Positions 1-64,000 of a stretch of 64,000 bases of DNA are shown here, piece after piece; positions within the stretch are counted from its first letter, which is position 1; the number at the start of each line of letters is the position of its first letter. This stretch comes from Mytilus californianus (Eukaryota). Location of the stretch: assembly GCF_021869535.1 (NCBI RefSeq), contig NW_026262712.1, positions 24,614,001-24,678,000 of the forward strand, read 5' to 3'. A program made the translations under genes and the position numbers. The notes beneath the pieces were generated by a model that had not been told where the DNA came from, ran no database searches, and saw nothing but the letters and a program-made list of their open reading frames with translations.

Positions 1-585
1 GGTAAAGGACAGAAATTTAAGCCTCTCGAGAGAAGAGATGTTTCAGCTTCCGTTAACTGGTGTTTGGAAAGATTGACCACAATGTTGGAGGGCGAATCAG
101 TCTCTAGTGACCTACGTTTAAGCGCCTTACTCGTTTTCTCTTTTTTTCAGATGGTAAAGAAGGATTGATATGTTCGATGCCATCCCTACGGAATTTTCTT
201 TTCTGCCTTTCACTCAAATTTTGAGATTGTATGGTTGTTATGTCTTAAGGCGAGCACTGATAGCATCACAATTGTCAGATGTGAGATCTTTTTTGCAGCT
301 ATTTGAAAGGGTGTTAAATTCGCCAGTAAGAGTTTTCAGATATTCTTCGCAGTGTTGTTTGAGGAGGACCATTAACCGCTTGGAACAATGGTAGAGGGTT
401 TGATCCCATTTGCGAAGTAATGTGTTGGATAAATTGCCAGGTGTTTGTGGCATGAGCTTGATTTGTAGTCCGTTAGGAATACTTTCATTATACACATAAT
501 GGGTTAAATTAGATAAGTGGTGTTCAGTTCTAATTTGTTTTTGTTTAATAGCTCTAAGTTGTTTAAAATAATCATTGATGTTCAT
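1..585 (-). mobile_element. N-terminal portion of a Penelope-like element (PLE) ORF, inverted relative to the RT at 721-2556; two apparent 1-nt frameshifts; runs off the left edge of the window
   Basis: ORF 238-585 (RTEHHLSNL...IPNGLQIK) continues after two frameshifts into IVVNLSKHQLTEAETSLLSRGLNFCP (minus strand, about 83 to 3). This is the VVNLS...LLSKGLNF-P motif typical of the region upstream of PLE RT. Confidence 0.8.
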
Positions 586-720
586 GATATAAGAGCTGAA
601 AACTTAAATTCACTGGGATTATGTGAATGACATAATACAGGTCATTCAGATGAAAATAATATAGAAGTCTATAAAAAGGACCAACCAGCAAATTTACTAT
701 GTACCGGATCGTCTGAAAAA

Positions 721-2556
721 CTGAAAAACTTACGATCTAACGACAATATCGTCATTAAACCTGCAGACAAAGGCAGTGCAGTGGTTGTCATGGATATTTC
801 TGCCTATATTCAAGAGGCTGAACGACAACTTGGCGATGCAAGGTTCTACCAAAAACTAGACTCAGATCCTACAACATCTTTTAGCAGAGAAATAACTGAT
901 AGTTTGGTAGAAATGCACAACGATGGTTCCATCAATGAAAAGACTCTAGAATATTTGAAACCAGAAAATCCAAAACCGGGCAGATTTTATCTTTTACCTA
1001 AAATTCATAAGGCCAACAACCCAGGAAGACCTATAGTTTCAGCGAACGGTCATCCGACGGTAAAAATATCGGAATTCGTTGACTTCCATCTTCGTCAACA
1101 TGTTGAGGACTTACCATCTCACATCAAAGATACTACCGATTATCTTAGAAAATTGCAGGCCTTAAATCCACTCCCCTCCGACACGACACTTGTCTCTATG
1201 GACGTCACCTCCCTCTACACGAATATTCCACATGCAGATGGCATTGATGCATGTAAAGAAGTTTGGAATTCCCGACCAGTGAAATATCCACCTACTGAAT
1301 GCCTGGTCAAAATGCTCACGCTGGTACTTAAAAACAACAACTTCACTTTTGATGGAGACCATTATCTGCAAGTTAATGGAACTGCTATGGGCACCAAAAT
1401 GGCTCCATCATATGCCAACATATTTATGGGCAAATTAGAAAAACAACTCCTTGAATCTTCCATTGAAAAACCGCTTTCCTGGTTTAGATTTATAGATGAT
1501 GTGGATATGAAATGGAATAAAAGTGACGAGGATTTAGATACATTCATCACTCATGCCAACAACATACATCCAAGTATCAAATTCACTCATGAGAAATCTA
1601 AATCCAAAATCACCTTCCTCGATACCTCCAGCTCGCTCACAGATGGCATCATATCCACTGATCTATATTCTAAGCCTACTGACACTCACCAATATCTGTC
1701 CCCTAAAAGTTGCCATCCTGCTCATTTTACTAAGAGCATCCCGTACAGTCAGGCACTCAGAGTCAAGCGAATATGTTCCAACTCAGAAACAACTAAAAAA
1801 CAACTACGTGAACTCGAAACCCGCTTGAAGAGAAAGGGCTACAAACACAAAACTATCCAAAAAGGCTTTCAGAAAGCGGAAACTATTCCAAGGAGTAAAC
1901 TGTTAGAATACAAATATAAAAAGAAAAATAAAAGGACTCCATGTGTTCTTACTTACCACCAATCTCTCAAAAACAGCTTCGGTGTCATTCGTGAGCATTG
2001 GAAAACAGTTGAAAAGAATTCCAAACTATCCAAGATTTTTCCCGAGCCTCCCATGATAGCTTTTAGGCAACCCAATAGTCTGCGTAACCTGCTGGTGCGG
2101 GCTGAAGTGTCTGATAATAGAAGTACTTCTGGAGAATGTCGTTCGTGTGATGAAAAACGCTGCAAAAGCTGCCAACAGATGCATCACTCATCAACTTTTC
2201 ACAGTAAGGCAACCGAAAATAAATATAAGATATTTTGCAATGTTAACTGCAAAAGTATAAATGTTATTTACATTCTAGAATGTTCGGTTTGTGGCCTCCA
2301 ATATGTTGGTGAGTCAAAGCAGCCTTTCCACAAACGCCTCAATGGCCATAGGAGTGATATTTCTAAGAAGCCACTTCTCCCAGTTTCTCAGCATTTCAGA
2401 CAGTCTGGTCACACACTTTATGACTTTAACCGCATGAAGATCCTAGTGATTGAACAGAACATTCACTGGAGGGATGCCCAGCGACAGGTTCGGGAAAGCT
2501 TTTGGATAAAGGAACTAAATGTACATCATCCAAACGGCATCAATAAAAAATACTAA
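721..2556 (+). CDS. Penelope-like retroelement ORF: RT plus Cys-rich linker plus GIY-YIG endonuclease (Neptune-like architecture), 5'-truncated
   Basis: The frame is open from LKNLRSNDNIVIKPADKGSAVVVMD (721). RT motifs: FYLLPKIHK, DVTSLYTNIPH, GTAMGTKMAPSYANIFM, FRFIDD, FLD. Linker CRSCDEKRCKSC, then VIYILEC...QYVGES (GIY-YIG) and FHKRLNGH. No internal stops. Confidence 0.95.
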   Translation: MKNLRSNDNIVIKPADKGSAVVVMDISAYIQEAERQLGDARFYQKLDSDPTTSFSREITDSLVEMHNDGSINEKTLEYLKPENPKPGRFYLLPKIHKANNPGRPIVSANGHPTVKISEFVDFHLRQHVEDLPSHIKDTTDYLRKLQALNPLPSDTTLVSMDVTSLYTNIPHADGIDACKEVWNSRPVKYPPTECLVKMLTLVLKNNNFTFDGDHYLQVNGTAMGTKMAPSYANIFMGKLEKQLLESSIEKPLSWFRFIDDVDMKWNKSDEDLDTFITHANNIHPSIKFTHEKSKSKITFLDTSSSLTDGIISTDLYSKPTDTHQYLSPKSCHPAHFTKSIPYSQALRVKRICSNSETTKKQLRELETRLKRKGYKHKTIQKGFQKAETIPRSKLLEYKYKKKNKRTPCVLTYHQSLKNSFGVIREHWKTVEKNSKLSKIFPEPPMIAFRQPNSLRNLLVRAEVSDNRSTSGECRSCDEKRCKSCQQMHHSSTFHSKATENKYKIFCNVNCKSINVIYILECSVCGLQYVGESKQPFHKRLNGHRSDISKKPLLPVSQHFRQSGHTLYDFNRMKILVIEQNIHWRDAQRQVRESFWIKELNVHHPNGINKKY

Positions 2557-2727
2557 GTTTTATTTTTCACTCATTTTGGGTTGTAAATATACACAGTCAC
2601 GTATATTTGAGTATTGAGTTTTGTTTTATATTATGATGTTCAGGATTTTGGATTAAATCAATAGACCAAAACTTACCTGTATTATTGAGCTATTTTTATA
2701 CATATTATCAATATTGTTAAAATAATG

Positions 2728-2767
2728 GACACCGAAGAAGGCTATTTGTTAAGCCGAAATATTTGTC
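2728..2767 (+). ncRNA. Hammerhead-like motif in the PLE 3' UTR (variant core)
   Basis: GACA-CCGAAGA-A-GGCT(atttgtta)AGCC-GAAA-TA-TT-TGTC. Stems I and II pair, but the core is CCGAAGA instead of CUGANGA. Minimal hammerheads are a known feature of PLE pLTRs. Confidence 0.55.
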
Positions 2768-2836
2768 AACACGATTTATTAACAACATCTTCGTATAATA
2801 CCATCTTATATTAGTATCGTTGTGCAAATCTCTAGA

Positions 2837-2838
<2 letters not shown>

Positions 2839-2882
<44 letters not shown>
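2839..2882. repeat. (TA)22 microsatellite
   Basis: Read directly from the sequence. Confidence 0.98.
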
Positions 2883-2886
<4 letters not shown>

Positions 2887-3587
2887 GTCTAAATTGAAAA
2901 CAACGTTCAAACCTATGATTGCGTTGGATAAAAACCGCAATTTTTATACGTGTGCATGCAAAACAAATTTCTTGGTAGAGGGGTCTAAATACAGCACAAA
3001 CAACAATTTCCAAAAGACCAAAAAAAAGTGAAAAAGTCTATTTTAACAAAACGCATTTGACTAACAGGTCGAACAACTGATGTTCTTAAACCCTGCTGAC
3101 TGCCATTGGCGATTGCCAAATACATTGATCACCAGATCTAACAAAATGGATCTTAATATAAATTAAATACCAAACAGAAAACAATAAACTTGTGGAAAAG
3201 ATGGTATACCACAAACATGAGGTGCAAAAATTTGTACACCATATCCGGATTTCGACAATAAATGTCTCTTCAGTGATGTTAGGGATCGAAACGGTATTTG
3301 GAAGGCCATATGATTTACCTCAATTTGGGATAGACTCTTGAATTTTAAAGAGTCGAAATAGGATGAACGGATCATATAAACCCAAAGGAAAATATAATAC
3401 AAGCCCAAACAAAAAATATAAAAAGTCTTAATTGAAAACAACGTTCAAACCTATGATTGCGTTGGATAAAAACCGCAATTTTTATACGTGTGCATGCAAA
3501 ACAAATTATTTGGTAGAGGGGTCTAAATACAGCACAAACAACAATTTCCAAAAGACAAAAAAAAAGTGAAAAAGTCTATTTTAACAA
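2883..3587 (-). mobile_element. Non-coding retrozyme/pLTR-like element: 538-bp unit plus 167-bp direct terminal repeat, with an internal hammerhead
   Basis: 2883-3049 and 3421-3587 are direct repeats with about 4 mismatches. The element is flanked by TA tracts on both sides and has no meaningful ORF. Confidence 0.8.
3237..3278 (-). ncRNA. Minimal type I hammerhead ribozyme
   Basis: Minus strand: CAUCA-CUGAAGA-GAC(auuuauu)GUC-GAAA-U(CCGG)A-UA/UGGUG. The core is intact, stems I and II pair, and loop III is palindromic. Predicted cleavage is between 3242 and 3241. Confidence 0.85.
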
Positions 3588-3609
3588 TATATATATATAT
3601 ATATATATA
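3588..3609. repeat. (TA)11 microsatellite
   Basis: Read directly from the sequence. Confidence 0.95.
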
Positions 3610-6201
3610 AATGTTATATATAAACTCGACTTGTATAAAAAGATGTTCTGAGAAAAGTGAAAGAGAAAAAAAGAAAGAAAAACAGTGGTATGAACCGAGA
3701 AAAGATTACGTCGCTAGTATGCGTTTTAAATCCTGTTATAAGTTTTTATTTAAGTAAGTGGGTGTGCATTTTTATAAAAATTCCACAGATAGGTTACGGT
3801 ATTCTGTATAACGTACAACATGACGCAATTTGGAAGAAATAGGCATAAAAAGACTAGGGATCTTAACTAAAAGAATTAATTACATGTATATTCATTTTAC
3901 TTTGTAAAACACTTGCGTTCAAGAGTCCAATTTTGGACAAATACATATTAAGACCCTCAATTACAAAAAATAAAATGGTTAAAAAGTTTCACGTAAATAC
4001 ATATGACTTTGATTTATGAACTTTAAAATACAATTATGTTTTGCCATTTGTAGTAAAAAATCTGCTGTATCGTTAGTCCAATTTCATTCGTAGTTTATAA
4101 TAATGCTGACATTTCAATTGTTTAGATTCTGTCATAAACTCGAGTATTATCTGTTCAATTCAATAAATTGCTACTCTAAAAGTCGTGTTTAATCCGTGTT
4201 TATCTGTTGATGGTGCACCCTGTTTGCAAAGGGGCATAACTACTTACACATTTGTTACACTCTGGAAGTTTCAAGCTGTGTGTGGTTGTATGCTGTTAGT
4301 CCAATAGAAAGTTCAATTTCTTTTATAAAAAAGAAATTTGATTTAAACACAAACGTTTTGAGCTCTTTACGGATGATAAAATAATACATTTAACCCCAAA
4401 CATTCATTTAAATGATAAACATAAGTACATGTAAATCTCAATTCTGCATATTTGTAAAGAATAATGTAGAAATTCTCGATTTGATAGATATTGCAACCGA
4501 ATGTGACTTTGAATGTTAAAATGTGTTTTAATTGTTATAATTAATTGTACTGCAGATGTTACTATTTTAACGACTTTAGCTAACTTGAAACATAAACAGC
4601 TGCATAAAAAACGAAATTATATTTCTGCAACATTTAAAAACGTGAAAGTCGGTAATTTTAAGTCGGTAATTTCAAGACAGAATTCTGCAATTTATGACGA
4701 CTTTATGTGCATTCTCTGCTTCTGACACAACAACTATTGTCGGACATTTATAAATAGAACAAAATAAACAGTCGTTAATTTTAATTTTCAATTCTTTCAT
4801 ATCTTTGAAGTATTTGTATTGTAAGCAGACGATATAATGTTTACGATATTACTGGATGGTTCTATTCATAAAGTATATTGAATGAATTTGTAGAGCATTG
4901 TAAACAATTCCAATTAAGACTAAATTTTCGAAAAACAAATTTAATGATATTTTAAAGGTGATGAAGTATATTAAGCCCGAAATAATGTTGATCTAGAGAA
5001 TGTATGGATATTTATTTAATACATTTGTTGATTTGAACTTGTTCATCCTTTTTTAACCATGCATCTGAAATGGTTATGATATTACAAACCCTCAGCATAA
5101 AACTTGATGATAAAACTCAAAATCAATCCTGAATTGTAATTTTTGTCTAGACAATATTTCCGCGAAAAACTTAAATTAAGAGAGATACTAAATATATATA
5201 AAATACGTGTTTTTATCATTAATATGAAACGACTATAGCAGTAATTACATTCGTACTCGATCGAAACCGTGCCTAAATAACTAATTTCAATCAAACAACG
5301 TTATTGCCTTGCCTTACGTAAGATGTCCGACATAGAGAACTAAACTTCATACAATTGGGTTTATCGGAATAGAAGATCATGGGCAAACATTTAGGGTAAA
5401 GTACTTATAGGGTATTCAAATGAAGTACCAAAAAAAAAAACTCATGACTAGGCTTATAGTTGTGCACAAAAAAACCCCGAAAGTTTCGAAAACATTTGGC
5501 CACGGCTAAGGCGATCTATAACATGTGGAAGAAAAATCTGAACTTTTGAAAAATGAAATAAATCAAAAAGAGTAAATACAGAAAATGAATATGTATGGAA
5601 TGTATATATTTTTATAAACGATGATACATGTGTCATCTCAACACATATGCAACTATTCCAGTGATAATCCTGTTCGATAACACTGCATGTTACTGGTTTA
5701 AATAGGATTATGTAAACATTACTGGTTACCCGTATGATGATTTAGAAAATTAAAAAAATATATAAATATTTCACCTCGGTTACCAGCCATTCGAGGTTTT
5801 CTTTTATTGATATGAAATAATATCATAAAATAATTGCATTAAGAATCAGAATACTAATCTACACTGATCAAGTTGATGACTTAATATCTTCTTTAATCTA
5901 GCTATATCCTTGGGTATTATTAGAGTGACAATAACGTGTCATATTTAATTGAAATTATATTGAATTATTTGCACGGGCAAAAATAGTGTCAAAAATCTTC
6001 TACGTTTGAAAATCATTTGGTCGCCGTTTTTGACGTACTAACTTCATAATTTTATCAAAATAAACAACATGGATCCACTTTAAAAAGAAAAGAAACAATG
6101 TTTAAATATATGCTGCTTTAAGGTGAGACAATTACTGAAAACGCATGCATCCAGCATTTATTTGAATTTAATCATAAAAATCTAACAAAATATATCAACA
6201 G

Positions 6202-6850
6202 TTGCTTGACAAGGCTAAAATGCCTTCACTGCATATTACAAGACAAAGATAAATCGCAATTGAAACTTTTAATATAGTTAATAAATTATCACCTGTCTGT
6301 TAACATGATCTATAAAATGTAAAAGATTGTAAATATTCTTTCAGATATGATAATATACTGGATATATCACATGTAACAACTACACAGTTTGATAAGAAAA
6401 GTTTTAAATTTGCATCTGCTACTCTGTGGAACAGCCTACCTGGCCATTTCAGGACTGAGAACAGTTTTTTTCTCAATCTAAGAGCCTTATGCAGTCCTGG
6501 AATGGTTAAAAGTTCTGTTGTTCTGCATGTAGATAAGCTTTTTCATACTTGAGTAATTGCTTTAAATGTTATTATGCATTACATGTTGGATGCTTGCTAT
6601 ATTTTTATTTGTGCTTATATTTTATTCATGCTTCAGTTTTGGCATGTTTAGATATGTATTTAAGATGTGCTTTGCATCTATTTCAATTTGCCTGTGCTGT
6701 CATATATCTTGTCTGCATGTTGTGTGTTTTAATGTTGTGTTTATGTTATTATACATGTTATATATTCGGTAAAAGGCTCTGAAGAGCTTATGTTTGTATT
6801 GTTATATGTAAACCGAATCCAAATAATACTTTCGAATTCGTATTCGTATC
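6202..6850 (+). mobile_element. 3' fragment of a CR1/L2-group LINE
   Basis: Decayed frame LLDKAKMPSLH...AIETFNIVNKLSP...VTTTQFDKKSFKFASATLWNSLP...SWNG...CCSACR* (stop at 6534-6536), followed by an AT-rich UTR and a ttcgtattcgtat tail. Confidence 0.75.
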
Positions 6851-7604
6851 TTGACAAGCCGGCCCAAGTTGTCTGTGAATGTAAACAGTCATGGTTGATG
6901 CATATATATCTCTATTTTGAGCTAGAGATAGATATATATTAAAGTAAAGGTGAAGTATGCAATTTATTAAAAATAATGAGACCCACTTTCATGAATATTT
7001 AAAGTAATACGTTTTAATTAATAACTAGATGAATACATGTAGTGTCGTTGTTTACTTCCGACAGCGGCCGCCATTTTAAAAATATTGCTAACGAATGCAA
7101 AATTCTTTTCAATCAAAATTTGAAGCAAAAAGTTTGTTACCTTAATTGATTTGGTTTTCGATTTCATTAAACATGTTAAAATGAATTTGTTGTCAATCTT
7201 TTTTATGTTGATAATAAATAAGATGTGAAAATTGACAATTTAAGAAGGTCCCATTGCCATTTAGTCGAGTTTTAACGAAGAAGTCAATGGAAGCTGTGAA
7301 GATATATCACCTCTATTTTCAAACCTATTTTGAACCAAGAAAGCATATTTCTGAACTAAAACTTAAATCATTTTAATTGTTAAAATAAAATAACTGTAAA
7401 ACGCGGGGTTGGAAGGTAAATTACTCTATGTAACAAAAATGTTATGATCGTTTAATCTGTGTAGCCTTTTCATTTTCATAGATAAGCAATCGGCCATTAA
7501 TGATATACAACTGAACTGTAAAAGTCACTTGATGACTGCGATAGTTGGATACGGAAAAAACACTCTATGTGAACAATTAATTGTACCATGCTATGCTCTG
7601 TTAA

Positions 7605-8040
7605 GGTAGCACAATACAAAGATTTTTCATCCCCAATCAGACAACTTTAAACTGATGTAATCCTCTCATTCTTCTTTAAATTTTATAAATGAGGTACCAA
7701 AAGAAAGAAGAAGGATTAATCTTTCAAATTGTGATAATTTCATTATGACACAGTTTTGGAGGTCAAGCTGTGTTGTACAAGAATCCATGAAATATTTTGG
7801 GATGCTATGAATAACAAAGAAGCTAAATTCATTCAAGTATGGGTATCACAATATAGCAACTAATTACATAACAATTAATTATGTAATAATTATGTCATAA
7901 TGAAATTATCACAATTTGAAACATTAATCTTTCTTCATTCTTTTGGTACCACATTTATAAAATTTAAAGGAGGATGAAATGAATTACATCAGTTTAAGGT
8001 TGTCTGATTAAGAGTGAAAAAATCTTTGTATTGTAATACC
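7605..8040. mobile_element. Fold-back MITE with about 146-bp terminal inverted repeats and TTAA/TTCA flanks (Kolobok-like ends)
   Basis: 7605-7750 is the reverse complement of 7893-8040 with few mismatches. Termini are GG...CC and the left flank is TTAA. Confidence 0.85.
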
Positions 8041-8833
8041 TTCAAAAGAACTTTGGGTCATGGAGTCACTGCTTTGGTACTGGCATGATGTAGTCCGATG
8101 ACGGTTGCACCTAGGAATGCAGCTCTTCGGACGCAAGCAATTATTAACTAATAAATCAATCATTAAAAACGTTAATTTCTTACCTTTTACAAGAATAAAC
8201 CAACTTTCTGAATCAACAATAATGGGACGGATCACGAATAAAATGTTGAAGCTTAGTTGAACCTTTTGAAGAATAATAAATCCTAAAATCCTTTGTACAA
8301 CAAGACAGTAAGTAAGAATGATCGTATTCACTGTCGCTAGATCCTATCATATCATATCAATAATTTACTTTACTAGGTTTATATAAAATTAGTTTTTAAA
8401 GAATTATGCTTGTCGTTTTGCTCAGATAGGCACATATATAAATGGATCAATGGGACTTAATTAAAAAAGCATGCTTTTTACAATATGACAAAGAAACAAT
8501 CATTGGAAATATTCATGCCTAATTTAACTGAACACAAAGGGCAATCATAGTATATACATAAGTTAAAGCACATGCTAGTAATGCACTAAACGAAATAAGA
8601 AAAACAGATATTTTCAAAATTAAACGACAAATTGTATATGACTTGATTGACGTCACATGGTGATCCTAAACCCAAAAACAAAAAGTGTTTGAAGCGGGCA
8701 GAATATTAGTTAAAATTCAGAGAAAGTAAATACTAGTACACAATATTTTCCTGTTAGACTAATCCATGGGTACCATTCAAACAAAAGCAAATGACTCAGT
8801 ATTGGTATGATCAAAAGGGCTCTTGTTTGTTTT

Positions 8834-9044
8834 CATGTGGATTCTTTTATTTTCTTGCGTACCAATTTTCGTAGATTGAGACAAACTAATATGTTCGTGG
8901 ATATTTAATTTCGTGGTTTTGCAGAAGTCTGCATACAAGCCTATAGACAATTCGTTATTCGTTGAACAGCTATTTCCGTGGTTCACCTGTTACCACGAAA
9001 CCCACGAAAATTGGGATCCAATGATTAATAATGATTCCACAGTA
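8834..9044. mobile_element. Short MITE with (TA)CTGT...ACAG(TA)-type ends; left end decayed
   Basis: Imperfect TIRs (tgtggattc...ttttc and gaaaattgggatccaatgattaataatgattccacagta). A related fragment lies at about 16740-16800. Confidence 0.55.
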
Positions 9045-9082
9045 GATGACTTAATTATTTATTTGTGGAAACTTTTGATTTT

Positions 9083-9165
9083 AAACGCATTGAGTTAACA
9101 TTAAACGTAAACGCATTGAGTTAAAAGAAAACGTAAACGCATTGAGTTAACATTAAACATAAACG
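9083..9165. repeat. 26-bp tandem minisatellite, about 3 copies
   Basis: The unit aaacgcattgagttaacattaaacgt starts at 9083, 9109 and 9135. Confidence 0.9.
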
Positions 9166-9284
9166 GCTTTGATTGTTTTCTTTTATATTCTTGATGTCCC
9201 TAATATAGAAAGATTTTTATCATTTTTATTACGGGTTGAGTGAAATCAACTCATCATAGATACCAGAATTGAAATGTTGTATTT

Positions 9285-9328
9285 GCGCCAGACGCGCGTT
9301 TCGTCTTCAAAAGACTCATCAGTGGCAC
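9285..9328 (-). ncRNA. Minimal type I hammerhead ribozyme inside a short interspersed repeat (about 9245-9370)
   Basis: Minus strand: GUGCCA-CUGAUGA-GUC(uuuugaa)GAC-GAAA-C(GCGC)G-UC/UGGCGC. Canonical core, 6-bp stem I, GUC cleavage triplet and palindromic loop III. Confidence 0.9.
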
Positions 9329-9899
9329 TCGAATAAAAAAAAATTAAAAAGGTCAAATAAAGTACGAGGTTATACAGAGAGTGAATTTACATTGCTGTAC
9401 GACGTGTCTGGGTATTTGTACATCCAACATTCATGTACTTATTTTTGATGTTTTTGGTATGATTCCGGTTGAATAATGTGTTATGTCGTATCGTTTGTTG
9501 TCCAAATAATTATAAAATTGCCTTTCAATACCACCATTGTCATATTCCCGAATATAACTGTTATACTGAATGTGAATTTGCATTGCTGCTGTGCAGCGTG
9601 TCTCGGTGTTTTGTAGTCCAAATAGTTATAAAATTGCCTTTCCATACAACCATTGTTATGAACAATTTTTTTGGGACTAATATTGTAAAATATTTGTATA
9701 AAGTTCGAGATTGCATGTGAGTTACGTAAGCGCGTCACTGTTATTAATATCCTGTGGTCGTTGATGGAATATGTTCGTTGTTGTTCTGCAGTTTGCATGT
9801 TGTGTCGACTATTATATTATTTGTTTGTGCGTTTCTCTGTTATGAATGTTCTTGCGTGTGCTTGTGTTGTAGTTCTGTCACGTAGTGTTTAAGCGATAT

Positions 9900-10180
9900 T
9901 TTTAACATTGTCATAAAGCGGGAGATTTGGCTTGCCATTAAACCAGGTTCAACCCATCATTTTGTCTTAAAATGACCTGTACCAAGTCAGGAATAAGACA
10001 GTTGTTATCAAATAGTTCGTTCCTATGTGTGTTGGCGTTTGTTTTTGTTGCACTTCGGTGTTCCTGTTCTTCCTCTGTTTTCCTCTTATAGTTGATGTGT
10101 TTCCCTCGGTTTAGGTGTGTGTTTTTCCCAATCGATTTATGACTTTTGAACACCGGTTTACTACTGTTGCCTTTATTAAG
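9900..10180 (+). mobile_element. 3'-tail variant of PLE family A
   Basis: Contains aaaccaggttcaa...cctgtaccaagtcaggaataagacagttgtt, shared with 56810-56890. Confidence 0.65.
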
Positions 10181-10465
10181 TCATAACATTATTATTCCGT
10201 ATATCAACACAAGTCTGAAAACAATCAGTATTCATTGACCTACAACGTAGTGACCCCGTACTCATAAACGTAATAGTCATAATCTATACAAATACCAATC
10301 TTCATTTAATTTTAAAGTATAGTGGTCAGTCATAACATTATTATTCCGTACATCAACACAAGTCTGAAAGAAATCAGTATTCATTGAACTGCATCGAAGT
10401 AAGACAAGACTCGTCAATATTATAGACATTTATCAATCTTCATACAATTTCAAAGTATCTAATAG
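10179..10465. repeat. Tandem duplication, about 149-bp period, 2 copies
   Basis: agtcataacattattattccgta...aacacaagtctgaaa...atcagtattcattga occurs at 10179 and 10328. Confidence 0.85.
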
Positions 10466-11780
10466 TAAGTGTCAAATCCTGGGATAGAAATTATCGTTTA
10501 AGATGTTAAATGGACCATAGTGAAAGCATGTGATCAGTGAAAAATTAATGAAAAGAATACGATAGATTACCTTGCTTTGACACTCACAAAACATATTTAA
10601 GTAGTATGCTTCCCTGACCAAGATTGCTTTGATGGTCCTTTGGGATGAAAAACCATGGGTTCATTAATATGTTGATGTCATCAAGTACATGTTAAATGTT
10701 GTGTTTGGTAGCATAACATATATGCCTTATACCAAATCAAATCTATAACTCAGATATTTTATCAGATTATCTACTAGTATTAGATTAGTTTACGTTGATC
10801 CATGTTGTTGAGAGTTAAATGAAGTGTTGTTTCAATAATTCTACCACTTGGTCGATGTCAAAAGGCATCATCAGATCTGTGGGTAGTACTGCGTTACTGA
10901 CATTATTTATTGCTTAATGAAAGACGAAAGATACTAAAAGAACAGTCATTTGTCGTAAATAAACTGACAACGCCATGACTAGAAAGGAAAAGGACAAAAA
11001 AAAAACAAAAATAAAAAAACAACAGTTAACAAAACATTACAAAGCACCGGGGTTGATTTGGGCAAACAGTTTATTGCAATTGGATTGCATGTAACTTTGC
11101 TCTTCTTTGTAGGTTTGTCATATAGCTCATAGTATATTCAAACTCAAGTATGTGACTTTCCAGTAATTGTAATAGAGCTTTCCTGATAAAAGCGAAAAAA
11201 AAGTGCTTTGGACTCAACACGTCTTTGAGTAATAAAGTCATATTCTAGCACAGTGTTGATATTGTTGTTTTTGGCTTTCCATTCTCCGAGATTAGCACCA
11301 GCTATGAAGTAAGTTCATCAGTACCGACATGATTTATAACATAATTTGTGTAACTATCAAATTTTTCGAACACTCCTAGGCAAATTTATCATTTAATGGA
11401 TTTGCCATTGTTTTTGGGTCCTTTTTCATGTTTTTGCTCATCATATAGCTCACACCGAAATCAAGCGCTCATGCTTCTAGTCTTTCATCTTTTTCTTTTT
11501 GTTGTGGTTAAGCGGGTTTTTGATGAATATATATCAAGAAAAGAACTGTAGACGCACCACACTTATTAGAATGTTTTTTTTTCATTTTATAACGCTGCTG
11601 TTGGCCTGCCAATCTAAGGAAGTATCATCAGCTTAACAGTCAGTGCTTTTGTACTGACATTATTCCCAACATTCATTTTTTTTAATTATCCGATGAATAA
11701 TTGACTGAAGTCTCGATTTACTCAGGCAGATTTCATTTTTCATAGTTTTGAAAGTAAAAAGAACACTTAACAAATTGCAT

Positions 11781-11820
11781 GCGTCTGAATCGCTTTTCTT
11801 AATTTACCTTCATCAGGAAC
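11781..11820 (-). ncRNA. Degenerate hammerhead, same family as 63944-63985
   Basis: CTGATGA-AGGTAAAT...GAAA-AGCGAT-TC is present, but stem II and part of stem I are disrupted. Confidence 0.5.
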
Positions 11821-11956
11821 AGTTAAAGCCGAATATTTGAAAGGCAAAGATGTATCAGAACACAAACAGATGAAGAGCTAAAAGACCAGCAACAACTTCC
11901 AACTTCATCCAAGGTCAACTTTGCAGAGGAAGTTGCAACCTTAGTTTCTGAATAAG

Positions 11957-12888
11957 CAGGCATGGGGCGAATTACATTGCAATGCAATGCATAATATAAC
12001 AATTACTTTGACAAAACGATGTATTAAATTACAATTACAATTACATGCATTTATCAAAGTAAGGCATCCTTTAGGCACATTCTACCCGGCCTTAACTTTC
12101 AAATGATATTTCTGAATACCCTACTGTTTCACAAAACCTAGCAAAGTTGATTGGTCTTCTATGTTTGGTTTTAAGGTTTTAAAGATATACATCTCTGCGT
12201 TTTCTCTAAAAAAGAAATTACAGAGATGAAGTTTGATACTTTTTTAAGTTAATGTTAACTTTACTTTTATAAATATACATTTGTTTGTTTTTTTACTATT
12301 TCAATCAAAATGTTTACTCAGATGTTCTTTCCTAATTATATAATAAACAAAGAGCCTAATCTATGACCAAGTGTCAAAATGGTGAAAATATTAATTGTAA
12401 AACAAACTAATAAGTGTTTTATGACAATGTTCAATTATCAGTTATTTAATCATGACAAGGTATGCATTGATCTTTGGACAACAATGGAACACTTTTACAG
12501 TAATGCTTTTTCAAATATAAATCTTCTTCTAAGGAAAATGTATGAAATACAATGAAATAAAAAAAAAAAGAACTCAATCTCATAAACAGTGGTGTGTTAT
12601 TCAATCAAGTGATTTATGTAAAGTGTGAAAAACAAATAGAAAATAGATGATTTTGTTCTTAGTTAATCAAGAAATCTAAATTTCTGTTTTAGTTAAATCT
12701 TCAACAATCTGTTAAAGATATATAGTATTTGAAAAAAGTAATGCATGTAATCCAATTTATTGCATGAAATTACACAACTTTTTGCTGAAGTAATGCATTA
12801 AATTACAATTACATGTAATGCAACCACTTGAAAACATGTAATTCATTACCAGGCATTATAATTACAAATTTGCATTACCCGATGCCTG
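11957..12888. mobile_element. hAT-type non-autonomous DNA transposon (932 bp)
   Basis: TIRs CAGGCATGGGG and CCCGATGCCTG, a perfect 8-bp TSD TGAATAAG (11949-11956 and 12889-12896), and many subterminal AATTAC/GTAAT repeats. Confidence 0.9.
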
Positions 12889-12981
12889 TGAATAAGTATC
12901 ATGATTGTAGTTTTCATTTTCAAATAGACGTTTTGTTTGTACTGTTAAATTGTACATGTTGTAATCATGGTAATAGAAAAG

Positions 12982-13790
12982 AAATGAGAGATGATTTTGA
13001 GGTTACAGGTACGTATATCACGGATTTAAGTGAAGTTTATCTAGCATCTAGAACATCAGGAACTGCTTATGAATATCGAAAAAAACCCAGATGTTATATC
13101 GATAGGTCAAAACGTCTCTAGGTCACGACTACTTTTTGCCTTCTTTGCGACCTTTCCACGTCAATGCAATGAATTCAATAAAATATATACATGTCAATTA
13201 ATAAAGTAAAACTTCAGTAGCAATAACATGAATAACTACGTTAAAAGAATATCGTTCGACAGCATTTCGAAATATATTGATTTAAGGTCAATATAACTTA
13301 CCCCTTTTTAACGTGTTTCTATTATTTGCACTACTATGTTTCGGATATTTAATTAACTGTATCTCAGAGAGTATATGCAGACTATGTAAACATACTTTTA
13401 AGTGCCCATGTGCAGTTCCGCAGGATCTAATTTGATGCAACATTTTATAAAATTCCACGCAATCTCATATTTACGTACCTTTTTCCTTAGTAACGTATAC
13501 ATTATTCTGTCCTTCAGTGTAACGATTATAATACCCAAGTCTTCCTTTGGGTTTCTCTTTGGGTCTCCCTGTGCGTCGCATATCGTTTAAAGATTGATTG
13601 TTCATTCAGTCATAAACAATCACTGTTGGATCGCTATTAAATTGTTTGGCGATAAAGTTTTGTTTGGAAGTAAAAGTTTGCAGTAAATGCTTAATCATAC
13701 GTAAGGATGTTGTGGATAGCATCCGAATAAAACAAAATAATTAAGGCCTCAAATGTTTTACGAGATTTTACTGCACCTTTCAGTAAATTA
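12982..13790 (-). pseudogene. Decayed coding-like segment of unknown family, copy 1 (paralog of 25098-26392)
   Basis: Collinear similarity to 25098-26392 with identical 25- and 29-nt blocks. Minus-strand peptide remnants include MNNQSLNDM, DPKEDLGIIIVTLKDRIMYTLL and SCGTAHGHLKV. Confidence 0.45.
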
Positions 13791-13934
13791 TATAAATAAA
13801 GCAGTCGGTTAATATTCTACGTTTTAGGTGTTAAAAATTCTTATACCTACTATGTATATGTACAATAATGGTGTAGCTAGTTGGATATACTCAAGGAGAC
13901 TTAATATCGGCGTTTATATTGGTGTAATAATTAG

Positions 13935-15240
13935 AATAGAAAAAATATCGAGCTCCAAACAAATTCAAAACGATCAGTTCCTTAAATAGTAAAATCAAAA
14001 GCTCAAACAAATCAAACGAATTAAAACAATGTGAAAACAACTATCATAGTCCTGACTTTGTAAAGGCATTTCCTTATGTAGAAAATAGTGGATTAAACCT
14101 TGTTATATAGCTCGCTGAACCTCTGACTTTTGTGACAGTCGCATACAATTCCTTTGTATTGACAACAATGTGTGGACAGACATATTAGGTAAAAATGTCA
14201 AAAATAGGGGTACAGCAGTTAATTTTGTATTATATTAATCACTATAAAGCAAACAATTATTTCAACAAAAAAGGAAATAAATAGCATACAGACAAAACAC
14301 ATCAGCAAAAAATGAAAGACAATGATACAAAAAAATCTCCATTGCACAGTAACACAAGGGCGGGATGTATAAGTACCAAGCCACGTCAAAAGTATATTAC
14401 TAAAATTGACTAAACAGTTAATGTTAATTATATACAAAGATAAATAAAAGAATACTATAACACGTAATCAAGATAATAAACAACGTCAGTACCTAGAATC
14501 AATATTTCAAGAGCTTTGGAGTTGATAAGGAATATTTATCAACAAGGTCTGATATCTTTCAATGAACTTTTTTTTAGAAAAAAGGACATAAGCCTGGTTC
14601 ATAAAATTTCTGCTCAGACAATGGTGACGTTTTGTAAAGTCTGAGTAGCAGCTGCAAGCTCTTGAATACCGAATGTGTTGGGAAATGTATATCCCATTTG
14701 CAGGTGAAGTTGTTATATTGCTACTAAGTTAAGGGAAATTTGTGGTTTCAGAATAAAAATCGTCTCTTTTGACATATATTCTGGTACTGAGATGACTACG
14801 TATGTCAAATGCGAGGTATAAGTCTAATAATGAGGCGGAGGGAACCGTGTCTGTTGTTTCTTTAATTTCTAGTTCTCGAGGATATATCAATAGAGCCCAA
14901 TCAGAACATTTTGGGTTTATAATGGAAAGAACATCATCGATAGATCTGAATTTAAAATTAATGTTCTGGATTCTTTTATCATCTTGTGTTTTGACAAGTG
15001 TTTTAACGAACTCCGATTCATATATAAATAAGAAAAGGTCGGCAAGTAAAAACGGCCAGTTCGTTCCAATAGGAATGCCGACAATTTGTAGAAAATTTTT
15101 ACCTCAAAATTCAACAAATATGTTGTCAATAAGAAACTCCAGCATACCAATTAATCACGTGTTCCACAGTGTAGCATGTTTTACCTTTTGTTAACTATTA
15201 ACAAAATATGCCGTATGGTATCCAAAAGTAATAAATTTAT
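13935..15240 (-). mobile_element. Decayed RT-terminal Penelope-like element, family A (RT core, thumb and 3' tail)
   Basis: Minus-strand remnants MLEFLIDNIFVEF...QIVGIPIGTN...LLADLFL...FRSIDDVLS...IYPRELEIKETTD...LDLYL. The 3' UTR matches 56100-56990. Confidence 0.85.
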
Positions 15241-15521
15241 AGCGCATGTTACCATTTTTATATTGAAAAGCATTGTTGATTATTTCTGTTAGACTATTCT
15301 TCAATTTCACATGAGGAATGGTGGTATACATGCATAAAAAATTAAAGATTTCAGAGAAAGACCGAGATTTAGAATTATCCAGATGTTTTTATACAGTTTT
15401 TTTTTTTGGAATCCACATATGATTTATACCACTACACGAGTAAACAGTTTCACAGTATTTCTGAAGACCTCTTTCACTGCGGACATATTTTTAGCAAATT
15501 ATAATTCCTTGACATATTGTG

Positions 15522-15619
15522 TTAATGTTGCTGTAACAGTAATTGATTGGGGGGTAATTGTCTTTTATTGTTATTAACCATACGACAGCTATCAAAACGA
15601 CCAGCAAATTTATCTGAAA
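15522..15619 (-). pseudogene. PAN-type exon 1 of paralog A, degenerate (early stop)
   Basis: Phase-1 acceptor (aattcag|TT), then SDKFAGRFDSCRMVNNNK, nearly identical to the start of 46201-46369. It then diverges to TAA at 15522. A TIC-G remnant lies out of frame further down. Confidence 0.7.
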
Positions 15620-16032
15620 CTGAATTCTAATTATTCTATAGTTTTGTCCTCAAAACAATGAAATTGACAACTTGTCATTTAATTTGGTGATAAACGGACA
15701 TCACGTGATGAAATATAACATGCATAACGTATATAATTGTATGATGACAAACTTTTAATTTGTATTTGATAATCTATATAGTAGTGTCATTCAGAAAGCA
15801 ATCATAAACCTTAAATGATATCATACTTTATTAATTTCGTGTGTGTGAAGCATTTATCTAAATTCATCGGAAATTCTCAAACTAAAAACAATTATAGCCC
15901 ATGATATACTAGACCCTTTAGCGTGAATAGTTATATGTCAAAAAGGGTTTAAAAATAGTAAAAATGATCTGAGTTCAATGTCGCACGAGGGAGTTAAATT
16001 TTGAATGAAAAAAACATATATATTTACATTAC

Positions 16033-16545
16033 CTTCTATATGAATTTTCCAATCCCCTGTGTCAGAAAAACTTGTATAAACTCCAATCCCTTTCACTGCA
16101 AACTGATTCGTACTGATCCAGCTATCCAACGTATTTTCAGCAACGACAAGGCCAGTTCCATATGTAATTTTTCCACCGGCCCAACTTATCCAAAATGGAA
16201 GATACACATTGCAGTTAAGAATATTCCGAGAATTTAGATATTGCATATATCGACTTCCAGCGTCTAACGAATCGTTTATTCGATATAAAATACGCAACTT
16301 CTTGTTGAAGCTATTACCAAATTGAATTTCATACAATGGTTTTGATGCATTTTTGACATCGGAATTTGAAAGAAGAACAAATGCGTCTTTATATGACTTT
16401 ACTTCATACATCAGGGACGTTATTCCACCAAGGTCAAGGTTATACTGATTGATGTATGTACTATACTTTATAATATCATGTGTTCTTCGTGAAGATATTC
16501 CATGGCCACTATTTGGGGTCGATACAGTTTTCAAGATATGTACAC
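16033..16545 (-). CDS. Internal exon encoding a Methyltransf_FA (FAMeT-like, PF12248-type) domain, paralog A
   Basis: 513-nt open phase-1/1 exon (ttgtag|GT...GAAG|gtaatg). Motifs: YEVKSYKDAFVLLS, PLYEIQFG, LNCNVYLPFWISWAGGKITYGTG, GIGVYT...GDWKI. Confidence 0.85.
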
Positions 16546-17280
16546 CTACAATATATACAAGTAAAGACATAAGAAATTCACAGACCTTGTCGGTCTTCGA
16601 ATAAAAAAAAATCTACCATAAAGTGGCGCCCTCCCACAGATAAAATCTATCAAAATGAACTTGAAATGAAGGATTCCATATATTCAATTTAATAAGGATT
16701 AATTTAAGTTCGCGGGTTCAAATTTCATGAATTGAGAAAAATCAGTATGTTAACGTGAATATTCAATTTCGTGGTTTTGTCAAATTCTGCATACAAGCCG
16801 GTAAAAAAGGTGTACGTCATTGAACTTATAACTTCATAGTTGACGATAGTTAGTATGAAACAAATGGTAAAATTTGAAAAAATATTCATATCTAAACCTC
16901 CAGAAATTGGCAATAAGGATCAGTTGAGTATTTTACTTTTCGGTATTAAGTTATGAACGAACCCTTTTCAAGTATAACATTCCGGCCACTGATACAAATT
17001 AGTTTATTGCACTCAGTTGAAAATTATCCAACATTTGTAAAGATTTTTGTGAAAGTTTAGAAAAAAAAAATGGAGAAATAGCTGAAGTTTACCTTTCGAT
17101 TTGTTTGTAAATGAGGACATAATGACACGAAGGACTTGGTTGAACTTTGTCTATGGCATACATGTGTCTCGTATGACCATGGACTAGTTCGACTTGTTAA
17201 AGTCTCTATTGAAGAACTATTCGTTACTCTATTCCTCGATTTTGACATCACACGATTCGACTGATACGACTTGACAAACT

Positions 17281-17501
17281 TAATGTTAACCAACTAATTT
17301 TCGCGAGCGATTTATTTTTGCGACTTTCGCGAGTAGAAAAATAACGCAAATAAATCGTCGCGAATATGTAAAACTTGGATTTTTCCATACTTGTCTAAAT
17401 CAAGTAAAATTGAGAATCGCAAAATCAAATTCGCCGCGACATGGGTCAAAAATGGCTATAAGCGAAATAAAATATTCGTGAAAATAAATTGGTTTACAAT
17501 A
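17281..17501. mobile_element. Short MITE with imperfect TIRs
   Basis: taatgttaaccaactaattttcgcga pairs with tcgtgaaaataaattggtttacaata. Confidence 0.7.
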
Positions 17502-20500
17502 TTTCTATTAGACAAGAAATAACGATTAAATGACAAAATATCATTAAACATAGCACACGATTTCGTAGATGACTATAGTCTATTTCGAACAAATATACCT
17601 ATCTGAGAGCTTTCAATTCCTTTAGGTGTGCGTTTCCCTTATAAAGGTTATAGAGACAGGTGCACCGGACCCAACAAATGTGTTATTTGCAATCAGTGTA
17701 ACATAAACTTCCACAAAGCAGACATTGTAAATTTGAAAATGGCAACAGTTCCTGTTTGCAATTTAACCGTCAAGTTTAAATACCCAATAAAAAAAAAGCC
17801 TTCCATGCCGACAGGTCTCTAAATACCAACATTTAAATGGTTAAAAGATAAACGCCTGCTGATACTATATTTACAGAACGAAATTCATGTTTGATTAGTA
17901 TAGCGTTAACTTCATATGAAAGTATAGTATAAAGCAAATTAATACCAACAAGTAAGCTAAATCCGGAATTTTTATTAAAAACAACTCGTGGAAGAAACCG
18001 ACTTTTATTTTGTTTCGCATGTTTCGCAAGAAACACATTCCGTTAAAAAAAATCCTAAAAATTAAAAGGTAAAACTAAATACGAAGTTAAAGAGTAATGA
18101 AGACAAACGATTGCAAATGATTTGTATGTGAAGCACGAACGCGAATATTCAACCAAATACAAGTTTTCTACCTGGCAGTGTACAAACTTTGATAAAGCCT
18201 TATAAAAGGTAAGATGTCCACAAAAAACACAGAAATCGTCCACAATACAAAAATAAATAGCCACGAAAATGAATGAAACCACCATGTTTGAAAATGGTCT
18301 TACCTCTAGTGGTAAAAACATGTAGGCATAACATTAATATTTCTGTATGCAAAACCATCTTAAACACCAAATTCATAAAATCCTGTGCTCATTTGATGAC
18401 ATGAAAAAAAAAATGAACAATTCATTCATTTTAAACATTTGACTTTTAAATGAAAATTTTAAAACATTATAATTATTCGATAATTAAAAAAAATCAATGA
18501 ATACCCATATTTGCATAACAATGTTTACACCATTACACCAAGAATAAATATATAAATATATCCGAAGATATTTATCAAATTATTGTATTGTAATAGTTTT
18601 AACAATGAAAAGTATGTACATAAAATATTAACCCTTCCAGAGCGTCGTGAAGATTGTTTTTATTTTATACATTTACTCATACATTAAACAAGTAGTCAAC
18701 CTTTAAAAGCCCGTACAGTTCTTTGTGTGTTCGATATTATCAATACATATACCCATGATTACATATCTTTGTACACATGATTACGCTCAGATTAATATGA
18801 CAAACACATTTGAAGACATACTCTATCAATTTGAAGTATTTCAAAAGTTTGGATAGGGACAACTCTGTAAATATATATAGTAACTGCCCTTATTATATGC
18901 GTTGTTAATATTGTTTGAAACAATGCATTAATTTTGTAGTTTAATTTTATATAATATTTATTTAACAAGCTACATGTTACCTTTGATAGATTTCTTAAAG
19001 AAATAAAGTTAATATGGGTCAAAAAAGGAGATATTTAGGTTTTCGAACCGTCGTATACTTTTTTTTAAACCAAACCTTACGAAACAAGTCATAGACTATT
19101 TCTCAAAAGAGATAAATGCAGTCTTATTAATCCAAAGCCGCAACTACAATTATAATGGGAGTTTTTGGACATAGAAATAAAGGTTACTTTGTATTGCTAA
19201 AATGTTAGACAACTTATAATTCAAACAAGCTGATGATTTCCTTGGTTTGAATTTAAAAAGGAATTCCCAATAAATTTGTAATAGAATATATGTTTTTATG
19301 ATTATAAAGTAAATGCATTTCAAATTAAATAGATAAAAGTCATTCAATTTATTAAGTAGAAAATAATTTTGTCGACTTCCGCATTTTATATTCTCGTCAA
19401 ACTAAACATCATATTTCAATGTTTTTTTTTTATTTTAAGTTTTGTGACTTTAAATTGATCTTCACATGACATAAGCTCTGCTGTACTCGATTGTGAATTG
19501 GCAATATTTAAACAACTGTTACACAAGTGGTAGGTATGTATATATCTATTTAATCATTTTAACACATATAACCTACTATTTAATGCCTCTACCAAGACAA
19601 GAAAATGACAGTTGTTTTCCATTCGCTCCTTTGATGATAAAGTCGACCATTTGATCTTTATACAGGTTATTGACCTTTGACTTTTCTTATTTACCTTGGA
19701 CTTCGGTAGTTTTGTCAATACATTTGTTTTACAAGATAAGTGAAAGGGTACCCGTTTAACATTTTTAAAATGTTCTTTTGAAATAATTTCGTATAATCGA
19801 AGGTAGAGATTTGATAGATAAATAATGTCATAAAAAACAATATTTTTCCCCCTCATTACTACAGAAAACAAGATAAAGTTGATAGGTTGCTAGTTGAATA
19901 CCGCCTCTCAAAAAGGAAAACAAAAAGAAAAATATGTCCCTAACAAGTTTTATGAAGTATCATCAAAATTTATTATTTAAGATTTTAGTCGACAAAAAAT
20001 GTAACACCATATTCACAAAAATGTATGATTAAAATGTTTTTTAAAATTAATGCAAGGTTAATACAAAATAATTACACCAACTGAACAATACCTTTATTAC
20101 AAAAGTTGAAGATGACCAGGAGGACAATTGATTGACCGACAAAGATCACGAGGTTAAATCCTATTTAAAATTGCCTAATTCGCATAAAAAAATGTAAAAT
20201 AGATGATCGGCTGTCATGTTTTTTTTCCCAGCGCTTTTTATCTGGTCTGCTAATAAAGAAACAAAATAAATTACAAATTTGCTATGCAGATTTTATGTTT
20301 TCCATCTGTAGTTTTCTATTATATCAGTAGGCAGTTTTATCTTTCAAAATGTTTGGTATATGAAATAGCTGACGAGTCGAAAAATGTAAAGGTAAATAGT
20401 AGTACATATTTGAAATAAGGAATGTATGGGAATACACCGAATGAAACAGATAACCAACATGGCTACACAATTTTGAAAAGATATAAACAATATGTGTTTG

Positions 20501-21587
20501 AAATAATCATCTCAAAAATAAAAACATTCTACATTGTAAAATAGTATATCATCAAGTAATCTATATAGTTTTAAATCAAAATAGCTATTTTTTGTAAAGA
20601 TATTATTATTTTTAATCTAATAATCAAATCCTTTTAAATAATAAATGCTTTATATAAATGATTATCAAGTTAGATGCTTGAAAAAAGCCTTTGATATAAA
20701 TTCAGGTGTAAATCTGAAAATCTACACATAGTTACTACAGGAATACAACTAATTACAAAAGAACAATGACTTATTTCAAAATTGAAAACATCCTATTCGT
20801 CGTAAGGTTTTTCTTTAAACTGTTCTGTTGTCTATTTCTACATGTACGTATGAATCTGAAAATTAGGAATACTCATGGATCACTATAAAAATAACGTAGT
20901 TTTTTAAAGACTGTTATACATTATTATAAATATAATGTAACATAAAAAGCAGAACAAAAAATTATTTTAAGAAATAAGTCATTATAAATTTGGCTGGAAT
21001 TGATTCTTTCTATATTTTACTTTTATTTGACATTGGCACCATTTTTTTTTTCTCAAATGCTAATAAACAATACCTAGTATTCAAAAAATGTTTTTGTTAA
21101 CTATATCAAACATGTTAGATAAAATCATGAAAAGAAAAGTAGGGTTAGCGGGCAAATTTTTGACGACACTACATGGATAAAACAAGAGGATTCCGAATAT
21201 CTGACAAAGAGTCAAAAACAAGTCCAACGAACATCAACAAAGATTCTTTAGAGAAATAATGTTAAGTAATCTACGACTGTGTGATGTTTTATATGTCATA
21301 GTCATAGTCGGTAGTTCCAGTACTTTCATGACAGAATGGATTGATCGTTCTTCCTCATTACCTTCCTTTAAAACATGAGTTCTGACTTTTGTTTTGGGAG
21401 ATGCACATGGGTGGTTGTAGTAGTCTCATGACATCGAAGTCAGTATCAAATACTAGAACAGCTTTGGGTTTACCTTTTTGTAAGCCCTTTACAATCCTCC
21501 TTCAAATCGTTAGCTTTTGCTTTGATACTTATAAGCCTCGTATCACCGATCAGTTTTTCATATATATTTACCATTTACCGGCAAATG

Positions 21588-21900
21588 TATAAAAGAAGAC
21601 GCTGTGGTATGGTTGCCGATGGGGCAATTATCAATCAACGATCAAAGGATGAAAAAAAACCTTACTACATATGAATAAAGCCCATACCGTAAAGTGACCT
21701 GAAGACACCAGCATGACAAAATTTCAATCAGTTCAGAAAAGAAAACATACAGCCTGAATTCTGCTAAAATCAATAAATGAAAAGCAAATTTTCCAAACAG
21801 TAACAAACAGCAACAACTGAATTACAAGCTACCAACTACATTTAGAGACACGTGCAGGGGCTATTTCAGGGTTAAACATGCTTGTAAGCGTCCAATAGAA
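21588..21900 (-). mobile_element. Highly decayed 3' tail of PLE family B
   Basis: tataaaagaagacgctgtggtatggttgcc...aaagcccatac...gggttaaacatg resembles 41861-42180. Confidence 0.55.
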
Positions 21901-22479
21901 ATGTTATATTCCGTATGTCTAAATCAAATCTATGTATCTATGGATGAATTTAGTAAATGTTTTAAGTTATTTGTGGCAACAAATTCTCTTTGAATTCGTT
22001 ATTTACAAGTTATACAAAGAATACCGGGCGTCTTTCCGTTTGTCCGTCTGTGTGTCCTTCCATCTCTGTGTTCGTCCGTCCGTCCGGTGTCACGGGTACA
22101 TTTCTTGCCAGATTTTTATAAAACTTATTTTATTTTAGTTTTGTACTGAGCACTATATAAATTTAAAGATATGTTAAGGGTGAATCAGTCTTATGGGAGT
22201 TGCTAGTATATAGTTCATGATGCCTATAGATTCTATTTTACACTTTAAAGCTCTGTTTTACACATCTCACCACAAACCTTTATTTACTTAATTAAAATCA
22301 ATGTTGCTACGTTTACAATAACCAAGTAAAAAAGTGTATGTTCTATATTTAGACTTTTCTCTGCTAGAAAAATTACCGATTTGACCTTTACGCTCACAAC
22401 TACCAAAATAGTAGCCCGTTGTACGAGGTTTTTTTTTATGTATATACAGCTATCATTTTGAAAATTCATATTTTAGTGT

Positions 22480-24990
22480 TAAGACTGTGGAAAATCAGAG
22501 TTAGTTTAACTGTTTACAACTTCGCCCTTCAAAAGTGCTTATACTGAAGGAAACACAAAAGTTGCGCACGACGATGAAGGTCTCATGTTTATATGAACAT
22601 ATTTGGGAAATACAGTTGAAATCAAAATCTATACTTATATTAATAAACACATGTGACGTTGTGCGGACTTCGTTATGGAACTTCTATTGTAACGTTATTC
22701 TACCATGTGGTTGTTACTCTATACCTCAATGGTGATACACCTTTTGACTTTTGTTTCCTTCACAATATTATAGTGCCATGACTGCTGGAAAATGTCTACA
22801 AACTTAAATAGAACACGTTCGGGACAAAGGAGCTCTCTCACAAAGCTTTTTTGGAGATTTGAGGATGTGAAATTTAACGAAGAATTCTAAAGAGATAAAC
22901 TTTCGATCCTTTTTTATTTCATTATTGATAAGCACAGATTTTTATCGGACTTAAACCCTGCGATTATCAGTTAATTATCGGAAGAGGAACTTGAGTATGC
23001 TATAACTTTAGAGACGAAAATACAAAAGATGCGTAAATTTCTAGAATCGACCGCCCGTACTAACTATTCACTTCTGATAACATACAGTTCACCTAACCCT
23101 TTAGCCCACAAGTTTGATGTCAAAAGAAACTAAATAGCACCGTTCGATTAGCAAAAGGTGCACGCTCCTCATATGTCAAACAGAAGTAGCCAATTTTACA
23201 AATCACTTGAACATACCCGCGGTCCGTGACTGAATTAAAGTACCAACGCCTATTTTTAGCCTGGATTGTTAGTATTCGTATTGTCACTTGATAAAGTCAT
23301 GATGATTATAAGGTGCACATTTTACTCTGCTTTCAAATTCTATTTTTTTCCCGTCCTGATTTTCTTGCTGCAACTTTATCCCTTATATTGTATATAATTG
23401 TTTTTATATTTTTTCATTTTTTATATTTTGAGGATGAGCGAATCAGGCGAAAGTATGTTCATATATTTTATTGCATTGTACTTATCGTTTTGGGGGAGGT
23501 TAACTTTCTGGTAGTTAGACCCGTCAAGGCCAGGCTGGGAAACTGGGAAGGAAAAATTAATGCTTACATTAAATCTGTACCGTCCTTTACACCATACCCC
23601 ATGGTGATACTCCTATCAAAGGAGCAAGATACAGAACATACATACAACCGGAAACTACATGTGACATATACTATTGGTATCGGTATCGGATTCGACCCGG
23701 AACTTGTTAATTATTGGTAATGTTAATTATGTGGAAAACAAAAGGGCCTGGAATGGTGTAATTTTTAAACAGCACCATTGTCGTATATTAGTTATATATA
23801 AAGTTGAATTCTTTGATTCGTCGTTTTTAGTCATGCCGGCTACCAAATTGGAACTCGTTATTTTAGTATTATAGATGAAAGTTAGAACTTTCTAAATTCT
23901 AAAGGGGCTTTGACTACAATTTCAGGATTTGCATCACTTATACCTAATATGATAGATAACTTTCCAAGTATAAAAAAGGATATAAAATCACCCGTGAACA
24001 TGGTTTAAAACAGTTGTCACTTGATGAACTCGGACAACGCTTATTAAATGAGATAAGTATTCTAGAAATCTGACAAAGAGTTAATTAATAATCCGTTGAA
24101 ACATAGAATAATCACAAGCACAATGTATCTTGCAAAAATTTATACGCAAAATGACAATTACAAAAAGCCTTATGGAATCGCTAACAATCGAAAGCCATGC
24201 ATTTATTGCGAAAAAGTCTCATAGCCCTAATATATGTATACCTATTGTTAATCAAAAATCACGCCTAGAAGTCAATCATTGATGAACATTCAAATTGCAC
24301 ACAAAGAAGAGGAATATGATTTAGAAAATGTCTTGAAAATCGAGTCATTGGGAATTACAGCAAAATTGCCATCGGAAGACGATCATGAACCACTACCGTC
24401 CAACATCGACAAACTAAAAGCTAGACATCAGATCATGTAATACAAAGACTCAGAAACGATCCATTTTTTTCTCAGAAAATATGGCGAGATTATTACCGAT
24501 CAGGAAAAGAGAGGTTTTATTGAATAGATATACAATCCAACAACAAGACGGAACATGCACATAATATCCCTCACCATTCAGTCACGAAAGATTCAACGAC
24601 GACACCAATCCGACTGTCGTCGATCACAAGACACGCCTAGTTTGAATGAATGTTTGTGCAAGGACCCACCGATCTTAACTTACATATCTACACTATTGAT
24701 ACGATGTAGAGAGAATAAATATGCTGTTGTCACCGATATCGAGAAGGCGTTTCTTCAAATCACGCAAGACGAAAAAGACAAAGATTTGACGAGATTTTTC
24801 TTGCTAAAGGACTCAACAGACCCTAAATCAGAGTTGATTGCTTACAGCTTTAAAGCTATACTATTCGGTGTAACTTTTTCACATTTATAGTATATGCGAC
24901 ATTACTGAAACATTTACGTGAAAGTCGTCATATATCAGACATTTTTATATAGGGATTATACGTCGACAACATAATTGCAGGCTTGCTGAG
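22480..24990 (+). mobile_element. Decayed, internally deleted BEL/Pao LTR retrotransposon
   Basis: PBS-like tagtgccatgact at 22771. gag start MSTNLNRTRSGQRSSLTKL at 22792, then EEELEYAITLETKIQKMRKFL, REHG...NEISILE and a knuckle CIYCEKSHSPNIC. RT remnants SLNECL...DIEKAFLQI...TRFF...LFG and YVDNII. The LTR boundary is approximate and no 3' LTR was seen. Confidence 0.75.
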
Positions 24991-25097
24991 GGAGTTGTGA
25001 CCTTAGTTTCTAAATTAATATGCTAGTAATCATTTTCAGATCGACGTTTAGTTCGTAATGTTATTTTGTAATAGAAACATGTGTTATATAACATGAT

Positions 25098-26392
25098 AAA
25101 TGAGAGATGCTTTTAAGATAAAAGGTACGTATCTCACGTATTTAAGTGAAAATTTTGCAAGCATCTAGAACATGTGGAACTGCATGTGAACAATTCTAGT
25201 GTTTTATCTTAGAAAATAAGTCTCACGTCACGACTTTTTTTGCCTTCTTTAAGCGTTTTTCACGTTGGGACAACAAATTCGGTGACACATATACATGTTA
25301 TTTCAATAAAACTGAAATTTCAGTAGCAATAATATATCACTTTAAACGAAAAATCGTAAGACATCAATTCGAGATATACTGATTTTAGTCGATATTTCTA
25401 ACCTTTTTTAACGATATTTACGTGTTTCTACACATTTGTATTACTATGTTCCAGATATGTAATTAACTGTATCTCAGAGAGTATACGCAGAATATATATA
25501 TACATATACTTTTAAGTGCCCATGTGCAGTTCCGTAGGATCTAAATGCATGCACAATTTTATAAAATTTCGCGAGATAATATTTACGTACCTTTTATCTT
25601 TTTAATGTTTAGCAAAGTATACATTATTCTGTCCTTTTTGTTCTTCAAGTCACAATGATGCTATATAGAAGGATATAGAAATAGGACACATTGGTCCTTT
25701 TCCAACCGGTAGTTGAACTCTCGCCAAAGTAGCACGTCTGTTAAGATGTCTGTGATGTATAAATTCGCATCAATGTTTGGTCAGAATGGGGAGGTTAAAT
25801 TGGATGCCTCGCGTAGAGACATCGACAGATTCTATACACGTAAAATAACCCCAGCATCAACGCATTTGATGAGTTTGTAGGTGGACACAAAATTATTTCT
25901 TCCCTCTTAAATCATATCGTTAGTGGCGGCTCAAATTTCCATTCCTTCATTCCTGTTGCCCTACAATACAGATCCATCATCCCAAGTTTTGTATCAATTG
26001 TTTAGAGTGTCTCGTTCTGAATATGCTTAAATAGATCACCAATGTCAGATACGCGTGCTTTCGAACATTTAATATCTTTTACCAAGATGTCATTATAATT
26101 ATATCTAACATCCAAGTCTTCCTTTGGGTCTCGCTTTACTTCCATGTCGTTTATAGATTGATTGCTCATATAGTCACTGTTAAATCGCTAGCAAATCTCT
26201 CGGCTAAAAACTGTTGTTTGCAAATAAAAGCGTGCATTAGATGTTTTTTTGTCTACGTAAGAATTTTGTGGAAAGCATCCAAGAAAGACAAAATCATAGC
26301 CACCTCGGATGTTTTACGAGATGCTAAAAGAAATATATTTGATGAACACTAAAAACAGCTTTCTTAGACACACTGCACCTTTCAGTAAATTA
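25098..26392 (-). pseudogene. Decayed coding-like segment of unknown family, copy 2 (about 450 bp longer than copy 1)
   Basis: Collinear with 12982-13790. The extra 25637-26090 stretch reads as interrupted frames (MSNQSINDMEVKRDPKEDLDVRYNYNDILVKDIKC...; LYITDILTDVLLWREFNYRLEKDQCVLFLY). Confidence 0.45.
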
Positions 26393-26926
26393 AATATCGT
26401 TAATATTATTTAAAAACAATTGCATGAATGATCAGACGATGTTCAAATTTTGACATAGAACAAATTAGGTCTACTTGACTTAACGCTTTAAAGATAGGAC
26501 GGAGATTGATTTGGTAACCGATCTGAACACATATACTCAAACGGTTTTCATCAAGGTTTTGGAAACCAGATTGAAGTGATGGTAGCTCTGAAATATTTTT
26601 CGTATTAACTGAAATCATCGGGTTTTATTCCATTTATGAACAAAAAGAAATTCATGGTTGTTTTTTTCGCTTCCGTTAGGTTCGGGGACGAGACTTTTGA
26701 ATTAGGCAAACATGAGTTCATCGCAAGTTTTTACATATTCTGTCAATAAACGCATTATGTATCCCAGGACAAAAATGTTCTACGCCAGATGTGTGTTTTG
26801 TGCACAACAGGCTTATAGGAACCATGCAATAAAACAAGTTAAAAAGGTGTAATAAAGTACAAAGTTGAAGACAACTGAAGATCTACTATTCTAAAAGGAT
26901 TTGCCAAATCAGCGTAGATAAAACGT

Positions 26927-27225
26927 AAAATAAGAAAAATAACGAACTCCGAGAAAAATACAAAACGGAAAGTCCGTAATCAAATAGCAAAATCTAAAGC
27001 TCGAGCAATTCAAACGAACGGATGACAACTGTCATAATCCAGATTTGGTACAGGCATTTTCTTATGTAGAAAATAGTAGGTTAAACCTGGTATTATAGCT
27101 AGCTAGTTGGCCTCTCAGCTATTGCATATTTGATAATGCGTTTGAGTTTTTGATTTTGACATTTGATAAGGACTATGGTTTTTAATTTTCCTCGGATTTT
27201 GGTATTTTTTGTTATTTTACCTTTT
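26927..27225. mobile_element. Two family A tails in inverted orientation
   Basis: Minus-strand tail at 26927-27105, followed by a plus-strand tail end at 27140-27225. Confidence 0.65.
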
Positions 27226-27245
27226 CCTTAGGAAAATATCTTAAA

Positions 27246-27915
27246 AGGGGCACTACCTGTCAAATTCATGTTCACCGATATAACTCAAATTCTCATACTT
27301 GATTTATAACAATGTAAAACATTTATCCAAATTATAAAAAATCTAATAAAAAATATACAGGGCATGGGCTCGATAATATGTATCTTCATTTCATGTGTAT
27401 TTTATTCTAGACGCCATCTAATTAACTATCGAGTTGACCTCCGAAGACCTCCGATGGTCAGATAAATGATATAAACATAAATGTACAGATTTAAATAGAA
27501 AGAAAACTCGTGTAATTGGATTTTTTAGGTCTGTTTAATTTCATAGTATAGATTAAAAATATATGTTGATCATCGTTTTTACCTGAATCAGAATGATTTT
27601 TTGTGGATCGAATCAGTCAATCAAATGATTTACCTTTGTTTCACTTTCAATGTTGACATTCTTTCCTTAAAATAACTTAACTCGCACAATTCATGCGTTA
27701 TCCATCTCTAGCTAAGGGGTTAAATAAAGTTTACATGAATACGTATTCAATGAGGTCGAATTATTCACTTGCTTATCTTTTTTATACTTTTGACAACATT
27801 GATAAATACTGGCTGCTTAAATCGAATGATTATTTCACAATTTCAATTTCATTAATGAGTGAACAAAAAAAAATCATATTTTAGATTTTTTATATATCTC
27901 GTATCTAGTGCCCCT
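27246..27915 (+). mobile_element. TTAA-flanked MITE (Kolobok-like), about 670 bp
   Basis: TIRs AGGGGCACTA and TAGTGCCCCT, with TTAA at 27916-27919. An inverted second copy lies at 53359-54054. Confidence 0.85.
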
Positions 27916-30900
27916 TTAATATTTCGCAAACGTTTTTTGAAACAGTTAGTTAAGTTGTCATGACTATGGCCAGCCGTTGTCTTTACGTCATTCATAGAGC
28001 TGAGACGACAACAAGTCTTGATAAGGATCTACATAAGTCATTATTTGCTGAAATTATTCCACGTACCTTAAAAAGGAATAGCTCTCATCTTAATTGTTAA
28101 GCAGCACTATTTCAATTCGGTCTATGCCCATCTAAGATATTGTGATAAAAGGCATAACATACAAAATAGCACATGAAAGGACAAATATAAATCGATGAAC
28201 GGTAAAGGAAAAAAATAATAAGAGTTTTTTTCTAGAAGAAAAATCATACAATGACAATACAAATTGACATATGTCATATATTCTGGAGGATAATACTCTT
28301 GAAATATGAAATACCAGTTATTAAATGAAGTTATATTTACTAATTATGAGCTTTTGGCTTGTCAAAATACTCGCGTTTTTTTAACAGTAAACTACAGTTC
28401 GAGTTAAAAAATGAATTGTCATAATTTGCATTGACCACTTAACAGACATAAAATGTTTTTGATACATTTTCGTATATAAAATGTGTACAAACATAAGCTT
28501 TGTTTTATAATTAATTATATATTTTTTAAAGCATGCGATAAAAAGCATACAATACAAATAAGCACATGAAAGGAACTTGATTATACATAAAATACAGCAT
28601 CGTCAAATTCATAACAGGCAAACTGTATCCTGCTCATACATAAGCACACATTATTTCATAGAGGAAAAAAAACAAACAATACGTATTTTCCTTTCATCTA
28701 ATTATTGACAATGGAGATATACTTGATATAAAGCATGCAAATAAATATTGAGTAACAACATTCATGACATTGGAATTATAAAAACAATAAATTAATATTT
28801 TAATTATGAATATGCAATGCATTTAAACAAATGTCAGGTCAAATGTCCAAAATTGTTATACAATGTGAAGGATTCAGAAATGATTTGAAAAAAATGTCAA
28901 ATGCATGAAATTATAGAATATACACTGATATATGTGTACTTCTGTGAGAATTGCACACGTTATTTATATAATGAAATATGCTTTTAATAAATAGAAATTC
29001 AAAGTAACAAAACTCCCATATTTGATGCTTAATAAATCCTAATTTGAAATTATTTATTGTGATTTGGTGGATCTTCATTATATATGATCATCACTGATTT
29101 CTATTAATTCGAACGACTTGAACATTTCAATGTATTGTACATAATGTCATGGAATAGAGATTTGTTCTACAAAAATTTGTTTATGATTTTACTAATTTAT
29201 GACCCAGAGTTTATTGCCTTGTTGGTACATGCAAATTGTAATTGACTTCAATGAGGCAACTGTAATATACTGCTTTTTGGTCAAGTATTTGTTTATAACC
29301 ATTGTTTTTTTCTGATATTAAACTAGTTCTATAACCTGAAATGTTTAATATACAAGGCCTTCAATCGGCGGTGTGCTTTAAATACAAACAAAAGAAAACT
29401 TCTACATTGGAAGAAACATGATTAAGTCAGAAGAAACACCCAACACATTCCTCGTTTTCCTCATAACATTTGGTGTAATATTCCCATCCGATTGTAATAA
29501 CAGTTGGGAAATCTGCAAGAGGGTCCATTCTAAATGACACAAGTTCACATGTAAAATGAAATGTTCAGGAAGAATATATTAACTACTTTAACATTTTTGT
29601 TTAGTAAACATGAAAGTATGTATTTTTTTTTTCAACCTAAAAGTTGTACAATTTTAACGTTCCACATAACATGTTCGTAAAATTAATAATAGTCCTTGCA
29701 ATACTCTTTTCGATTGTTCTTTAAAAGTATATCTCAAATGTCGTATATACTGTATCATATTATTTTTAATAAATGTTTCCCAATTGTTTATTTTAAAAAA
29801 GAATTGAAATAAACCACCGACAACTGTAATAGAAAAACAAAGGATATTGGGTATCCGTCAATGACACATTATAATTACATGAGCTATAGTTCCTTTTAAT
29901 AATCAAAGTAATTTTGGTTCTGGTTGGTATAATTTCGTTTGCAACCATTCAATTTTTTTTTATATATCTCTTTCAATTATTTTAAAGGGGATTTTACCTC
30001 TTATCCTGATCATGGTAATTAAAAACTGCACAAGTGTTTAGTTGTGAACACAACATAGCACAGCGTAATTTCGTAGAAGAGACAAAACCCAGGCTCAAGA
30101 GTACAGCTCTTTTATTATGATCTTGACAATTGTTGAAATGCCCAGTGAAGTTATCTTGAACTAAAATATGTAATAGCCAATTAGTTCAACAACTGTTAAT
30201 ACATTATTGTAGCTATGCAGTGAGGTAATTATTCAAATGCTGTGCATATAATTTAAGAGAATAACAATCAGTACGGATTGAGGAAAGAATGCTATAAAAT
30301 ACTACATGTATTATAAGGACATTAAATAAAATTTCATATAATTAGGACTCGTCTTTGAACTTGATCGAAGCAATATTTAACCAGCTAGGTCGCAAGTTTA
30401 CTATTGAAAGGCGGATATGTCTTTTTTCTTGAGACATTACTCTGAATCCGAACTGATCAAACTCTACTCCTACTCTTTTGCGAAGAATCAGCAAATAACA
30501 ATGTTTATCTTAGGTCTACAACACAATGTTGTAACAGCCTGAAAGTAAACGCGTCAATTATGGTAACAATTAATAAACAAATTGATATTGATGGAAGTAC
30601 GAAATAATCACTAAGATGTTCATTTGTTTGGGGTAGACAAATGAAAAATTACTGGTTAGCATAAGTAAAGCATATTGTTTACAAAGGGTAATTTGAATTA
30701 AAAAAAGCTAATGTAAGCTTGAGGTTAACAAATTTATCGGATTGTCTGCATCACTCCACTCAGACCTTCATTAGATTACATATTAGGAGGACTTTGCGAC
30801 GTCAAGTGCGTCGACCAAGTATTGATAACATTGACGCGAATTATACTCCGACGTCATCATATTTTAGCCGATTTCCGAATGTTTAAATAGTCATTAATAA

Positions 30901-31320
30901 GTTTAAATTGAATTTTCCAAGCCTCTTCTGGTATACTTGTAAAATAAGGAAATACTCTTTAGCGCGTTTTTCAAAACCACACAAATACAATCCGATAAAT
31001 CGACATCCGGATTTTTATCATAATAATGTAAATAGAAAGCCTTCTGAAAGATGTTCGTTATGCTCACTTGACCAAAAAAATGCATATTCTGACTCGTAGC
31101 TAAAATTTTACAGTATCTGATAATCGGTACATAGTATATTTACATTTTTTACCTGTTTTTTAAACGTTGTACGTGTACGTAAATACTTCAAATACGACTG
31201 TTAAATACAGGTAGTATCCTTTCATTTTTTTTCGATGAATCATGTTTACATTTCAACATTGTCGAACGTAGTTGAAAGTGTCATGTATATCTCACCAAGG
31301 ATAAGAGGCTTATAATTGTG

Positions 31321-31365
31321 TACGCCAGCTGCAATTTGCCTACATAAGACTCATAAGCGAAACTC
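31321..31365 (-). repeat. Degenerate copy of the hammerhead repeat at 9285
   Basis: tacgccag...tacataagactcataagcgaaactcgaat aligns with 9285-9334, but the core is mutated. Confidence 0.5.
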
Positions 31366-32498
31366 GAATGAAAACATTTGGATTTCAAATACAATAATAC
31401 AATAACGAAGTTGAAATGTATTGAACACCAAAACTTTAAAAGAAAAGTTTTTCAAATGTGGTCATTCTGTCTTACTTTTCGAATGATATTAGGAAGGATA
31501 ATTTTGGTTTTCATTGCACGAAAACTTGAAGTGACTGCAATTGCAGATATTCAAATACTTTTATCTGATTCTTCTTATGTTGTACAGGGTTATGACGCGA
31601 CGTTGCATAATTTAAAAATAAAATTAAAAAAATCTACAAACACTGAATATATGTATATATCTAAATATTGACACAGCACTACTGATGAAAAAAACATTGT
31701 ATTTAAATTGATACAGATACGGTAATATAAACGTATTGACACATATTTCGGCTAAACAAATGAGATATTTTGTGGTCATCTGTTTCCAAGTACAATGATA
31801 CAGTTTGAAAGTTATTGGCGTTATATTGCAAAATGGATATTTATCAACTGATCCGTGATCATTAATGTCATAGAACAAAAAATGTCAACACTGAATGCGT
31901 AGGTGTTAATTTATGCAACTCAAACTGGCAAAGTATAATAGTCCGTGCGAAAATTTATTCAAAATGGATTATTGTTTTGTCTTTAAGATTTCACTGGTAA
32001 GTCGAGATTGAACTGAAACGGTCAGTTTTATACGAAAAAGTACTGAACAATGTAACAATAATATATATTCAGGCAAATGTCAATTTTCAGATATATTCAC
32101 TGTGTAACGTATAGTAGTTTCGGACTAGTCGCTTGCGGTAAGATAAGTTCTTCTTATTCAATTTTCAGCTGTCCAGTCATTAAATTCGTTTTTTACATTA
32201 TCTATGTACTGAATTTGTGATCAACTACTGAACAAAAGTGGATTTACTGCAAGATATATATCTAAAAATACTAAATTTGCAAACAGGTCACAGCTTAAAA
32301 AAATCTCTCAACAAGACAAAACGTTTAAAAGGGTTTTTTTTTTATAAAAAAGGGGTGTTCACACTAACATTCATTTACCCTGTTTACTTATGTTAAAGAA
32401 CATATTTGTATACATATACATTTTTTGATCTCTTATGTTAATAATGATTTGAAATAAAAGGTTTCTTTGTAAATTAACGTTTTATGAAGCATTCTTAC

Positions 32499-33002
32499 CG
32501 GGTATGAACAGCTTCAAGTGCCCAACTATATCATCTAATGTGGTAACTCCGAAACATTTCACCATAAACGGATCTATCCAGCTTGCTGTTACAGATTCGT
32601 TGACAACATTTCCCGAACCAATCATTATGTTTCCTGCCTCCCAAGTAATCCAGAAAGGTCTATAATTATTGCAGTTGACAATGTTTGGAGTATTAAATAT
32701 TTGGGTAACAATTGAACTCGGCTGCAATGATGTGTCATTCCTGCGTCTGATCAGTAGACCCAAATTTTGATGTGAACCGATTGTTATTTCATAGAGGGGT
32801 TTTGCTGAATCCAGTGTGTCAGAACTTGAAAGGTACAACACCACCTGATTGCATGCTTTCACCTCAAAGATAAAGGATCTTGATAAAACACTGTTCATAC
32901 CGTAAGGCCGAAGGTCAACCATGTAGTCTAGGATGTTTGCTTCAGACGAACTGCTTTGGACGCTTACATTTTCTGTTAAGATTTCGTATTTAACAGATAA
33001 TG
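32499..33002 (-). CDS. Internal exon encoding a Methyltransf_FA (FAMeT-like) domain, divergent paralog B
   Basis: 504-nt open phase-1/1 exon (ttttcag|CA...CCCG|gtaaga). Motifs: FEVKACNQVVLYLS, PLYEITIG, VNCNNYRPFWITWEAGNIMIGSG, SWIDPF. Confidence 0.85.
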
Positions 33003-34289
33003 CTGAAAAAAAAGACTATATATTAAAATTTAAAAAAAGTCAATTTTGTTTAAAGTAAAATAATTTCTAATAAAATAAACCAGTTAAAAACTCGTTCACA
33101 TGTCTGATGTCGAAACATACTTTTATGTTTGATATAGATTTCTGAAAATTTAGGCGTATAAGAATGTGAAAATGAACATGAACCAAATTTTGAAAAAAAA
33201 ACTGAAGTCTAAGAAAAAAAAAAAAAAAAACGAAATCTTAATTATAAAAAAAATAAAAATTGCAATCTTAGTAATAAATCACATGCATTTAAACCTGTGA
33301 CTTAAACGAAAATATAAGAAATATATAAATATACATTTGCATATGAAAAGATGTATATTATATATTACTTTTTTCTAACTTCATAAAAGTTTTATTTAAG
33401 TTTCGGATTATCTAACAGAGTGTTTGTTGTATATCGCTTTGGACGCAAAAAAATTATAACGTGTTTTTTCACTTTGTATACATATTTTTCCGAAGTCAAA
33501 CTGGCATTATTAGCTGAGCAGCTATCCAGGTGATGAAATAAATAACTAATATAATTTTGTTTGCAGTTTGTTCTACATTTCGTACAAGCAAAGTGCTGTG
33601 TAAACTTAACTGACTTAAGATTTTGAGTTTGATTTATGATAGAACTGTTTATGTGGTCAGATTTTTTTCAACGGCCAATATTATAAAAAATGTTCAGAAC
33701 TAAGCCACACCAATAATTTATTCTATCTACCGAGTTTCATTTAACCATCAGGCTTTAAGTTCTTGATTCTATATTTTTTCTACTTTTATTCTCAACGCGG
33801 TTTCAAACTCAGCGATAATTTCTGTAACTTGAAAAGTGACGTATTCAAATGAATTTTCTTTGACAAAAGATATCTTGAAAAGAACAGCTTGTTATAGCTT
33901 TGTTCAAAGCTCCAGGATTGTTAAGCCGAATTTTAAATTGGTTCCGCATTAAATTCCACAGTTCAAACATGAATTGTTTATACAAAAATTTCCCCTTCCT
34001 CCAGCAATAAAGACTTGTGTAGCCAAGATGGCCTAAAAAGCCGTTGGATATCAACAATCATCAATCAATCAATTCAAAATAATTATCTGTGTTGATGTCT
34101 TGACTTTTAACACTAATCTTTGCTTCGAAAGAGTCCCTATGAAAACATTTTTATAAACCATGTATTACATGTATTAAATAGAGTAGTTTTATAGTTGTAA
34201 TGAATTTTAATTTTGTAAAAAAGAGAAGAAAGATACTCAAGGGACATTCATTCTCATAAGTCGTAAACAATCTGACAATGCCATGTAAA

Positions 34290-34490
34290 GCGACAAGAAT
34301 TGTAACAATTCCTCAAAGATATCAGGTTTATAACTTTAATCGTCAGTCGCGCATTCCGCCAATTCAAGTTGTTGTGACCTCACCTTCATGGATAACTATG
34401 ACTAATAACTACCTTTACGCACAATTTGAACCTGATACGGGACGGACGGATGCATAGAATCAAACACACAATGACTCTAGTTGGGAGTTG
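34290..34490. repeat. Short interspersed repeat fragment with a GGAC microsatellite (possibly HINE/Helentron-associated)
   Basis: Contains gtgacctcacct and gggacggacggatg motifs; no termini were resolved. Confidence 0.35.
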
Positions 34491-36289
34491 GGAGAAAGGG
34501 ACACGTAGAAATATAGACCTATTCAAGTACACCTTTTATAGTGCTCGCGACATTAATGACTCTAGAGGTACGATTTTTGTAGTATGGCGCCGCAGGATTA
34601 TTAAAGAAAGAAGACGATGTTAAATCATCGCGTAATATATACTGTTGTTTTTTTTAATCTTATCAAACAGAATAAAGTTTGTTATTTCATTACATTGTAA
34701 ACAAAAACAATGATAATAACTTATTTTTCTGCAATTCATTTAAAACAGTTTATTCTGAAAAGAAAAAGATAAAACTGCAAGATACACTTACTGGCACTGT
34801 GATGACAGGATCATACCAGTACATTTCCACTGAATCAATGTTTATGGCCTAACTCAGACGATTTCCGTTTGATTCCATTTGAGATGTAAATCAAAATACA
34901 ATATAATCGTTTGATCTTTCATTTTACCGAATGTGTCTTCCCGATTGTGCCATTTTTACTGAGTGTGAATTCGCATGCCGGGTGTTGCATGCGTAGCAGG
35001 AGACGCTTACACTGTTGACTCACACTGTCTTGCTCCGTTTGTAGTTCATGCGATTCCCTTAGTTTAGGTTTGTTACTATTATGTGTCTCTTCCGTCATGT
35101 CCGTATCGATTTACGAGATTTTAACATCTGTAAATAATTGTCGGCTTAATTTTATTTTTTTTTCATTTTGGTACTATCATTGGTTCTGTTAATGAATTAA
35201 TTAAAACAAATTAATCCGTTTTGCTATACAGTTATGCACCCTTAGAGTCCTACATCCTGTCTATACCACCATTTCGACATTTCATAAGTGTTTTGTGTTT
35301 GTATTGTATATCATAGAACTAGAAATTAATATATCAGTAATTGTTTTACTTTAAATTGTTTTACATATACCAAGTACATATCGTGTCTCGATACATTGGG
35401 TATTAAAATAAACGGAAAGATTAACTGTAATGCTGAATCTACTAATACGATGTAGCCTAGTACAAAGTTGACTAGAGGCGTTTGATGCGATATAGTGGAG
35501 CGGTGACGGGGACAATTTAGTAAGTTAAATAACCTAAACACATCATGGCATCCTAAATCTCATTGGAAAGCTTAAATCATGTACTTTATGAATTATGTGT
35601 TGTTAATATAAAAACTGGTGGCACCATGCCTTAAATAAAGGTAAAAGGTCATCACTAAAAAAAAATCCATTTTTATCTAGTGTAACAAAGCACTGTTTTT
35701 CAAAAATGATAATGGATTCAATGAAAAATAATAGTAATATTCTCTATTCGTATTTGCATATTACGTCAGAATAAAGTATCATTTACATTTTTCGAAGGTA
35801 ACACGTTTCATGGAATTGCAAAGCCTAATAGATAATTGCAATATAATTCTATTGACCTTTGACCTCGATGAACAGCATTTCTGTACATTATAAACATGTA
35901 CATTTTAGAATAATATATGCAAAATGTGCAATAGGCAGTAAAAGATTATTCAAAATACATTGATGATAAATGCAATTACATTTGCAGTTAAGTTACGTCT
36001 AGGTTTTGCAGGACTCGACATGTCACTGGGTTTTCTGGAAATAAATTCCCACTAATAGTATCAATACACGATGATTTCTCAGATGATATCAGTAGTGTGA
36101 GTTATTGAAGTTTAAACTACTATTAATGTTCATTCGACTTTACTGAATGCAAGCGAATTTTATGACCAATTCATCCGTTTTCATACGAAATGACACGTCA
36201 AAAAAAAAAATATACAGCAAGTTAAAATTCACATACGAGATGAACTAGCTATATCGCAATGTAGTTTGAAAATAATTCCAATAAATAAT

Positions 36290-38100
36290 GTTCATGATAT
36301 CTGTGAAATCAGCTATGTTAGCTGATGCGACCTTGACCATAGTTGCAAATATCTACGTTTTGACAAAACAAAAACAAATCCGTATAAGAATTACCATCTT
36401 TCTTGCAAACCCATGTTCTGATATGCCCTGTTCCCTTTACACTAACATATATTAAGGTCTTGTTAAAAGTCTGATGATTTGTTTTCCTTCAATGAACACT
36501 GGTTCTTACTTGTCACTTTGCTCAATTTTCCAATCAATGTCACATGGTGTGCCAATATTTGGGTTGGCAACATCTGCAGATACCAATAATTTGCTTTGCT
36601 ATTTTTCGCGTATACGGTGTTGCTTAAGCACAAACTAACATGGCGGAAGCTTTATACGATTTGTACCTTTATGTATAGCCAACAGTTGTCTGATCAAATC
36701 TAAATTGTTGTGCGATTTCTTAAACTTGTACTTTGAGTCGTACAACGTAGTAATAAACACCCTAGCAGTATCTTTATCAATATCAGCATTACGGTGTGTC
36801 AATTCTATAGGATAACTGAAGCGACTTGGTTTCGTATGTTGAATACCGACTTTTTTTCGATTCCATTTTTTTTTAAACTAATCACATCTAATGAAGACAT
36901 GAACGCCCGTCAGAGTTACCGTGACATCTTGGTCAAGAGAACGGCGTGAACCTGGATAAAGTATATGTTATCTCTCAAGCTACTAATTAAACCAGTCTGA
37001 ACCAATCATTTCTTTTTTTTTTATTTTTACGCATCAGGTAGAAATGTACAGCTAAAAGAAGAGCATCAGTATTATCTTATTTGTTAACAATTCTACCATT
37101 GACGCCATTTCCACATGACAAACCATCAGCGTGAAAAGCATGAACAATCATTGTAGTATCTGCCTCATTGTGACAACCACTAGTAAATAAATTTTGGTCT
37201 GAAAATTGGATTAATGAATTATTGAGTCATGTTCAGAATAATTGACTGCGCTAACTTCAGTACTGTTCAGAAGATTTTTAAACAACTCAGTAAATTGTTG
37301 ATCTGTACAGGTAAATAGCAGCGACTGAACAGTCTTAACATATACTGATCAGATCTTAATTGACTAAAAGCGAATGGTCTGAACAGTACAAAATTTACTG
37401 CACTAGATAATTCTAAAATTTACTGAAAAACTGAAAATGTCGTAATCATTCATTGTTCAGTCTTTTAAAAGCTGTTAAGATCAAAACGACCGTGTCAGAC
37501 CATTTGTTTTACTAGTGAACGTAGAGTCAAACAGCTGATAACACATTTTCAGCATTTGGGCAATTTCCGATTCTGCTTTAAATTGATGTTCTTTGCGGCT
37601 TATAAGAAGTCGCTAGTAAAAATGTTGCTTCGAAATGAAATGTTCTATTTACCTTGTCTTTGTTGAGCAAAGAACACTATGGCATCCTTGTAGTGTTTCT
37701 TTGGTATTAATCCCGAGTTAAGAGGAATAACAGTAGGTCTTATCGATGTTAATTAGTGAGAAGGATTTTTTGTCACGAATACTATCTTTGTCTATAATTT
37801 CAACTAACCTTTCCAACGCCAAATCATACGCATATTTATCAGTTTTCTTGCAAAGTGTACCCGATGTCTCGAGAGGGTCAACATTATTTTAACCAACAAA
37901 GAATTGGTTACATCTTGTTCATATCTGGTGCTCCTTTTTAAAACAAAGAATATGCTACTGATTTCAAATCAAATTATGTTTACTTGTGTATGGTGAAATC
38001 AGTTTCTGCCTTATTACAGAACTCATTCGAGTAATGTAAATATATCATCAAGTTTCATTGCTGTAGCATTTATCATACTTTTCCTTCCAAATTCTGTTGC
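36290..38100 (-). mobile_element. Heavily decayed transposase-like ORF (HxEADT...DxD...GCD-like core plus C-terminal Cys-rich remnant)
   Basis: Minus-strand remnants CHNEADTTMIVHAFHA (HNEADT at 37155-37172), DNTDALLLAVHF, H...RCD, GIEKKSVF, LPPC (36638-36649)...DWKIE and CKKDG...TDL..C.N, in the expected order. Confidence 0.6.
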
Positions 38101-39724
38101 TTGAATTAAAATTTCATCAAATATAGAATTGAAAATAATTTGTCAACTCCTATTTTGAACCGCATTTTGAATTTTAACGAACTTGTATTATTTTCCTTTT
38201 ACTTGAATATACAACATTTCGAACACACATGAAAACCAAACGCACCCTACAATGATTGTCACTTTCACGGTAACATTCAACAAACACTACTAAACAAATG
38301 AACAATAAAACCTAACAGCATTTATATATATAAAAAAAACTTAGAATTTCTAATGTGAACATTGAATGCGTGCGATAGTAACTGCAAAAGACCTTTGAAA
38401 AATTGCCTAATATAATGTGAGTTTATAACTAGAAACCTGAATCGTGTCGGTTCATACGTGATACATATTCGGAATTGAAATTCAGATAAAATGCAACAAA
38501 TTAACCAAATAGTTTGTTATTACTAATACATCAAGTCAACAGGGTCGATGGAGGTAATATACGGCGGATTTACGGTTGTAATCTACACCTTTACTGCACG
38601 TGGAAATAATTACTAGGTGAAAATGGTAATTTGTAGGTATTATTTAAAGAAAAAATTAAGATGCTCTAGATTTTACATAAAGGACTTGTTAAAAATCTAT
38701 GAAGTCATAGACATAGTCTATTGTCATCATCGAAGTTCAGGAGTAAGCATATTTACCAATTTCAATCACAAATCATGTTTGTCAAGGGGTGTATTATGAG
38801 ATTAATCTACAGAAACAGCAGTGAAGTTTTTGATGAAAGTTGGGTAACTTCAGTTAATGCCCTTTTTACATCATTGGCATATAAATTTAAAAAAAAAAAA
38901 ATCTTTGAGTAACCTTTGCCATATCTAATTAAAATATGGTAAAATATGCAATAAATTTGAATGACACGCGTTATAATTGAATAAATGATCACAACTAATT
39001 TGCAATAAACGAAATATATATTTGACCCCTTTGACTATTAAATTATTGATCACAATTGAAATTGATAAAAAGACATAAGTGAATATATTACAATCAGATA
39101 AAAATAAGCAAAAGCATTGACCAAGCACACAAAAGTGATCGAGTGCGAGGATTTTAATCATTTTCAAATACATTAAAGAAGATTAATACTTGTAATAACA
39201 ATTGTTTGTAAGGAATATAAATTGAAAAATTCATAATCAAATTCCTGAAATAATAATAGAATCTTTTATTTCATATGGATACATTAAACGAGCTGTAAGT
39301 CTTTGATACTAGAAAAAAACTTCGATATAGAGATATATAACGGAAGGAAATTTTCTGAAACGTCATTTGGTGTTGAAAAAACTGAATTATTCAAAAAAAT
39401 ACTAATTAAAAAAAGTTCACATTATGAAATTCGATTTCTTTTTGGTAAAAACAAGCTTCATTGTAATGAAAGTAAGTAATAACATACGATTTTTACTACT
39501 GAAGTCTAGTATATGTCTTAATATGCACAATGTTTAATGTTGTGAGGTTCCAAATCCGTTTTTTCTTCTGTCTTCTTTTTAAAATTTTTACCAAGTTTTC
39601 TGTTTCGAAATTGTGTTTGACCATTATTCTGTTTTTTCGTATATGTTAGCTTCCCATTATTCATGTTATTTTCGAGTTTTTTTTCCCATTTTGTCTGTTC
39701 TATAAACCCCATCCTGCTATAATC

Positions 39725-39920
39725 AGGAAAAAGAAAAACAACAAAAATACCGAACTCCATGGAAATTTCAAAACGGAAAGTCCCTTAAAATTTTGTAAAA
39801 TCAAAAGGTCAATTACATCAATAAAATGGAAAACAACTGTCATATTCCTGACTTGGTACATACATCTCTTTGTGTAGAAAATGGTGGATTAAACCTGGTT
39901 TTAAAGCTAGCTAAAACTCA
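39725..39920 (-). mobile_element. PLE family A 3' tail
   Basis: aacaactgtcatattcctgacttggtaca...ggattaaacctggtttt...gctagctaaa. Confidence 0.8.
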
Positions 39921-40099
39921 CACAGGAACAATTTAATAATTTATAGGGACACGTGAGATAAGTCAGTTGTGAAAGCATTACTATCAGTCATTTCAGACTA
40001 TCGACAGCAATACGTTAACAAATAAATATATAATTACTTATAAAAAATAAGCAACATAGTAATTTGAATATAACAAAATTATAAACTGTTACACAATTG

Positions 40100-40305
40100 T
40101 GAGCAGAATCTGCTTACCCATCCGGAGCACCTGCGAATTCCCATGGTTTTTGATGGGGTTCTTGTTGCTCAGTCTTTAGTTTGTCTTTGTTGTTTTTTAT
40201 GTACTGTTTGCCTTTTTGTCGTTTTCGTTTTTTGCCATGACATTATCAGTTTGTTTTCGACTAATGAGTTTTAATATCCATTTAGTATCTTTCGCCTCTC
40301 TTTTT
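40100..40305 (+). mobile_element. PLE family C 3' tail
   Basis: gcttacccatccggagcacctg...ggggttcttgttgctcagtctttag...gtatctttcgcctctctttt matches the tail of 49767-50606. Confidence 0.8.
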
Positions 40306-40683
40306 CAAAGTTTTGTGTAGTGTTTTGTAACTTGTTGTTTAGTTGTTTTTCGACATCTTTCGTTTTGCCATAATAGACTAATTCCACACATGGATTTGGA
40401 TATCAAATTTGTATCATCTTCCCTTTCTTAATTTTAAATCGTACATGTATAAACCAAAGGTTTCAATTACATTTCGCAAATACATCGTTTAAAGGGGAGT
40501 TAGATAAGATATAATGCGATTTTGTAATACAATGATAATGTTGAGCTGTATATTTTACATGATAAAGTTCCAGTAGCGAATTACACTTTATTCAAGACAT
40601 TTGAGTCAACTGATATTGAAAGTGGGCACAGTCTCTGCAAGCATGATATAACATTCATCCTACATAGAAGGATTACAATTTTG

Positions 40684-40800
40684 TACGCCAGACGCGCCTT
40701 TAGTTTACAAACGATTCATCAATGATGCTCGAATCAAAATAGCTAAAAAGGCCAAATAAAGTACGAAGTTGAATAGCATTGAGGAACAAAAATTTCGAAG
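40684..40800 (-). repeat. Degenerate copy of the hammerhead repeat at 9285
   Basis: tacgccagacgcgcctttagtttacaaacgattcatcaatgatgctcgaat...aaaaaggccaaataaagtacgaag. Confidence 0.65.
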
Positions 40801-40939
40801 GCTTTTAAAAGATATACAACAGAACCTACACCTTCCCGGTGGAGCATGTATGCAACTCGAATCAATTTCACAAGTGGTACATATAAACTTATGATTATTT
40901 ATTGACCGGAAACCGCTTTTTACTATTCATACTTTGACA

Positions 40940-41800
40940 ATGTTACTAAGCACTTGTTCTACCTCTATGACAAATATGTTGTTCTCCAAGCAGATGCAGT
41001 CCCAAACAAACATTGTTTTTGTGTGTAAATCACATCACATGAACTCCTTGAAAAAGGAATTAGGAATGTAGCGCGTACCCCCTCGATATTTAGTAAGGAG
41101 GAAATCCTGAATAATCATAGGTCTTTCAACTAAAGATAAAAATCGTTTTGACTTATGACTTTTATACCCTTTACATATGTATTCACAATTCCAAATTTAA
41201 AGACAGCATAATTGATCCTGCTTGGTTTCATAGAAAAGGATGACCAAGGTAGAAACTAGTATCTTGTCTTAGGGATGGATAAAGAATATTTTGTAAAAAA
41301 AAAACACTGATTCAAACAAAAAATTCTCTGAAACTGACAAATCAAGATGCTTGATTTCTTGATGCACAATTTGTTTGTTTCGTTTGGATGACGTTTTATT
41401 ATGAATAATGAACATACGATGGCATTAACCCTTTACATGTTTAACTTCACGCTCCGCTAAAAATAGGTCTTGACTTACATCTACAAATTGTCAATGAGTG
41501 TCGATTTGGATGATTTCAGCTTCCTTACTATGGACTTTCCATTTCTATGAAGTACAATTCAAGGAGCGCTTGAATATACAGTATATATCTACTATTTGAT
41601 ACAATATTCCAGAGCTTGAATTTCCAACCATGATTTCCTTCATGAGTTGCTGCTTACAAGGCAGTGTTGAAATTGAAATTACCCTTTCGAAAATATAACG
41701 GACGTCCGAATTGTCTATGGCAAAATCCCGTCTTTTTTCCCTTGAATTGGAACCACCGAATAAATCTTATCGCCGGGTTTCTGCTAAAACGAGTAAGACG
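40940..41800 (+). mobile_element. Decayed, internally deleted PLE family C RT fragment
   Basis: Remnants LYDKYVVL...NIVFVCKSH, YDF...HNSKFKD, ...KKFSETD..KMLDFLM.NLFVSFG, DLHL...DDFSF...DFPFL. Confidence 0.65.
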
Positions 41801-41860
41801 GATGCCACATGAAAAGCAAGATCTGCTAACCCGTTGATGCTTAAGCAATTATGTTCACCA

Positions 41861-42890
41861 ATATAAAAAGAAGATGTGGTATGATTGCCAATGATACAAC
41901 TCTCCACAAGAGACAAAATGACACAGAAATTAACAGCTATAGGTCACCGTACGGTCTTCAACAATGAGCAAAGCCCATACCACATAGTCAGCTATAAAAG
42001 GCCCCGCAATCACAAATGTAAAACAATTCAAAATAAAAAACTAACGACCATATAAATGTACAAAAAATGAACGAAAAACAAATATGTAACACAGCCACCA
42101 CTGAATTACAGGCTCCTGACTTAATTGGGACAAGCACATACATACATAATGTGGCGGGGTTAAACATGTTAGCGGGATCCCAACCCTTTCCCCAACCTGG
42201 GACAGTGGCGTAACAGTGCAACATAAGACCAAACTATACAAATCAGTTAAAAAGGCTTAACTCATCAGATGGATACAAATAGAAAAACATATAACGCCCA
42301 GTGTGGACGTGACCGGGTACTTGAACATCCCAAAAACAAAAAGACACTAAGTACAGATCTGAGAGTACTCGCAGTTACTGACAGCTAGTGCAAAGCCAAT
42401 AACAACCAATGAAAAAAATCATGCATCTAAGACTAAATTATCAATCAGTGCACACAGAGAAAAACATGTCCACGATACAGGAGTCGACAAATTGTAGATC
42501 AATGAAAGTGCATATGTATATAGCAATAATATTTTGTTTGGTTTCAATTTACTGATAACAAAATCAATATTAATACCAATAAAAACGATATTCAAAGATC
42601 TAATGACAGTGTTACACTGGTAATCTTCTAGAATACGTTTATTTAAAGGATCGATTAGTTTACCAGGATCGTATCTTAATTTCCGGGCAAGGTAATCAAC
42701 ATCTCCGTAAAATTGAGGATGTGCTATCCCGTTTGAAATAAGTTTTCTACAGGTAAAACCGAACTTCAAAACCAAATCTTTATATCTATGGAAGAATTTA
42801 GTAAAAGTTTTAAGTAATTTGTGGTAACGAAATCCCTTACTTAAGTCCATTTTGCCAATAAAGTTCGCAAGTACTTAAACATCCTCGGCT
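41861..42890 (-). mobile_element. PLE family B, 5'-truncated (RT thumb plus 3' tail)
   Basis: ORF 42419-42850 (KGFRYHKLLKTFTKFFHRYKDLV...GIAHPQFYG). The tail ends in caatcataccacatcttctttttatat. Confidence 0.85.
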
Positions 42891-45300
42891 TTCAAATTTC
42901 AGATTATGAAAGTTCCTGGTTAAGGTGGATGAAAATGTGATACAGATATTCCAATTTAAAATGATATTCATATTTGTTTAAAAAAAATTAACGAACAATC
43001 AGAATCGTCGAGAAAAAAAAACCATCCATTACAGTGCCTTTATATCTATGTGCAGAGTGCCCAAAAAGTGTAGTCTTCCACGCAAAGGGTGCCCTTGAAG
43101 GGTAGCGAATCACGCTTAGAGTGCCTTCTGAGAAAAAAAATTACCCTGCCCTTTTCAAAAGCTGCAGGAAACACAAACAGAACAACAAACTACATCACTA
43201 ACATCTACTAATAGAAGATAATGACGATGTTGAAATAGTATTATGTATTTTACTATTTTTTAAAAATAGTTGATATTGTTTAGGTGTCATTTTTCATTAA
43301 AAAAAATGGAAAGACAGTGATATACCATCTAACGTCAGCATGTTATGAATATTCATCGAGGCTACTGATATTACCGAAAACATATGTTCTTTGTTAAGAA
43401 TATTACGTTCTTACCTTTTACAATATGGAAGAACATTTGTAAATGGAATATTGTTGAATACATCTCGAACTAGAAATTTAAACTTTGATGAACTTTTGTT
43501 AAATGATGACGACTTACACTTATACACTAATATATAATCAATAAAAGTACACATGCGTACTGCAGCTGGCGTTTTTAATTAGTCGTATAACCAATCATAT
43601 TGTATGCTTTCTGTTTGTTCGTACTACTAGGTTAAGAAACCAAGTTCCTTTTCTGTCTGTTTTTTTTTTCTTTAAAAACATTTTGTGTATCATATTTCTA
43701 ATAGTGATATGTATAAAAACTGCAGCATTAAGGAAGCATTTTTCAATTTAATTAAGACGCCTTTAATTTGCAGGAGATAATGGAAACGGTAACCAGCAGA
43801 TTTATTTGGATCAAAACAATGCACAGGACAACATGCTAATCATACTCAGTAGAGGAAAATAACGCTTGACTACTTAATACAGCAAACAATAACACACAAT
43901 ACCAAATCAATCACTTAGTTATCTGATATAAAGATCAGAGGAATTTACCTGCTGATATGAAATCGAAGTGTCTTTCATTAATCAAAAAGACAATATAAGG
44001 TTAAAGATGTAAAAACACATTCACAAAAGATGATTGAAAGATAAATGGTATAATGCTTGATAGATTGTTGTTTTCTTTGCACCAAATACATAAATCCGAC
44101 TAATTAATGGATTAATTATGAAACATACAATATACACTATACAATAACAAATCATTAATTCAGACTAGAAAGATAATCTCAGGTTAACTTTTTGTATTTG
44201 AAATACTGAAGAACTTCGCTACAAAGTTCCATGGCTGACCAAAAACCCTATCTTAGGAATCATGTACCCTTATATCAATGCCAGCGAAACCCTAGTGTAG
44301 GATCTTACTAGAAAATGAGAACAAAAAACATAATTCTGTTTGTAGATATGAAAGGAAAACATATTGTAACTACAACTGTGTCTATGACATCATGGGGACA
44401 ACAATCGCAATACAACTATGAGTGTATAACCATTCCACTTAAAAAACTATTATATCGATCAAAATGCAAAACTATCCAAAAGTGTGTTCTTTAATTATCT
44501 CCAAAGAAATACGATGTAGAATTGTTAAATACATAAAGCAGTCGCTTTACAACCTACATTTTTTGGCGCTAAAAATTCATACGCCTAACATGTACATTTA
44601 TTAAACATGCGCATTAAGACAATGATACGTATGTGCCGTTGGATTTTTTTTATGCCTAACGGCAAGTGGCAAATATTTCATAAAATAAAAAAGTTAAACA
44701 TAGAATCAAATAAGTCGTCCTCTTATATTAATTGAATGTTATATTGAATCATGTTATTTATTTTGAGGACAAAACAGGACACTTTAAAAGGTTTAATCGT
44801 TGGTATGGTATCGAGCATATCTATAAAAGGTTATTGAATATACACGTGTTGTTTGCATCAATATTTAATACCATTTTATTTAACTATCATTTTCTGAAGG
44901 TACCTCCTACTAGTTTGCAATTGTTTTGTATTAATAAAATTAATGAGTAATGAAAAAAATGCCATAATTGAGTTTCTAGTTTATAGAACTATGGTATTGT
45001 GCCTATCTGATGATGCAACATCTTCGGACAAACATTACGGCTTTGATTGACCTAATAAGGTTATTTTAGTTTAAATCTTTATAAATTTAATATAAATGTT
45101 GATTCCCAAACGTTTGGTCCTAATTGTACCTGCCATGTATCAAAACATGTTGACCTTCTTACTTTAGTAAACCTTTATATAAAGTACAGGTGAAGCTTAG
45201 CTAAAATAGAATCACAGATAATTCTTTCTTAATTTCATTTCTGCCAAATTAAACAATTGCATCATCACTTATTCAATATTTTTTTCTGTTTATTTGATGT

Positions 45301-45424
45301 CTAAAAGTAACAACCAAGACATGCGGTGTTCCCGTTGTAGCATTTACTATAACATATCCATCCGGCTTCGGTTTGATGTGGTATGTCAGTCACAATGTCT
45401 GATCCAAATGACAGTATCTCACAT
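45301..45424 (-). CDS. PAN-type exon 2 (terminal coding exon) of paralog C
   Basis: Acceptor ccatttcag|A, phase 2. Open frame CEILSFGSDIVTDIPHQTEAGWICYSKCYNGNTACLGCYF* joins in frame to 46201-46369 (AA+A = Lys). Confidence 0.7.
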
Positions 45425-45725
45425 CTGAAATGGACAAACGTTTATGTTGCTAAATAATATGGTGAATTTGATGTATGTCTATTGGCGTTTGGAGGAGCTA
45501 TTTGTACGATCCATGCAGTTCTACATCCTTAAAAATCCAATAAATAATATATTGTCCTGAACGTTAATTTATCGGATACTTTACCATACTGATGTAATTT
45601 GTGCAATTGTTTAAGATTTCAAATTCAACTCAGTCTGGGGGTAAATTAATATATGCCTTTTTAACACTATCACATACGCAAGTGGTATTCTTAGCTCACG
45701 ATATTGCTGTCAATAAAGCAATTGT

Positions 45726-45894
45726 NNNNNNNNNNNNNNNNNNNNNNNNNNNNNNNNNNNNNNNNNNNNNNNNNNNNNNNNNNNNNNNNNNNNNNNNNNN
45801 NNNNNNNNNNNNNNNNNNNNNNNNNNNNNNNNNNNNNNNNNNNNNNNNNNNNNNNNNNNNNNNNNNNNNNNNNNNNNNNNNNNNNNNNNNNNNN
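45726..45894. other. Assembly gap (169 N)
   Basis: Run of N. It lies in the predicted intron between the two PAN exons. Confidence 1.
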
Positions 45895-46200
45895 AATTTA
45901 CGGCTTTAAACAATGAGCAATTTTTAAATGTTTTGTTATTAGATATATGATTATTATCTTGAATGTAATTAAAAGCTGTTTTAATCCTGTTTTTATCTAA
46001 GACAATTTACAGATAGTGAACATGTGGAACATGTGGAGACGCGTTTCTATTGTTGCAGATTGTATGTAAACTCCTTGGTGTTAATATTGCTGTATAACTG
46101 ATTGATTGGTTAATTGTTTCGTTTTCTTATTATTTCAGTTTTATAATATTTTGTATCACTTTATATGGCGTCGTCTGAATAATACTTTTCTTACACAAAC

Positions 46201-46369
46201 TTGTTCATATCAGTGTTGAAATTATAACCCATACATATTGTCAACAGTCCACAGCGTGTAGCACACTCGATTTGAGATGAACATTGAATGTCATCAACTA
46301 CAACCATAGCACTCTCGTTGTTGTAAACCATACTACAGCTATCAAAACGACCGGCAAATTTATCTGAAA
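46201..46369 (-). CDS. PAN/apple-type exon 1 of paralog C
   Basis: Acceptor aatacag|TT (phase 1). Open frame SDKFAGRFDSCSMVYNNES...QCSSQIECATRCGLLTICMGYNFNTDMN contains the C-x3-C-x5-C-x2-Y-x-F PAN motif. Donor AA|gtttgt (phase 2; non-optimal donor). Confidence 0.75.
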
Positions 46370-46594
46370 CTGTATTAAATATTATTTTCTACATTTTATT
46401 CAAAAAGAAATTATAATTGATGACATTAATGGACAAGAATTTTGGTAGTAAAACAACATGTCTTTTGATCAAATACATTCCTAATAAATTTATACAGTAT
46501 AAAATATAACAGCAAAATGAATGAAACAACAAAAACGACTTAACTCAGTTTTACACTTGAAACTATACTAAAATGTATACGACAAAAAAGATAA

Positions 46595-47760
46595 TTTTTA
46601 ATTGCATATTCTTAATTTTCCTCTTTTAGACGGTGATGTTACTTTGGCACCATCATTCGGTGTTTTTTTAATAAAACAAGTACGCTTTGTCTGTGTATAT
46701 TGTGACGTTTTAAATTTCAATGAAAGTAGTCTATGTATCACTGGTAAATTATTTAGTCAGGGATTTCGATACCACAAATTTCTTAAAACATATACTAAAT
46801 TCTTCCATAGATACACATTTTTGGTTTGCAAATTTGGCTGTACCTGTAGAAAACTTATTTCGAACGAGGTAGCACATTCTAATTTTACGGAGATGTTGTT
46901 AAACGAGCCCGAATATTTAAATGAAATTCGGGTAAACTTATCGATCCTTAAAATAAACTTATTTTAACAGGTTACCAATTCCACAATATAATTAGATCTT
47001 TTAAAATTGTTTATATTTGTATTAATATTGATTTTGCTATCAGTAAATTAGAATCAAACTAAACATTATGTCTATATACATATGCACATACATGGCTCTA
47101 CATCTGTCGATACGTGTCTCTTGGAATTGCACAAGGTCATGTTTTATCGTAGTACGTCTATACATTACATCGATTGGATGTTTGATTTATTGTATAAGTT
47201 GTTATTGGCTCTGAACTAGCTACAAGTACCTGTGAGTACTCTCAGATCTGTACTTAGTGCCTTTTTGTTGTTGGGATGTATGAGTAACCTGCTACGTCCA
47301 TTCTGTGTTTATTTAGACATGTAAGATGTATTTCTGATTTGTATCCATCTGATGAGTTGAGCCGTTTTGAACTGATTTTTATAGTTTGTTCTTATCTTGT
47401 ACTGCTACACCACTGTGTCAGGTTAGGGGAAGGCTGGTGCCTTCAAACTACTTTATATCCCGCCACATTCTGTATTTGCCTGTCCTAAGTTAGGAGTCTG
47501 TAATTCAATGGTTGTCGATTGTTGCTGTATATCGTATTTGTTTGTCGCTCATCACTTCATACTTATTCATGCCGTTAATGTTCTCGTTTGAATTGTTTTA
47601 CATTTGTCAACCGGTGTCTTTTATATCTGACTATGCGGTATTGGTTTTGATCATTGTTTAAGGCCGTACTGGGACCTTTAACTGTTAATTTCTGTGTCAT
47701 TCGGTCTAGTGTGTAGAGTTGTTTTATTGATAATCATACCACATCTTCTTATTTTTATAT
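46595..47760 (+). mobile_element. PLE family B, 5'-truncated
   Basis: ORF 46602-46967 (FPLLDGDVTLAPSFGV...QGFRYHKFLKTYTKFFHRY) plus the same tail as 41861-42400. Confidence 0.85.
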
Positions 47761-47910
47761 AGACAATTGCCTGCCAAACGGACAAAAGCATGTTTATAAC
47801 AAAATGTTGTTGAAACCGTCAAATTCCGATTTATTTCATTCACAATCGAGTTCTGGAATAAAACGCGAAAGCTTTGTCAAACTATATGTCTGATGAATTA
47901 TAAGCTTTAA

Positions 47911-48299
47911 GGAAGTTCGTTACTCAGTTTCAAAATAACAAGCTTTTCATAACACTAATATACATTGATAGGGGATTAATAAAGGAAACAAAAAAGCGAA
48001 ACAAATATAGGTCCGTGTGCTTGTTTTCCAGATATTAGCCATTTAAAATTTGGCGGGAAAATGTTCTTTCTTGATATTTCATGGCTTCATCAATGACAAG
48101 TTTATGATCTCAAAAACTATTTAAAAATAACAAAGATTTTATAAGACTTTTACAGATGGCTTATTTTTATACATGTAAAAGATTTATAGAAAGAAAAATA
48201 GGGGTTCGTAGCCAAAAAATTTCTAAGGCTTTCACATGGATAAAACCAGAGGATTCTGAAAATCTGACACAAAATCCAAAACATGACAAGCGAACATCC
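47911..48299. mobile_element. TTAA/TTGA-flanked MITE (Kolobok-like)
   Basis: Left end TTAA|GGAAGTTCG; right end CGAACATCC|TTGA. Confidence 0.65.
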
Positions 48300-49425
48300 T
48301 TGAGTGGGATTCTACATGTATCTTCTATCCATGAATTACGATTTTAACTACGTTAGAACCAGATCTATAGATTAACTTAAACATATAATCATTCTTGCTG
48401 CTTATATTTTTCTCCGTTTTCATTGCATAAGCCAACATAACAAAAAAGGTATTTTGAGGACAATAGAATAACATTGGTATTTTCTTTCATTCATAAATAA
48501 AAATTACGCTTATATGTAGAAATGATTTGATATGAACATTAACACCTAATAAGAAATTAATACACAATTTTAGAGATTGTGTTGACTTATTGCGATATAT
48601 TACCATGACAATAATTCCTTGCTGCTTACAGATTGATCTATCACCATACATTATACATATATGTATTATTGCTCTAGAGTAATTTACACATGTAAAAAGG
48701 GGATGGAAGTGTAGTTACGAAATTTGGAACATATTTGCTTTCAATTGTGGGACATTATTTTGGTCTAGAGCCTATACAAAAGTTACTTTGCGTTTTTTGT
48801 TTTATCTATGTACATTGTGGTAATGTCTATTAATTCCAATGCATTTAAGCTAAAAAAAAGAGTCAAAGAAGTGCTTTATCGAACCTACTGATTTCAACAT
48901 ATAGCTTATTTGACGAAATAAGATAAAATAAAATAAAAATTTAAAATTACAGTTGCATAATGAGCATTGTTCATAATTGAAAAAAACATTAAACAACATT
49001 TGGATCATTAATCTTAGCGATGTAGAGAATCAAAAGAAGCACACAATGAAATATTGTGTTTGTTTCAATGTAACAAAAAAAGAATAAATGAAGCACGCAA
49101 TTGAACACTTTATTATTAATTTAGAATATAAAAATGTCATACACATTGTAAAGTTGGTCAACCTGGAATATAATTGATGCTCAAATCTAGACATGAATGT
49201 ATTAATGTTGAATACAAAAATGCAGCCACCAGTTCTTTTATCAATTCAATAAAATAAAAGGAGGACTTAGTTAAGCATCAATTTATATTAAATTGAATAT
49301 AGAATGAAAAATAATTTAATAACATTCCTTATATTTATAAATAATAAACAAATTAACAACACATTTGACCATAACGTATACTTTAATCGTTGTTGATTAA
49401 AAAAAAGTAAATATTTGTACATTAC

Positions 49426-50776
49426 CTTCTAAATATATTTTCCCCTCCCCTGTTTCAGGAAAGCCTGTATATACTACAATACCTCCCACTTCAAAAGGAT
49501 TTGTATTTATCCAATGTATTTTCAGCAACCACAGGCCCAGTTCCATATGCGATATTTCTGCCGGCCCAACTTATCCAAAATGGAAGATATATATCACAGT
49601 TAGTAATATTTGGATTATTTAAGAATTGCATATAATAGCTACCAGCATTTAATGAATCGTTTGGTCGATACAAAATTCGCGTCCTTGTGTTACGACTATT
49701 ACCAAATTGTATCTCATACAATGGTTTAGACGAATCTTTTACATCGGAATTCGAAAAAAGGACAAAAAAGAGGGACGAAAGATACCAGAGGGACAGTCAA
49801 ACTCGTAGATCAAAAACAAACTGACAACGCCATGGCCAAAAATAAAAAGACAAACAGACAAATAATAGTACAGATGACACAACATAGAAAACCAAAGACT
49901 AAGCAACACGAACCCCACCAAAAACTGGGGATGATCTCAGGTGTTCCGGAAGGGTAAGCAGATCCTGCTCCACATGTGGCACCCGTCGTATTGCTTATGT
50001 TATTACAAATCCGGTAAATAGTCTAATTCGGTAAGTCACATTCGTGAAAAGGGAAGGGTATTGAAGTTACGACATAAGGAACATATCCGATATCATCTGT
50101 GAAACGATTATTCCATAACGGTCAACCAACTCCTGATGGCGTCCGTAAAATTTACGAAGGAATGATTTCAACTTCACCATTTAGAACTCTTGGTTTAATA
50201 GCTTCCTTGTGAGCAGCAATCCTCTATCAAGGAAATCATGAAAGGAAACACAAGCCCGGGAATATCGTATCAATTGGGAGATATATACTCCGTATGCAGG
50301 CGCTGCTGGAATGTTGCTACATAGAAATGGAAAGTTCACAATTGGGAAGCTGAAATCATCTCTTTTGTCGTAAAGTTTTGATTTCAACCGACCCTCATTG
50401 TCAATTTCTAGATGTAAGTCAAGATATGAGGCAGACTTAACTGTATCTGTAGTATCCTTTATCTCTATTTCGATTGGATAGATTCGTTCAACATAGTCAC
50501 CAAATTTTGTATTATTTGGTGAGAGAACATCATCTATATAGCGGAATGTAGAGTTAAAGGATATTGTTAACTTCTTATCTTTCTTCCTAAGAAGTTCCTG
50601 TATGAAGACAAATGCATCTTTACATGCCTTTACTTAATATATCAATGAAGTTATTCCAGTAATATCGAGGTTATAGTCATTGATGGCTGTACTGTACTTC
50701 ATAATATCAGGTGTCCGGCGAGAAGATATACGTTGTCCAATGTTTGGAGTGGATACGTTATTTATGATATCCATAC
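49426..50776 (-). pseudogene. FAMeT-like exon of paralog C, inactivated by a nonsense codon, a PLE insertion and an 8-nt deletion
   Basis: Closely similar to 16033-16545 with both splice sites kept. TAA at 50634-50636 aligns with Glu in A. Insertion at 49767-50606 and an 8-nt deletion near 49508. Length check: 1351 - 846 = 505 = 513 - 8. Confidence 0.9.
49767..50606 (-). mobile_element. 5'-truncated PLE family C insertion (840 bp) with a 6-bp TSD
   Basis: GACAAA at 49761-49766 and 50607-50612. Frame FIQELLRKK...FRYIDDVLS...SASYLDLHL...LYDKRDDFSFPIVNFPFL...PAYGVYISQLIRY, then the family C tail. Confidence 0.92.
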
Positions 50777-51289
50777 CTACAAATAATATATAGAAATAAA
50801 TTAATAAATACATCAAGGGTATTGCCGGTCTATTTGAAAAAAAGAAATTGCATTCTGTCATAATGATTATGACTTCTTCCAGATCACGTATGTCCCGTTG
50901 ATTTTTAAATGAAAGGCACGACATCTGCCATGTATGCAGTTAAGTCTGTTTTTATCATATCTTGATAAGAAATCGTCAGTTAGCTTTAGTTGGAGGATAC
51001 AAAGTATTATTTCTATTTTCCCTTAAGTTTGGGAACGTTTCCTCTCTATGAATATCACCCAGTTGATACAATACCCAATATGTTACGTTAACTATCAAGA
51101 TTTCCTTTAAGAAATAAGTTATTCAGCCTGTAATTTTTATGGTACGGTTAAAGACACTTCGTCGAACATTTATGGACACTTTAATGACTTGGTTGCCTTT
51201 TTCCGTTTGAAACTTGTGTCTCGTAAGCCCATGTATTGATCTATTTTTGTTGTTAAGTGCCACAGTTCAACACTACATGCCTATTTTTT

Positions 51290-51425
51290 TTTAATGACCA
51301 GACAGAACAACAGCACTTGGGAGAGAAAACTGGCAATCGTAGTCAATGAAGACTCACAACATCGGTGTTGACAGATAAGCGATTGCTGTATATAAACTAG
51401 TTAGACTATTCGGCCACCGATGGCC
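51290..51425 (-). mobile_element. Degenerate tRNA-derived SINE-like head
   Basis: Minus strand has ggtggccgaatagtctaa (A-box-like) and gttgtgagtc (decayed B-box region). It does not fold into a tRNA cloverleaf. Confidence 0.45.
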
Positions 51426-53358
51426 CGTATATACCATTGATAAGTTCGATCTATTCAAGTAACTGACTTTGTTTCCTCGTTCATGACATCATCAAATGGT
51501 ACAGAACAAGCCAAGAAAACGGAAACAAAACCCAAAAGGTCATTAACTGGAAACTAAAGATCAATCAAAACTACAAACAAATAAGTTAGACACAAGTCAA
51601 GTAGAATCCAACATCCTTTTATCTAAGTTCGACCCCTCCCAATCTTTTCTTCTGTATTTTGTTCTTAAACAGTTTTTTATGTTATCGTCGTTTTTCCTAC
51701 TGGTCAACGCATATTTATTTACATTCCACTAATGGTTTGATAGTAACTCATTTCTATCTCCTCCACTGTTCATCTAGTTAACGCTGACTTAATTGCACCA
51801 TTATTAAAGCAGACGTGTTCTTGTTTTTTTTAATCACAGTTTGTGGCAAAACTTAGAAAAACTCTTATTCCTTTTATATTAGTTTACAAATTACCCTTAC
51901 CGTTGCTTTGAGGATATTTTGACTCTTACTAATTAAAATTTAATTAATTTTTTCAACAGAAATTTTCCCAAATGGAACTTAACTTAAATAATTCATTCTT
52001 ATATTAACAACAATAAGTATCTTTATATAAAAGGTTATTCAGATTTCACAAGTGAAAATCAAAACAACAAATAACGATTCCAATGACGATGTTTCGTGTT
52101 TTATTGTTAATTTTTCTATTTCTTACTTTGATATTTATTTGTTCCCTTTTTTAAGGTATGTATATTATCCACGTTATTCGGTATGCTCAAATCTGTAGTA
52201 ACGTTTAAGATTTTAAATAAACCTAATATATGTATAACTAGTAAATAATTAAGTCAGGGATCTCAATACAACGAATTACTAAATACTTAGACGTTTGAAA
52301 TATTTGGCTTTTTTTTTTTGAGAAAAAGCAATACAGAAATTGCATTATGTTTAGTGGCCATTTTATATCAGTGTTGTAATTTCTTTCAAAGCTTTGTACT
52401 ATAATGAGCGCATTGAATTGTCAGTAGAGTTCCAATTTAAACTGAAAGATGTATAACATCCAAGAAAATGTTACAAATTTAAACACAGCATGTGTAGATC
52501 TAGATATAGTTTGATGAAAACATATTTGCAAATGATCTTACCTCCAATTTTAACAACATGAAGACATAAAATTAAGATTTCTGAATGCAAAACCATATTG
52601 AATATTATATCAATAATTTCCTGTATAAAAATATGACCACTTATATCTTTTCTCAACAGTTCATTGCTTTTCGAAAAGTTTCAAGTATAATAATTGTCGA
52701 TATTAAAAACTATCGATAAATAACTGTCCACATAATTACAACAATATTAAATACATAATATCCATAGACATTTATCAATTTGTTGTAATAGTTCAGACAT
52801 AGACTTCATGTATTACGTACAGATAATATTAACCTTTTATGAGCGTCGCTAACATTTTTTTAACACAATTAATATCAATACCTGTAGATATTTACTTACA
52901 CGTCAAACAAATAATGACATTTTATAAACCCTAACACTTCGTTCCGTGTCCGACAAAAATGTCAACACATGTACACGTAATTACTTATGTTTGTCCACAT
53001 AATTAAGCTAAAATTGATACTATAGATATAACCGAAGATATTCATCGACTTGTTGTATTCAAAGTGTTTAGACTGGGAAAGTTCTGTAAATAGAGTTTGA
53101 GTTGATAATATAGTTTGAAGAAAAAAAAACGCATTGATGTTGCAGTTAAATTTAACATAATATTTGTACAACTACTGTTCCAAACTGTCGATAACGTGAA
53201 TTCAAACAAAGTGAACTTTACAGGAGTCAAACCGGAGTGATTTAGGTTTTTGCAGCATTGCAATTTTTGTATTAATACAACTAACAAAAACAGTTAAAGG
53301 GATACTCACAGTCGAAAATACTTCAAAGCTGTGACTGAAATTATCATAGAGGTCTTAA

Positions 53359-54054
53359 AGGGGCATTAACTACGAGATACATAAACAAATCAAATTGTGA
53401 TTTTTTTTTCTTCAATCATTAATGAAAGTGAAATAGTGAAATAATAATTCGCTATTAGCAGCCAGTATGGTTAAATTGTGTCAAAATAAGCTGAGGAATT
53501 TCGATAATGCATAATTCACTTGCAAGTGAATAATTCGACCTCATTACGTCCGTATTCATGTGGACTTCAATTTAACCTCTTAGCTAGTGATGTATTATGC
53601 ATGATTGATGCGTGTTAGGCTATTAAAGGAAAAAAAATATGTCAACACTGAAAGTGAAACAAAGGTAAGTCATTTGATTGACTGATTCGATCCCAAAAAA
53701 TTCTATCTTATACAGGTAAAATCGAATATCACTTATTTTTTTAACCTTTAAATTGAAATCAAACAGACATAGATAAATCCATTTGCACGAGGTCCATATA
53801 TCTTTTTATATTTATGTTTATGTTTATGTCGTGTTTAGTGACAATCGGATGTTTTCAGGGTCATTTCGATAATCAATTAGATGGCGTCTTGAATAAAATA
53901 CACATGAAACGAAGCTACATATTATCGAGCCGTTGCCCTGTTAATTTTCTATTTTAGACTTTTTATAATTTGGATAAATGTTTTAAATTGTTATAAATCT
54001 GATATGATAATTTGAGTCAAATCGGTGAACATGAATTAGACAGCTAGTGCCCCT
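53359..54054 (-). mobile_element. TTAA-flanked MITE (Kolobok-like), inverted copy of 27246-27915
   Basis: TTAA at 53355-53358 and 54055-54058, TIRs AGGGGCA and TGCCCCT, and internal sequence collinear with the other copy. Confidence 0.88.
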
Positions 54055-55680
54055 TTAAGGCAAACATAACGATCAAATGCAGTCTGTGTTAGTCTTGAAA
54101 CGAAACAAAACACTTCAAAACATTTGGATGACTATGACTATTCTGCTTCTATTCGTACTAAATTGATTAAAATTGAACCAGAATTGACTCCACGATACTT
54201 GTTTTGGAAACCGTAGTTTTGAATAAAATACATTCAGTCACTGCCCGTAGACGTAGTGTAAAATTGTAGGTTACGAATAATTTATATATGTGAATTTGTG
54301 TGCAGAAAAACAAAACTCTGGCATGTTCGTTTTTAGTGCAAATGAAAATTGGAGGACATGATTTATATTCATATAAAATGTGAAAGATACCAATGGTATA
54401 ATCGACCACTACAGTGCATCATTTACAATCAATTATAAGACGAGGAACAAAGACAACAAGAACAAACAAAAAAACGCCACCAGATTCAGACCACAAAACT
54501 AAAAATTTAGCACTCTAATATTGATCTCAATAAAAATAAAAAACTATGTAATTCAACTCTTAGTTTTAAACTTTATCCTTCAACAGATAAAGAAAATATA
54601 ACAGGTGTCTTATACTCCGTCCGCAATTTTTGAGGGAAAATCAAGAACAAGCTATGTCTGCTTTATCAAATTCTAATGTCGATAGGATAGCGAAATTAGT
54701 TTTCTTTTATTGTGCTTTTGGTTATCTTTCCAAAGTAGTGAACGCAATTTTGAAGTATTTTATTTCCCTCAAGTCTCAATTCAAGATATAATGACTAAAT
54801 AGAGCATAAAGGGCCAAATATAATAATGTTACACTTGTAACTGCAATTTGATATTTAGTGGAATGTGAGAAGAAATGCGTAAAGACTCCTACAAGACTCC
54901 TGATAGCATGCTAAAGACTGATTGTTTTAATCTAAAAAACAATTGTATCCAATTTTCATAACCTTTGCAGAAATACTGTCAAATTTTATGTTTAACGAAC
55001 TTGATTATACATGAGGATCTCACGCGGTCAGCTCTATTCTATCATCTATTGATTCTTTGCATCAATAGATTCGTCGTTTATTTTTAAATCTTATTTCATT
55101 TTTTTTTTATCTGAGGACCAACAAAATAACATTAAAATATAAAATATCTGCCGATTTTTTAAAATTTTCACTATGTATCAATTGTATTTTTGGCGTCTTA
55201 TGTTAACGTGTTAATTTCAACAGCTCGTATTTTAAAAACAAAACCAATTGCCCCTGTTTTATTTTATTTTGCTAGAAAATGACAAACCTGATCGAGATTA
55301 TCTTCTGATAGTACTGTCAGGTCAATAGTGAACTCGAGAGCTTTTTCGCTTTCTCTTCTTGTGACATTACATGACAAACTCAAAGCCTCATTTATCTGGT
55401 TACATAAACAAAGCCAAAGTGTGGTATACAATATGAAGGACAAACAGGACGGGTTTTTTTTTAAATGAACACAGGAATACCTATATATACCGCTTCTGAA
55501 AACCTACGAAATTCAAAAGTATAATTTACCAACATTTAGGTAAACACAACCTTATATTAAATGTATAAGATTTCAACCCCTCAAACAAACAGAAACAACA
55601 ATAGCAGACTTGTTTTTGTACTGTTATGAATCACAGTTTATGACCAAGCTCAGTAAAGACCCGTCTAAATTGCATTTAAC

Positions 55681-56990
55681 TTTTCTGATTGGGTTCCATT
55701 AATATATCCACCAGAACTCGAAATTAAAGAAACAACAGACATGGCTTCATCCGCCTCATTTTTAGACTTATACCTCGAATTTGACATACACAGTCATCTC
55801 AGTACCAGAATCTATGACAAACGAGACGATTTTAATTTTGAAACTATCAATTTCCCCCACCTTCGTAGCAATATACCAACTTCACCTGCATATGGGATAT
55901 ACATTTCCCAACTTATTCGGTATTCAAGAGCTTGCAGCTCCTACTCAGACTTTGTAAAACGTCACCAGTGTCTGAGCAGAAAGTTGATGAACCAGGGGTA
56001 TGTCAAAGAACGTCTCGTCCTTTTTCTAAAAAAGTTCATCGGAAGGTACCAAGAACTTGTTGATAAATATTCCGTATCAACTTCACAAATAATACACGAT
56101 GGTCTTGATGTATAGATTTTGCGTACTGACGTTGTTTATCATCTTAATAACGTGTTATGGTATTCTTTTATTTATCTTTATTGATATTACTTTTACTGTT
56201 AAGTCTGTTTTTTGAGATATCCATTTGACGTGACTCTGTGCTTATGTATCCCGTCATACTTTGAACGACAAAATTATTTTATTTATTAATATTACTTTAA
56301 CTGTTGAGTCTGTTTTTTGTGATATACATTTGACATGACTCTGTACTTATGTATATTGTCATACTTTGTACCACAGAATTATTTTATTTTATTTATCAAT
56401 ATTACTTTTACTGTTAAGTCTGTTTTTTGTTATATCCATTTTACGTGACTCTGTATTTATGAATTCTGTCATACTTTGAACGACAAAATTATTTTATGTC
56501 TACCTGTGCGAATTTCAAACGCGCGATTTTACGTCAGTACTTAAAACCTTCCATCCTTTATAGGTGGATTTTACATAGATAAATAAAATCGTATAATATA
56601 AGCAAAGTGAGGATGTTAAATTTGATGTATGCCTTTTTGTGCTTTTTCGTTACATTTGTTTGTTTTTATAGTAATTAAGATGATAACACAATGTTGACTG
56701 CTATACGCCTATTTTTGACATTTTTACCTATTGTGTCTGTTTGTTTAGTTCACGCATCGTTGTCAATATAATGGAATTTGATGCGACTGTCATACAAGTG
56801 AGAGGTTTAGCTAGCTATAAAACCAGATTCAATCCACAATTTTTACATAGGAAAATGCCTGTACCAAGTCAGGAATATGACAGTTGTTATCCATTCGTTT
56901 GATGTGTGTTTTTTTTATTTTGCCATTTGATTTGGGACTTTCCTTTTTGAACTTTCCTCGGAGTTCAGTATTTTTGTGATTTTACGTTTT
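55681..56990 (+). mobile_element. PLE family A, 5'-truncated: RT C-terminus (ORF to 56115) plus 3' UTR and tail
   Basis: FSDWVPLIYPPELEIKETTD.ASSASFLDLYL...IYDKRDDFNF...PAYGIYISQLIRYSRAC...DV*. No endonuclease follows the RT. Confidence 0.9.
56185..56495. repeat. About 105-110-bp tandem repeat, 3 copies, inside the family A 3' UTR
   Basis: The unit tattacttttactgttaagtctgttttttg...gtcatactttg...aattatttt starts at 56185, 56290 and 56400. Confidence 0.9.
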
Positions 56991-57099
56991 AATTGATCAA
57001 TTCAACAACACTTACCGTTATGTTGATAATATTTGTTTCGTTAAATAATCAAGAATGTTTTAAATATAGTGCCGAAATTAACCCAAAGGAACTCATTTA

Positions 57100-58289
57100 A
57101 AAAGTCATATTTAAACGGTAATAACAGTCCTTTCCTAGATTTAGATATTTCGGATTTACACGGAAACTCCTGTCTAAAATTTAGGACAAAAGGGAATATT
57201 TTTCGTTCTCTATTGTTAATTTTCCCGTTTTGGATGTTGATTGTTGATGTTCCTTTGGCACCATCTATATTTCACAACTAGTTCGCTATGCCCGTGTCTG
57301 TAATCTATGTATTACTGGTAAATTATTCCAGGGATTTCGTTACAACAAATTACTTAAAACCGTTACTAAATTCTTCCATAGATATAAAGATTTGGTTTCG
57401 AAGTTTGTTTGTATCTGTAGAAAACCTTTTTCAAACGGGATAGCACATCCTCATTTTTACGGAAATGTTGTTTACCGTGCCCGGAAATTTTGAAACAATC
57501 CTGGTAAACTGATCGATCCTTTAAATGAACTTATTCTTAATGGTTACAAATTCAACACTGTGATTATTGTTTTTATTGGTATTAATATAGATTTTGTTAT
57601 CAGTAAACTGAAAGCAAACTAATTATTATTGTTATATACATGTGTACATATACACATTCATGGATCTACAATCCGTCGATACCTATATCTTGGCATTGCA
57701 CATGGTCATGTGTTTCTCTGACTGTTTATGACGTCTTTACACTAAATCCATTAGATGTTGGATGTGTACTGATTGATAATTTAGTCTTAGGTGCATGTGT
57801 CTTTAGTTGTTAGTGGCTTTGAACTAGCTGTAAATAACTGCGAGTACTCTCGAATCAGTACTTAGTGTCTTTTTTGTTGTTGGGATATACAAGTACCCGG
57901 CCACGTCCACTCTGTGTTTTTGTTAGATTTATTTCTTTTTGTATCCATCTGATGAGTTAAACCATTTTCAACTGATTTTTTATAGTTCGTTCTTATGTTG
58001 TACTGTTTTACCACTGTCCCAGGTTATGGGGAGGGTTGGGATCCCGCTTATATATTTAACCCCGCCAAATTCTGTATGTATGTACCTTCCCCAAGTGAGG
58101 AGCCTGTAATTCAGTGGTTGTCGTTTGTTGATGTGTTACATATTTGTTTTTCGTTCATTTTTTGTACATCAATTAGGCCGTTAGTTCTCTTGTTTGAATT
58201 GTTTTACATTTGTCATTTCGGAGCTTTTTATAGCTGACTATGCGGTGTTGGCTCTGCTCATTGTTGAAGGCCGTACGACGACTTATAAC
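57100..58289 (+). mobile_element. PLE family B, 5'-truncated and lacking its extreme 3' end
   Basis: PFLDLDI...DVPLAPS...QGFRYNKLLKT remnants plus the family B tail, which stops at acttataac. Confidence 0.85.
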
Positions 58290-58985
58290 CATTTGACGTG
58301 GCTCTGTATTTCCTGTCATTGTGTTATTGTTCTATGATAATTTTTACATTCTTATCTTTCATTTTTACCAAATGGGTTTGTCTATATGCCTTTTTGTGTT
58401 TCTTTATACGTATTACGTATCTCTGTACTTATACATTCTGTCAGTGTTCTATGATTTTTTTTTATATTCTTGTCTTTAGTTTTTGCTCATGTACTTTGTC
58501 TATATGCCTTTTTGTGTTTCTTTGATACAGATGACGTGTATCTGTACATCCCGCTATGTTATTGTGCTATTGTAAATTTTTGTTTTCTTGTCTGTCATTT
58601 TTGCTTATGTGCTTTGTCTTCATGCCTTTTTGTGCTTCTTTGTTACATTTTGTGTATAGTGGTTAAGATTATAACACAATGTTAACGGCTGTACACAAAA
58701 TTTTTAACATTTTTACCCATTTTGTCTGTTTGTTTTGATTACACATCGTTGTAAATATAATGGAATTTAATGGGACTGTCATACAAGTGAAAAATTTAGC
58801 TAGCTATATAACCAGGTTTATTTTTCTCCACAATTTTCTACATAAGAAAATGCCTGTACCAAATCAACCAAAGTTGTTATCAATTCGTTTTGATGTGTTT
58901 GAGCTTTTGATTTTGCCATTTGAATAAGGACTTTCCGTTTTGATTTTCCTCGGACTTCAGTATTTTTGTGATTTTACTTTTTGCG
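58290..58985 (+). mobile_element. PLE family A 3' UTR and tail with 3 internal repeats of about 118 bp
   Basis: Starts with catttgacgtggctctgta. The motif tttgtctatatgcctttttgtgtttcttt recurs near 58378, 58495 and 58614. Ends with cagtatttttgtgattttacttt. Confidence 0.85.
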
Positions 58986-59380
58986 ATCCTTAATAAATAG
59001 AAATTGAAGGCGAACGCGCATGCCTTGTGCAGGGTGTGAAATCAAACTCTCTTTTTTTCCAGGCTAGCGATATAATAAATGGAATAATTTGGGCACTCGT
59101 AAACGAGCTTACTGTTACAAACATTAAGCACATGTTTTTTGTATAAGGCGATAAAAGTGACGTGTTACTCACATAAGCTGACGATATGTTACTAGCAGAA
59201 AGTGACCTGTTACTAATATACGGCGCCGTTTTGTTCACATAAGCCGACGACATGTTGCTAAAAGAAGGTGGCTTGTAACCAATATATTGCCGTGTGTAAC
59301 CTACATGTATATAGGGTGGGGACATGATGCTAACCCATGGTTATGTTTATGTTGAGATTAATAATCATGAAAAGACAATT

Positions 59381-59620
59381 TTTATTGTATATTTTTATAT
59401 CAACTCTTCACAAATGTATTACCGATTCATTGGTAACTACTAAAACGTATTATTTTGTGCCGACCTAATGTGAATTGTCATTTCCAAATGATTCAAACAA
59501 TTTCTTCATATTTAAGCTAGATCTATTTTATCAGTATAACATGGTGTGTACCCAACGACTGTGCTTTGTGTGCTCCTAATATATCATTACCATGATTACT
59601 TCCCTTAGATTTATTTCCGG
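59381..59620 (-). other. Putative 3'-UTR exon 4 of the Gly-rich gene, with AATAAA at 59381-59386
   Basis: Strong acceptor tcttttgtttctatttacag| at 59621, and a downstream AATAAA on the minus strand. Confidence 0.45.
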
Positions 59621-60546
59621 CTGTAAATAGAAACAAAAGATAAACATATATAACTGCATAGATTTGGTTCATTGTCAAATATGAAAAGCTCAGACATGTC
59701 AATATCTTATAAAGTATCAACATGCACATTGATCAAACTTAGATTGCAACATCTAACAAGCATGAATGAAATATAAAAATTATGTAATACTAGATACACA
59801 CAAATCTCATTAATTCTTTAGTAATTCAATAAACAAATATGGATATTAGCGTGTTTTTACTTGCAGCGTTTTTTTTTTAATCTTGCTTTTCCCGGTCATA
59901 ATTTGTTTTCATTTGTTGAGTTCTTGTATTATATGTTTGAGTTATAATATTTTGATATTGTTGAAATATATGAATTTCATATTTCGCAGTTTTTTTACAT
60001 ATATTTCAATGTGTGATTCAATTTTGAATATTGTATTTAAAAGAGTATTGACCATAACAGTAAACAATTTGACATCCTTGATCTATTTTTGTACTTTCAC
60101 ACCATCCTCATATTTGTTAAAACATTCGTTTCTTCACACCTGTTCTTGTTTATATGAAAATAAATTTTAATTTCGTTCGGTGTCTTTCAGATCTCAAAAA
60201 TAAGACTGTTCCTCTGGTATCTTTGGCCCCTCTTTTTCTTGTTTTTACTTTGCCTTACTAAACAGCGATTGACTTCTAGACCAACCGTCGTAATCATTCA
60301 TAAAAAAAATATCAATCAGTCTACAATTAAATGACGTCATTCAACAATCGATTATCACATGGAGGTTATTACATAAGCATTGTTACTGGAAATGAGCGGG
60401 AAAATAAACGAATGTCATGGTAATCTATGATATTATTCTAAATATGTTTTCTATAAATAGATAATTCTACAAGCTTCAATACATTTCGGAATATATGTAT
60501 ATACATGTAAGGATATGAAAGATAAAATTTACCTGATTTATACAGT

Positions 60547-60590
60547 CTATCCTATGCGACCAAGAATAAATTGAAGGAAGAAAAGCATGA
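60547..60590 (-). CDS. Exon 3 of the Gly-rich gene: hydrophobic C-terminal tail (I)MLFFLQFILGRIG*
   Basis: Acceptor ttttcttttttcag|TC (phase 1) matches the phase-1 donor at 61393. The exon ends at 60533 with donor CAG|gtaaat. Confidence 0.7.
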
Positions 60591-61009
60591 CTGAAAAAGA
60601 AAAAAATACAATGTATAGTTATAATTTTCCCTGGATGATTGTACTTCTACAATATTCTAGTCCATTCTTCAGATTTTTTATTTAGATATATATGAATACA
60701 GGGAACAAAAATCGTCACGTAGGAATCATCGGCGCTTTGGGAATGGACCCCGTCGTCTTTTTTCTAAATATCTATTTTCTAAAGTAACTATTTTAAAATA
60801 TTTTAACCTATTTTCACTAATTCAAAGTGTTCTTGCTGTTATCCATACGATTTTGCATATTTAGCTTCATAAAAACTTTGTCGTGTACCTAAAACGTTAT
60901 CTGAAAAGCATGAATAATTTATTTATGAAAATAGTAATCTAAAAACATTTTTGTTTAAATAATGCAATAATAATGATAATAATAATTAGAATAATACCTA
61001 TGTTGTAAA

Positions 61010-61150
61010 AGAGAGGTGAAAGGTACCAAAGAGATATTCAAACTCATAAGTCGGAAACAAACTAGCAATGCCATGGCAACACGGACCCCAACAACAATGG
61101 GTGTGGTACTAGGTGCTCTGGAAGGGTTAGCATAAGCCGGCATCCGTCGT
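61010..61150 (-). mobile_element. Decayed PLE family C tail in intron 2
   Basis: aaaagagaggtgaaaggtaccaaagagatattcaaactcataagtcg...gccatggc...ctctggaagggt. Confidence 0.6.
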
Positions 61151-61393
61151 GATATTATGTAGTAATAATATGCAGCAGTTTTTATAAATATATAATGTCT
61201 ATTCATTCCTGAATGTTATGAACGTCTGGATGGGCCTTTGGGCGTCGTTCCTTCATTCCTTTTATTTGTTTAATTACTTTTAAGACCATTTTCTCTTTTC
61301 TTTATTTATTTTGCCCATTTATTCTCTTTTGTAAACCCTATCTAGAACCTCGGATAGGATATATATCAAATATATACGTGTAATTGAACTTAC

Positions 61394-61802
61394 TGATCAA
61401 ATTAAAAATGCCTCCGAATCCACCTCTACCACCTCCGAAAAGACCTCCTCCAAATCCACCACCTCCACCTCCTCTACGCCTTCCTCCTGTTCTTGCAATT
61501 ATGGCTGGATTAACTCCCTAATTTCCTCCTCCTTGTCGTCTTCCACCTAAAAAGTAGGGTACCGGGTAGTAATAAGGGTAATACAAGGTACCGCCCCCAC
61601 GCCTAGTAGGACGATAACCACTGCCTTTTCCATAACAGTTGTATCCACCTCCGCCGTATCCTTTGCTGTATCCTCTGTTGGATCCACTGCCGTATGATGC
61701 AGTACGTCCATCGCCATAACTACCTGCTGATCTTACGCCGGCAATGCATACTGCCGCCAGGGCAACACAAACACACAATTGAATCTCCGTTTTCATTGTC
61801 AT
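61394..61802 (-). CDS. Exon 2 of a secreted Gly/Tyr/Arg-rich structural-type protein, with an in-frame TAG at 61518-61520
   Basis: Acceptor tttatttggtag| at 61809. Signal peptide MTMKTEIQLCVCVALAAVCIAGVRSA, then GY/GS-rich repeats and YYPYYYPVPY. After the TAG the same frame continues GVNPAIIARTGGRRRGGGGGGFGGGLFGGGRGGFGGIFNLI to the donor A|gtaagt. Confidence 0.85.
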
Positions 61803-62122
61803 TCGTACCTACCAAATAAAGTAATATGAAAAGTTTTAAAGATAAATTGTAATAGAAATGACGTATTTTCATTTTCTTTTTAAGCGATTCAATATATTTA
61901 ATAATAGTACGGAAGCACATGTGTTTGTTTTGGTAAAACACATGTGTTTGTTTTCATCAACAGAATTTTAGAATACCTGTAATGTTTAAAATGGTTTTCC
62001 ATTGGATGAAATTTGTCGCATTGCTAATCTAAACAGGTATTCTATGTATCGTATGATTTTGGCTCGTGTTTCTCGTGCTTGTTGTTTGATATAAATTAAA
62101 TGTAATTTATAATGTTATTATT

Positions 62123-62480
62123 CAAAGTTCTGCTGACGAGAAAAGACTCCCCAAGCTGAAAGCAGAGCTTTCAAAACCATCAAGGAGAAGAAAAGTCGTA
62201 CTGAACCTTACGCGAAGCCTTCGGCTACTGTTTCCAGACCTCCTACTAATACTGAAGATATGCCTCATCAACAGTACAACCAGCCGCCCCTTCGGAGGAA
62301 AAGTCGACAAGAGGCGACTTCCTATGACATGTGTTATGAATGCCACCAATTTGAACACTGGAGGACAAACTGTCTCAATAGAAACAACATGCAATTTCCA
62401 CCAAGGAACAACCCAGCAACATAAGATAAAAGATAAGTATCTTAATTTAGAAGATGAATATTTGCTGCATGGGCACATGA
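62123..62480 (+). mobile_element. gag-like fragment with a CCHC zinc knuckle (DIRS/Ngaro-like tyrosine-recombinase retroelement)
   Basis: SSADEKRL-(frameshift)-QAESRAFKTIKEKK...CYECHQFEHWRTNC (CX2CX4HX4C at 62332-62373)...NPAT* (62424). The family assignment rests on the EKR...AE.RA motif, recalled from memory. Confidence 0.6.
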
Positions 62481-63104
62481 ATATACTTTTTCGAACATGT
62501 CATTACTACACTGAACTAGTGACAAGTTCAGAGATAAATTATTAAACTTTTGTACGTGAAGAGTTTGTACTTTAACAGCGAGATTTTCCATTTGTGTGTA
62601 TTTCCTTCGAGTATAAATCTGAACAGCGATTTTGACTGCATATACTACCTTGTTTTATTTGATGAATATTTTTTCTAATGTCTCGAATCTTGAAACGATA
62701 TTATGGTAAAAATCATAAACAAAAAAAGTCAAACTTGAAATCTTAATGTTTTACTACAAAAACTTGTTTTATTATCAAAATATAAAATGATACTTTGAAT
62801 TTATGTTATGTTTGAGTTTTGAGCACTGCTAATATGAAATTTATATAGTTCAAACTTTTTCAAAGTATCTCTTTATTTTGATTTACCATAACAGCGGCAA
62901 TTGTAATCGTGTAAGAAATAAATTTTGAAACTCAATAAAAATCAGGTTTTATCATATAAATAATGTTAGAACTCGTAATTTTGACTTTAACTTACAAAAT
63001 AAAATAGTTTTTATGTCAGCGTGGTCAAATTTTAAATAACAATACCTAAAACTATCTATTTGTTTTCCGAGCTTAAAATGTAATAGTAATAGTTATTAAC
63101 TTAC

Positions 63105-63143
63105 AGAGATGGAGCTGTGGTAAGTGGTTGTTTTCACACAGTA
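63105..63143 (-). other. Putative non-coding exon 1 of the Gly-rich gene
   Basis: Donor CTCT|gtaagt at 63104. The exon begins about 27-30 nt downstream of a TATA box. Confidence 0.55.
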
Positions 63144-63162
63144 ATCCGGATACCTATCATCA

Positions 63163-63170
63163 CTTATATA
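63163..63170 (-). promoter_or_regulatory. Putative TATA box (TATATAAG)
   Basis: Spacing to the putative exon 1 and its GTAAGT donor fits a TATA promoter. Confidence 0.5.
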
Positions 63171-63943
63171 TAAGCAGATATCTATATCAACAACCAATCA
63201 AATTGCTTAAAATACGTGAACATGGAAAGGAACCATTTTTAGTATTTCCTTTGCCGCTAGAGAGTTGTACTTGTCTTTCATAGTAACGATTGATATCCGA
63301 CAGCTGACATATCTTTTTTTAAATTAATTGAGACATCACCATGTTGTGTTATATATAAAGAGCATTAAGACATTTTACATCTGAATTAATACAAGAACAG
63401 TTTAATAGGAAATATGTAGTTCAATCAAATTCCTGTTATGAACTAACATTCAATTTGCTTTTGACTGACACAGTGACCTATTCTGCTAATATGTATATGT
63501 TTTATTTGGTAAAATGCACACCAGTCTCAAAGAGAAAATGCATATCGACGACAAAAACTGAAACCATCACTTGTATTGCCAAGTATGTATGTAAGTGTCC
63601 GCAGTTAGTTTTGGAGGTTTCGATGACATATATGTGTCTTATTTCTTAATATTGAACCTACGGTTTTAGATTTTTGTGTGATCACTGTATATTTTCTCCT
63701 AGTCATACAAATAAACAAGTATCTATCATCATTCTGTTCATGATACAATTGATCTATTATGTTTGTTTTGTTTGTTTGGGGATTTTCGTTATGGTTATTT
63801 GTCATTAATTTTTGTAAGAAGCGTGGGTCTGTTCGTGTTATGGTGGACCTTTCTGTTCTGAATTTATAAACCTCTCATTGTGTAAGTTATAATCCGGATG
63901 CCTTTTTATTCTTGGTAAATAAAAATAACACTACAAATTCCAT

Positions 63944-63985
63944 GCGTCCGAAGCTTTTCCCTGGTTTTACCTTCATCAGGAACGC
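63944..63985 (-). ncRNA. Minimal type I hammerhead-like motif
   Basis: GCGUUC-CUGAUGA-A-GG(uaaaa)CC-AGG-GAAA-AGCU-UC/GGACGC. Stem I has 6 bp and the core is intact, but extra bases precede GAAA. Confidence 0.6.
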
Positions 63986-64000
63986 TCAAACCCAAACGTT

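What the first reader, a model, noticed from the sequence alone, without database searches (positions are those of the whole stretch)
59381..63170. Secreted Gly/Tyr/Arg-rich protein gene with one in-frame TAG in an otherwise intact 150-codon frame
Seen in the sequence: TATA, exon 1, exon 2, exon 3 and exon 4 can all be assembled with canonical, phase-compatible splice sites. The supplied ORF stops at 94 aa (TAG at 61518-61520). The same frame then continues for 41 codons of strongly Gly-biased sequence (GGRRRGGGGGGFGGGLFGGGRGGFGG), splices in phase and ends in a hydrophobic tail, IMLFFLQFILGRIG*. The part after the stop has no indels or further stops. Options: a recent nonsense allele (an NMD target, since introns lie downstream), a sequencing error, or programmed readthrough giving short soluble and long hydrophobic-tailed isoforms. 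The context UAG-GGA matches the first bases of the gammaretroviral readthrough site, which alone is weak evidence.
Basis: partly seen in the sequence, partly recalled or inferred. Interest (0 to 1): 0.7.

Follow-up and report, generated by a model that had tools for sequence, protein, structure and literature searches.

The report
Broken copy of mussel secreted-protein gene
This is one of four copies of a small gene for a glycine- and tyrosine-rich, predicted secreted protein, and the stop codon in its middle is absent from every other copy and individual checked, so it is likely an ordinary gene-breaking mutation (or an assembly error) rather than a stop that ribosomes are programmed to read through.

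Summary
In detail: a four-exon minus-strand gene of 150 codons with TAG at codon 95 (61520-61518). The readthrough reading fails. The stop is private to this haplotype. The 3 other copies in the same genome have sense codons there, as do 10 of 10 aligned homologs and 9 of 9 contigs over the site in 5 public runs. Run X1 holds the allele closest to the window, with GGG in place of TAG. The TAG sits inside a conserved x-R-V-x-P-A motif, so the part after it is normal coding sequence, not an extension. No structure or pseudoknot follows the stop. A clean frame after it is expected for a young lesion (P 0.73-0.92). Best reading (0.72): a recent nonsense allele in a redundant duplicate, likely silenced by nonsense-mediated decay, beside two intact copies and one fully decayed copy. 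A consensus error is not excluded (0.22), as no source reads were available. The family itself is unnamed; a distant relative confirms the exon plan and the hydrophobic tail.

The parts
63163..63170 (-). TATA box (TATATAAG)
   Evidence: Sequence; kept in intact copies L008 and L010, removed by a 28-nt deletion in the decayed copy L009
63105..63142 (-). Exon 1, 5' untranslated; start position approximate, donor GTAAGT at 63104
   Evidence: Donor kept in 3 of 3 other copies; transcription start inferred from the TATA distance, not shown
62137..62424 (+). Repeat fragment in intron 1 with a CX2CX4HX4C zinc-knuckle pattern (likely gag-like piece of a retrotransposon)
   Evidence: ORF list; high contig depth over 61846-62515; in L008 and L009, not aligned in L010; no Pfam hit
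61394..61808 (-). Exon 2 (415 nt): ATG at 61802, predicted 25-residue signal peptide, Gly/Tyr-rich repeats, YYPYYYPVP motif, polybasic linker, premature TAG, Gly/Phe-rich stretch, phase-1 donor
   Evidence: homolog alignment; signal peptide judged from hydropathy only
61518..61520 (-). Premature TAG, codon 95; other copies have GGG, GTG, GTA; the next codon GGA is AGA (Arg) in them
61711..61712 (-). Site of a 24-nt in-frame deletion (8 codons) private to the window haplotype
   Evidence: loose ends in X1 and X8 show the undeleted form
60532..60590 (-). Exon 3 (59 nt): 14-codon hydrophobic tail, normal stop TAG at 60549-60547, 15 nt before the donor
   Evidence: 4 synonymous vs 2 non-synonymous changes between intact L008 and L010 (Fisher p 0.02); same plan in L040
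59381..59620 (-). Exon 4, likely 3' untranslated, with a conserved sequence block in its first 100 nt and AATAAA at 59386-59381
   Evidence: exon-3-skipping frame is open for 32 codons here but stops after 1 codon in L040
49141..64000 (.). Part of an approximately 18-kb duplicated block (runs on to about 3.5 kb beyond the window end) shared with the intact copy 1.9 Mb away on the same contig
   Evidence: about 91-94% identity over 50604-64000, 84% over 49141-49766; flanks share only repeats

Best explanation
The TAG is a premature stop found only in this haplotype, and it likely arose recently as a nonsense change in one of four copies of a gene for a predicted secreted Gly/Tyr-rich protein, leaving a null allele or young pseudogene. 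Shown: four copies in the genome (two intact, one with many lesions, this one); a sense codon at the site in every other copy, homolog and contig examined; the stop falls in a conserved motif and the sequence after it is normal coding sequence in all full-length relatives. Inferred: the stop lies 124 nt before the exon 2/3 junction and a second junction follows, so the mRNA would be degraded by nonsense-mediated decay (50-55 nt rule, own knowledge); any protein made would be a 69-residue secreted piece without the hydrophobic tail; the loss is tolerated because intact duplicates exist. The intact protein is likely an extracellular structural protein (byssus, periostracum or shell matrix type), cross-linked through its tyrosines and held by its C-terminal hydrophobic helix; this function rests on composition alone.
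For: Genome search finds 4 copies. Codons at the site: GGG AGA (L002/L008), GTG AGA (L003/L009), GTA AGA (L004/L010) against TAG GGA. 10 of 10 aligned homologs have a residue at 95 (V 8, G 1, T 1) and Arg at 96 (these 10 include the two intact genomic copies). 8 of 8 contigs over the site in X1, X8, X7, X9 and 1 of 1 in X3 lack TAG. X1 holds an allele with the window's own 18-nt acceptor deletion and codons 52-61 (pieces 5, 6, 7; depth 22-34) and the only fitting piece over the site reads GGG AGA (piece 3, depth 20.2). The window haplotype carries other private changes, all altering the protein: an 8-codon deletion, V85L, R96G, T98N, G126R. The family breaks often: L009 has several stops, a frameshift and no TATA; NCBI models P0005 and P0012 read through frameshifts. 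Precedent: a myticalin pseudogene 97% identical to myticalin C3, with one nonsense change in exon 2 confirmed by reads (PMC5577615, passages); young expanded families vary in presence between mussels (PMC7653742, passages).
Against: The TAG was seen only in the assembly: no listed run holds the whole window haplotype (best share 0.63 of 41 words), so a real allele is not proven. The change needs three substitutions within 4 nt, or a compensated pair of small indels, relative to every sense allele seen; consensus errors can look like this. The excess of private changes in exon 2 is not significant (P 0.07 for 6 substitutions, 0.32 if the cluster counts once). Exon 3 is identical to the intact copy (0 of 44), as expected if the copy worked until recently. 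Nonsense-mediated decay and lack of protein were not tested. Contigs drop rare variants, and linkage in X1 rests on overlapping pieces and depth sums, not on one contig.
Confidence: 0.72

Rival explanations
1. Assembly or polishing error: the individual has an intact gene here and the TAG is a local consensus mistake.
For: No public run listed holds TAG (0 of 9 contigs). The nearest allele (X1) is intact. TAG GGA differs from GTA GGA (X8) by one base out and one base in, and from GGG AGA by two in and two out, in a purine run; five private changes lie within 41 nt (P 0.004 as independent changes, 0.09 as three events). Several near-identical copies invite mis-polishing (inference).
Against: The haplotype also has a clean 24-nt in-frame deletion and scattered private substitutions, which suggests a truly distinct allele. 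Mussels are highly polymorphic (1.73% heterozygosity in M. galloprovincialis, PMC7653742, passage) and broken copies are common in this family. Only 5 runs were examined at the site.
Confidence: 0.22
2. Programmed readthrough of the TAG gives a short soluble form and a long tailed form.
For: The frame after the stop is open for 55 codons and ends in a conserved tail. The context is UAG-G, the first part of the viral type III motif (PMC4615788, passage).
Against: The stop is conserved nowhere; comparative screens exclude such cases as recent nonsense changes (PMC5100048, passages). The 101 nt from the stop fold no better than shuffles (z +0.80; 160 of 200 shuffles fold as well) and hold no Watson-Crick H-type pseudoknot with two stems of 4 or more pairs (a 4+5 pairing appears only if G-U is allowed). 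Window-private changes after the stop are all non-synonymous (3 of 3). Two downstream introns would expose the mRNA to decay.
Confidence: 0.03
3. The allele still works in another way: transcripts splice around the TAG, or escape decay and secrete the 69-residue Gly/Tyr/Arg module, which ends just after a polybasic linker that may be a natural cleavage site.
For: GT and AG sites exist that would remove the stop in frame (for example 61591 to 61505, 87 nt). A polybasic linker precedes the site in all aligned relatives, so the short product resembles a possible processed peptide (inference).
Against: The candidate acceptors are purine-rich (2 to 6 pyrimidines of 15) and the skip would delete the conserved YYPYYYPVP motif. 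Cleavage at the linker is untested. The allele was seen once.
Confidence: 0.03

Closest known systems
Nonsense-bearing pseudogenes in Mytilus multigene families (myticalin C-PG; PMC5577615, passages seen)
   Same: A near-identical copy of a secreted-protein gene with one nonsense change in exon 2, beside working copies; 5' untranslated first exon, ATG near the start of exon 2, phase-1 second intron
   Different: Different protein family; here four exons; the myticalin case was confirmed by reads, this one is not
Hypothetical proteins of Mytilus galloprovincialis OPL20746.1, VDI08576.1, VDI59023.1, VDH89371.1
   Same: Same signal peptide, Gly/Tyr repeats, YYPYYYPVP and VRVTPA motifs; these are the only named homologs found
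   Different: No function assigned; three of the four models skip exon 3 and read exon 4 as coding, which L040 argues against; two read through frameshifts
Programmed stop-codon readthrough genes (insect and mammalian cases; viral type III UAG-G plus pseudoknot; PMC5100048 and PMC4615788, passages seen)
   Same: In-frame stop followed by an open, coding-like frame; UAG-G context
   Different: Stop not conserved; no downstream structure; the downstream part is constitutive in relatives and crosses an intron
Gly/Tyr-rich molluscan matrix proteins: KRMP, shematrin (PMC3191542, passages seen); prisilkin-39-like as a weak Atlas lead (score 0.77)
   Same: Signal peptide plus low-complexity Gly/Tyr-rich region that could be quinone-tanned
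   Different: No lysine-rich six-cysteine region; a hydrophobic C-terminal tail; no sequence hit to any named member

Membership tests
Programmed stop-codon readthrough | First stop codon conserved in orthologs | tested here: not met
   Sense codon in 3 of 3 other genomic copies, 10 of 10 aligned homologs, 9 of 9 contigs; criterion from PMC5100048
Programmed stop-codon readthrough | Leaky context (UGA-C, UGA-CUA/CGG, UAG-CAAUYA) | tested here: not met
   Context is UAG-GGAGUU; motifs from PMC4615788
Programmed stop-codon readthrough (viral type III) | UAG-G plus downstream stimulatory pseudoknot | tested here: not met
   UAG-G present; no Watson-Crick pseudoknot, folding z +0.80; no Rfam match at E under 0.5 in 59300-63300
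Programmed stop-codon readthrough | Purifying selection on the region after the stop in stop-bearing lineages | tested here: inconclusive
   Only one stop-bearing sequence exists; its 3 private changes after the stop are all non-synonymous, too few to test
Programmed stop-codon readthrough | Ribosome footprints or peptides beyond the stop | not testable with these tools
   No ribosome profiling or proteomics available
Null allele / young duplicated pseudogene | Disabling change absent from intact paralogs and alleles | tested here: met
Null allele / young duplicated pseudogene | Arose by duplication, introns kept, intact copy present | tested here: met
   About 18-kb duplicated block with unrelated flanks; L008 and L010 intact
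Null allele / young duplicated pseudogene | Stop more than 50-55 nt upstream of an exon junction (decay target; rule from own knowledge) | tested here: met
   124 nt to the exon 2/3 junction; the normal stop is 15 nt from the last junction
Null allele / young duplicated pseudogene | Stop confirmed in reads of the individual | not testable with these tools
   No listed run holds the whole haplotype
Null allele / young duplicated pseudogene | Loss of mRNA or protein | not testable with these tools
   No allele-specific RNA or protein data for this haplotype
Myticalins | Signal peptide consensus MKGXXLLLLTIXXALCMIXECEG | tested here: not met
   Consensus from PMC5577615 compared by eye with the translation
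Myticalins | Lys-Arg site followed by an anionic C-terminal extension | tested here: not met
   The 55 residues after codon 95 hold no Asp or Glu and end in a hydrophobic helix (mean hydropathy 2.15 over 19 residues)
KRMP | Lysine-rich basic region with six cysteines | tested here: not met
   Features from PMC3191542; absent from the translations
KRMP / shematrin-like matrix proteins | Signal peptide and Gly/Tyr-rich low-complexity region | tested here: met
   Mature part before the stop is 32% Gly, 19% Tyr, 10% Arg; signal peptide by hydropathy only
KRMP / shematrin-like matrix proteins | Mantle expression and presence in shell or periostracum | not testable with these tools
   No tissue data obtained
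GPI-anchored or tail-anchored proteins | C-terminal hydrophobic segment with a valid omega site | tested here: inconclusive
   Hydrophobic C-terminal segment in the window, its copies and L040; no predictor was run

The most novel reading that the evidence does not exclude
A newly arisen amber stop is read through at a useful rate, or escapes decay, so one allele makes both a soluble Gly/Tyr/Arg peptide and the full tailed protein: the birth of a readthrough gene caught inside a mussel population.
Probability: 0.03. Interest if true: 0.7.

Novelty: new member of a known kind. Interest (0 to 1): 0.1.

Why it matters
It matters little as a recoding case: a private nonsense change in a redundant duplicate is ordinary in mussel gene families. 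Two modest by-products remain. The family has no name or function in the searches made, and its public gene models likely have the wrong C-terminus, since they skip the exon that encodes a hydrophobic tail kept in a distant relative. It is also a compact example of birth-and-death evolution: four copies in one genome at three stages, with different copy sets in different individuals.

Tried and rejected
Expression: no RNA holder listed. RNA run X21, about 6 in 100 of it read, gave 244 reads, all on intronic repeats and none on an exon of this gene or a close copy; this says nothing on expression. Uncollapsed haplotype as the origin of the window and L008 pair: rejected, flanks share only repeats. 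Exon-3 skipping as the main splice form: in phase and open for 32 codons here and used by NCBI models, but it stops after one codon in L040 and changes frame in L010; judged secondary, not excluded. Pfam: 0 families for P0001, P0002, P0011, P0017. ESM Atlas: best score 0.78, below the useful level. Rfam: one weak match, E 0.59, below its gathering score. Conserved exon-4 block as a structured element: weak consensus fold, covariation term +0.4, 1 of 12 pairs with a double change; selenocysteine insertion also does not apply to UAG (own knowledge). BLASTP of the two exon-3 tails found no alignment: they agree in position, phase and hydrophobicity only. L041 showed no family motif in a gene context and was dropped. 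A search for further paralogs with P0017 found none. Paper searches for the motif YYPYYYP and for six accession terms gave 0 papers; supplements and subscription papers are not searched, and proteomic tables there could list these proteins. One search was too loose to say anything on readthrough in bivalves. Earlier scan notes: nothing returned. No structure prediction was run, the protein being low-complexity.
Full report
Observation. The gene is on the minus strand as described. TATA at 63170-63163; exon 1 ends at 63105; exon 2 is 61808-61394 with ATG at 61802; exon 3 is 60590-60532; exon 4 starts at 59620. The frame has 94 codons, TAG at 61520-61518, 41 more codons, a phase-1 intron and 14 codons to a second TAG: 150 codons. 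The window's only N run (45726-45894) is far away.

Copies in the same genome. A DNA search with exon 2 found the window and three more copies (91%, 89%, 74% identity) plus three short Gly-repeat matches at one other place; a protein search found the same four places. L002/L008 is intact (158 codons) and L004/L010 is intact (155 codons). L003/L009 has lost its TATA box and carries several stops and a frameshift. At the site in question they read GGG AGA, GTA AGA and GTG AGA, where the window reads TAG GGA. All six splice sites are kept in all three. The window and L008 share a block of about 18 kb, mostly 91-94% identical, with unrelated flanks; L009 shares about 8 kb, inverted. These are segmental duplicates, not one locus assembled twice.

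Other individuals. Of 24 runs listed, the best holds 0.63 of the sampled words; the paralogs alone account for 0.47 to 0.52. Six runs were laid. Over the stop site, X1 has 2 contigs, X8 3, X7 2 and X9 1, and none of the 8 has TAG (5 rows of the table of differences and 8 pieces were not shown). X3 has 1 contig there, also without TAG. These 5 runs come from 5 studies and 3 organism labels. X1 is the most telling. It has pieces that match the window's own marks: the 18-nt deletion at the exon 2 acceptor (piece 7, 0 differences, depth 22.3) and codons 52-61 (pieces 5 and 6, 1 and 0 differences). The piece that overlaps them across the site reads GGG AGA at depth 20.2. All X1 depth at 61510 (87.4 of 87.4) and at 61550 (72.6 of 72.6) shows the non-window base, which leaves no room for a hidden window-type allele at similar depth. 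So the nearest allele of this copy is intact. X8 has a further contig reading GTA GGA, so the GGA after the stop also occurs after a sense codon. Limits: contigs drop rare variants, the tool filters some records, and linkage is read from overlaps and depths.

Homologs. Searches found few relatives: 3 with the single protein, 4 in the 50% library, 9 with a six-sequence profile (only the 7988 best candidates were scored). The only named ones are hypothetical proteins of Mytilus galloprovincialis, so the window is likely from a mytilid mussel (inference). In an alignment of the window with 10 homologs (two of them the intact genomic copies; P0003, P0006, P0008, P0009, P0012, P0014, P0016, P0018 were left out as near-duplicates, unread or lacking the region), position 95 is Val in 8, Gly in 1 and Thr in 1, and position 96 is Arg in all 10. 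The stop thus cuts a conserved x-R-V-x-P-A motif, and the window alone has lost both residues.

Gene model test. A metagenome scan with the distant relative P0011 returned 2 loci, of which L040 holds the gene. It has GTA AGA at the site, the same phase-1 donor, a 72-nt exon 3 coding a hydrophobic tail, a stop 16 nt before the donor, and an exon 4 that aligns with the window's at 81% over 58 nt. Skipping exon 3 gives a stop after one codon in L040. No RNA showed the junctions.

Is the clean frame after the stop surprising? No. Only 17 of 495 single changes in those 55 codons give a stop. With the window's private intron rates (70 substitutions in 2731 sites; 3 frameshift-length indels in 2985 nt), the chance of no further lesion is 0.73 if the copy had been dead since duplication and 0.92 at the distance to the X1 allele. 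The window's private coding changes relative to X1 and the paralogs all alter the protein (an 8-codon deletion, V85L, the stop, R96G, T98N, G126R), but their number is not significantly above the intron rate. Between the intact copies, the Gly-rich parts evolve fast (dN/dS 0.74 before and 0.92 after the site) while the signal peptide and tail are constrained (0.19, 0.16; small counts).

Readthrough signals. Type III readthrough needs UAG-G plus a pseudoknot (PMC4615788, passages). The 98 nt after the stop hold 43 G and 9 C, fold worse than average shuffles (z +0.80) and give no Watson-Crick pseudoknot. Comparative screens drop stops present only in close relatives as likely recent nonsense changes (PMC5100048, passages). 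This stop was not found even in conspecific runs.

Mechanism. Shown: a private premature stop in one of four duplicates. Inferred: the stop lies 124 nt before a junction, with another junction behind, so the mRNA would undergo nonsense-mediated decay, while the normal stop, 15 nt before the last junction, would escape it (rule from own knowledge). Intact duplicates would cover the loss. Precedents: a myticalin pseudogene with one read-confirmed nonsense change in exon 2 (PMC5577615, passages) and widespread presence-absence variation in young mussel gene families (PMC7653742, passages). X1 and X8 show different sets of copies, in line with that. The main rival is a consensus error, since the change equals a compensated pair of small indels in a purine run and no source reads could be checked. 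I give 0.72 to a real null allele, 0.22 to error, 0.03 to readthrough and 0.03 to a working short or re-spliced form.

What the intact protein does. It has a predicted signal peptide, a Gly/Tyr/Arg-rich body (32% Gly, 19% Tyr, 10% Arg before the stop), a YYPYYYPVP motif, a polybasic linker and a 19-residue hydrophobic C-terminal segment. It likely works as an extracellular structural protein cross-linked through tyrosine, like the Gly/Tyr region of KRMP (PMC3191542, passages), with the tail serving as a membrane anchor, GPI signal or assembly helix. This is inference from composition. It is not a myticalin or a KRMP by their defining features, has no Pfam family, and neither its motif nor its accessions appeared in the paper library; supplements, which I did not search, may list it. 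PMC5549309 (passages) mentions a gill-specific glycine-rich secreted protein in another mussel; I did not test whether it is related. Papers not named above were seen as search listings only.

Verdict. An ordinary premature stop in a redundant gene copy. Interest 0.1.

Noticed in passing
window 59520-59620 (-), L040:2654-2745: The first 100 nt of exon 4, likely 3' UTR, are better conserved than the introns (first 41 or so bases identical between the window and L010; 81% over 58 nt with distant L040). No consensus fold or Rfam match; possibly a regulatory element.
   Followed up: partly
NCBI models P0003, P0005, P0006 versus window 60590-60532: Public gene models of the M. galloprovincialis homologs skip exon 3 and so likely carry the wrong C-terminus; P0012 uses exon 3 in another frame.
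   Followed up: partly
L009 (G000:C132:35358465-35358931): Older pseudogene copy: 28-nt deletion of the TATA box, frameshift, several GGA-to-TGA stops. P0010 ends at the same residue as one of these stops; whether it ends by a stop was not checked.
   Followed up: partly
runs X1 and X8: Individuals differ in their set of copies: X1 shows window-like, L009-like and L010-like forms; X8 shows L008-like, L010-like and a further, more diverged form that is not in this assembly.
   Followed up: partly
window 62137-62424 (+): Repeat fragment in intron 1 with a CX2CX4HX4C zinc-knuckle pattern, present in L008 and L009, not aligned in L010.
   Followed up: partly
window 631-2556 (+): 641-codon open frame with reverse transcriptase (PF00078, E 2.5e-10) and GIY-YIG (PF01541, E 7e-6) matches, the layout of a Penelope-like retroelement (name recalled).
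   Followed up: partly
window 15938-16612 (-) and 32482-33015 (-): Two open frames matching the farnesoic acid O-methyltransferase domain (PF12248, E 6.6e-16 and 8.3e-19), likely exons of another gene or genes.
   Followed up: no
window 62696-62936: About 240 nt of intron 1 are missing in L008 and in contigs of X3 and X8 (joint 62692 to 62937) but present in the window and L009.
   Followed up: no
G000:C132:80897064-80897261 (L005-L007): Three short matches to the Gly/Phe-rich stretch of exon 2, close together; probably an unrelated Gly-rich repeat gene.
   Followed up: no
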